DNA from: Balanoglossus misakiensis
Lineage: Eukaryota > Animalia > Hemichordata
Assembly: GCA_040954595.2 (NCBI GenBank)
Contig: CM082587.2
Coordinates: 1,703,000 to 1,766,999, forward strand
Reading direction: 5' to 3'
Length of the DNA: 64,000 nucleotides
Shown here: one piece after another, positions 1-64,000 of the stretch
Layout of the letters: every line of letters begins with the position of its first letter
How positions within the stretch are numbered: position 1 is the first letter of the stretch
Made by a program: the position numbers and the translations under genes
The notes under the pieces: model-generated
Databases searched by the model: none
What the model saw: the letters and a program-made list of their open reading frames with translations, nothing else
What the model was told of the DNA's origin: nothing

Positions 1-2887
1 CAACTTCAAGGTCATCAGTTACTGTCCCGCCATTCAGAAGCCTATGTCCAACAAAGAACAAGAACAATAACGTAAACATCAAATTTTCTGTGTCATTGCT
101 GCATGTTGTCATAAGAGCTACAGCTACAGTCATTTTGACGAGGACCTATTGATGTCAAGTAACAGACTCTCACCTGGCTGTGTCCAAGTCATCTTCATCG
201 GAGCTGTCTTTTCCAGTTGGAATGGAAAATGTGACAGGTTCTGGAGTTGGTCGACGCAACAGCAGTGTTCTGGGTGACTGCAAGAATGGAAGAACAGATC
301 CAACAATCAAGCAAGCTGCCCATTTAAACTAGTGATTGAAATTGCAGTAAGTCTACTCTAAAGATGAGTGCATGAATATACCTTTTAATCATTTCATGAA
401 AAGATAAACTGAAGTAGAATTCCTGATTCAGAATATACGATATAAATGTGGATTTCTGACCTGTTTTACATTGATTTCTTTGTACGAATGTGATCCTTGT
501 TTCTTCTTGTGCTCATCACCGTCACTACCATGATCATCATCATCATCACCGCCGTCAATATTCAGATTAATCCTAAGCTCTTCACGGCTGGGTTTTCCAT
601 TCCTTCTCTCTTCCACAACATTCTCATCACTTGTTTCACCCTCTCCGTTGATCATCCTGGCAATATCCGGGGAGGCACAGGGAGGAGGGGGAGGTGGACT
701 GACTGCTTCTTCTTTGGCATAAGCTGCCGACAGCTTGGCTGGATTTAAACAGAAATGTTGAATGTGTCACTACGATCAAAGTTTTTGTGCACGTAATTCT
801 TCATTCGAACTGTACAATTGACTTTATTGTATTCAACAAGACTTACCCAAGTTGTGAACATTTGCGTTTGGTTGACTGTTAACAAATTCCTCCAGTGTGT
901 TTTCAATTCTCTCTTTGCTCATCTGATCGAGGTCTTCGTGTGTGTGGCCCACTGCGACACCACCACTTGGAACGCTGAACTGAGGGGCTCCGCTGGGAGG
1001 TCGTGACCTGGGATCATACCGTTCCCCTTTGACTGAAGCAAACATATGTAGTAATGGGTTAAAGTTAAACAACACAGTGAAGGGTGGAAGGGAGGAGAGG
1101 GGTGAAAGGGTTAAAACACTTTCCTAAAGACACTTACCAACAATTGGTATTCCATGTTGCTCTACTGGTACTGCATGCTCAGTGGCCACTGGTTTTCTCT
1201 GAGAACTCGGACTTTGTGGTACTTTTCGGCCACTCCATGGTCGTCTGCTGACCTTGGCACTCTCTGGTCTCTGTAACCTTTCACCTTGTTGCCGTATGAG
1301 CTCAGGGATCGAACTATTGCTACCCCTATAGGATGACAAATACTGCATTATTGTTTCTTGGTCTTTGTATACATTATTGAGCAATAATTTAAAACCAATT
1401 GTGTTGCTATGTTAGTGAAACTGGATAGCACACACTATATCCACCATCCTAGAACTCACCATGCTGTTTTCTGATAACTCAATCTAGACAGCGGTGGCTC
1501 TGTATCTATTTCAACAAAGCTTTTCTTTTTTCGGTAGACATTGGCACTTCTAGTTCTTGGTTTGGGTTTCAGACTCCTAGCGTCTGCCACCGTATTGCTG
1601 AGATTGTAAACTGAAGCCTTGACTTGGTCTAGTTTGGTCAGAGACACACTGGACGCACTCAACCAGTCCTGAAAATTCCAAATTAAAAAGAAATATTTAC
1701 ACTTGATTTCCTTTCTCTAAAAAATAAAATAAAATATTTCTTATTATTTGACATCAATAGGTCCCACAGTATAATAAGTTAAAATAAAGTTTATAATAGC
1801 AGGATTTTTAATAATATATATATGACTTATAATTGCAGTAAACTAAATTTAGAGGGCTAGGGTTTTCATGACCACCAAGCCTTGTTTTCACAAGTAGCAA
1901 CCCTTGCAGTGGATTGCAATGTCAACACAAGCGTCTTAAGTTACTTAGTTACACTCTTTAAAGTGGAGCTATTGGGAAGTGGAGTTGCTAGGATCAGGTT
2001 TCACTGTCTCTGTTATGTGTAAACAATGAATGGATAATAATACAGAAAATATATGTTGGAATCTCCCTTTGACTTTGCTGTTTGCTACGCTTCCACAAGT
2101 AAAGTACAAAAGGATGATTCCAGTGGCATTGTAAATCTGAATGATACATGTGTGTATACAAAATGTACATGTATGCATATCGCATTTCAGTTGTTTGCGA
2201 TCCAAAGAACATTTATAGTTATAGTGTTTGTCATACACATGTGAAATCACTGCTTTTACTTTCCAATGAATGTTAATTGGCTGACTGGACATACAGGCGT
2301 TATTGCAATACACTGAGAGAGCATACACTGACATAAACCTGGGAAATTGGGTATCCTTTGAAAACTAAACAGCATTCATGTACAAACCTGAATGCTAATT
2401 GTTTTCAACAAAAGAATACCATATGCCTGGAAACCAACTACACCTAGGCTATGCAAAGTATGCCTATAAGTTTCGACCTTGTTCCCAATGGGTATCATAG
2501 AGAAAATAAAAAAATAAAAAGTATGACCACCATTTAAGTGACTTTCTGTCTAATTTTCTCTGCTTAAACTTTTAATTTGTTTATTAATTATATGATCAAC
2601 ACATGACATGTGTGTGAAAGTGATCTGTAAAGAATTTTAAATGGATTTGTATTTTGCATGTAACTTATCCCGTACCGGGGGCAGCAATTATGATATAGTA
2701 TTACTTGTACATGTACTATTGTAACTGCTCTGTCTATTGATGTGATCGATCGTATTTATACACGACTTGGGTTTTGGATGAAGTTCCGCAGTCCAGCATA
2801 TAGCTTGTCAAGTAATCATGTACCAATACGTACCCTGCTCGCAATATTTCGAATGAGTTCATACTTCTCCAGTTCCTTGCGATTCAT
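1..2887 (-). CDS. Multi-exon gene of unknown function (low-complexity, Pro/acidic/basic); 3' part runs off the left edge
   Basis: ATG at 2887 (MNRKELEKYELIRNIASR). Phase-consistent GT-AG exons 2887-2834, 1668-1460, 1325-1138, 1032-847, 738-461, 277-174 and 41-<1 join several ORF-track fragments into one open frame. No family recognised. Confidence 0.75.
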
Positions 2888-3640
2888 GATTGTCACTTCA
2901 CATTGAGATCTCAGTACTCTCCATGGTTTTCGTCCACCTACCGATTACCGATTGTCTACGGGAGCGACTTGGAAAGTGGAGACTTCAGTTATGTAAACAT
3001 TTCACCATTTTCATCAGCTCCTTTACGGAATTCCTCAAGGCCCTCTAAGTCAGGAAGTAAAATAAAACTTAATGCTGCTGTCGTTCTCTAGACAATATGA
3101 ATGATAATATTCGTGGATATTAGTCAATAATTTATATATTAAACATTATTTTGCCGCCACAAGATAACATTTTGTAAGGCAAATGTAATTTTACCTTCAA
3201 AACACTTTGCCCAAGATTGCAAGGTGGTTGTAAAAGTATATGAACATACAGGGTCTTATCAGCTGCACGAAATCAACACTGAGGGCAGTGTGTTGTAGTC
3301 ATGCGCACAGCGTCCCTTCTCCATGGAAATGACAACAATCAACATGGCGACTGTCCTGAAGACCTGACAGTGACAAAGTTCGTTCCTAGTTTGGTGAGTT
3401 TGTGGCTGTTGGCACCATCTACTATCATGATTGAGTGACACGTGAATGATTAAAAGAAACAGTCTTTCTGCAATGCGCAAAACATACGGTGACGATCATA
3501 GCCGTCAAATCAGAGAGCAGGTTTGGCAAAGAAAAGCACAGCAACAGGTCTTTGGCTCAGTATGTGGGTGGTTATTGTAAGTCCTCACTGTCCTCTTTAT
3601 CGATGAAATATTGTACATTACAGACCTTTACTAGATAAAC
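2888..3640. promoter_or_regulatory. Bidirectional promoter region with a degenerate RFX X-box and a forkhead site
   Basis: ATGs of two divergent genes lie about 750 bp apart. TTCTCCATGGAAAT at 3317-3330, GTAAACA at 2993-2999, likely 5'UTR splice donor GTGAGT at about 3394. Confidence 0.45.
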
Positions 3641-6600
3641 ATGGCAGAGGAGAATGGAGGAGGGTTGACAAATGGTGAGATGACTGATTCCGGTCTTTTT
3701 GACTGCATGGAATCTGAGGAGATTCCTCCGGATCTAAATCAGGAAAACATCCAGGGTCAGGATGGTGAAGCAACACCAGATGAGCAAAGTCAAGCGATTG
3801 CATCACCAGAACATAGGCAGGTACTTGACAATGAACCTGAAAACCAGGCGGTAGGGGTTATGCAAGGAGAAAGCACAGAAGGAAATGTGAAAGATGAAAC
3901 ACATGCAGAGGATGATGCTAAGGATGTTAGTACGCCAGGAGAGCCAAGCCTGGGTCAAAGGTCAGAGAATCCTGTGCCACAGGAGGAACAGCCAGACACA
4001 GAATCAAGTCAAGGTGAACAGGTATCTCAAGCAGTGGAAGGTGGTGAACCTGCAGAGAATGTTGCCATGGAAACAGCTGCTGTGGCACAACCACCACCAC
4101 TGGATGAAAGGATGCCAGCAGATGGCGAGGGGGAGCAGGAGACGGTAACCGTGGATACAGGGAATGCTGAGACGTCTCTAGCTGACACTTCAACTGATCA
4201 GAGACGTCAAACTGGGGAAGACGAGACTGTTTCAAGCGAGGTGGGGAAAGAGGATAAAAGTGAAGCAGGAACAGACAGAAAAGTGGACAGTGTCCCCCAG
4301 CTACAAGTGTCATCTGATGATACAAGAGAACAAGACAGCACTCCAGAAATGGAAAGCAGAAATCAAGAAGACAAAACGCACACTAATGTAACAGGAGATC
4401 AGGATCATGACACAAGGACTCAAACAGAGGCTGACTCCATCCGGCCATCACCGGAACGAGAACAGGAAGGTGGGAGGAAAAGTTCCCACAGTTCTAAGAG
4501 TGTAAAGTTCCTTGATGAAACTCCCTCACAAGGGGATGTAGGGGAGGATGAGGATGAGGACCGACAAGTTGCAATTTATGAGAAATATGCGGCCGAGGAG
4601 AGACAACAGGAGAGTGATGATGATACAGACAGATCAGAGGAGTCTCCAGAGAATGTAAGTTTGAAGCCATTTTGAACTTATAATATACTGTGTAAACAAT
4701 TATAAAGTTCGTTGTATGTGTAAAGCTCTCAATATGCAATATCTCATCTTCTATAAACAACCATGCAAAATCTTCATTCCTTGTATTGCATGAATCAATG
4801 TAAAATGACACAACTTAACATTTTTGCAGAAATCTGAAGGAAAGAGCTCTGATCTCTTCCAAACGGCAGTCAGTGAAGAGAAAATTGAAGAGGCCAAACA
4901 GAGGAGGACATCAGTCATTGACAAGGAGGCATTTGCTGTGGATTTATTTGGGAGCTCAGAGGTTGAAAAAGAAACCATGTCTGGTGTGATTGATAAAAAG
5001 GCTCGTGAACAGTAAGTATTAACCAGATATAGGTCTAAGCTATCATTTTATCATTGAAAGGCACAGCTCCAACCGGTACATACATCTTTTTAAGTAATTA
5101 GCAGAACCTTGCTAAGTCTGAGTTTTCTGTTAATGCTCTCTACATGTTTTATTATTTTCAGTTTTGAAAGAGGACGTCAACTGATGGAAGAAAGTGACTT
5201 TTATAAAGCCATCACTTCGCTAGACAAGGCACTCAACTTGAAACCAAAGAACATTGAATTCTTTATCCAGCGGGGAGAATGTTATCTCCAGATTTGTGAC
5301 TTCCAATCGGCCATCTTGAACTACAAAAAGGCCTGTGTACTGGACCCAGAGAATGAGGACTATTATAACAGACTTGCCTTCATTTACTTTTTCCAAGGCC
5401 AGACTCTCTTTGATCAGCACAAGTTTTCAGATGCGCTGGAGTCGTTTTCAAGGGCAGCAGAAATGAAACCAGAAATCGTAGGCTATCACACAAGGAGGTA
5501 AGTCAGAATTACTTCCTGTACTTGTACATGTACTTTCCTCAGCAGAAACACTGCGCCTTGCACCTGAGAAATACTTCCTACAATGATTATTTATTTTATC
5601 CCGCAGTGTGGCTTGCCTTGCTGCTTTGCAGAGACACGGTGAATGTCTGGCTCTGGTCAACAAACGACTGGAAGTAGAGCAAGAGAATTCTGATCTGTAC
5701 ATCATGAGAGCCAGGCTGCATGAACTCTTCAGAAATGTATGTAACAAGCAAGTCATTTGGTTATATTTGTCAGTGTCTTGCTAAGGCAACACTTGTGCTA
5801 CCCACTTAAATTCTGACTGCATTGATTCACCAAGTGGAACCCTGCAATTATCTCGGCTGGATTCAGTCTACAAGTGTCCTTCAGAACTAGGTGTAAAGCA
5901 CTTCACAGTGATAATGCTAAAATCTCTGCAATCATGTCCTCCCTCTCCAGACCACACTGTGCTTCTACGACCTGAAGGATGCTCTCCAACTCAATCCAGA
6001 CCAAGCGGAGGCCAAGATGATGATGAAGCAACTTGAAGACAAGGCCAATGATTACAAAGCACAAACCGTGCAGATGAACCTCGCTGGCAAGTACAAGGAA
6101 GCCTTACAGAAGATCTCCATGGCGATAGAAACCAATCCAACTATAGCTGAGTATCATGTCGTAAGGTGGGTGGGCTGATTTTCTGTTGCTATCGTAGCTG
6201 TTCTATTTTTTAAGTCTAGAGCAGCTGGAATTGTTGTTGTCATGGTAACCCCTGTCTGTCTGCAGATATTCAGTGTTCAGGGTTCATGCAGGATGTTCTG
6301 TGTAGTTCATTTGTGTCTTTGTTATTTTTTGCAAAAAGAGGGGCTCTCCACAGAAGACTACAGGACTTCAATTCAGCAATTGATGATTATCTGCTGGCAT
6401 TGGACAAAACAGATCACGACGAGGAACACCTCACTTATCAAGACTCCCAACGACAATTGCTCCTCACGTACAACGACTTTGCCGTCGAGTGTTTCACCAA
6501 GGGGTTCTTTGATGAAGCCATTATCCTTCTCAACAAAGCCATCAAAGGGGAGAAACGAGAGAAAGGCCTGTATGTGAATAGAGGAGGTATGTAGTCTGGA

Positions 6601-8270
6601 TAGCCACTCACCCCCTCCATATAATGGTATCAACCTTATGGAATAATTGTCCATTTTCACACATGAAAAATGAGAGTTGATGATATGCGTGGGTGTTAAT
6701 ATGGATTGGAAGTATATTTTCACTAATAATTTTGCAGGTAGATACAACCTGTAATATATTCGATAACAAGTAATTCGTTTACAGTAATTTTAATTCCAAA
6801 ATAAAAAAAGTACTGGTATGAGAGGACAGTGCATTTACTTGTCTAATGTCCATTTTTATGAACTATATTTTTTTTAACTTTGTCTTTGTATTAATACATT
6901 TGTTGGCTGTTCACATTCTCATATTTTCATTTCTTCATGAACCACACTGATAATTTCTCATGTCCACAGACTGTTTCTTCAAGCAAGATGAGTTACAGTT
7001 TGCACTGGCTGACTACCACCAAGCATTAGAACTGGATCAGCAAGACTGGTCCATCAGGGCTAGGATAGCCAACATCCATAATGAGTTCGGTCTGCTGGAT
7101 TACGATGATCGGAATTACCAAGAAGCTGAGGCCAGGTTCACCATCGCCATTAAACATAACCCGAGAGTTGCGCAGTATTACGTTTCGAGGTCGAAAGTAC
7201 GGTTCATGATGGAGGTATGTTGGAGTACAGCAATTAAGTAGGCTATCTTTGTACTGACGTGTGATTGATAGTGGACAGTAAGGTTTCCATGGAAATAAAA
7301 AAATGGGCTGTTTTGCTGAGCATATCCTTTCTTCACTTTGGTCGTAGATGACTGAAAAGAAAACATTTAAGAACATTACACTTTTCATTGTTTTTTCAGA
7401 ATCACGGAGGTGCACGACAAGACCTCTTGTTAGCATTACATTTAGATCCCAGCAACGATGAGCTCATGTCACTGTTGCCGCGTTTGTTTCCCGGCAAAGC
7501 AGTGGGCGATGTGATGCGAAGCAAAGCCGCCAGGGCTGCCAAACTTGCCATTGAGAACGCTGTGGTGATGGCATCGCCAGTGAAACTGCCAACTTTAGCT
7601 GAGTAAGTCGTGCTGAAATGTATAATCACCCAATGTTCATTCTTGCAAAACATCTTGGCTGTTAACAAAATAACTGAGTACATTCATAGGGTTGCAGGGT
7701 CCACCATTAATTCTTTTCGTGTTTCCTGCGTAGGAGTGAAAATGGAAGCGAGACAGTGGATAGAGCAGAGAGCGAGAAGAGTGAAGAGGAACCAATGCCA
7801 AAGCCCTTCTCTCTTCCCGGAACTGCTTACAGTTACAAGACGACCTACAAGCCAGGCTTTCCAGATCTCAAGGCATGTCTGGATGAGATGGAATTCCACA
7901 AACACATTCTGAAAGGAAAGAAGAAGGTAGGGTTTACATGCAGTGCTCTTTCATCCCATGTTTTCTGTTGCATGTCTTTTCGTAAAGGATTGCCCTATTC
8001 ACACTCTTCAAAGGTCTAATGACGAAACAATTTTATTTCTTTGTTTTTATGTACCGGTAGATAACTACAAAAGTCAAGAAGATGCTACACGATCGTAACA
8101 GTCTGAAAGTAGACGTACCGAAACTGGCACCACAGCCACCAGCAAGACCAGTAGCGATCAGGGGAGGTGCTCTGGGGTCAAAGGGCATGGTCTCTGTGGT
8201 GAACCCTAAAGAAAAGAGTCGGCAAGCCGCAGGGTGGAGGACCTACTCCCTTGGGATATCACCAACATAG
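3641..8270 (+). CDS. TTC16: Tetratricopeptide repeat protein 16-like, with a long acidic N-terminal exon
   Basis: Exons 3641-4654, 4830-5011, 5162-5497, 5607-5736, 5951-6165, 6339-6586, 6970-7214, 7400-7602, 7734-7926, 8061-8270, all GT-AG and in phase. TPR motifs RGECYLQICDFQSAILNYKKA, QRQLLLTYNDFAVEC and LYVNRGDCFF are typical of TTC16. Confidence 0.85.
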
Positions 8271-9981
8271 CATGTGTGGTGATGAGTCAGATGTTTTGTG
8301 AATGAAAGCACATGATTGGAGTGTTAATATGGACAGAGAGATTTTGTTCTTCCATCTGTCTGTTTGTCACACAGTATTGCGTGATTTACATTTGAACGTG
8401 ATTGTCTGTGTGCTTATATACTTCATCTTTACAAGCTAAGATTTTCACTCTCTGTGAAGTGTGTGCACTTCACAAAGGGAGGGGTTCTAAGTAGTGATCA
8501 CCTCTTTACTAATATGATGTGGCAGATATTGGTGTTTTGCCAAATGCAATGGATATCACTGAAATGTGCCAATGTTTGATATCAAATCTGGACATTTTGC
8601 TTTTGTTTTTTATGTGATGAACAGTATAATGTGCCAATATGTAGGTACAAATGTATAGTTTTTGTTTAAAAAATATCTTTCATGTTACACTATGCAACTT
8701 CAGGAAATGGTGCCAAGTTCAGTTCAATACTGTTTTATCGCATTATTAACCAAATTAATTATTTCTGTCCTGTGATATTGTTCAACATCACAGGATATGT
8801 AAATTTAGTTTATGTAAATAAAAATGTGTAAATAAACTGTAAATTATAAAACACAGAGATTTTAGTGTGTAATATACTTTTAATTTTATGTAAGAGTAAT
8901 ACTATGGCTACAGAAATTCTCTGACAATGTGTGTTACACTGTAGCTGCAGCATATTCTGTTTAAAAGCTTCTACTTTGGTCTCACAAAAATGCAAGCAGT
9001 AATATGTAGTCTAGTTTTACTGGCTCTTTCGTAGAATACAAAATGTCACATCGGGTTGCATTGACCCCGGGCTACCATATCAAATTGCGCTCAGATTCAG
9101 TGCTTTGCCATTCTGTAAGGTGTCTTGCATATAAATGGATGCCCAAGGGGCATTGGAATAAAATACAGCTTCTACATTTTCAAAGCACAGCATCCTAGAT
9201 CCTCTTAAAGGATTTTGCAGTTCAGATGCACGATGTACTCGACGGATAACTGAGAGATCGCAGAATGCCTGTCATTATAACCAAGTGGGCTTTCTTGAAA
9301 GGAACAAAGTCTTTTGATGTTCTTTTAGTTTGGTTTTGATTGAATTGCCCATACATGGGGAATTTGACTGATTTTTTCTCTTAACTCTCAATTCATCATT
9401 GCTGCAGCCTTCCACAAGTGTCATCATCGGTCTGAGTGAGGTTGCTAGGCAACCAGGCAAGATGATCGTATTCTAGTTTTTGGGATGGGAACACAAACAA
9501 GTAAATTATATCAGCATCCATCTGTGTAATCCCAGTAATGCAGAATCTATGGCTTTGGCGCCGTGGGACTAATGGCAATGTCAGATTTGTAGCCCTGCTG
9601 ATGAGGTTTGGCATTCTGCAGTGACGTGGTAGTCTCCCAGTGCCATATTGAAGCAATGGGAAACAGATTGGCCATACATAATTTAACACTTGAACCAATC
9701 TCTAGGGTTTTGTATAGCCTGACAAAAATGAGGTGTAATTTTACAATAAAGTCGAATCTTCAATGTAAATGGCCTTTGTAATCATAACATTGGTATTGCA
9801 AATAATACCTATATATTGAAATAAGTGTGTATGCACATTACAGATAATATTTAAATTTTGCCTCTTGCTGCTTTTTATTTGTACCAAAACATGCCATTTT
9901 ACAAACACAATCCATCAGAAAATCCTACCCAAAATCCCTAAGACGTGTTATTATATGCACTAACTGAGGATGTACAGCACC

Positions 9982-10480
9982 TTTAAAGGGACAAAGTCTC
10001 TCTCTCACTTTTCTTTTCCCATTTATTATGTTTGATTCACTACACTGTTTATGCTAATGCATATGTGGATATATAGTGAATCAACATTCAACCATCACGT
10101 TTGCAGGATATGAGAGTAAAAATCTTGCCAAAATGAATAAATGGTAAACACCGAATATTCATTTTGGAGAGTTTTTCACTCTCGTGTCTACAAGGGGGAT
10201 GGAAGGTGTGTGTGAGTAAAATTTCTCCATAATGTTTACCATAGAGATTGTCAAAGTCACTAAATTTGGCGGCCATTTTGAATGCCATAGACTAAGCACA
10301 GATATAGGCGGCCATTTTGAACCTCAAATTTGGCGGCCATTTTGAAAGTCTTAATTTCAAGGCAATTTTGAAAAGACCCCCTCCCCCCTACTTTAATGAG
10401 TAAATGAAGAATTATTGGTAGAATATTGAAAATCATTAAAAAGTGCAATTTTTCTATTCGTTTTCTTTATTGTCCTGCAT
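9982..10480. mobile_element. Putative non-autonomous DNA transposon/MITE-like interspersed repeat
   Basis: Starts TTTAAAGGGACA. Internal direct repeats AAATTTGGCGGCCATTTTGAA at 10262-10282 and 10326-10346 (partial copy 10307-10321). The same 15-mer occurs reverse-complemented at 48403-48417. Boundaries approximate. Confidence 0.45.
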
Positions 10481-10529
10481 TAGAAATTGAATAAAACGCT
10501 GCAACTCCTCAACTCAGCGAAGGAAATGT

Positions 10530-10601
10530 GGTCACGTGATCACCACATGGTCTTTTTCTAACGAGAAGCTGAGGGCTCTTTCTGTATTTACTGTGCCACG
10601 T
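10530..10601 (+). promoter_or_regulatory. SLC39A7 proximal promoter motifs (E-box, CCACGT UPR-like element)
   Basis: GGTCACGTGA at 10530-10539 and TGCCACGT at 10594-10601, within about 105 bp of the ATG. Confidence 0.4.
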
Positions 10602-10635
10602 AGCTTTAGCGTGAAGTGTCATTTCTATAACAAAC

Positions 10636-13600
10636 ATGGCGGCGTGCAGGAGCTTGTTTCTGTGCTGTCTGGCGATTGCTTTCCTGGGTTTCTTTCATTC
10701 TGAGTTCGTAGACGCGCAGGTTCACGAACACAGCCACTCTCATGGTCACGGTCATTCACACTCCGATCACGGGCATAGTCATGATCACGGACATTCGCAC
10801 GGACACGGACATAGTCATGATCATCACGGCCACAGCCATGATTCTGCAGACCATGCACACTCTCATGGCGGAAGTCATAGCCACGATCATCCCCATGAGG
10901 AACCGGCGAAAAAACGCGTCAAGCCGAAGAGTGACACCACGACTATGTGGCTAGAAGCCATCGGGGCAACTCTGCTGATAAGTGCTGCACCTTTCTTCAT
11001 ACTCTTCTTCATCCCCGTCGATAGAAACAGCCCTCAGGCTGAACCTCTCTTGAAGGTGTTGCTGAGTTTTGCATCAGGTGGTCTCCTAGGAGACGCCTTC
11101 CTCCATCTCATCCCTCACGCCGTCAATCCACACTCCCACGGGGGTGAAGATCACGGCCACAGCCACGAAGAGAGCAGTCATGGGCACTCCCACGACCACT
11201 CGCACGACATGAGTGTTGGGCTGTGGGTCCTCAGTGGACTCGTCACCTTCTTGGTCGTGGAGAAGGTGGTTAGAATTATGAAAGGCGGGCACGGACATAG
11301 CCACTCTCACGGACACAGTCACAACCTCCCGTCTGGCGACAGCGATGGTAGCGCAGTGAAGCAGAAGGAGGCGGCGTCGGACACCGAACTAAGACACAGA
11401 AAGAAAACAGATGGTGACTCAGACAAAAATGAAACAGAGAAAACAGAAGTTATCCCAGCAACAGGTATTGACATTAACACATATTAATTGCAGTTTGTAA
11501 GAAATATATATTCAGAATATTGTTTGAACCTGCCAAAATTGTAAACTGTGAAGTTTTATTATCCATTATCCATTCAAATAAAAGTACATTTTGCAGTAAA
11601 ATTGCAACATATGGCGTCATTAGTTTGGTAGCAGCATGAATTTGTTGAGTTTCTTCCATTACGAGATAGTCTACTCTTTCCCTACAATTGTCATCGATCA
11701 TGTACATCAATAACGACTGATTTATATATGTATATATATATATATATGTGCGATTATATCGTTTGGAAATTTATGATCCACTGGGAAATGTCCAATTTTA
11801 TTGTCACATTTCTCAATAAAGTGACAGGGTACCAGTAGAATGTGCATGAATATGCTATTTTCTCCATTATGTCAGAATAAAAAGAATGATGAATATTTCT
11901 CTCTATCCGATACTGGCCTTCTTAAATCAACTGTACATTGAAGAATATCTACACTTCTGAGACATCATGCAAATTACCATAAATTTTCCTTGCATTACGA
12001 TTTGCTGTCTGGTAGGCTTCTCAAAAACCTCTTTTAGAGATAAAACTGATCAATATCAAATGCCATAAAGATAATGACAGTTTTGCTCTAGATACCAGGC
12101 AAGCACCTGGATGGTTCCCCAATTTCTCATTAGATTCACTGTATTGTAATATTCCTTCTGGGTTGAAACAATTTTGTATCATCTGCGAACACATACATGT
12201 ATTTCCAGACAGTTTCCACTTTGCAATTGCTGGCAGAGATGCCTGAGAGATCTCCAGCGCAGTGCATTAAAATGTTTGTGTCCAGATCACTGAAAAATGT
12301 ATCGGATACGATACCCATCCCCAACACACATTGTAAATCCCTCCCTGCAGTTTAGTAGCTAATGATCTTACCAATCTTCTGGCAATATTCTGTTTGGAGA
12401 TTCATATTGCCAAATGTGTCTCCACAAAGCGATTAAAATCTTGGTGGGGATTCTGATTTGGTCTTCAATTGTTAATGACCGCACAAAACTGACCAGTGGC
12501 AAGGCGTATCATGTGTCCATAGATATAAGATCTTCGGGATGATTGTATTAAAGTGTAAAGACTTTTGTGTTAGTAATCAGAGCTTACATTGTTTAATGGG
12601 ATGAATAATTGAATCACGTTTCAAGATTTGTGTCAAATGCCTGTTTTTTTCTAAGTCTTTCAACATGCTTCAGGCAGTGGAAGAAGAAGTAAAATAATGT
12701 TGTTGCTTTGTGAGGAAGGGAATCTGATTCATGAGAGACAGATTAGAGTCAGATTATCTTGCATGCTTTACTTTTGATATTTCAAAATGACTGCTATACA
12801 CTGCCATTATCTCAATATGGAAATTTTAATTTCTTGCCTATTGCAGCACAAAAGCTTCTTTTGAAGGAAGGAATTAAAAACAAGATTATAGAACAACTTT
12901 CTTAGCTGAAAATCTCTGCTCAAGGATACACTGCACCTTCAAAATTAATGACTACTTTTCTGTCAGTTGATCGAGGATTAAATATTGAGCACAGTGCATT
13001 CTTTGTAAGCAGGTTTGGCTTATGAGGTTTCAGTTGGCCATGATTAGGGTGACGTTTCCCCTTTGTTTACAGACCATCTTGTTTTCGGGCACCAAACCCA
13101 ATCTTTTACATCCTCTAAAAATCTTTTAGGCAACATTTGCAGTTCTCACTACATTTCTCTCTTTACCACATATTTTAAATTTTGTTTTCTTTTGTTTTAC
13201 TCCACCCATACAGAAGATATCAAAGTTGCCGGATATTTGAATTTAGCTGCCGACTTCACGCACAACGTCACCGATGGACTGGCCATTGGTGCCTCCTTCT
13301 TGGTGAGTCGTAATCTGGGAATCATCACAACTGTGACCATACTCCTCCATGAGGTGCCTCATGAGATTGGTGATTTTGCAATCCTGGTGCAGTCTGGATG
13401 CTCTAAGAGAAAGGTGAGTGTGATGGTGGGAGACTTTGGGGTGTGTTCATATTGTTGAGATGAGTTTGATGTGCTGTGTTGTCTTTTACAAGCATCCACA
13501 TTTGTGCGACAGCTTCATACATAACACCTTCTAGGAATAGCTCATGTGAATTTCCTGTTCTCTGTTTCTCAAGTGTGTTTTGACCAGAATGGGATGGTTG

Positions 13601-14045
13601 GCACAGCAACATGAAGGAAGGCCTGAAAACTTGTCCGATAAAAGAGAATTCTGCTCAGTATTCTTGACCAGTTTAACATGAGTCTGAGTTCTGTATTACT
13701 ATATAAAAACACATCTATTCTACAGGACCAAGTGTCTGTATATTAGTGTAACATTAAAGTGAGTATCACATTTTCATTTGTTTGTATCTGTAGGCAATGA
13801 TGCTGCAACTGGTGACCGCCACTGGTGCTCTTACAGGCTGTATCATTGGTCTGTTGGCCGAGGGAACTGGTGATGCTGCAACCCTTTGGATTCTTCCATT
13901 TACGGCGGGGGGTTTCATTTACATTGCCACAGTCGCCGTCATTCCAGAAATACTGCAAGACTCCAGGCCATGGCAGTCATTCAAGGAAATACTAGCGATG
14001 TTAATCGGTGTGGGTCTGATGGTGCTTATAGCTAAGTTTGAGTAA
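10636..14045 (+). CDS. SLC39A7: Zinc transporter ZIP7 (LIV-1 subfamily, Catsup/KE4)
   Basis: Exons 10636-11464, 13214-13413, 13794-14045. Signal peptide, (HxH)n His-rich tracts, [20 protein letters not shown], and the [17 protein letters not shown] (HEXPHEXGD) motif. Confidence 0.95.
11723..11747. repeat. (TA)n microsatellite
   Basis: tatatatgtatatatatatatatat in SLC39A7 intron 1. Confidence 0.8.
12140..12210 (-). mobile_element. Decayed LINE reverse-transcriptase fragment
   Basis: Minus-strand translation [10 protein letters not shown] matches the CR1/L2-type RT catalytic motif; the surrounding frame is degraded. Confidence 0.4.
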
Positions 14046-17000
14046 CCTAGGTATTGTGCAATCCTGAGACCCCCCTATAGGGAAACAGTACAGCCATCTT
14101 GAATACAACCACAGTTTGGAACTGAAATCTATCAATGTATGTTAGTTCCCTTGCACAAATTTATGATAGGTTAAATAAAATACACTACAGTAGTATAGTT
14201 TTTACTATTTCATTCATCAATTAATATTATATTACGACTAACATAAGTTGTAGATAGACAGTGTTGTATTAGTCAAAAAACTTTTTACCGCAAGTGATTG
14301 TAGTATGGTATTTCTGACAGGTTTACATCAAGGCTTGAGAGACAGAAGTGCTGTTTGTTCAATTTTCAGACATTTACATCTGAATTTGACAAGGTCACAA
14401 GCTGCTTTCATCAACTTTAGGGGGGAAGTAAAAATGGCTGGTGGACTGAGATTACACCAAGTTATTAGTGGCCTGTTCTCGTCCTCAGCACGAACAAGTC
14501 GGTGAAATATGGTGAGGATCAGCGCCACCAAGTGTCTCATACAGTCATCCGAGGTCTTGAGTTTAAAGGCATCATATAGTCACTTGCCCATTTATGCTTA
14601 AAGCAGTTTTCTGTATTCTCACAAATTTGTGGTGGTAGTCTTGTTTGCACATAGTCCTTAAGTGAAAATCTATCTCTGGCTGATCTTCAGTGTCCATGGC
14701 AACTTTGGCCAATAGTGTATGTGTCTGTCTTCTGTTGACATATTTCCATAATTTGCAATTGATCATGCGAAGTCTGTGTTTCTGTGATGTTACTTGTAAT
14801 ACAGAACTATAATTGTTTCTGCTTTTTTGTCCAACAGACTTGTAATAAGAAATAGATTGGCCCGACCCTTAAAAGAGTCTTTTGAGTATTGCTTTGCAAT
14901 GATTCTCAAAAACGAAACGAATGTGGTAATGTGATGTTGGGGGCGCTGTTTCGTAAGCTACTGTGCTACGTAGACCAACATGTCTGCCTCACGCACCATG
15001 GTGACGTTCTCCACACGAAAAATAAGTTTTTTGAGAATTACGTACCAATTGTTATCGAATTTTCTTGTTCAACCTCTTCAAAAGTCTACCAGTGTTGCAT
15101 CGGCGCCCGCGCAACTTCGACTTTCGAACCGTCACTTTCGTCATTTTGTCGTGGCTCTTTCGTTCCCCCTCTCGTTTTCCTTCTTTACTCCCTCTTTCTT
15201 TTTCCTCTCTCTTTCTCTCCATTGAACTTTTGACGTCGAGCTTGCCCCAGTGGATACATTGTGACTCTCCGATCCGGAAGACCAGCAGACTTGGAATGCG
15301 CGTAGAAAGTAGTAGAAAGAGAGGTCTCTTGTATCATATTCGCAGTAACCACAAACGTCTCGTCGTCCTTGGCAACGGTCTTTTACATGTAATTATTCAC
15401 GATGGCGTGGAAATTAAACGGAAGTGTTCAAGGTTCAAATGATAGATGATATGTATATAGGATTTATATGGTTACCACAGCATGTGTGTTTAGCCAGAAC
15501 CTTTATTGTTGGTGATTTTAATCATCAAGACGAGGTCATTTAGTAATGAGACATTTCAACATTACAAAGTAAGGGAAACAAACTAACTAAAATTGAAACG
15601 CGGAACAAAACACAGATTGAAAGCCACAGAAAAAGCGTTTAATTCCAATATTCAGACGCCAGCATAGGTACCAACAGAACAAAATGTAAATGTCCCCCAA
15701 CTCTTTTCTAAATTATTCAGTGACAAGTTTCATTTCGATTATACACAGCGACTAATTAATCAGGGTTACTAATTATATTACGTGTGAATTGGTCTTCATG
15801 AAAACGTTAACAATAGCAAATTATATATCGCTTCACATACTGAGTTCCCGCCTTTTTATGTTGAACACAGGGATCATGTTACCCGCCATAACAGTCAATA
15901 CTTTTTCCTGACCCCGACCCTCGACCAGAAGGATCATGCTTTCTGATATTTCTTCCTGATAAAATCAACATATGTCATCTTGTGGGTCTGTAAACGCCCT
16001 AGTGTACACTACAATATTTTGTTCATGCAAATATTGACTACTTAAATATTTATTCTGCTCCTTTTCGATTTCACCAATTAATTAATTGCATTGATATAGT
16101 TAATGGACACGAAGGTTAGCAGAGCATGATAGACTTGGGCCAGTTGCTCTTCTCACAGTATTATGTAATCCTCTTGTTCTCCCCCGCGGGCAACCTCTGT
16201 TCGACACATTTAGACCCCAGAATAAAGCCTTGCACGTCAATTGGAGTTGATTCGCATTCTAATTTTCTGTCAACTGACAACACATACCACACTACCGGTA
16301 CGTGGAATATCGCTTGACAACAATACAGTGTTCAACAGTGTTCACTTGTTGTACATGACATTCTCCGTTCTCTGGCAAATCGACTTCACGATTTCACTCC
16401 AGTTCCCATGAATTATTTTACCGTATAAGAGTAACAAGAAGAAAATCAAATATCATGTGTGTAGCAATCCATCTCTGTAGAGAAAATACGTCCCTTGGAC
16501 GTACTAATTAAAAGACCATTTACCTCTTAGTATTAGTTTCCGGAGCTTATTAAACAATGATGAGCAAACTCATTAAGAAAGTAAATATTAATACATTCAT
16601 AATTACCCCTTTTTAATATCTATAACAGCAAAGAGGAATTTAGGTTGTAGTATATAGCACAGTTTAATACACTGACCGTGTTAATATTTTTTTTTCCGAG
16701 AAGCAGTCTGAAAATGATTTGCGAGAAGGGAAGCTAAGTTTTATCGCCAAGAAAGTGGTTCAGATGACGTCAAATCGAACTCGAGTCCGGATTTTACAGT
16801 CAAAATCGATTGGTTTAATACAATACAATACATAAAGGTATTTGCTTTGTCGATACTACGGGCAGATCTCAACAACCTCACGATTCAATTACTACAATTT
16901 CCGACTTCACTTATTTATGAGGATCTCCTGCAGGTATATAAACCGTCCATCAATCAGAGTTAATCAGGGGGTTGGATTATGTGTATTCTGCTTGTGGGCA

Positions 17001-20000
17001 AACATAGCAATGACATTATCATGAACTTTTGTGACCTTTCTGCAGATTGCCCAATATGATGGTCAACTTATTTTTTGGTCACTGCGACCATAATGACTGG
17101 GTGCCCCCCCCCTCCCCTCACCATAGTGTCAAAACATGCACATTCTTAAATCTCGGGTTATATCTCTCCCCTATATACAAGTGCAGGTACATAAGTGTGT
17201 CGACCTAGTTTTGTTGACCTCCAGTACCTTGCGAACGACTTATTTGTATAAAATGTGTAGAAATCTTGTCTGGAAAACAGAACAAAATGCGTTACAAGTG
17301 AAGTTGAAATGAATGTCCGAGGAATGATATGACTGCATTTTGTAATTAACGAAATTGTTTTGCCGAGTGCACTGAAACAGAAATTGTTTATATTTTTGCA
17401 ATGAGAAAAAATGTTTTGCTTGAGCAAATCGGAATTGGCACCCGCTGCGATATCGCCGCGGTGATAAGAGGCTTGAGGACTGGTTCTTTCCTTGATAAGG
17501 AAAGGTCGCATTGAGTGACGGACGATATTCGGAAGCCATTTGACCATCACGGGGTGTTGGTTTGTTTGTCCACGACACCGAGGTAGCTGTGCAGCAGCGC
17601 AGTGTGTGTGATGTCCTCGCTCGTTGGACCCAAACAAATCAGGGTTGGTGTGACGGCGAAAACCCAATAAAAATAAATACCGAAAAATTCATGGTCAACT
17701 TGTAATCTGGAAAGGTCGAAATGATCAGTAATTCACCGACACCCTTGTAGTTTTCGGCGTATACTAACAAACACACACCATTACACTATTGCAAAAGCTT
17801 TCACTGTGTTAAGTCTCTCTCAGACAACTGCCTCAGTTGTCTGGCGTTTCATGGTTTTATATTTTGTCGCTTCGGGACTGGTGACCGTGGTGGCATTAGA
17901 CCTTCAGTAGTTTGCTCACCATAAATATTAATGTTTATTGGAAGTAAGGGAAGGACGAAATCTTTCTTTTTGGAGATAAGAGAGAGGGGGGGACACGGTG
18001 ACTAATATCTTTGTGACGGAGGCGTTGATGGCCTTCACTCATTGTCCCTGCCTTGATTCCAGAAAAAAACATTGCATAACGTGGCCACAGTATCTCTTGT
18101 ACACACCGCACAACCGGTAGTCTGTTTTGAAAGGATAAGTTCTTTTCCTGGAGTTTTTAGCTGGAAACTCCACTAGGCAAAAATCAAAATAATTTAATTG
18201 CATTATTTGGATGATTTCGTATTTTTTTCCTGGTTAGAGCTTCGAAAGCAAAAAAAAGTGGATATCAATCACGGCATGGATTTCTATCTCGCTACAGAGT
18301 CAACGAATTCTTTCAAAAGAAAGTCCCATGATGTAGGCGAACGACAAATAGCCAAGGCATAGGCCTTACTCCAACCCCTAAGAACATCTCAAAGATTGAA
18401 GATCAGCGGAGTGTAGTATCACTGCCTAACAGTGTTCACCAGTTCACCTGTTAATCATCTGTCCTTCACAACCGTTCAAGGATGTTGTCCGCTGTTGCCA
18501 TGTGCTTAAATTTATCTCTTTAAAGTGACTGGGAATTGTTTATCTGTTTATTATTTACACGTGTTTTCGCCGTGACAACAAATTCGAGGGTCGGGCACGA
18601 CCTCTGGTCGTGGCTGGATTTCGTCATACAGATGGTTGCTAATTACTTTCGCCGCGTTGTGTGTAATATTGTGTACATTGAGCCCAGGGCTTTGTCCGTA
18701 ATGGAGAAAGGTTGCCATGGGGACGCCACATGGGGCGTTGGTCATGAATCTAATTATCTGTCTGGCTGTTGAAAACGACGGCCAATGGAAGTGATGACAA
18801 CGATCAAATTAGCGTATGGTAATAAGCGCTAAATCTACATCCAATGAAATCGCAGCTTGTGTAATTGTTTTACCTAATTTGGCAATACGCCAAGCCGTGT
18901 TTCCTGCTTAAAGCCTGACTCCACCCGAGGAACTTTCACTCACAAGCGCCTTGGAGCCCAGTTCACTTCATCCTTCTAGAGAAGACATTTAACAAGGTAG
19001 GTTAAATTAACGTATCCGAATTTTTCAGTTGCTGCCTCAGAAACATTCAGCAAAAATTCGACTAGACATCACCACAAATTTGTGTTTCCGTATACATATA
19101 TCCAAGCACGTGCCATCGAGTGAGTGTTCGCGTTTCCTTGGACAAATATTCTCCCCGTCGACGGATAAAAGTGAAATTAATTGTGGTCTGCTTTGTAAGT
19201 TCTGCAATTCGGACTTGTTCATTCTCCACGGTCGTAAAAGTGTCTTTTTATTGTCGATTATCCCTTCTCGTCTTGGATGTATTCTTGGAAAACGACGGCG
19301 TCTTTGGTGGTTCCTTGAATTTAATCGATTATCGTTAACTTGTCCTCGTGCAAGTTCTCGGGGAATTAATCTCGCAAGAAATCGGAACTTGCTTTCTCAG
19401 CGTAATCCGAATTCTCTCCCTGGTAGTTTTCAAGCTCTCTCAATTTAAATTGAGACCCCGTTTTGCAATTTGTATTCCGAGGGATTGACTATAATAGAAC
19501 AGTCAGTATAATAGGCAAGAACTGTGATTTCTACTGGCAGTCTGGCGGTCGTTGTATTGTTACGTAACCTACTCAATTCTTGTGAAATCGCGTCCTTTGT
19601 CCGGTTGGAATAAATTACCGATTGAATGGCCGCATGAACAGCTAAACCCACGCCCTGTCCAACAAAGGATTTTTCCAGTAATTTCGTTGTTGCGTGTCCG
19701 GTCCGTCGCATTTTCCGATGTGAGCGGACGCTAGTCGCTTGGTAACTAGCGTAACAAAGCACGCTTTTGCGTCATTTCGGCCTGCAGTATTGTACATATT
19801 TGTATTTGTGCCAGGTTACCGTTGTCATGACGGTGGAAGGATCCGTCTTGGGAGAGTTTTCTTTGACTTAGACGCGGCTGTTGGAAAAATTTTCCGCTCA
19901 CCAACCGACTTGGCCGTAATTTCCTAGTTCAAGACATTTTAAATTTTCGCATAAACCATTTGATCATACACCTCAATTTTTTCTCACCAAATTAATAAAA

Positions 20001-20031
20001 TTCTCATTTTGTTTCTTTCAGACCTGTAAAT

Positions 20032-20822
20032 ATGCGTTCCCTCCTCGTCATCGTTCTTTTGGCCTGCATGTTGTCAGTGGCATTCGGTAAGTACTGGTAG
20101 TTTACGTCATCTCAATGCAACTTTACTCAACCTTCCTCGGCCACACGTGCCGCGTTACTTTTGCAAATACCATTTTGACCATTGATGTACTTGTACAATA
20201 ATGCTTAAAAACAGTTATCATTCGTTTCTAACGTTTCTTATTTTCGTTTCACAGCCTCAACAGCCGCGCCTACTACCGCTGCCGCCGCCGGAACAACAGG
20301 TAAGACCGACTTGTTTGTCTTGGGTTGCCATGGGCAACATTTCTGAAGACAGTTCCACTCGTCACGTATAATTAAATCGGATTTATGAAAATTACCCTGG
20401 CGACCCCAACCCTGACCTTTAGTTGTAGCACAGAGTTTCGATTGCCTATACTTTATTGACATTGCTAATGGAGATAGTAATTCACCCCTGTCAATCATTC
20501 TTACATTTCCCTATTCTTTTCCATCTCTGCAGCCGCCGCCGGTACTGGAGGCACAGCCGCAGCAACTGCTGCCGCCACCACAGGTGAGATTTAGTAAGGT
20601 CTCTTGGAGCAGCCAAAATAAATGCCCACCGTATATACCGAGTGTTTCAACAATTATCCACGGAGTTGCGGAATATTGAATTGTTTTATTGTCGTATCTA
20701 TATCTGTTTAACGTTTATTCCCGTTTTTCCCACCAACAGACGAAGCCGACAGTGGTTTCCCAGTTGTGACCGCCAACGTGTTCCTCCTGGTGTCTGCTCT
20801 CTTCATGGCCCTTTTCCACTAA
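20032..20822 (+). CDS. 77-aa secreted Ala/Thr-rich mucin-like peptide, predicted GPI-anchored
   Basis: Four coding exons 20032-20086, 20255-20299, 20533-20583, 20740-20822 joined by phase-1 introns (234 nt in total). Protein: MRSLLVIVLLACMLSVAFASTAAPTTAAAAGTTAAAGTGGTAAATAAATTDEADSGFPVVTANVFLLVSALFMALFH*. Likely 5'UTR exon ending at 18996 with CCAAT boxes at about 18782 and 18841; 3'UTR intron about 20836-21036. Confidence 0.85.
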
Positions 20823-22112
20823 AACGTGACATAAGGTAAATTTGTCATTTTTGTATTGTTTTGCTGTTTTTATCTCGGTCATTAAACCGGTCATCTGGCC
20901 AAGCGTTTAAATACACGTTTCCAACATCCGAAGTCTTTGGGTTTTAGTCCAAAAATAAGTTCAACTTCCCTGCATGTGATGTTAATGCTTTTACCCGTAA
21001 GAGTTGAGTTTTAAGTATGTTTTCCTTTAATTTCAGGTGTCTGAAATCGTGCTGATGTTACCAGATTGCAGTTTTTTATGCCATGTATTTTTGAAAGTCT
21101 CCATGGAAGTTTTTAATGACGGTGCTCATAGATGAAGAACGGATGGATATGCCACGTGACATGACGAAAAATCAAACCGGACGTGACGCCATCTGTTTGG
21201 TGACTCTGCATCCGAAATGCTTTCAGGTTGACAGATAAAAAGACATTTCATTCAAGTTATTCCAGTTTGACAATCGCATCTCATTACACGATTTCCGTTA
21301 TCAGAACTCGTTCGACATGGTATAAATCCCAATACTGCGATTAGTTTCATTTGGCGAAGGTGCAATTTTTAAGTGGGATGTTGCAACCACCCCGCACTTT
21401 AAAAACTTGCTTTTTTTCGCAACGGTTTTTAATATGTTGTAAATTTTAAATTTAAAAACAGACGATTCGTCTTTCCGTTGTGTAATAAATATAATACTTT
21501 TTAATGTACATACGGTATGTCTGTCATTAATAACATTTGCTGATGGTACCTGTCTATAGTACCAGAATGAACGGCCCCTTGGGTCCATTGTGTTAAATTG
21601 GGGTTTTTGGTCAGAAAGATTTGCAATGGGGAAAGATAAGGGAACATCGATATATCGGAGGCGAGGGTAGAATTCATGGATATCACTCTCGGATGTAACC
21701 GCAATAACAATAAACACACCACGAGATGTTTGTTTGCAACTGAGACATTTGCATCTGACATGCCACCACGAGATCTCGTTTGTGACGGCATTTGGCATCC
21801 ATTTTGTGAAGGTTGGACCTCGTGGTCCGACTAGATGGCTCGATAACCTAGGCAGAGAAAGAAGGTTGGAAATATGAAGCTATTGCATCATAGCCGTGGG
21901 TAACTTCATGGTTTTGATCAAGGAGGTTACCGTCCGGACAAAATCAGATGGCATCATTGCGTACCTTGTGGAAAAAAGGTAAAATTGAGCCCCTCGGCAT
22001 CATTAATCTTTACATTGTATTTATGATTGCCAGTTTTTCGTCATAAAACAAACGCCAAAACTTATTAGAACAAATATATTTTTACCGTATCGTGACAACT
22101 ATCGAATACGAC

Positions 22113-22179
22113 ATCTCCGTGGCAACAGATTGATCGTTGTGTGATTCGAAGGCTTCGGGTTCGAATCCCACCGGAGACG
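22113..22179 (+). pseudogene. Degenerate tRNA-Arg-derived copy
   Basis: ATCTCCGTGGC...GGGTTCGAATCCCACCGGAGACG matches both ends of the neighbouring tRNA-Arg genes, but the D arm and anticodon arm are deleted or scrambled. Confidence 0.7.
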
Positions 22180-22520
22180 TGCAGGGAATGCGTTTTGACA
22201 TTAATTTTGTATGGTAACTGCATCGTACGTTTCGAGAACTGTCGCAAGTTACGCGCTCTGATCACGGTTGTTCACATACAGCTGAAAGCGAAAAGTTCAC
22301 TCCAAAACAAAAATATTGCAGGGTCGCTGGAGAGAACTATTGTTCTGAAAATCTATAAAAATCAGACCCTCCATCAGAGAGGGACTGCACTGTGATAAAA
22401 TGTACACCTCTCTATTCTGTTTGCTTTTGAAATTTATCTCACAACTGCATATCCGCCAATTTAAATTATACATTGTACATATTGATAATAATAGTGTTGT
22501 AACTGCACAGACAGGGTGAT

Positions 22521-22608
22521 GTCTTCGTAGCGCAACGGATAGCGCGTCGGACTTCTAGAGGTGATTGGTGATATTCGGAGGCTGTGGGTTCGAATCCCAC
22601 CGGAGACG
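22521..22608 (+). tRNA. tRNA-Arg(UCU) with 15-nt intron (22558-22572)
   Basis: GTCTTCGTAGCGCAACGGATAGCGCGTCGGACT-TCT-A[intron]ATTCGGAGGCTGTGGGTTCGAATCCCACCGGAGACG. A and B boxes present; oligo-T terminator follows. Confidence 0.92.
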
Positions 22609-23676
22609 ATCTTTTTTGGCAATTTTAGACTCTGGGAAGAACATCAAAAGGATAGCATCGAGCACAGGTCTTTTTGGGGCGAACTTTTTTGACCGACGGT
22701 GGCGCTGTTTTGTCAACGACCTTATAAATTATTATAAGCATGACAAGGCAAAGGCGTACGAATTCTACAATTAAATCAAGCAGATCAAAATACACTTGCA
22801 ACCCTGTGTTGGGCCTCCGATCGAAAGCTTCGGTAAGTCGGAAATTTTTGCTTATCATATATTGAATTATTAGCGCACTGGCTTATTGTACAATCAATAT
22901 TGAAATCATTTGACAATAGGGTGAGATTGCAGCTTCGCCAGTAATATAAAATGGAAGACGGGAGTAAAATATAAGAAATCCATATTATGTCAGCTTATGC
23001 ACAACATAGCACCTTTCATGTCTTTAATATTTCAGACATATCGAGAGATATAATCGATTGGGTGACATACTCATCATAATATTGTATACTGTCTGTATTT
23101 CATCTGGTAAGTGAACGTATTTTGGCCTAATTCCGTGGATTTTTTTACAATGAACATTTGAATCGTCACAATGAATACGTGTACACTCTGCCCCCAGGTT
23201 ACCTGGCAACGGTTAACAAGTCGAACTAGAACATGCTAGAAATATTTATTTATGTTGAATGTGTTAGGCCTAGCAATTGGCATATTTTTATTTGTGATTG
23301 TTGCATGGAACCAGACACCTGGCCATTGTGACCTATTTGAAAGGTCGCAGTGTGTGTACATTGTTATACGCCCATCAGGGTGACTATTGGCATGGCAGTT
23401 CACCCGCCGAAGTGGCCTTTCTGTCGGAAAGCTGGTACACATTGTATTATGATGAGTATGTGTTGCAACATGGGTACTTGTTGGTCGTCGTATAGGCGCT
23501 CGTGTAATTGTGGGACGCATAACAGTTATGGCACATATATGAAACACGAAAATGTACAATACGCCTCGCCATGGCATTGTGCCAGAAATTGCGGCACTCG
23601 ACATTAACACATACAACATCTACTGGTATGTTTTTAACAAATTGCAGGTATTAAGAAGGGAACAGCGAATTTTCCA

Positions 23677-25706
23677 ATGGGGACACCAGTTCGACTTTTC
23701 GATGTTTTTATCTGCAACAGTAGCAAAGATGAAAAAAAGGTCGACAAACTTATCGGAGAACTAGAAAGAAAATACGGCATATTGTGTTGCCATAGTCGAG
23801 ATCATTTTATTGGAGGCAAAGCAATCGCTGAAAATATTATAGACTGCATCAGTGGCTCACGCAAGATAGTTTTGGTGTTATCTCGTGCCTTTTCACGCAG
23901 TAAGTGGTGTGAATACGAACTTATTAATGCAATAGGAAAACGAGACTCCACAAATGACGTCATTCCACTCGTCATAGAAGACTGTGACATTCCTCCGCAA
24001 ATCAGTCATATTACCTACATCGACGCAGTGCGTGACACCGAATATCTGGAGAAACTTTCCAAAGTGATTAAATCTGGTAAATATGAAGGAGGCAATTTCT
24101 GCAACTTTCGATTTTTGTTGTACGAACTTTACGTTCACGTTGCCAACGTATTCGGCTAAAGGTAGTACGCGCTTCGGCGGAAGAAAATGATAGTCCGCCA
24201 AATATTAAAATATGTCAGTCATGATAGGATGTCAATTTACAATTATTGATAACACATTTTTACTTTTTATTGTTTTGTTGTGATTACATTTGTACTAGGT
24301 GATTTCGAGAGTTACCATGAAGATATATTACTTCAAAGGAGGACAAGGAAAACCAAACAGGTAACGCTGACTTCAAAAGCCCCGGGAAGTTACATGTTCA
24401 GAAAGTTTTCAAATGCATAACAATTGATGTCGAGTGTAGGCAGCGTCGCTACACATTCACTTCATATGTTCATATACAGAGTTCCCTTTTTGTTATTGAA
24501 ATGTTCGCGTTTGCGTCTATTTTTGTTTATTAATACTTTTTTCCTCAAAGTCATTTTACATTGTAATTGCAGCAATCATTTGGCGATAAAGGTTCAAAGA
24601 AACAAAATAGAATTGCGACAGACACGACTCGATGCGGTGTTTGCCATGATAAATGGAATTTTGCGAAGTCCTACTGCACAAAGTGTGAGAAGTTTTACTG
24701 CGAGCGATGTGGTAGATCACACGATAGTATCGCCAATCGTCATCACGAAGTTATCTCTATCAACGAATACAACAGACGCGTACAACATAGGCCTACATCC
24801 CGACATCCGTGTCATTTACATGATGACCAAGAATTAAATTCCTTTTGTCTGACTTGTGACAAGATAGTCTGTCCAGAGTGTGCGACAATGTATCATTCGG
24901 GTCATAAATTCTCATCTTTGTCGCTGGTTGTTAATGAGCGACAGACAAGGTTACAGAAGATGCTGAATGATATGACGTTAAAACGGGCGAATGTAGAGAC
25001 GATTTGTTCCAACCTGGAGATGTACGGCAAGGATATAACCGAAAAGAGGGTCGAGCTGAAGAAAACAATACACAAGTTTGTTGTCGACGTCAACAAAGAA
25101 TTAAAGAATCAACGGAGATTACTGTTGCAGGAGGTGAACGCACAATATCAAAGACTCGAAAAAGAACGTGATGAAAGACTGCGGGCGTTAAAAGAGAAAC
25201 ACGACAAATTGGATGGTGCAATAAACCACGCATGTGCAATGACCCAGGAAAGTGACGACATTAAATTTCTTGACATGGAGATCAATGGTCGGAGCAAGCT
25301 GCAAAGCGCTCATGGTGTAAGGGTGAATAGGAGGAATAAGTATGGTGGGCCGATGCCATCAACTAAAATAAACTTCAGGGAGAATTTCAAATTGATCACA
25401 TATTTTCGGAAGGACGATTCACTCGGTCGGTTTACTACAGTGCGGGAGCGAATTCCCTCCAAAAGGCCAAAAACCCGTGGAAGTATTTCATCTCCACCAA
25501 ACATTCCACGACCAGATTTGGGATCATTGAGTACATCCTTCAATAATTTAACACTGGTTACCCAGGAAACGACGATTCCAAAGTATCGCGAATCATCACC
25601 ACGTCGGCCCTTTCGATTGTTTAAATCTCCAATCGAAGATACAGAATCACAAACTGCAAATGTGGAAACTAAATCCCGTTTTCCTTCTGTGTATAAAAGA
25701 CATTGA
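23677..25706 (+). CDS. TIR - B-box - B-box - coiled-coil protein (TRIM-like, TIR in place of RING), 531 aa
   Basis: Exons 23677-24076, 24299-24360 and 24573-25706 splice in frame (1596 nt). TIR: FDVFICNS, GGKAIAENIIDCISGSRKIVLVLS, SKWCEYEL. B-box1: CGVC..C..CEKFYCERC..H..H. B-box2: CHLH..FCLTCDKIVCPEC..H..H. Heptad-rich coiled coil follows. Possible TATA at 22723 and 5'UTR donor at 22833. Confidence 0.85.
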
Positions 25707-26163
25707 AACTTATTTTCACGAAAGACCGAAGAAGTCACAAAGCGGTTCAGCTTGCACCAGTCAAAATACATTTATGGGAAAATAGTGGGTGTCGATAAAT
25801 TACCACAAGTTTTATTGGTATGTCTTATCGGTGACTATCCCACCCTTGTATCCCACCCGAACCATATCTGGTACGCCCTCTATAGACATAATTATACTAG
25901 TAGGAGGGCGCAATTTTCGAACTAGCGACAGGACGGGGGTAGTTGTGGAAATATGGATACTGGAGATGATTTGGTTGCTGGAAACTGTAGGCCTAATGCA
26001 CCAAATTAAAAAAACTGAGGTGATTGATAGATGGTGAAAAAGACTTCTAAAAAATAATTGGTTCTGTGTTTTGATCAAAACAAAGTTGTATAAACAGTGT
26101 GACTTTTTGTATGATATTCGGAAATTGAGCGTCCCTAACAAAGCAGTAAAAATAAAATAATAT

Positions 26164-26247
26164 CGTCTCCGGTGGGATTCGAACCCACAGCCTCCGAATG
26201 CCTGATCAACTAGAAGTCCGACGCGCTATCCGTTGCGCCACGAAGAC
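26164..26247 (-). tRNA. tRNA-Arg(UCU) with 11-nt intron
   Basis: Reverse complement reads GTCTTCGTGGCGCAACGGATAGCGCGTCGGACTTCTA[GTTGATCAGGC]ATTCGGAGGCTGTGGGTTCGAATCCCACCGGAGACG, followed by T-runs. Confidence 0.94.
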
Positions 26248-26364
26248 GTTGTACAGGATAAAATTAAAGGCTGAAATCGCCGATATCCCATAATTTCAAT
26301 TTCGCTTAGTTTCTCCACGATCACTTCACTATAACCATTTCGGGAGTCTGCCGCATTACCAATA

Positions 26365-28752
26365 ATTTGATTCGTTTCGAAAATAATTTTGATCCAGTTT
26401 CTTATAAAAATGACTTTGCAAATATTTCTTGGCAGGATGTTTACGACTCTAATGATCCGAATGTTGCCTATAATACCTTTTACAAATTGTTTCATGATAT
26501 GGCAACAAGACACGTACCAGTCAAACGGTGTTCAAACCAGCGTAAGCGCCTACGGAAACCATGGATCACAAAAGGACTTCTGGTCTCAATCAAAAACAAG
26601 CATAAGATGTTCTCCAAAACAAAACGCCATTCTGCAAGCTCACCTATTCATCAAGAGTACAAACTTTATCGCAACCTGTTAACAAAGCTGATGCGACGAG
26701 CAAAAAAGAAGTATTTTTGTGATAAATTGCAACTGTCTGTAGCCTCTGGGAAGGACCACAAAAAATGGCAAGTCATCAATGAAATCCTGAACAAAAATTC
26801 AAAGGTTAATGCTCCACAAAAAATAAAAGATGACAAAAACCCTGGGAATTTTGTTACTAAAAATATTGATATAGCTGACGCTTTTAATTCTTTTTTTGTC
26901 AACATTGGACAAAATCTAGCATCACAAATACATTGTAGCACTAATTTCAATGATTACCTTGGTATTCGTCATTTTAATTCTTTCTTTTTCCATCCTGTGC
27001 ATCCTGGTGATATACTCAGAGAAATTAATTTATTAGACCATTGTAAAGCTGCTGGTTTTGATGAAATATATCCAAAACTTGTAAAGGAAGCAGCTGATTA
27101 TATTACAGAACCATTTGCTCATATTGTTAATATTTCCTTGTCACAGGGTATTTTTCCAGAGAAACTGAAAATGGCAAGAGTAACACCAATTTTTAAAAAG
27201 GGCTGTGTTCATGAAATAGGAAACTACAGACCTATCTCTGTCTTGCCAATATTTAGTAAGCTGTATGAGTCTATTGTAAATAAGCAACTGTGTTCTTTTT
27301 TCGAAAAATTTGATATTCTCACTAACAGCCAATATGGATTTCGTAAGAAATATAGTACTAAGTTAGCTTTAGCAGATCTCACAACTGAAATATCAAAGCA
27401 CATTGATAACGGTCTTGTTACCTTTGGTATCTTTATTGATTTTAAAAAGGCATTTGATACGATTAACCACACAATTTTGTTAGCTAAGCTATGCCACTAT
27501 GGGATTAGGGGATCCACACTTAATTGGTTTAAGACTAATATAGAAGACCGACAGCAGTATGTCAAGGTCAATAATTGCACTTCAAAAGCGAAAAGGATCT
27601 CCTGTGGGATTCCACAGGGATCAATTCTAGGTCCACTTCTTTTTTTAGTATATATAAATGATATCTGCAGTTCCTCAGACTATTTTCAATTCAGGTTATT
27701 TGCTGACGATACCAATTTATTTTGTTCAGATAAGCAGGACAAAATTGATCTTGCCACTCTGAATGTTGAGCTAACTAAAGTACAGACCTGGTGTAAGTCA
27801 AATAAACTTACTATTAATATTGACAAAACAAACTATGTTATTTTCAAAACAGCCCAGGCGAAGTTTAAGCCTGAGGGAGATTTATATGTCTCTGATTTAC
27901 CATTACATAATGTTTATTCTGCTGTTTATCTTGGAGTTACTCTTGACTCATCATTATCCTGGAAGTCTCACATCAACATTATTTTTAAGAAGGTTAGCCA
28001 AAAAATCGGTATTATTTCATATGTACGCCATTATCTCCCTAAGTCTATAATTTTATTATTATACAATTGTCTTATCCTTCCCCATATAATGTATTGTATC
28101 GAAATATGGGGAAATGCGTATAAAACCTATTTAGATTGTATTTTCAAATTGTAAAAGAGACTTGTAAGACTTATAACATTTTCTAGCCCCAATACACATA
28201 GCGCACCACTTTTTCAGCAACTTGGAATTCTTAATGTTTACAAACTCTGTAAATTTCAAACTTGTGTTTTTGCGTATGATCTAAAGGCAGGGCATTACGC
28301 CCACTCACTAGATCGCTATGCTTCATTTGTATCACACAAATATTTTACAAGATTTGCCTCTACTGATAAGTTTACGCTTCCCAAAGTAAAACTTACTTCA
28401 TCTCAAAATAATTTATACTATTCTATTGCCAAGCATTGGAATGAAATTCCCACACAAATAAAATCAATTCATTCAAGGAATTTATTTAAAAGCTCTCTGA
28501 AAATGTATCTGTTGAGCATAGATTAATTTAACCTCTTTTATAAACCTGTTTACTTTGTCACCGCGTTGTTTGACTACCAACTATTGTTTTGTGATATGAA
28601 TTGGCAATTATATTAATTGTTTCAATGATTTGTATGTATTTAGGGCCAGGGACACGACTAGTTCCACTAGAACTACTTCCCTGGTCCGCACCAGTTATGT
28701 AAAATGCATCTTTCTGGTGAAATAAACTATCTATCTATCTATCTATCTATCT
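26365..28752 (+). mobile_element. 5'-truncated non-LTR retrotransposon (CR1/L2/Crack-type LINE), RT-only remnant with one premature stop
   Basis: RT motifs NYRPISVLP, QYGFR, DFKKAFD, GIPQGSILGPLLF, FADDT and YLGV. In-frame TAA at 28152-28154, after which the frame continues (HSAPLF..WNEIP) to a stop at 28526. 3' stem-loop at 28643-28687, AATAAA and (CTAT)n tail to about 28752. No endonuclease domain visible. Confidence 0.92.
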
Positions 28753-29301
28753 AGTATTTACTATAAAGAGACCCCCGTTTCACATTTAAACATTGAGCCG
28801 CAACCAGAGTTTGCCACGCCATCGTCGCAAACCGTCACCTCTTTACGGCAACAGCTTCAGAGTTGCCTGAAGACGAATGAACCACGCACGCGGCTTTAAT
28901 GTGAGTATTAGTATTACTTTTGATATCTCTTTCACGCCAATGACAAAATAATCTGTCGGAACACGGCATGCAGCACGGTGGAGTGACCAGCATGCAGTGA
29001 ACAAACTTTCAGCCATATGCGAAACGCAAACATCCGTTTGATAATAGATGGGTTCCTGCTTTTGAAAACGCATTACTACAGGATCACGTAAAACTGTTTG
29101 GTCACCTGTAGTCAATCTGTTGAATTAGATCATTTGTGGCCAAATAATTGGGTAATCGTTCACTATCGAGTGGAAATTACCAACCTGGCTCACACATGGG
29201 TCAGGAATGTTCAGTTTTAATTTTCGAAAGGAGACAGGGTAATATTGGTTCAAATATCCACGCCTTATATAATTTAATATGATATTTTCTTCTGTATGTA
29301 T

Positions 29302-29385
29302 GTCTCCGTGGCGCAACGGATAGCGCGTCGGACTTCTAGTTGATCAGGCATTCGGAGGCTGTGGGTTCGAATCCCACCGGAGACG
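29302..29385 (+). tRNA. tRNA-Arg(UCU) with 11-nt intron
   Basis: GTCTCCGTGGCGCAACGGATAGCGCGTCGGACTTCTA[GTTGATCAGGC]ATTCGGAGGCTGTGGGTTCGAATCCCACCGGAGACG followed by a T-run terminator. Confidence 0.95.
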
Positions 29386-30899
29386 TATTTTTTGTTAAAG
29401 TGACAGCGCAGCTATGTCATCTGCTGCATATGCTAATAGAAATTTATGAGGGATTGTTTCAAATTCATGGAAAAATATAGTTAGATCTAAACAAGTGTTT
29501 TTGAGTATGTTTTTGCGCGGACTTGGTTGCTACGTGTGGTTTGGTAGGTCCGGGTTCGAATCCCTTAAAAGTTAAGGGGATCTACCTGAATTTTAAAATT
29601 ATTTTGATACCTGCGACTGTCCTGAAGCACCTCCGGGTTAAGTACGGCCATCCGGCATCTAGCGCCCACTTGTAATTTGACGGCAACACGACGTTTTGGC
29701 CAAATGTGCGATAATGCGTACTAAGAATCGACTGATAACACATACAACTTTGGTATTTGCTTGGTATGAGCTAGTAAAGCAAATAAAGTGACGAGGCAAA
29801 AGTTTCTGTTTTGTTTATTTATTTATTCAATTATTCTTTCATTCCGAAATTAGATTGATTGTATAATCTGTAGATAAATATCAAAATACATTAATTCGTC
29901 TTTGTAAAACTGTCAACAATGAGAATAAAAAGCAAAAAACTAAAGTTGCACCCTGCCCGATCAACATAGCGGGAGAAAAAACAAATAACTGAAACGATTT
30001 AGCAGAATGCCAGTGTCATAATGTACTTTATGTATGCAAGTACCACAAGAAACCTGTCACATGAAAAGTGATCCGGCCCTGACTACTATTTCAGTACAAT
30101 ATTACTTTGGACAGTTAACTATTTGAGTCAAGTAGAAGGAAGAAAATGGTTTCGTATTTATGAGTTCCTGAATAAAGAAGTTGCGAACATTTTTCTAACA
30201 TCAAATAATATTATTGCCACGATACGTCGTCGAGTGACCGTAATGTAAATAGGTTTCATGTTGACAGTAATGACGTGGTTGGTTTGCGTTCCTAATACAA
30301 TGTAGACTTGCATTTCGCTGGATACGAACTTGGGACCTTCCACCAGGTTGCCATGGCAGTCAATCGTATGCAAATGCATAATGTGCGCGTGACATCACAT
30401 CACAAAGCATTTTCTCGGAAAGAAGAAAAACAACATATTCTTGGTTAAGAAAAGTATTCCAAATAAATAATAGCTGAATAAAATGTTCTGTATTTATTAA
30501 GTTCTGTAAAAAATAATTTAGGGATTTATTTGGCATATTGTAACTGCGTGTTATTTTTGCGAATAGACTTGATGATTCTGCCCGTATTTAATTATGGAGG
30601 CATAAACTGTCTTTCAACCTCATTTGATTTGTGAAATGTCAGAGAATGTTCTGGAGTCCCTGGCTCCATCAAGTACAATCAGTGAAATGCGAAGGGAAGA
30701 CGTGTGACGAATTTTGGCATAAGTCTGCATACTATATACATGTATTCGGGTGGCGAGATTCAGCTTGGGTCTCTTCGAACGCGGAGTGAAGTCACATTAA
30801 GAAACAAGATGACGCGATTCTGTAACCCCACATGACGCTAACCCAATTAACACAAATGTCTTTCAACTTTCAGGTTGTTCGCAGGTTATCTCCTGTGCC

Positions 30900-41147
<10,248 letters not shown>

Positions 41148-41717
41148 GATTTCGGCGAGTTAAATATTTATGAAATAGTCCCGGAATTGCTTTTGAACTT
41201 GCTACAGTCGGGTGTTTGGAGGTATCCCCTTGACAACGGTCGATTCCAACAAAAGTGTTTCTGTACAATCGGCCGGCAAGAAGAATGGTAGTGTTCCGTT
41301 CGGTTGCCAAAAGTTCAACCTGCGATGAAATTTTAAAGGCATATATTTAATGATATCCTCACGTGTTTCCCTCGACCAATCACTGCTCATTTTGTTGACT
41401 CCCCCGGTTGTGGTGGATCCAAAATGCGGCTATAAGAACAATGATAAAGTAATTTCACTATTCCACTTAGTAGCCCCCCGATTATTGGTCAGCAGTTGGC
41501 CAATCGTACGTCCTTAATGAAGTCGGCCATGTTTGGAGATGTCTTCGTAGTCAAACTGTAAATAACTAACGAAAGTAGCTGATAGAAATTATGTTGAACA
41601 TTTTTTTCAACATGAGGAGTACATAATGTATTTTTATACTACGTTTGTATTGTTATTATTGTTGTTGTTGTGGTGGTTGTTACGATTAATAGGCATTAAG
41701 TAAAAATGCAGTAATAA

Positions 41718-41780
41718 CATACATACACACGTATACACATACATACATATACATACACACATACATACATATACATACAC
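41718..41780. repeat. (CATA/CA)n microsatellite
   Basis: catacatacacacgtatacacatacatacatatacatacacacatacatacat... Confidence 0.75.
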
Positions 41781-44700
41781 ATTCCACATGTTCACAGTTA
41801 TCAAACCATGGACTTTTTACGTCCATGATCAAACCAATCTTAAAATTGATATTTTACCTTCAAATGTTGCTCGCTGTTTAGGCTTGTAAAATACAGGAAG
41901 ACGACGCCGCACATAAATTCCTTCCCCAACGTTATCTCGGCTGTTTTACGGACATTAGTGTTCCTTACTTAACAACATAGCAGTATCCTCATTGCAGCTG
42001 TGGTGTTTAACCAGAGAGTAGAACTGAGTGAACTCGAGAGTACGAACGTAGGCAGCAAAAGGAATGTTTCGGACACCGGGTTTCGGCAACAACGGCACAG
42101 ACGGGAAACAAACAGGGAATTCCCAATTTCGACGGAATTGTTGGAAAGGCGGTGCACTTTGCTCTCTGTATAGAAATGCGTTGTTTTGCTACGTAGCATA
42201 ATAGTCGCTTTGGTAATTATCGTGCGATATGGGCATATGCGGATTACAAAAAAACGTGACCCGGACTTCAACACGGATGCGGCCCCCTAACTTTATTGAA
42301 TTGAATAGGCATGGTTTCTTCGAAGGCCTTGTACTTGCTGCTATGTTTACGCAAGTTCCGGGTAGAGCAATACCGTCTATGGTTAGCACACAGACATCCT
42401 GGTACACTTGAACAGTCTTCGCCCACGGCCCTTCGGCCACAGTTCATGAGTCTTGCCATCGTGTGTCGTGTCGAACCGTGTCGTGTTATGATGTACGCAA
42501 ATAACCATAATCTGATCCGCTTGGGCCGGCCTGTACACACTGCACTTTCTGCTATCATGATTCATATTTGCCATGCATTCCTTTCACAATGTTATTATTA
42601 TCCGGAACATGTGCCCAGTTTTATGATAAAATCCTATTTTAGATGTTAGGCCACTGACAAAAATAATAATACTTCTATTTTCAAACAGTGAGCATAGAGG
42701 GAAAATAGGGTTTGTGCCTCATACATTGACCAGAGCTGATCTGTTTTATGAGGAAAAGCACAGAGCAAAGAAAGTTGCAAGGTAGTAGATGACATTCTTG
42801 TGCCATCGTATCCTTGACAATGTCGGCAGTGAGTGATTTACGAGTCTCAAGTAGTACTCCGATAAACTCACCATGACAACCTACAACACCTAATCGTGAC
42901 CAAGCAAAGTCAATAACTTAAAATTAAGCTTATCTTAGATTATTTTGATAGGCTTCTAATGGCAACATGGGATAAAAATATCCCGAGTGATATTCAGCAA
43001 ACTGTAAAATCATAGGGTTTCCCCCATCTTGTATGTAGGGTTACGCTATCACATGAAGTGGAATAGTTGCAATTCCTGGGATGACGAATAAATGCCTGTT
43101 TCGGCTGTTCACTGTCAAGTTCATATTCAGTTAAATGCTTGAGAATCTGGGTCTTCTGGTGATTTTCTTTTTTATTTTAAAGAAACCAAAAAGTTCCAAA
43201 AATGCCAATATTGCAGACCAGCAATGGCTGTGTGAACTGTTGATTATTGTAACTATTCAAACCGAGCTTGAAAATAGTTATGAGCTCAAATATGGAAACC
43301 CGTCGTAGCCTATGGCTTCGCCTTTTCCGGTTGGCATGATTGATCTTGCGCCCTCTGCGATCGCACTAGTCTTTGAGGGTACCGATAAACGTCTATATTT
43401 ACACGTTAGGTCTATTCCAATTAAATCTGATCTGAGTTAATCTAGTCTGTGGCCACATGATCGAAATTATGTTATTGTTTTCAATTTTGATGTTTAAATT
43501 GAAAATACTGTATTGCATTCAAAACGTCTTAATTTTGTCATTTTTGATGCTCTCCTTAATTCGCCCTCAAATTTAACTTCCTCAAATATGCCCCGCTGTT
43601 TGTTTGTTAGTTTGATTGAAATAAATTCTGTTTTTGTATGCTAGAACAGGTGTTCAAATGTGAAAGAAGAAAATAATGGAAACAATGGTTAATATTAATA
43701 GCATGTCGTCGTGGCAACGGGAATATGCTAAATACAGTTATTGTCGTAAATGATACGGGTGACTCAAAGCATGTGGAGAGCAGACGACATTCCATCGTTT
43801 CTTTGGCAGTGAATGCGATCAACTATAAATTCTTGAGTAGCGGATTGCTATACATAAATTCTATTTGCTTGTTCGCTCATATTCTAATCTACTGAGTACT
43901 ATGAAAACTGTAACCATGGCAAAATGACGAGGCAGATTGAAGTTCTGCAAAAAAGTGAAAATGATGTGCGAGATGTTTTAAGTAGTGAAGTTTTGAGGTC
44001 ACACCTATTCACACTTTTACCACCCAGCATTTAGTGTTTTATTGCCCTTTTTATTGCCTGCAAGTATTTGAAGTGTTGTTTTGCTTATAAATACACGCGG
44101 ATGCGAAATTCGGGACAAGGATATGCCAGCAACACACCGTAACCCACTTCAAAGAACTGGCCTCGTATTTCGCGCAAGTGACCCGATTTGACGGGTCACC
44201 AGGTGGACCCGGACGCGCATTGATACACTTCACGGATATATGTGTGGGCGCATGTAAAGCTAGGATTCGTGGACAGTTCGTGGCGTTTCTAATTAGTTTT
44301 TCTATTCATCCTAAGAAGTTGAGATTTCACACTTTTGACATCAACATTTCCAAAACCAAAGTTTATATAAAGGAAGACGTAGTCAGTCTTGTGAACTCCA
44401 CAAGTTTGACAAATTGTAATGAATGACGTCAATCAGTCAGTTAGTCAGTCTGTCTGCCTGTTTGACTCTGTCTGTCTACCTGCCTGCCTGCCTGTCAGGT
44501 TATTTTGTACTTTGTATCTTTCAAACGTATTGTGCACGGCGAATGGGTGTTAGAGGTCGAGTGTGACCCCTGTTTCCTGCAGCCGCGACGATTTGATTAA
44601 AACCCGGAAAGATCTTCTAGGATCCGAACAAATTAAATTGTTTATTAATAACAAAATGCATGATAGTCTACATAAATACATCCAGACAGATAATCCGGGA

Positions 44701-45526
44701 TAGTTTCTTTACCTGGGACGAACCCGGATGTGGGGCGCAAACCTTGACCCGTGACGTTCAAAATAAAATCATAAAATTGTTTCCTTATAAGTGATAGACA
44801 AAAGATATTGTGAAGATGTTCCGTTGCCATGTATCTCATCATTCAACCAAACAGGATACAGTGTTTTTCAAGGACGAGACAAAATAATGAAACAAATATA
44901 GATGAATACCTTAATATTTACGCTAAAATTCCCATACCTTCATACGTACACTCATATTTAAATATATATAAGTTCCAATCCCAGATGCGCTCGGTTATCT
45001 CCAAGTCTTTAAATTGCAATGAAATTATATAGTTTCCGATCCTGTGTTCAATTTGTTATTGCAATTTTTATTTAGGTATTAACACGTAATTTTGCCAGAA
45101 ATATACTTTTCCTGTTTCGACTCGGAGCATAACCGTTTTCTTCCCAGTTTCTCTTGTGTACTTCCATGGAAAGTCGAATGAGGTTTATATATTTTAAGTG
45201 TAGATTAAATTTAACGAGATATAGTAATCGGGCTCGAAACTAGCTTCAAATGCGCGTAAACATGGTATATGCAATAAGGGATGTATCAGCACTTTTGCAT
45301 GTACACGCCTGGTCGGTAATAGGGATGGTACTGAGGAGGGAATTCCCATCAGATTCCCCAGACCTACTCACAAACAGCGCGCACAATTTATTATGTCCAC
45401 CATTGGCAGATCCTGTCTTTGTCTGGTGGTAATGATCTCGTTACGTGGCAGTGTTAAGGTATACAAGTATTTTATCAGCACTCATGGATGTAGTTTATTA
45501 TTTGAACAGGATGACCCTTTGTATCA

Positions 45527-45947
45527 TGTCTGTCTTGTCTTGTAATCTTGCATTATCGGCTACATTGGTGTGTAGAGTCAGGGCCACAGAGCTGAGGTAG
45601 AGTCGAAGAACAGCAACGAAAACACCAGTGTAAAGCTTTAGAGTCAGACGACTTTATTGCAAAAACAGGCCAGCACTTCGGCCGTTCAATAGTTCTTCCA
45701 GAAGCGATGCATGTTATGTATTGGGACCGGCACTGGTCATTGTTGCATGTATCTTCCGTGACGCGTGAGGGGGGCACTGTTGGCAGGTTTGTTGACGTCT
45801 CTAGGGACACACCAGTCGTGTTAGGCTTTCTTCCTCGGCTGACTGGTTCAGGATCCTGCAACTTGAATGAATGAACAGAATCGAGCGATGGGCGGGGATT
45901 GGAAGTACACCTATGCCCAAAACAATGATCAATTATCGTCTGTGACA
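45527..45947 (-). mobile_element. Possible solo LTR
   Basis: About 420 bp bounded by TGTC...GACA, GC-richer than its flanks, with minus-strand AATAAA near 45653. No TSD found. Confidence 0.3.
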
Positions 45948-46483
45948 TGCGACCCGGATCAGTGTCTCCCCGACCACTGTTATCCAGGCACTGTGCCCGG
46001 ATGCAAAAGCGGATACCGTATTGTAGGCATATGCCTGATCTAGTTTCTTTCTGAATACCACGGGGTGGGACAATTTTGCCGCCCTAGGGCCATGTTTAAT
46101 AATAAATGTGACAAGGTTGGTCCATGAAAGTTGAAGGAAGTTTACCAGGGAACTCGATATGTATATTAAAATAAAATCCTCGTTTGATCGTGAATGCAAT
46201 GAAATTTGGACTTTTTGATTGAGGATGTCTCGCATCATATTAACTGGCCAGAGTTAGGTTTCAACAGAAACTAGTAACAAGTTTCAAAGGCTACTATACG
46301 AAGCAACACACAAGTTAAACTTTAAACCGGATTTCTTTTATCTCTACTGGTCTAGTAGGCAATAACGCAATAACTTAGGGCGTCACGCATCTGTCAATCA
46401 CTCCCCCCCCCCCTTCCACGGAACATGATGCGAACGGCACTTTTTCGCCCCTTAAATTCCCCTTGACAGAAATACTTCAGCAC

Positions 46484-46607
46484 GGTCACGTGACCAGAAA
46501 AGGTGCTTTAAAATCAGCGGGTTTTGTTCTGTAGGCAGCATTTGGCGATTGCCACACGACAAGTGTCATCTTCAGCCGCCATCAAGAATCTTCCCAAGTT
46601 TCACCAG
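46484..46607 (+). promoter_or_regulatory. Putative PKS promoter and non-coding first exon with a palindromic E-box
   Basis: GGTCACGTGACC at 46484-46495, TATA-like TTTAAAA at about 46507, donor CAG|GTAGGC at 46607, acceptor AACAG at 48612 upstream of the ATG. Confidence 0.5.
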
Positions 46608-48269
46608 GTAGGCATTTCTTCAATTGTTTACGTATACTTAACATTGACAACTTGTCATTTTGATTTCTTTGAAATATGTATTTGCACTTGATCACGATCG
46701 CTTTTTACTATCAGGAACATGTGTACTCGGATTACCTTGTTTACATATAAAATCTAAACATCAATTTTTAAAGTGCCTGGTAGCCAAATTGACAAAAGAA
46801 AAGTCAACTTTTAAGTGTTAAGTCTCCCCAATGTTCCATAATTTTCTCATAATTTGACTGAACACTTGAATGATTCTGTGAAGAGGTGTGTGTATCCAAG
46901 TATTCGGCTTTAATATCCGAGTATTCGCGGAAATTACGAATTTTGGATTTCTATATTTTCATGCACGCTTGCTCAGTATGTAATCGAGAATTTAAGAATC
47001 ATCAGAACGGCGCTGTTTTCGCGATGAGTCGATCAAATTCTTCAATACCTAGGCAATCGGAAATTAAAAGTTGTAAACTGTAAGCAAAGATGTTAGACAG
47101 GTACGGTGACGCAGACCACAATATGCGCTCGGACGAGTAGCGGATCATGGGCCCGAATGTCGCGCTACGCCCAGCTATCTTTAGGCGTTGTTTCGAATCA
47201 AGTTTCCAACTTTTTTAACAGAAAAAAAATGCTTCCGAGGATATAACAATTAGTATTGAACATGCAAAGCAACTTTTAATAGCAGAAAATCCTTTGAGTC
47301 TGTGTGTGCAAAGCTTTGAGAGGAAGTTTATCGTTGACGTAAGGTCTCAGTAGAAAGATCTGCAACAACAAGTGTTGGATAGTCCGTTCTGGTGCTGACT
47401 TGCCATCCGTTGTTTTTAAAATTAACTATTTGTCATGCGATTCGATTACACATATTGAACCAATAAATTACCTTCTTGTTTATTTGTTGTCAGTTATCAA
47501 AATGCATTGTTTGCGTGCCATGCCAAAAAAATGTGTTGTCTCCAAACTGACCACTTGTTGGATCAGAGAAGTACACAGGAAATCCTAGCTTGCTTGTCAA
47601 CAAGACAGCCTTGAGAAACACCGAGAATTTGGCCATCCTCCCTGCAAATGCTTCCGCGGTCGACTTCTTGTGACTGTTGTCCATGACCTAACCGTTGATC
47701 CCGGAACTGGTTGCGAAAGTCCGTGTTATATTGTTCAAGCTGTCTCGTTCGCCCACACAATACACCATTATCTCAAACATTGACAATGCACATTATGCAC
47801 TTACTGTGTATGGAATCGTTCATAGTACGCTCTTTGACATTGTTCTGTTTGACAAAGCCTATGGCTCGGCAAATGTTTTTTATATTCTTTTCACTGAACA
47901 GTGAAATTCCACATTGAAAACCTCAGGAAAGAAATAAAAATCACATCTGTGTACTTAATTATTTGAGGAGACAACGTTTTCAGACGCCAGTATATTACCA
48001 TATTGTTACATGGTTCCATAGTATCTTGAGCAGTTTGTACAGTGTACACATTAATTTATAGCCGCTTGACATAAGTTTTAATATTTATGTATTTCAGACG
48101 AAATCGAGTTCTTTCGTTCCTGCAGATAGTATTTACATTTCAAATCCACAATGCCGTCTAGCGAGGACAGAGAGAAATGGTCGTCTGCCAAACGACTGAA
48201 ACAGGTATTACACTTTTTTGTATTGACGGACATGATTAAGGTCGTATGCACCCGGAAAACCAAAGTATT

Positions 48270-48560
48270 TAATTTTTTTCTCATTTTTTGCTCAATGCAA
48301 CTTTGGATCGTTCTCTCTTAAATTGAGAATAAAACTTGGGGGTCACCATGAAAAATTTGGAATGACACAGCAAAATTGGTTCAAATTGGCTCAAATTTAA
48401 AATTCAAAATGGCCGCCAGTCTTTGTGTTACATGTACGTCTATGGAGGAAATGTAAATTGGCGATTTTCAAGATATGCATTATTCAATATTCTTAGAACC
48501 ACAGCATCGTATTTTTACACTCATATCGAAATAGTTCAACAGTCACCATTCATTTCCTTA
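48270..48560. mobile_element. Fragment of the same MITE-like repeat family as 9982-10480
   Basis: TTCAAAATGGCCGCC at 48403-48417 is the reverse complement of the repeat unit at 10262-10346. Boundaries approximate. Confidence 0.4.
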
Positions 48561-48648
48561 TATTCAGAAGAGGCATAGTTTGAATAAAGGCGTGTTTTTT
48601 TTTCATCAACAGGACACCACTGGTGTCGTGACAGGGGAAAACAACAGG

Positions 48649-51600
48649 ATGTGCCCACCTTCAGGGCAAAGCGAAGCATATGGGTTTCCCATTGCAATCA
48701 CAGGGATAGGTAGGTGATTTGATATGTAAATAAATCGAGTTAACATATAATGGTATGGGTTATATTCGTATGCTATAAATAAGATACTTGTAAGCTAATA
48801 TTTGACCAAACAATTAAATGATTGAATTACCCACTTGTTATGCATGGCTATGTACAGAGAGTGAGCTTAAGGAAATAAATAATCTATCAAAAAATGGGCG
48901 ACTTTGATGTTTAAATGATTATGCAAAGTGTTAACATTCAAGATGATATTTCACAACTTCACCACCAGAATATTAATTTTTCCATGCATAGGTTGTCGAA
49001 TGCCTGGTGGGGTGAATACACAAGAAGGCTTCTGGGAAGTCATCAGTGAAGGCCGAGATACAGTGACAGAAATTCCCCAGGAAAGGTGGAACATCAACGA
49101 ATTCTACGACAGCGATCAGTCTAAATCAGGCAAGATGGTGACTAGAAGGGCAGGGTTCGTTGATGGTGTAGACCAGTTCGATCATGGCTTCTTCAAGATT
49201 TCACCAAGAGAGGCAGCATCCATGGACCCCCAGCAGAGACTGCTGCTTGAGGTGGTAGAAGAAGCCTTTGAAGACGCGGGAATCGATTCAGACAAACTGA
49301 AGACCGACTGCGGGGTGTTTGTAGGAATTGGTATGATGGACTATGGTATGGCCAACATCGATGCCTATAGCATGAACCCATACACTATAACCGGCAACGC
49401 CCACAGCGTAGCTGCCAATCGCATATCCTATGCTTTCAACCTGCAAGGCCCAAGCTATGCTGTTGATACAGCTTGTGCTGCATCAATGACAGCAATGCAT
49501 CTTGCCTGCACACATCTCTGGAACAAGGAATGCAAGGTTGCAGTTGTCAGTGGCTGCAACAGTCTACTCATTCCAGAGGTAACCATCGGGTTCAGTGCTC
49601 TCGGAGTGCTATCCCCAGAGGGTCGATGCTGTCCTTTCTCCGACGAGGCAAAGGGCTACGTCAGAAGTGAGGGCTGGGGCACTCTCATCTTGAAGCCACT
49701 TTCAAAGGCTGTAGCTGATGGTGATCACATCTACTCAGTCATCCGAGGAAGCGCGATCGCTGCTAATGGGTTCTGTGGAAGCCTGACCATGCCTCTGCAG
49801 GCTGCCCAAGAGTATGTCATGAATGAAGCCTATGACCGATTTGACCTGTCGATGTCCTCTGTTGACTATGTCGAAGCCCATGGCACTGGTACCCCTGTTG
49901 GCGATCCTATCGAAGCCCGTGCAATTGGTAATGCCTTTGCCCCATACAGAAAAGATCCTCTGAAAATCGGGTCTGGTAAGAGCAATTTTGCACACAATGA
50001 ATGCGCAGCTGGTATTACTGCAACAATCAAGGCATCTCTTATGCTGTCCAAGCGCACGCTCTGTCCCACAATCAACTACAAGAGACCGAATCCATCAATT
50101 GATCTGGAAGGGTTGAAGCTGGAAGTGCAAACATCAAAGGAGCCTTTCTTGCCGAACAAAAGCTATCGCATTGGCGTCAACAGCTTTGGTTTCGCTGGAG
50201 CAGTTGCCCACCTTGTCCTTGATGAACCACCGGTGACTGAAAACGAACCAAATCGTGTCTGCGGATGGCAGTTTGGCAGTGAACAGGAGGGTGAAGAAGT
50301 AATGCTTCCCTTGTCAGCAAAAACGAAAGAAGCGGTTGATGACTTGGCAAAGAAATGGCTGTCATTTAAAAACACCGATGATGCTCTGGGAGTGATCGGC
50401 TGGCAAGCCACGAGAAGAAAGCACCATGAGTTCAGAATGTGCATCACAGCCAAATCAGGGAAGGAGTTCCAGCACAACTTGGAGACCTATCTGGATGGGG
50501 CATCAGTCGATTCAATCGTGACAGGTTCGACATCTGGCAAACAGCCAAAAGTGTGCATTGTCTTCCCCGGCCAGGGACAGCAGTGGGCAGCCATGGGAAA
50601 GAAGCTGTATGCTACTGAAGAAGTATTCCGCGAAGCTATCAACCAGTGTGATGCTGTGTTCAAGAAACTCAGTGGGTGGTCTCTCCTCCATGATGCCGGT
50701 CTGTTCAATGGCCTGAAAGAACCATCCACCACAGCAAACCTTCCTGTCAATTCTGAAAACCTGGTAGATGAAATGGAAGTGTCCCAGCCTATCATTCTGT
50801 TTTTCCAGATTGGACTGTTCCATTTACTGAAGCACTGGGGAATCGCCCCTGCTGCTGTAGTTGGACACAGTCTTGGTGAGGTTGCTGCTGCTTATGCATG
50901 TGGTGGGATGACCATGACTGAAGCAGTGACTGCTATCTATGTGAGGAGCACACAGCAAGCAACTTTGAAAGGTGCTGGAGGAATGGCTGCTCTACGCAAG
51001 TCCACCGAAGAAGCAGAAAAGTTATGTGCAGAACATAACAACCTGTTCATTGCAGCTGTCAATGCACCTGGATCAGTCACAATTGCTGGCGACACGAAAG
51101 TGATCGAAGATATTGCTGCAAACAACCCACAACAAGCAAAGCAACTTCGAGTTCAATGTGCCTTCCACACATCGTACATGGACCCAATTGAGAAGACCTT
51201 CCTGCAAGCTATGGATGGTGTTGTGAAAACAACCAAAAGACGTGACAGCATTCCATTCTATTCCACTATAGATGGCAAACAATACAACGGTACATTCGAT
51301 GGGTCCTACTGGTGGAAGAATGTCAGAAACACAGTTGCCTTCAGTGATGCTGTGACCACTATGCTCACTGACATTGAACCTGATATCATCATAGAATGCG
51401 GAGCTTCTGCAACCCTGATGTCATCCGTCAATAAAATCAACCAGGAGGCTGGATTGTCAAAGATCATGACTGTAGCACTCGGACAGCGAGGCAAGGATGA
51501 CCGCCATGCACTGCTGAGGTCAGTTGGTTCTTTGTATGCTGCAGGTGTTCCCATTGACTGGAACAACATGACGTGCAACACTCTCAAATGGGCTCCCATC

Positions 51601-54600
51601 CCAACATACGCATGGCAACATCACACTCACTGGACTGAACCCGAAGACAGGATGAAACGTCGTCTTGGATTGGAGGACAAGAGCTTCAAGGGGCAAAATG
51701 GCAACATGTCAATCGACATGTTTCCATTTTTAGCTGACCATGTTGTCGAGAATAAAGTGGTATTTCCTGGCGCTGGCTACATAGAGTACTGCGTGGAGAT
51801 GTTCTTTGGGGAAACAGAAACACCAGCACTGAAAAATATGCGGTTCCTCCGTGCTTTGATTTGGCCACAAGATGAACGAACTGGTGGACCATCCAGAGAA
51901 AATGTCCCAGTTCAAGTCTCAAAAGAAGGCGCGTCGCTTCAAATAACATCAGGAGAAACCCAACACTACACAGCAGAGATGGACACTCCAGTAACCACTG
52001 ACGAGATTTTCCAGTGCCTTCAACTCCCCAAGATAAAGCAGAGATGTGAAACTTTGATGTCAGGTGTCGAACTGTATCAAAAGCTTGCATCCATTGGTTT
52101 GAATTACGGCCCCACCTTCCAGGTGATTCAGCAAATGATGCTAGGAGATGGAGAGGCAGTTGCAGTGATGGTGAACCCTTCTGACACCAAACAGAGAGTG
52201 CAGACAACACTGCTGGATGGATGCTTTCAACTGGTGATTGCATCACTGGGTAAATTCACAACAGCTTACCTGCCTGTAAAACTGGGTATGATGCAGATGA
52301 CTGTTCCAAAAGTGCCGTTTGGAGAGCAGCTGATCGCATATGCAAAAGTGACAGATTGTGACAGCACGTCAATCACTGGTGATGCATATCTATGCAGCAG
52401 CAATGGACAGGTTCTGGTGAAAGTTGCTGGATTGGTGGCCCAGAGTTTACAAGACAGCAGTTCTGCAGTTGACTTAGAGTCCTGCCTGTACTCAACAGAA
52501 TTACAGCCCGTGAAGTCATGCCTCCCTACTACAGACGATGTGTCGTGTTTATTTGAAGAGGACAGCCTGCGAAAGCTTTTCCCAGAAGACATGGACATAG
52601 TCACAAGAACAGAAGCAGTAATGCCACAAATAAAGACCATCTGCAAGTCTTACATCAAACATGCCCTTGATACTGTTGAAGATGATGATGTAGGGGGAAG
52701 AAATGTCCGATACATTAGAAGATTGAGAGCCATTGCTGGTGATGCCACTGTTGAAACATTGGCCAGAGAAGACATTCCTGTAAAGATGGAAGAAGTAGCT
52801 GCCATTGTTCCAGAAATGTCCCAAGAATTGAAAATGGTCAAGACGCTTGGTGACGCCTTGCCAGACACACTCAAAGATCCTGACATCGGCGTGTCACTAC
52901 TGTTTGCCCCAGACAGTCTTGCGCTGTACTTTGCTGATGCACCGACGATTCGCCTGTTCTATGAAGCTGGCGCTGAGGCTGTAGCAAGAGCTGTAAGAAA
53001 GTCAATGGAAAAGAAGAAAGTGGTGAGAATTCTTGAAGTTGGTGGAAGAATGGGCGGCCTCTCAAAGTACATCCTCAGAAATTTGAAAGAAGAAGTGGCA
53101 AACAAACAAGTCGAGTATGTCTTCACAGACCTGAGTGCATCATTCTTCTCACACGCCCAACAGTGCCTCGAAGAGTTTCCACTGGTCAAATACAAGCAGC
53201 TCGACATCGAGAAAGACATCGAACCTCAGGGATTCATTCCTGGAAGTGTTGACATCGTGGTGTGTCTTGATACCCTCCACTCTGCAGTTGATGTCAACAA
53301 CGGCATGTACCACATGCGCAACCTTCTTTGCGAAGACGGCTGGCTGTTCATGTATGAGGCAACCAATTCCAACTACATGACTGAGTTAGTCTTTGGTTCT
53401 CTTCAACTCTGCTGGGTCTATGAAGACTTCAGACAGGAATCATGCTGGCTGCCACGTAAAGGTTGGGAGGACCTTTTCAGAGAGAATGGTTACAGCGATA
53501 TAGTCAGTGTATCCTCTCCAAATGAACTTCTCCACAGCATAATGGTCGGTCGCAAAACAGGAGACCTCCCAGACCCGAAGGAGCAAAGCAATCTCACAGA
53601 AGATCAATTGTTCTTGCTTGGCTGTAATGATGAAATGGTCCAGAAGGTGATAAGTGAATCTTTGGAGAAGCCTTGCTCTACAGTCATGACCCCTACAATA
53701 GATGACATCAAGTCTTTCACCACCAACAAACCATCGAATGTTATCTACTGGTGTGGAACGTGGGATGCAAAACTCCATTTCCTCCTCAACTTGTTGAAAG
53801 AAATGGATACACATGAAGATAATATCAGATCTGTTTACATCATCACACAAGGGGCCTACAAACAGCAAGGAAATATTTGGTCTCATGCTGCTTTTGGTCT
53901 CGCAGGATCCGCCTGTAACCACATCGCCTCAGGACGTCTGTACTATGTCGACCTAGATTCTCAAGTGTCCATGCAACAAAACGTACAGATGCTGTGCAAC
54001 ATAATGCGCAATGCAAACCAACCAGAGAGAGCTCTTGTGATCGAAGGAAATGAAATTCTCTGTCCGAGAATCACCAATGCTGCCAAACCCGAAGTTTCTA
54101 CTCAGAATGTCAAGCATTGGCGCCTTGAACAAAACATTCGCCACGATGGAAAGGGTGCATCACTGGACGACTTGGGATTCTGCGGGTTATCTGATTTGAC
54201 TCTCAAACCCGGTAAAGTGATCGTCAGGGTCCATGCTGCAGCGCTGAACTTCAAGGACGTCATGATGGCCCATGGAATGTTGGAAGGATTAGAAGTTGAT
54301 GAGACACGTTACCGTTTTGGCCTGGAGTGCTCCGGAGTGGTTGAAGCCGTCGGTGAAGGTGTCACTCATGTGAAAGCTGGAGACGAAGTCATCGCATTTA
54401 CAAAGACCAGTTTCGCTTCCCATGTCGTCAGTGATGGTCGTTTCGTGATGCCTAAACCCAAACACATCAACATGGTCGATAGTGCTGGCATCACAGTCGC
54501 TTTCACCACAGCCTATCACAGTTTGGTCGAGAGGGCAAACCTGAGAAAGGGAGAAACAGTGTTGATCCACTCTGCCTGTGGTGGTGTTGGTTTAGCTGCC

Positions 54601-56331
54601 ATCCAAATTGCAAAGATGCAAGGAGCAACAATCTTCTGTTCAGCAGGAACCGAAGAAAAGCGTGCCTATCTCAGAAATGAGTTGGGCATTGAATATGTCA
54701 CAGATTCCAGATCAGATCAGTTTTACCACGACGTCATGAAGTGGACAAATGGTAAAGGTGTCAATGTCGTACTTAATTCTCTGTACGGCAGACTGATGGA
54801 AAGGGGGTTGGCTTCACTGGCTCCTGGAGGAAGATTTTGTGAAATCGGGAAGAGAGACATACTGGAAAATTCCCAGATGGACCTGAAGACCTTCCTGGAA
54901 AACAAGTCTTTCCTCTCCTGTCAGATCGACATCAGACTACGACAAGATCGTGAAGGCATGCAGTACTCGCTGGAACAGGTTGTCAGACTTTTTGAAGAAG
55001 GGAAACTGACTCCAATGCCAGTGACGGTGTATCAGATTGGTGACTACCTGGAAGCTTTCCGGATGATGTCGAAGGGCCAGCACATTGGAAAAGTAGTTTT
55101 TGAAATTCCAACCTCCTACGTTCCAGAAAGATTCGATCTACACGGTGACATCTTCCATGAACAGGCAACATACCTTGTAACCGGTGCATTCGGTGGGGTT
55201 GGTCAGGCGCTGGTCCGATGGATGCAAAAGATGGGAGCCAAACATCTTGTCATGGTGTCAAGAAGTGGTGGAAAGTCAGCTGCCGCACGGCGTACTCTGG
55301 AGTTCCTGAATCGTAAAGGTGTTGCAGTCCACACTTTTGCTGCCGATGTATCTGATTACAACACTGTGAAGAATATCCTTGACCAACTGAAATCCAGAGC
55401 TGATGTCCCACCACTGAAGGGTGTCTTCCATCTTGCTGGTGTAGTGGATGAAACTCTCCTGCCAGACTTGAAACCAGACCAACTTGACCTTGTGATGCAG
55501 TCAAAGGCTGTGAGTGCGTATCACTTGCACGATCTGACGAAAGAAGAAAGCTTGGATGTGTTCTTCATGATGTCTTCCGTGTCAACACTGAGGGGCCAGT
55601 CGGCTCAACCAGCATACTGTGCAGCTAATTCGGTACTGGACGCCCTTGCAGAACACAGGCACAGTCTGGGCCTACCAGCACTATCACTGCAGATGGGAGC
55701 TGTCAGAGGGGCAGGGTACCTCGAGGGCAAAGCAGAAACCACAAAAGTTCTGGAAAGCCAGGGATTTGGCACACTTCACATCAATGAAATCATGGAGATG
55801 CTTGGGAGTCTTTTGAATGGTTACAACAAGCCTGTTGTTTGCCTGGCCAATCAGGTGAGAAATTGTTATCATCATACTTAAGTAATATGTAACTCAGTTG
55901 TTGGAACCTTTATGTTTCTCTTTGAAGGCTATGCATGGTCTGATTACCGTGTTGTTGTTTTTTGCTCACCGTACTAGGACTGGGCCACAGCAGCCAAATT
56001 CACACACAAGACTAACCTGAAATTCCACCACCTGATGGACGACTCTAGTTTGAACAAGGGGGAATGCCAACTGTCGCTGGAAGACCTGGAGAATTTGGTC
56101 AAACAGAAACTGGGTCAGATGATCTGTCAATCACCAGACGACATTGATATCACCAAGCCAATGATCGACTATGGCGTCGACTCACTCATGGCGGTGGAGA
56201 TGGTCACGTGGGCATCGAAAGAGCTTGATGTCGTCATCTCACAACTGGACATTCTGGGTGGCATCAGTACATCCGTGTTGTTGGAGAAGGCTGTTGAGAA
56301 CACCGTTGTCCTTCCCTTGATGGAAAACTAA
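48649..56331 (+). CDS. Iterative type I polyketide synthase KS-AT-DH-MT-ER-KR-ACP, no thioesterase, 2425 aa (echinoderm Pks1-like architecture)
   Basis: Exons 48649-48709, 48992-55854, 55978-56331 (7278 nt). KS: DTACAAS, EAHGTGT, KSNFAHNE. AT: GQGQQW, GHSLG, AFH. DH: HVVENKVVFPG, DGCFQ. MT: LEVGGRMGG. ER: IHSACGGVG. KR: TGAFGGVG, YCAAN. ACP: GVDSL. Confidence 0.96.
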
Positions 56332-58854
56332 ATGAAAACCAAAACATATGAATGAATGTACTGCCAAAACCAACTGCTTGAAGTTTACATAATGAATATA
56401 TATCAGTATCATATTACAAGCGCTAAACGAGGTCACAGCTTGTTAAATCATTCTCGTTCGTGAAAACCATTATTAGTTTTATATCTTTATAAGTTCGTCT
56501 TCTGTATATATTGCATCAAAAATATTACTTTAACACTATCCCGTATATGTAGTTGGATCAGTTCGTGTAGTTTAAACGTTTTTTGATAACTTGTAGTGAA
56601 CTTTGATTGCCTTTTGGTGTTTTTCAATATTCTGTTATTATTCAAGTCAGACAAGAAGCAGTCACATTTCTATATACATGTATATATCATCACCTAAAAT
56701 ATCTTAAAATTTGTCATTTAACAGTGTTAGGTGCTTTCTCCTCGACTACTGAGATTGCAGTCAATAATTTTTTCCATGTGTAAAATTGACACATATATGA
56801 AATTTTATACCACAAGTACCCTCTGCACTTTAGTACTGAGATTGAGCCACCAACAATATGGCCTGTACATCCCAAACAAATTATCCCAGCATGCCTTTCG
56901 CACATACTGAAGTCACATTGCGTTAATTATAAAGACTGAAGGAATCCTTTTATTCACTGTTAGTGGTTAATATATCTATAGCTATTTCCTCATATAACAT
57001 TTCTTTAAACAACAAATGTATTCATTCATAATGAATTGAGTGTATGTAATGGTTTCATTACAGGTATCTCGTAGTACTTTAGACATGTTGTATCTAAGCG
57101 TTATTATAAGAGTTTTATTATTCAGTTATGTTTCTACGTGTATATCTTTTGGCGAACAATCACTAAAATATATAGAGATCCCCTTTTAGACCACACACAA
57201 GCTAGTAGGATATTCTGGAGGTACAGGGACTTCAATCGGGTTTATACCATTTTAACTTGTTGGCTTTTATTAGTGAATAAAAATCTAGAGTCTCTAACAC
57301 TTTTGATGGACGTCGTTTTTGTCTAAGGAGGTATCGCCAAGCTGGAGTGATTTGTGAGTAAAAATGATAGCTGTTCATGTCAGTATGGCCTGCAGTTTGG
57401 CCTATCCTGAATCCTGTTCCCAGCCCCGCAATTGAAGCGACCGACTTTCAAAGTAGACTGTAACAAAAACATCTATGATGTCAATCAACACAACCTGTAT
57501 CCGGGTCTCAACCGGGTCACCTATTGTAGGTATACTCAAAGACATTCCTGCAGACAAAGACTATAGTTTGACAATACATAGTTTCAGCATGGACGTTGGT
57601 CATTTTGGAAGCCGCAGTGTCTAGAGCATGTGTGTATGTATGGTGTGTGTTCGTCAGTCTGTGAATACGTGAGTAAGGTTTGCAGACGCCATTCAGTGGA
57701 TATTCCGACTCTGCCTGCGTTAGTTTCTGTACACGTGGACCAGTCAGTCAAATGGTCGCGTTTACGTACGATTGTTCGCGGCGCCGAAGTGACAGGCGAA
57801 GTTTGCAAACCCGGATACTTTACCTGCATGAGCCGAATAATATCCTGTTCAGGTGCGATAATCCGGGGCGCTGAGTCAAAAGTCGTCATTTTTCAAGCGA
57901 CTTCATAACATGGGGTCTTGACCTTGTCATTATAAATCATCGAATAACTTGTTGACGACTTTATGTATAGACTGTAAGTTGGAGGAGGGGGTCTACGATT
58001 TCTGTTTGCCTTCTGAGTTCTGTGACACAATGCAACGGTTCTGTAAACAACCCCTCCACATTAATCCGAAAATAAATAACAGAGATCCAATTTCGTAAAT
58101 GCACAGAAAATATTTATTCTCCTCAAAAATATAGGGTCTCAAAATGCAAGGCATAAAAGTAATATTATATTATAAATACAGAAATTCTCAGTAGTCTCAT
58201 CATTTTTTGGGAAATCAGATTCGTAAATATTAACAGTTTCCTGAAATCCGGCAAGACATTATATCTATGGACTAGATATAATCTATCTATGGATAGATTG
58301 AGCGCTAAAAGTTTTAAAATAACAAATGATTTAACATTTCTGCGTCAACACTTATAAGAAGCTTACATGTTTTTTTTTCTCTCAGAAAAAAAGTAAAATA
58401 ACTTTTGTTGGCATACTTCCATACTTGTTACAAGAATAGAGTGACGGTCACTGTATTAGGCTACTATGGTTTCAAAAAAAATTCAATATGTTCTCACGAA
58501 TATAAATTTATTCGACTATTGGCTACCACAATCCCATCATACTATCTAATAAAAATATGTACAAAATACATAAAATCTTTCTCGAGATACAAGAACTACT
58601 TCCTTGTACAACAAATCAAGCATTTTTGGCAGTCTTAAGTACACATGACGACTTTCTGTGGTAAAAGTTCTTTCTTATTCAGAGTGAGGACGATTTATAT
58701 TTACATCTAAGAATAGCTGCGCCGGCGCACTGTGCCAGTGGCGATTCAACTTTTTGAATGGGATAATCCAGTACTGCGCATGAGCATATTGTGCTGAAAG
58801 TTCGCTTCTGATTCAGGATTTCTGATCGCTGTCACCTGTCTCGCCAGATCGTCT

Positions 58855-61310
58855 TTAGTGAGAGTGCGGGTTTGAGAAAATGGCAAAACTGAGCAGCAGA
58901 GGAAGGATAATCACAATCAACAGTTTCAGCAAAAAGGAGAGTGAGATTCCCTTGTTGGATTTGACCGCCGACTTCGGCATCACCGTCTGGGTTGGATACA
59001 GCATGTTCTCCGGCGCTTTCATGATGGCTTCCCTAGCTTTATCCCACGATGCACCTGGTCCGACAAGACGATAGGAAGCTGGATAGCACGGGCCGAACAC
59101 CAATCGGAAGGCCAGTTTGGGGTCAGAGGGGAGAATTTTCCAAAATTGGGGTCTGACGCCGATCTGATCTGCCAGCTCCTCTTGATAGGGTACTGGTGGA
59201 AACTGCAAGGGAAGAAATCAAAAAGTCTTTATCTACCTAGCTGTCCTACATACAACAAAAGGTAGGCCTAAATACACTTCTTCATATTCTCTGAACCAGC
59301 TGCATAAAACCAGCAACTTCGAGTTTACCAGGTTTCTTTCTCTATTTTTTTCATATGTACATATACTTACGAAAATTCTGTGTCTTCCAAATCTTTTGTA
59401 CAGCGTGTCCTTTCTTGTCTTGACATCTTCCAACATGGTTTCCTGATCCGGTAACTCTGCAGCACCTGTGAACACTCTCGTCACCCACCTGGCCTGGAGT
59501 TCGAAGACCGGCCCCTGCGCTCCAACTGTGGCAACCCCTCCGACGAGAGCCAAGGTGTTCTTCTGAAGTCGTGGTGGGAAGACGTGAAAATACAACTCCA
59601 GATCTGCAAAGTTGTCTGCGGAGAGACATAATAATTATGATTATTAAAGGCCATTCTCAAGATTTGTAGCCACATAAATATACATCAGGTGAAATGCTCA
59701 TATAATTTTAATGCGCTATAATTGTTACAAACCAAATTCTTTTCCTTTGGGTTTGAGAAGCACCATGTAATTTAGATGTTTTTTTTTTTTTTACTTGTAA
59801 AATGCTCGGTGTATTTGTCGTTCGTTTTCGTCAACATACCTGCAAGAATGGAATCGTCAATGAAGGTAAAATCTACGTTGTATCCTGTTGCAAACATCAC
59901 GACATCGAGGTCGTTGATCTCTGAGCCGTCTACAAACTTGACACCGTTTGGAGTGAAGCGTTGTATCTCCGGCTTGCACTTGAGCGAGCCGCAGAAGATG
60001 CGGTTGTGAATGTCGTCGTTGACCATGACCGAGCCGCTGAACATGCGACGGGTTGACTTCAGACCCAGTTTTTCGTGATCCACCTTCGACTGGACAATGC
60101 GTTCGACGACGAACTGGCGGAGACCGTCGGGAATGACGTGATTGAATCGTTTGTTGGCTATTTGGTCCGCCGCCATAGCAGCGGGACCCATTCGCTGTAC
60201 AACCCACGTTCCATTCCGCATGCTGATATAAACCATTTTGGCATGGCGGCTAGTGTCAGTGGCGCAGTCACCGGCCGAATGAGAGTCCCCTGTTAAAATA
60301 GAACAGAACATGCAGGACAATGTTATATGTTAGATATTGGGTTTCAGAAGCATCGGGCGCTCTAAAAGCTCAGTTATCAAACGAAGAGAAACCACAGGAA
60401 TTGAAAATAATGTGAAGAGCTTAAAATGATTATTTCTTTTAGCTAGTAGTTAAGAAAAAAAATACTTTATGGAGGATTCACTCACCGACGACAAGCACGG
60501 TTTTCCCTTTGTAGTCGCGTCCTCTCCGGAATTCGTTGCTATGCATTATGATTCCTTGGAACTTGTCAAGTCCCTCGCATTTTGGATATAACGGCGATGT
60601 GTACAACCCGGTACAAACCATCACTGCGTCGAATGTCTCCGTTCTGTCAGGTTTTCCTTTCTCCCGGATGTGGATCACCCATCTTCCTGTCCTACTGAAG
60701 TCTCCGGCTTGCTCAACTTTCGCCACTTCGGCGTTGAGTGTGATGTACTTGTGAAGTCCAAAATGGTCCGCATAATCTTGGTAATACTTGAGGACCATAT
60801 TTGGCGTCAGATACGGTGGATAGTCCTTGGTGAATGGAAAATCGCTGAAATACATCATTTCTTTGCTGGAGTTGGTCACCAGGCATTCGTAGAGGGCGCC
60901 GCCTTCATCTTTATTGGGGGTGTCGCTGTAGTTCCACACACCCGCTGCAGAGGAAGGAAACTAACATGACAAACTTTTCCGAAGAAAAAGACGCAAGTCG
61001 TTAAGTATCTCACAGGGTATGACTGTGATATATTTGGGGTGCTCGGGCGGCACATGCAAGTGTAGTTGTACTGAGAGATTACACACTTCCGAGAAAATAT
61101 TGTCCTCAGGATGCCCGCGCGTTTGAAACAGTCTCGATAAACTTTTCAATTGCAGTATATCTGTTCTTGGATAATGAAATATAAGTGACACTTACCAGGA
61201 CGGTCTGACTTCTCAAAACATACTGGGGTCAACCCTTCCTCCAAACAACTTTTGATTGAAACCAAACCGCTGATTCCAGCGCCGATTATAGCAACTCGTT
61301 TGGATGACAT
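58855..61310 (-). CDS. Flavin-containing monooxygenase (class B FMO) with C-terminal membrane anchor
   Basis: Exons 61310-61196, 60944-60486, 60289-59840, 59615-59371, 59202-58855. FAD motif GAGISG, TNSSKEM, FMO fingerprint [38 protein letters not shown], hydrophobic C-terminal tail. Confidence 0.95.
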
Positions 61311-61530
61311 CGTAGAGTTTTCTACAGAGCAAAACGTGAAAACACGAAAAAGATTGAGAATTTGCAAAGCAAAAAAATGTGTGGCCTCATTCGCCTATGT
61401 TACTATTCACTTGTGAGTACGCACTGATAGGCAGTCCCTGCATATACATGTATTTAGCTTATGGAGTGCCTCGGGCAATTAGCGCCTACGCACACACAGT
61501 CTTTGAGGTCATAAGGGACTCTGGTAAAAC

Positions 61531-61605
61531 CGAGAGAGACACAGAGAGACAGAAGCAGGGAGAGTCAGAGACAGACAGGGTGAGAGACAGGAGAAATGAG
61601 AGAGA
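61531..61605. repeat. GA-rich simple repeat
   Basis: gagagagacacagagagacagaagcagggagagtcagagacagacagggtgagagacaggagaaatgagagagac, within the likely FMO 5'UTR intron. Confidence 0.5.
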
Positions 61606-62733
61606 CCTACCTTTACAAACTTGTGCAACTTGAAGAGAAAAACTTTTCTGCGGGCCGCAACTTCAGTTTACCCGGACTTATCGCTGACTGGCTGTACTTT
61701 ACACATCGCGGCCAATTTTATTGGCGCAAGCGAAACCGCACCGCGCATGTGCAACTCGCCAGTCCAGGGTTTTTCCCGGTACTTGACCGGTAATTTATTT
61801 TCTAGAACGCGACGACTCCGTATCTTGGCGTAAACCAAATACCTTGTGGCCCCTTTATTGTTTTACGCATACGACAAGGAGGAAACAAATAATGCTTGGC
61901 CGTGACGAAATCCGGGTCATTCAGGATCTGATACGGCGCAATATCCCGGATCCGTCTGACAAAACTTCGTGCATCCGGTGTGCAGTGTGGACTGTGTCCA
62001 GTCTGTACACGTTGCAATGCACGTAATCACCTGGGTGGTTATTTTATTGTGCAAATTTCTTATTAAGGTATTTACATTAATGCCTCCGGACGTGTGTGTG
62101 TGTATCTATATATCTCTGTATCTATGTATGTATCAGCGTATGTATTTACCCATGAGTGTGTGTACATTATAAGCCCTACAATATACATTGAAGTTCTTCA
62201 TTGAACGACTGGAAAAAAAACTTTGAAATCTTTAACCATGATAATCACGACTTACCGGCGATGTTCAATACAACATTTTGTGCAATTATTTTTATTAAGG
62301 AAGTGATTTAAGTTCTGACTGGTAGGATATTGCCGTGATTTTCCTCTGAAATGTTTACAAGAATTTTTCCTGCTTCGGCCAATCTGTAAGACTACCCGCT
62401 CGTCCTCTGCTGATATCACAGGAATATAGAGGGCGTATGTATACAGTTACAAACGTATGGAAATGGACTCCTTAGCCAGATATTGGATTGCTGATTTTAA
62501 AAATATATAGGGAAATCCCCGTCTCATCAACGCTTAACTGGTGATGTCATAGCCCCGGGGTCACATAGTTCATACTGGTGGTTGTTATCACAGTTGGCGT
62601 TCATTCATACACTGATAGCCACCGCAACGGTCCAAAGAGCAAGTTTCCGCCGACTGGGCATTAAACAAACCACGCGCAACGCACAGTCACTTTATTTTTT
62701 AACGGGTTCATCTCAAGGCAAGGCGTCCGCGGA

Positions 62734-64000
62734 ATGGCAACCAAACGACTCGGTGAGGTTTTCGGCAAACAGGCTCTCAGCAGCCACTTACACTGCGACT
62801 ATGTCGCTGACGTGCGCTGCGTCTCCGTCGATGGAAATACAGACTGGGCTGAGTTGGAGAAGGAAAACCCCTGGCTGGGAAGCGAAGTGAGTAGCCTTGT
62901 TTTCTAACAATTCATTCAGCTGTGTATTTGTGGAAATTTTGACATTTTTCTTTTGCTCTTGTATATCTTCAGGTTGGTTTTACAGATAAATTCACAGTCA
63001 GACAAATAAGTTAATACATACATACAATGCACATGCACACATTCAGTAGTATGATAGACTGATCCGGGTCAGGCCTGGTTCCGGATGTTAAAACCCAAAC
63101 CAACAAAATCAGTGCCAGGATATAAAGGTCACATAGTGTCACGAAAGTAGCCTATTGGAATTACTGCTCATTTATACAAGGAATCTTGATTGACATACAG
63201 AGTGGAAATTTATTTTAATAACTTCGACAGAAGCATTTCCCGTGTCATTTTTTTTAGAATCTGGTTGTGAAACCGGATCAACTCATCAAGAGACGAAGCA
63301 AACATGGACTGGTTCATCTCAACAAAGACTTGAAATCCGTCAAAGAATGGATAGCCGACTACCAAAGCAAGGAAATCGAGGTCAGTGACAGTATGCAGTT
63401 TTACTTGTACTTTTTTAAATTACTGGAGTAGCTTTTCGTTTATGTAGAATTACATTGTGTAAATTTTGTTTTATTTTTCGGATATATTTGTCGGACACTT
63501 ATACTTATTATCCTTTCTGGAATGTTTAATCAATGTGGTTTAACTCGTATGAAAGTAAAATGCCTAATTAAACTAATGTTCTTGTGCAGGTGGACGGGGT
63601 CAAGGGTCGCGTACAAAAGTTCATAGTCGAACCGTATGTTCCGCACGACCAGAAAGATGAGTACTACGCCTGCGTGTACTCCACCAGAGAAAATGACGTC
63701 ATCATGTTCCACCACGAAGGAGGCGTGGATGTTGGAAACATTGACGAGAAGGTGAGTCAAGTGCGGTGTCTCTGAGAAGTCGACAGTTTGTGTGATTAAT
63801 ATACATGATATTAGTTTTCTAACATACTGTGCAGGAATTTTACTAAGTGACCCAGTCAGGCAAGAGCAAGCGAAAATGAATGCTCACAAGTGAGCGAATA
63901 CACCCCGAAGAGAAGTCCAATGAATATATGGACTGACATGGCCCCAGCTTATTGGCTGACCCGATTTTGTTTCAGGCGAATAAATTAGCTGTCAGCATAG
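62734..64000 (+). CDS. ACLY: ATP-citrate lyase, N-terminal part (continues beyond the window)
   Basis: Exons 62734-62886, 63258-63380, 63590-63751, 63976->64000. MATKRLGE..DWAELEKENPWL..NLVVKPDQLIKRRSKHGLV..EPYVPH..FHHEGGVDVG matches the ACLY ATP-grasp N-terminus. Confidence 0.92.

Follow-up and report, generated by a model that had tools for sequence, protein, structure and literature searches.

The question raised by this locus of the hemichordate Balanoglossus misakiensis is whether a TIR domain and a B-box/coiled-coil frame of the TRIM kind, which lie close to each other on the same strand, are parts of a single gene and, if so, what the resulting protein would do. The initial annotation had joined the two frames through a short exon and had seen in the product an innate immune effector that cleaves NAD+ or signals upon assembly. 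The window referred to below is the entire stretch analysed (64 kb); it consists of animal DNA in which the spliceosomal introns are short, and the locus occupies 3.5 kb between two tRNA genes.

Gene structure

The predicted gene is made up of the following elements:

23036..23106 (+): candidate 5′ untranslated exon, its acceptor within the top 2–3% and its donor within the top 0.3% of sites
23648..24076 (+): TIR exon, with a 29 nt leader and the ATG at 23677, ending in a phase-1 donor
24077..24298 (+): intron 1, 222 nt, phase 1, GT-AG, GC 34%
24299..24360 (+): linker exon, 62 nt, phase 1 to phase 0, coding for basic residues
24361..24572 (+): intron 2, 212 nt, phase 0, GT-AG
24573..25706 (+): last coding exon, with B-box1, B-box2, coiled coil, tail and stop, matched by Pfam and by TRIM28

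Splicing of the three coding exons (400 nt for 23677-24076, 62 nt for 24299-24360 and 1134 nt for 24573-25706) is predicted to yield 1596 nt encoding 531 amino acids with 0 internal stops, as the initial annotation had proposed; if the 62-nt exon is left out, the frame runs into a stop at residue 139. All four splice sites are GT-AG and the two introns are similar in size to the five inferred in neighbouring genes (114–224 nt). Among 7775 GT sites, ranked with an untrained donor table drawn from general knowledge, the donor of the TIR exon (ctg/gtaaat) falls within the top 2.5% and that of the linker exon (cag/gtaacg) within the top 1.3%. The acceptors were scored by two models: a generic, short-tract model, likewise drawn from general knowledge, places those of the gene within the top 6–9%, whereas a model built after the outcome of the first, and trained on 10 acceptors inferred in neighbouring genes outside the locus, places them within the top 2.4% and, for intron 2, within the top 0.8% of AG sites. 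The acceptor of intron 1 has a 40-nt pyrimidine tract (top 0.03% of YAG sites). According to the trained model, no other exon in the 496-nt gap, whatever its phase, scores as high as 24299-24360 (7.5, vs 3.0 for the next), and this score is matched by 29 of 1000 dinucleotide shuffles and by 14 of 510 real control stretches, true exons being present in some of these; with the generic model the corresponding figures are 41/500 and 60/510.

A further indication comes from the relatives of the TIR domain. When short close relatives are paired with long ones, the sequences of 4 of the 12 pairs diverge at a Gly located just after helix E, which is the mark expected from the read-through of a phase-1 intron, and the TIR donor of the present gene falls within one residue of this point. 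A stricter shared-intron pattern is found in 5/29 short and in 1/74 long proteins (p 0.006), whereas a looser one (15/54 vs 12/92) is not relied upon. The 379-aa open frame of the last exon has its earliest Met within B-box2, and the 64-kb window contains nothing else that could serve the TIR as a partner exon. Since the B-box frame lacks a Met ahead of B-box2, the TIR has no other partner and the relatives carry signs of an intron in the same place, the locus is best described as one gene, and a transcript joining the TIR and B-box exons by the predicted splice very probably exists.

The exons located upstream of the TIR exon seem to be untranslated, no in-frame Met being offered by the upstream exon chains having a workable intron. 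The candidate untranslated exon, near which an additional donor is found at 22833, is the weakest part of the gene model as we infer it, and the acceptor at 23647, ahead of the leader of the TIR exon, is weak. A longer coding N-terminus was rejected, as 11 of 12 exon chains lack an in-frame Met and the twelfth needs a 22-nt intron. A direct splice from donor 24064 to 24573 would remain in frame (507 aa), but its donor is weaker (top 8%) and the end of helix E is lost; its product is possible as a minor form. Two further models were rejected: that the B-box gene sits within an intron of a TIR-DUF4481 gene, the DUF4481 part being absent from the window, and that an NHL or SPRY exon follows downstream, none being recognized by Pfam in the frames up to 31100. 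Atlas rows suggested a bacterial origin, which was set aside in view of the spliceosomal-type introns and of the best alignments, which are with animal sequences.

The B-boxes, the coiled coil and the tail

From the N- to the C-terminus the predicted protein consists of the TIR, a basic linker of ~40 residues, B-box1, B-box2, a 116-residue helix and a disordered tail. The segments encoded by the last exon are:

24633..24746 (+): B-box1, residues 175-212, with eight zinc ligands; pattern match and Pfam ANCHR-like_BBOX (2.9e-6)
24810..24905 (+): B-box2, residues 234-265, with a complete ligand pattern; best zf-B_box stretch in Pfam
24918..25265 (+): coiled-coil helix, residues 270-385, one continuous helix of 116 residues in the predicted model
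25266..25703 (+): C-terminal region, 146 residues, no Pfam match

Pfam recognizes zf-B_box in two stretches (E 4e-12) and PML_CC below its cut-off (0.0015), and an alignment with TRIM28 spans B-box1, B-box2 and the coiled coil over 195 residues (E 3.7e-12). The single-sequence model of the B-box part is reliable for the helix only, the pLDDT of which is about 80–98 over most of its length. The pLDDT of the C-terminal region is <50 in the 57 residues modelled and its last 89 residues are rich in Ser, Pro, Thr and Arg.

RING, SPRY and NHL domains have no Pfam match at cut-off in the exons or in 31 reading frames lying around the gene and further downstream; the RING expected of a TRIM/RBCC protein is likewise missing from the upstream frames and its position is taken by the TIR. 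The placing of the TIR where TRIMs carry their RING, and the lack of PRY-SPRY and NHL, are thus as first annotated. The remaining features of the family, namely two zinc-liganded B-boxes and a coiled coil directly after B-box2, are present in the canonical order, so that the protein answers to the definition of a TRIM-like (incomplete TRIM) protein, for which the RING is dispensable, as given in the available part of PMC2533329; in that definition, however, the motif is N-terminal, whereas here it is preceded by the TIR.

The TIR domain

The TIR comprises residues 8-132 (Pfam TIR_2, E 1.7e-18) and its predicted structure has the five-strand TIR fold of the TLR-adaptor type, with a pLDDT of 89.6. 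Its best solved sequence matches are TLR2, TLR6 and TLR1, TLR10 also being among the best, and oyster TIR-STING is found among the solved matches as well (E 3e-9); SARM1 is not among the 42 phmmer matches, nor among the 60 listed of 98 profile matches. By fold, the closest structures are the MAL filament, Hydra TRR-2 and MyD88 (TM 0.82–0.87), SARM1 occupying rank 44 (TM 0.73), although these ranks partly repeat the sequence result, the model having been made from an alignment of TIRs of this kind. LRR, membrane helix and death domain have no counterpart, by Pfam, in the gene or in the surrounding frames.

The BB-loop proline is needed for MyD88 recruitment. The present domain has Gly46 where 92 of 167 relatives carry Pro, and its RD motif is one place off; because of these two changes ordinary recruitment of MyD88 may be lost. 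Box 2 as defined in PMC7075850 (RDxxPG) is accordingly absent, with Gly replacing Pro and a one-residue shift.

The highest-scoring single TIR domains belong to TIR-DUF4481 proteins of hemichordates (Ptychodera, Glandiceps, Saccoglossus) and are 43–46% identical. In quick trees, one of 168 rows and one of 33 hand-picked rows, the branch leading to the TIR is long (1.08–1.17 changes per column) and lies outside the supported TLR group. With respect to the clade of TIR-DUF4481 proteins it falls outside in the 168-row tree, and the 33-row tree places it within an unstarred group; by the AU test neither a grouping with these proteins (p 0.28) nor one with the TLRs (p 0.17) is rejected. Common descent with the TIR-DUF4481 domains is neither shown nor rejected by these trees.

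These TIR-DUF4481 (TMEM268-like) membrane proteins account for 46 matches among the relatives collected, in hemichordates, bivalves and a frog; they are mostly annotated as 'uncharacterized' and nearly all have Glu at the catalytic position.

The NADase question

Two residues bear on the possible enzymatic activity of the TIR:

23716..23718 (+): Asn14, after beta-A, at the position of SARM1 Tyr568 (aligned through the DVFI motif)
23917..23919 (+): Glu81 of WCEYE (residues 77-81), at the position of the catalytic Glu of TIR NADases

The WCxxE motif is retained as annotated, but the reading of its Glu as a sign of NADase activity is not supported. Of 167 related TIR domains, 163 have a counterpart of Glu81, as do TLR1/2/6/10; being so common, the residue does not set this TIR apart. 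Furthermore, TLR2, IL-1R9 and IL-1R10 retain the Glu and showed no activity, according to the accessible part of a survey of animal TIRs (10.64898/2026.04.20.719644); the helix-C Glu is necessary but insufficient. In the same source, 61 animal TIRs that carry the Glu were expressed in E. coli, of which 12 were active and 49 gave no product; the active ones, most of which lie outside the TLR clade, made mostly cADPR without depleting NAD+, and the authors point out that assays of isolated domains can miss activities that depend on assembly. Self-association is required by TIR NADases, as stated in the accessible part of 10.1101/2021.10.02.462850.

Trp77, Cys78, Phe11 and Gly47 are retained along with Glu81. 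The position of Asn14, on the other hand, is occupied by Tyr, His or Phe in 150 of the 167 related domains and by Asn in 1/167, and the following residue is Ser in place of the Arg present in both SARM1 and RUN1. We know of no active TIR lacking an aromatic residue or His after beta-A. Mutation of Tyr568 (Y568A) lowers the activity of SARM1 in the accessible part of PMC8266388, whose primer list supplied the sequence context for the alignment, and the RUN1 residue at the same position is Phe33, whose mutation F33A causes loss of activity (10.1101/2021.10.02.462850). Judging from the sequence, it is doubtful that the TIR has any enzyme activity, an estimate that starts from the base rate of 12/61, is lowered by Asn14 and is raised by the position outside the TLRs and by the limits of the assays; a depletion of NAD+ like that caused by SARM1 would be very improbable.

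Search for the same architecture

The initial annotation did not recognize the architecture, and our searches give the same picture. Among the best 150 of 4228 TIR relatives (from 1.84 billion representatives) the best B-box score is E 0.52 and no B-box2 pattern occurs, a scope from which fusions involving less closely related TIRs would escape. Pfam scans of 116 of these 150 gave LRR, Ig, ankyrin-death, TPR, BIR, STING and DUF4481 as partners, and no B-box. Conversely, the B-box part has 30 Atlas neighbours, and the family sets listed for them contain no TIR. Word-based homologue searches with the TIR (for longer proteins) and with the B-box frame returned nothing at E 1e-3, a profile search returned 16 proteins with no B-box among the matches listed, and none of the 113 pattern matches of a metagenome scan was confirmed.

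In the literature listings and papers covered, no description of a TIR and B-box fusion was found. The B-box does not appear in the table of TIR partners of 13 genomes in PMC2575513 (supplement 4), and the term is absent from the portions considered of PMC7075850 (text and three supplements), PMC8662601 (text and one supplement) and the texts of PMC5094078 and PMC6321704; in the accessible parts of PMC9334734, PMC8195603, PMC2533329, 10.1101/2023.10.30.564762 and 10.64898/2026.09.21.753143 B-boxes and TIRs are mentioned only apart. The gene is intact, apparently undescribed and seen once, and a table of 71,000 TIR proteins may list another.

Neighbouring genes

The locus is not embedded in an immune gene cluster within the 64-kb window, its neighbours being ordinary:

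3635-7000 (+): TPR gene
10615-14000 (+): His-rich ZIP zinc transporter
31104-31490 (−): PDZ gene
33200-39830 (−): ABC-transporter-like gene, recognized by eye, two of its frames being without Pfam match

Near-identical tRNA genes or tRNA-derived repeats with a TCT anticodon are located at 22521-22608 (+), 26164-26247 (−) and 29302-29385 (+), with a partial copy at about 22110-22181, and two of the copies flank the TIR/B-box gene. A short insert follows the anticodon and we take them to be intron-bearing tRNA-Arg. Directly downstream of the gene, 26310-28526 (+) holds a 614-aa frame with a reverse-transcriptase domain (E 6e-33), followed one stop further by a 123-aa frame and by a short TCTA run near 28730; the whole is probably the 3′ portion of a young LINE that inserted next to a tRNA gene.

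A type I polyketide synthase is encoded at 48919-56328 (+), with 2320 codons in one frame (KS-AT-DH-MT-ER-KR) and the ACP in the next frame, and a flavin monooxygenase gene (58858-60960, −) lies tail to tail with it. Enzymes of these two kinds cooperate in the pigment cells of echinoderms, and the two genes may constitute a small animal biosynthetic pair. Finally, a small gene with strong splice sites at 20032-20823 (+) seems to code for a signal peptide followed by a spacer rich in Ala, Thr and Gly and by a hydrophobic end, in the manner of a GPI-anchored mucin-type peptide.

Proposed working of the protein

The gene likely arose by shuffling of a TIR exon onto a RING-less exon encoding B-box1, B-box2 and coiled coil. 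Our preferred reading of its product, to which we assign a probability of about 0.5, is that of a TRIM-like scaffold that clusters a non-enzymatic TIR acting as a signalling element or as a decoy. By analogy with the TRIMs, the coiled coil would form an antiparallel dimer with the two TIRs at its opposite ends, so that contacts between TIRs would require the joining of dimers through the B-boxes, as does RING activation in TRIM5 and TRIM25. As judged from the class of the TIR, the clustered domains may then bind TIR proteins of the TLR pathway, seeding or damping their assemblies. Because the protein lacks a recognition domain, the putative trigger is sought in a partner bound to the coiled coil or the tail, or in co-assembly with another TRIM.

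The geometry assumed has precedents: the accessible part of PMC6660772 describes antiparallel dimers of KAP1 (TRIM28) that assemble further through B-box1, and that of PMC5076470 places the RINGs of TRIM25 at opposite ends. Besides this geometry, the TLR/MAL/MyD88-like class of the TIR, Asn14 and the evidence for a single gene argue for the scaffold. Against it stand the altered adaptor surfaces (Gly46 and the shifted RD), the long branch of a TIR to which the trees assign no place, the fact that higher-order assembly was not needed for KAP1 function (PMC6660772) and the observation that most active animal TIRs are of the non-TLR kind to which this one seems to belong (10.64898/2026.04.20.719644). 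Of the immune effector first proposed, clustering through the B-boxes survives as a plausible switch, with signalling likelier than enzymatic activity, whereas the NADase as argued from the Glu is not supported.

Alternative explanations

An enzyme gated by assembly, in which clustering of the B-boxes turns on a Glu81-dependent cleavage of NAD+, with cADPR a likelier outcome than a SARM1-like draining of NAD+, appears unlikely. The retention of Glu81, Trp77, Cys78, Phe11 and Gly47, the mostly non-TLR origin of the active animal TIRs, the possible under-reporting by isolated domains, the dependence of TIR NADases on self-association and the match with oyster TIR-STING speak for such an enzyme; yet 49 of the 61 domains gave no product, TLR2 is inactive despite its Glu, NAD+ was undepleted in most active cases, and both the aromatic residue and the Arg next to it are replaced here. 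Quite unlikely would be a version of the clustered scaffold that makes cADPR, and the same holds for a TRIM scaffold that has exchanged the role of a ubiquitin ligase for that of a nucleotide-signal enzyme: the B-box lattice, by which antiviral TRIMs switch on their RINGs, would here activate a TIR that produces cADPR or depletes NAD+. It is also rather improbable that we are dealing with a young or decaying fusion, spliced as modelled, whose TIR is drifting and which, if functional, would be a RING-less TRIM regulator: the long TIR branch, the rare Asn14, the altered BB loop, the single copy in the window and the lack of an orthologue in the homologue searches would fit this premise, but both frames are intact, the core TIR residues have been retained, as have all zinc ligands, the TIR model folds with good confidence and sparse sampling of the lineage accounts equally well for the absent orthologues.

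Two separate genes or a mixed locus, i.e., a TIR-only product of 160 aa that reads through to the stop codon 24157-24159 alongside a B-box gene with its own first exon (ATG at 24084, donor at 24162), are decidedly unlikely. This donor, too, keeps the frame into the 62-nt exon, the TIR frame, if left unspliced, stays open as far as 24159 and is followed by ATTAAA at 24204, TIR-only and RING-less B-box/coiled-coil proteins are both frequent in invertebrates, and the splice scores of the fused gene, reached by 3–12% of the controls, are good rather than decisive. Nevertheless, the donor at 24162 (top 7%) ranks below that at 24077 (top 2.5%), the ATG at 24084, only 7 nt past the TIR donor, would demand a promoter inside the TIR exon, the read-through tail has no matches and the intron signs of the relatives coincide with position 24077.

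Comparison with known systems

The nearest solved member of the TRIM/RBCC family, TRIM28/KAP1, has B-box1, B-box2 and coiled coil in the same fixed order and in one large exon, and the nearest Atlas matches of the B-box part are clusters of RING-less B-box/coiled-coil proteins of 290–350 aa, mostly molluscan where the source is known. Unlike the TRIMs, the present protein has a TIR in the position of the RING and lacks PHD-bromo, SPRY, NHL and filamin domains; no RING-type E3 activity is expected of it. With the TIR-DUF4481 proteins of hemichordates, molluscs and amphibians it shares the N-terminal TIR and signs of the same exon end, but neither DUF4481 nor a membrane part exists in the window, the profile that matches the 46 relatives giving a six-frame best E of 0.3.

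TLR1/2/6/10, MAL/TIRAP, MyD88 and Hydra TRR-2 have Box 1 and the WCxYE helix in common with this TIR, which differs by the BB-loop Gly and the shifted RD and is not joined to LRRs, a membrane helix or a death domain. SARM1, the plant TNLs, oyster TIR-STING and TEP1 TeTIR likewise carry a TIR with Glu at the catalytic position on an oligomerising scaffold; the scaffold considered here, however, is devoid of ARM/SAM, NB-ARC, NACHT and STING, the ARM-SAM-SAM-TIR architecture of SARM1 being absent by Pfam, and Asn occupies the Tyr568 position. The gene is a variant of the TRIM-like scaffolds and of invertebrate TIR shuffling, and is neither a strict TRIM nor a relative of SARM1.

Significance of the fusion

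The two modules fit each other mechanically, as clustering activates the RING of the TRIMs and TIRs signal or cut NAD+ only when clustered. Should the TIR be an enzyme, TRIM assembly would be tied to signalling by cADPR, a molecule for which a role in animal immunity was suggested in 2026 on the basis of bacterial expression only, and a scaffold rewired in this manner would be an animal TRIM counterpart of the plant TIR resistosomes. If the TIR is a scaffold component or a decoy, the gene would be another case of the known TIR shuffling of marine invertebrates (28 partner domains in amphioxus) and would concern chiefly comparative immunologists. The TIR/B-box gene represents a natural test of the coupling between TRIM clustering and the TIR.

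Follow-up and report, generated by a model that had tools for sequence, protein, structure and literature searches.

The word CCCGGA recurs in groups around four adjacent genes in a 64,000-nucleotide stretch of the Balanoglossus misakiensis genome (the window). These genes encode an ABCC4-like exporter, a polyketide synthase (PKS), a flavin-containing monooxygenase (FMO) and an ACLY-like protein, i.e., non-homologous, pathway-type genes that are neighbours within 33 kb. Our preferred reading, which we hold with about as much confidence as doubt, is that the groups are putative sites of a class-IV-like ETS factor, an orthologue of SPDEF/Ets4, that would co-activate a likely biosynthetic cluster. 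To our knowledge, biosynthetic gene clusters are rare in animals, and limited literature searches, outside which most subscription papers fell, found neither the motif nor the cluster described in print. The genes and the sites are listed in Table 1.

The PKS has the domain order KS-AT-DH-MT-ER-KR-ACP, and its residues 1-900 are 84% identical to the PKS of Ptychodera flava. The splice data cover PKS and FMO, and spliced transcripts of both were found in the same run (X3), where the last PKS intron and three FMO introns are spliced. The last two modelled exons of the ABCC4-like gene appear to encode a PDZ domain, and we infer that they join this gene. The window ends after exon 3 of the ACLY-like gene, whose 804-aa orthologue in P. 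flava (71-82% identical) has no citryl-CoA lyase domain. ACLY-like relatives share with human ACLY the ATP-grasp, citrate-binding and CoA-ligase domains, and the FGH motif aligns, its histidine presumably being the phospho-histidine. Unlike human ACLY, the relatives in P. flava, Diadema and Acanthaster are 769-824 aa long, end near human residue 823 and lack the citrate-synthase-like lyase domain; their Citrate_bind scores are 111-117 bits, against 284 for a full-length relative. By orthology, the gene is thus likely a lyase-less paralogue that makes no working ATP-citrate lyase. Two open frames at 40272-40822 matched no Pfam family, and an Rfam scan of the window returned three tRNAs only.

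Table 1. Genes and CCCGGA sites of the cluster, in window positions.
Feature	Position	Strand	Details
ABCC4/MRP4-like ABC exporter	30900..41147	-	ATG 41147; ABC_tran, ABC_membrane and (apparent) PDZ; best PDB match MRP4/ABCC4
Two motif sites, ABCC4-like intron	37455..37515	37455 +, 37510 -	Word search
Motif site CCCGGAG, ABCC4-like intron 1	40393..40398	-	Directly past a + strand TATA-like word
Site group adjoining ABCC4-like start	41180..42362	41180 +, 42260 +, 42357 -	41180 is 33 bp before the ATG
Densest group of divergent intergenic region	44178..44751		44208, 44603, 44694, 44723
Site pair	45953..46001	+	45953 (GACCCGGATCA), 45996 (CCCGGATGC)
PKS-proximal sites	47700..48256	+	47700 (451 bp before the ATG), 48251 (PKS intron 1)
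Iterative type I polyketide synthase	48151..56331	+	4 exons, 2,455 aa, no internal stop
Sites between convergent PKS and FMO	57500..57867	57500 -, 57810 +, 57862 -	
Flavin-containing monooxygenase (FMO)	58855..61311	-	5 coding exons
Group in divergent FMO/ACLY-like interval	61671..61979		61671, 61911, 61945
ACLY-like gene, first three exons	62734..64000	+	Continues beyond the window; P. flava orthologue has 804 aa
ACLY-like intron 1 site	63063..63124	63063 -	SPDEF-matrix matches at 63080 and 63115

Counting both strands, the window holds 26 occurrences of CCCGGA/TCCGGG, and the word is found mostly as ACCCGGAT. All 18 sites listed in an earlier note on this DNA exist: the 11 on the left are at the base it gave and the other seven within 1-3 bp (corrected to 57500, 57810, 57862, 61671, 61911, 61945 and 63063), and ATCCGGGTCA is indeed the same at 61910 and 63062. 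The note had counted at least 11 of its sites between the ABCC4-like and PKS ATGs; these sites exist, but only 10 lie between the ATGs, because 48251 falls in PKS intron 1, 100 bp past the ATG. Further sites that it did not list are at 37455, 37510 and 40393 (ABCC4-like introns), 29549, 29632, and 60663 (an FMO exon). The PKS coding sequence contains none, against 1.5 expected. Those between the convergent genes (57500-57867) lie between the AATAAA words at 57276 (+) and 58113 (-), which are likely poly(A) signals.

The non-coding DNA of the cluster (13,438 nt; exons of the ABCC gene and of the left-hand genes were masked by hand and approximately) has 18 CCCGGA where 2.5-3.0 were expected, an excess of about sevenfold and a density of 1.3 per kb. 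The reported absence of the word from non-coding DNA at 8.3-22.5 kb held, with no site in 12,182 nt. Since the earlier control region is partly CpG-depleted (CpG o/e 0.76; 0.43 at 1-14 kb), we chose as control positions 14,000-31,269 (12,674 nt), where CpG o/e is 0.97, close to the 0.91 of the cluster; this control has two CCCGGA against 18 in the cluster (p = 3e-4). The enrichment is thus measured against a local background, with a control from the same 64-kb window (12.7 kb). In a k-mer comparison, CCCGGA ranked first among 2,080 hexamers under self backgrounds of order 1 (Bonferroni 5e-9) and order 2 (8e-6), and first or second under external backgrounds of order 1-3 (5e-7 to 7e-7). The exception is the order-3 self background, which absorbs the motif (rank 2, Bonferroni 0.17, not significant). 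None of 100 dinucleotide shuffles of the cluster non-coding DNA reached 18 occurrences (mean 2.0). The sites are also grouped, with six pairs at most 120 bp apart against 2.4 (p = 0.018).

What kind of factor might read these sites? A GGA(A/T) core, the criterion for ETS-family binding sites (PMC2905244), is present in 15 of the 18, and GGAC in the other three. Taken with the words outside the core, the tolerance shown, C(C/A)GGA(T>A), is of ETS type. The sites had been called SPDEF- and ELF/ESE-class ETS sites, and the family part of this assignment is supported by counts made without the core word. Once all CCCGGA words were removed, the human SPDEF matrix had 18 matches against 7.2 +/- 2.7 (0/200 shuffles; 5 in the control), CAGGAT and CAGGAA occurred 14 times each against 5.0 and 6.0 in shuffles, and the ratio of GGA(A/T) to GGA(C/G) was 36:4 against 16:14 in the control (p = 8e-4). 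With the core included, the same matrix gave 8 matches against 0.7 and 32 against 7.5 (0/60 shuffles); matches at 61921 and 61970 accompany the group of the FMO/ACLY-like interval.

The SPDEF class was upheld in part. SPDEF is the best fit of nine matrices, and the cluster sites resemble those of SPDEF/Ets98B/Ets4 (PMC2905244; PMC4362205) in several ways: the CCCGGA core has the top possible score with both the human SPDEF matrix and the secondary matrix of fly Ets98B, T is favoured at +4 as by SPDEF (10/18, p = 0.008), and A at -1 and C at +4 are tolerated. C(C/A)GGAT occurs 29 times in the cluster and 6 in the control, and of 10 CCCGGAT sites 8 go on with RY or YA, the two published SPDEF/Ets98B modes (p = 0.012, post hoc), some of them with the YA of the secondary mode. 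Unlike SPDEF sites, they have no preference at +5: the base after GGAT is flat (A7 C8 G7 T7, n=29), departing from the human matrix (p = 0.011), they lack the pattern of purine at +5 and pyrimidine at +6 found 3' in the human primary site, and over the 18 sites the 3' flank shows no significant likeness to SPDEF (p = 0.13). The sharp fly matrices had no match at 80% of maximum; the conserved secondary site GTCCCGGATCAT had 4 against 0.1 at 60% and none at 80%. At -4 the cluster sites have A and the fly secondary site has T. Finally, the human primary matrix has A and C equal at -3, where the cluster sites are stricter about C: it dominates CCGGAT words (10 C, 2 A) but is found in only 2/14 CAGGAT words (p = 0.008), so that no single simple matrix fits every site. 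Between the fly and human SPDEF orthologues, the 3' flank reportedly differs and the secondary site is common to both (PMC4362205). Given this difference and the flat +5, we file the sites as class-IV-like rather than as SPDEF sites. An early argument that GGAC excludes ETS was dropped, as the human SPDEF matrix has C at +4 in 11%. De novo EM converged on the same motif from 5/5 seeds (three GCM-oriented, two ETS-oriented) with strands mixed, and that motif carries no family information. A STAT site has the form TTCCCGGAA, which is found in 0/18 sites.

A factor outside the ETS family with a CCCGGA core (e.g., a lineage-specific zinc-finger protein), perhaps acting with one that reads GGGTCA(C), is a possible but rather unlikely reader of the sites. 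It would fit the strictness of the hexamer, whose single-base neighbours occur 0-6 times against 18, and the lack of information past +4. It would also fit a second enriched word, since CGGGTCA (5/8 outside the core word) and GGGTCAC each occur 8 times against 0.9 and 1.0 in shuffles. CGGGTCA is found at 44745, in the densest site group, and positions 44179-44198 hold an everted pair of GGGTCA half-sites with an 8-nt spacer; the GGGTCAC enrichment hints at more than one regulatory input. Yet such a factor leaves unexplained both the CAGGAT and CAGGAA excess and the bias of GGA(A/T) over GGA(C/G) outside the core.

We regard as improbable that the sites lack a regulatory role and record local sequence history, i.e., small-scale duplication or biased mutation of an unmethylated domain. 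In favour of this are the post hoc choice of region, with controls in the window only, the loss of significance under the order-3 self background, and a CCGG density in the cluster about twice that of the control (2.68 vs 1.42 per kb). But a scan statistic allowing for that choice of region gave p = 0.008, CCCGG followed by C, G or T is not enriched (6 vs 4.9), both orientations occur (12 and 6), and the flanks have no common sequence beyond the octamer. No site lies in a longer repeat among the largest 20 of at least 60 direct-repeat families, and a transposon or tandem-repeat origin was rejected, as no listed repeat contains any. In three sequence runs from one sample, possibly the source of the window, none of the 40 differences listed out of 1,074 between haplotypes falls inside a site; with paralogues mixed in, this comparison is uninformative on site conservation.

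The ELF/ESE (class II) part of the earlier assignment fared worse, and we give a factor of this class little chance of being the one that binds the sites. In its favour, the C at -3 is as in class II, the A at -5/-4 agrees with fly Eip74EF (p = 0.0015), and the ELF1 matrix without the core word has extra matches (13 vs 5.8, 2/200 shuffles). In contrast, GGAA is present in 5/18 sites only and never followed by G, where class II sites have GGAA-purine-T; the ELF1 and EHF matrices are more than 90% purine at +5, and the 3' flanks, at -25 and -18 bits, do not exceed random sequence. Very improbable, in our view, is a GCM reading, in which a diverged GCM of the hemichordate would recognise the octamer ATCCGGGT as a variant of its site (ATGCGGGY, G3 to C) and keep the urchin GCM-to-pks/fmo link: the octamer is one base from the GCM octamer, A at 1 (10/18) and T at 8 (12/18) match GCM (flank p = 0.01), and GCM activates sea urchin pks1 and fmo genes (PMC7455242), but the 64 kb hold no canonical ATGCGGGY and two ATRCGGGY, C occupies position 3 in 18/18 sites against 1.2-1.6% in fly gcm/gcm2 SELEX, this position is called indispensable (PMC4701085), fly and human specificities are reported alike (PMC4362205), exchanging G and C at position 3 of a GCM matrix yields no surplus of sites (7 vs 4.7, 37/200 shuffles), and the reading was dropped on the measured matrices, with no enrichment at 80%. 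With ELF/ESE the poorer fit, GCM failing and no preference in the 3' flank, the sites are likely class-IV-like ETS sites rather than proven SPDEF sites.

Do the genes also travel together elsewhere? P. flava has near-consecutive accessions on one chromosome for PKS (XP_070582137-139), ACLY-like (-143/144) and FMO (-145/147/148). In Diadema setosum, one 37.7-Mb scaffold carries ACLY-like (XP_072176880), FMO (XP_072176883) and pks1 (XP_072176746), and pks1 and an FMO match are on a common scaffold in four urchin species. Judged by proxy, from accession order and scaffold length, the linkage of PKS, FMO and ACLY-like is probably conserved in other ambulacrarians, which would lend independent support to the cluster idea.

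Fungal-type biosynthetic gene clusters can have a shared promoter motif. The cluster resembles them in its adjoining synthase, tailoring oxidase, precursor enzyme and exporter, its divergent pairs and its one recurring motif. It differs from them in consisting of animal genes with introns, and in its likely regulator, a general developmental ETS factor, none being encoded in the visible part of the window. The second known system is the sea urchin pigment-cell battery of pks1, fmo and sult, which is GCM-driven (PMC7455242; PMC7005274). Like it, the window has an FMO and a PKS, 44% identical to Lytechinus pks1 over 2,300 residues. Unlike it, the window PKS falls in a separate enteropneust clade in a quick tree, canonical GCM sites are replaced by ETS-type ones, and the genes are direct neighbours, together with an exporter and an ACLY paralogue. 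One report gives echinoderms an spdef/Ets4 that marks the sea urchin aboral ectoderm (PMC10396339).

Returning to the class-IV-like ETS reading, we infer, as the earlier note did, that one factor may co-regulate the cluster. A secretory or epidermal cell-type factor would turn on the four genes together through sites of moderate affinity, located in the two divergent intergenic regions, in first introns and between the 3' ends of the convergent genes. The ACLY paralogue without the lyase domain would supply an acyl-CoA starter, the PKS would build a polyketide, the FMO would oxidise it and the ABCC4 would export the product. Against this stand the flat +5, the non-uniform C at -3, the three GGAC sites, and the GCM control of the related sea urchin battery (PMC7455242). 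A broader reading, which we put forward tentatively and consider doubtful, is that PKS, FMO and a lyase-less ACLY serving as dedicated acyl-CoA ligase form an ancient cluster of acorn worms and echinoderms, linked since their common ancestor, here joined by the ABCC4 exporter and run in the acorn worm as one SPDEF-class ETS regulon that replaces the GCM input of urchin pigment cells.

Clusters of ETS sites are in themselves ordinary. The shared regulatory word would give direct access to the compound-making cell type and, via the same site clusters genome-wide, to other pathway genes. A lyase-less ACLY paralogue appears to accompany PKS and FMO in both hemichordates and sea urchins, and it is a candidate for a missing enzyme of ambulacrarian polyketide chemistry, including that of echinochrome. 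If ETS-type sites have truly replaced GCM sites, one metabolic module would have undergone rewiring, to a different cell type in each of two sister phyla.

The hexamer CCCGGA/TCCGGG, a candidate ETS-type site, is concentrated in the right half of the window, around the clustered genes for an ABCC4-like exporter, a PKS, an FMO and an ACLY-like protein. All 18 sites named from a hand count in the earlier note exist in the window; one of them, which it had placed between the ABCC4-like and PKS ATGs, lies within PKS intron 1, and three further sites are found within ABCC4-like introns. After masking of exons, the cluster holds 18 sites in 13,438 nt, against 2 in 12,674 nt of non-coding control DNA (14,000-31,269; p = 3e-4), whose GC content and CpG o/e are similar, and 2.0 +/- 1.3 in shuffled cluster DNA. 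In each of six Markov tests the word ranks first or second among 2,080 hexamers, and it is Bonferroni-significant in five of them (5e-9 to 8e-6), while with the order-3 self background it is not significant after correction (0.17). All these backgrounds (Markov models, shuffles and control) come from the same window and are not genome-wide. A scan statistic that allows for the post-hoc choice of region gives p = 0.008, and close pairs of sites exceed chance (6 vs 2.4, p = 0.018). The information in their flanks is confined to the bases adjoining the core, in the orientation ACCCGGAT, with A before the core in 12/18 and T after it in 10/18. The sites are very probably functional.

Two families were serious candidates for binding these sites, GCM being the first. 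The sites would then be variant GCM sites, since ATCCGGGT differs by one base from the GCM octamer and, in the available parts of PMC7455242 and PMC7005274, GCM activates the pks1 and fmo genes of sea urchins. However, the 64 kb contain no canonical GCM site, the fly gcm and gcm2 SELEX matrices in the accessible part of the PMC4362205 supplement have C at the altered position in only 1.2-1.6%, and the available text of PMC4701085 calls this position "indispensable". A GCM matrix altered to take C finds no extra sites either (7 matches vs 4.7). On these grounds the GCM reading fails.

The second family, ETS, was tested with measured matrices from the available parts of PMC2905244 and PMC4362205, to which the following comparisons are limited. 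Human SPDEF fits best among 9 matrices, with 8 matches vs 0.7 and 32 vs 7.5 in shuffles, and T at +4, the base after GGA, is significant in this matrix test (p = 0.008). When all CCCGGA words are removed, 18 SPDEF matches remain vs 7.2 (0/200 shuffles; 5 in the control), owed to CAGGAT-type variants, which ETS matrices tolerate. ELF1 matches are then in excess too (13 vs 5.8, 2/200 shuffles). The ratio of GGA(A/T) to GGA(C/G) is 36:4 in the cluster vs 16:14 in the control (p = 8e-4), and a GGA(A/T) preference is the ETS core signature published in PMC2905244. The CCCGGA-free test and the 36:4 ratio thus sustain the ETS family in the earlier claim of SPDEF- and ELF/ESE-class sites. SPDEF itself holds in part, as the best of 9 with a flat +5, and ELF/ESE, with GGAA in 5/18 sites and G after it in 0/5, fits more poorly. 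Across 29 sites no base is preferred after GGAT, at odds with the human SPDEF matrix (p = 0.011). The primary matrix of fly Ets98B shows no excess (1 vs 0.7) and its secondary matrix gives 4 weak matches vs 0.1, and C at -3 accompanies CCGGAT, not CAGGAT (p = 0.008). The mismatch with SPDEF is softened because the fly and human orthologues differ in 3' flank while sharing the secondary site GTCCCGGATCAT (available part of PMC4362205), and because 8/10 CCCGGAT sites continue in one of two published modes (p = 0.012, post hoc). Therefore, given the flat +5, the weak Ets98B matches, the split at -3 and the poorer ELF/ESE fit, we call them putative class-IV-like ETS sites rather than SPDEF sites. 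Binding by some ETS factor seems somewhat more probable than not.

A second word, partly independent of the first, occurs in the cluster's non-coding DNA as GGGTCAC and CGGGTCA (8 each vs about 1; 0 in the control), and we take it to resemble a nuclear-receptor half-site. GTAGCC occurs 10 times in non-coding 41148-64000 (2.7 in shuffles, 0 in the control); of the six Markov tests, just one remains significant for it once corrected.

Features of the window and their positions
Feature	Position	Strand	Remarks
Three similar tRNA genes	22521-22608, 26164-26247, 29302-29385		apparent anticodon-loop intron
TIR-domain exon, then B-box/coiled-coil frame	23638-25706	+	
Non-LTR retrotransposon reverse-transcriptase frame	26310-28526	+	RVT_1; one stop at 28152; adjoins tRNA gene
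PDZ-like domain	30900-31470	-	E = 2e-4; two exons after ABCC4-like nucleotide-binding domain
Candidate nested first exon	40376-40700	+	opposite strand of ABCC4-like intron 1; TATA-like word, motif site, GC-rich stretch, GT donor-like site
ABCC4-like exporter	ATG 41147	-	
Everted GGGTCA half-site pair	44179-44198		spacing 8 nt
PKS	ATG 48151	+	2,455 aa without internal stops
Short high-copy element	48382-48430		PKS intron 1; very high depth, many loose ends in contigs
85-90% alike contigs	48992-55855, 59098-59618		same sample
FMO	ATG 61311	-	
ACLY-like gene	ATG 62734 (62734-64000)	+	

The four genes form two divergent pairs, tail to tail where the pairs meet. Over residues 1-900, four Ptychodera flava proteins share 79-84% identity with the PKS, two of Glandiceps talaboti 73-77%, and the echinoderm, amphioxus and coral proteins among the matches listed 54-58%, which points to a ptychoderid acorn worm as the likely source of the DNA; a quick tree of 24 rows places the PKS inside a 7-row enteropneust clade (support 100). 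In contigs of sequencing run X3, a run listed as 'DNA?', the final intron of PKS and three introns of FMO are missing, with GT-AG ends; therefore both genes are transcribed and spliced in one sample, which has no bearing on cell type. Runs X1 and X2 of this sample did not show such intron skipping. The 85-90% alike contigs suggest that the genome carries additional paralogues of PKS and FMO, comparable with the four PKS proteins on one P. flava chromosome. The PDZ-like exons suggest an ABCC4-PDZ fusion with putative exon joining, and the nested first exon may exist, its frames having no Pfam match.

The window "ACLY" is the orthologue of a lyase-less ambulacrarian ACLY paralogue: across the three exons, identity with the P. 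flava protein is 71-82%, whereas a full-length relative matches two of them at 39-48%. In P. flava, Diadema and Acanthaster the protein is 769-824 aa long, without the lyase domain, and its citrate-binding domain has diverged; thus the window gene likely encodes an ATP-grasp acyl-CoA ligase that stands alone and has a changed substrate, rather than an enzyme providing acetyl-CoA from citrate.

Linkage in other species was read from accession order and scaffold length, as proxies for coordinates. In P. flava, the nearest PKS (XP_070582137-139), ACLY-like (XP_070582143/144) and FMO (XP_070582145/147/148) proteins share one 41.0-Mb scaffold, as do ACLY-like (XP_072176880), FMO (XP_072176883) and pks1 (XP_072176746) on 37.7 Mb in Diadema setosum; by accession order, the paralogue is next to an FMO in both. 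Common scaffolds for pks1 and the FMO match occur in Strongylocentrotus purpuratus, Lytechinus variegatus and L. pictus, and for PKS and FMO in the crinoid Anneissia japonica (626 kb). The sea star proteins looked up share no scaffold, which counts against conserved linkage: FMO lies on 22.4 Mb and PKS on 24.4 and 18.1 Mb in Asterias amurensis, ACLY-like on 0.88 Mb and PKS on 3.75 Mb in Acanthaster.

Elsewhere in the window, the intron-bearing tRNA genes are presumably Arg-TCT genes, and the TIR exon and B-box/coiled-coil frame are perhaps one innate-immunity gene. Non-coding CpG o/e is 0.43 in 1-14000, around TPR and ZIP-transporter genes, and 0.91-0.97 further right, a contrast that mosaic gene-body methylation would lead one to expect.

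In vertebrates, SPDEF governs mucus-secreting cells. One class-IV-like ETS factor would bind moderate-affinity sites that lie in groups within both divergent intervals, within first introns and between the 3' ends of the convergent genes. It would activate the four genes together in a single cell type; there, ligase, PKS, FMO and ABCC4 would make and export a polyketide. We regard this whole reading, a four-gene polyketide cluster co-activated by one such factor, as evenly balanced between right and wrong. By analogy with the vertebrate role, and because spdef marks aboral ectoderm in sea urchin (available part of the PMC10396339 supplement), the cell type would likely be epidermal or glandular.

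Regulatory elements made of grouped ETS sites are already known. Their distribution across an animal cluster of linked pathway genes is new, as is the conserved lyase-less ACLY paralogue; we found no prior description of motif or cluster in the literature searched, including the available parts of PMC13419447, PMC11574130, PMC10764717, PMC11618098, PMC10951248 and PMC5932191. Whereas the sea urchin counterpart cluster is GCM-driven, that of the acorn worm carries ETS-type sites instead.
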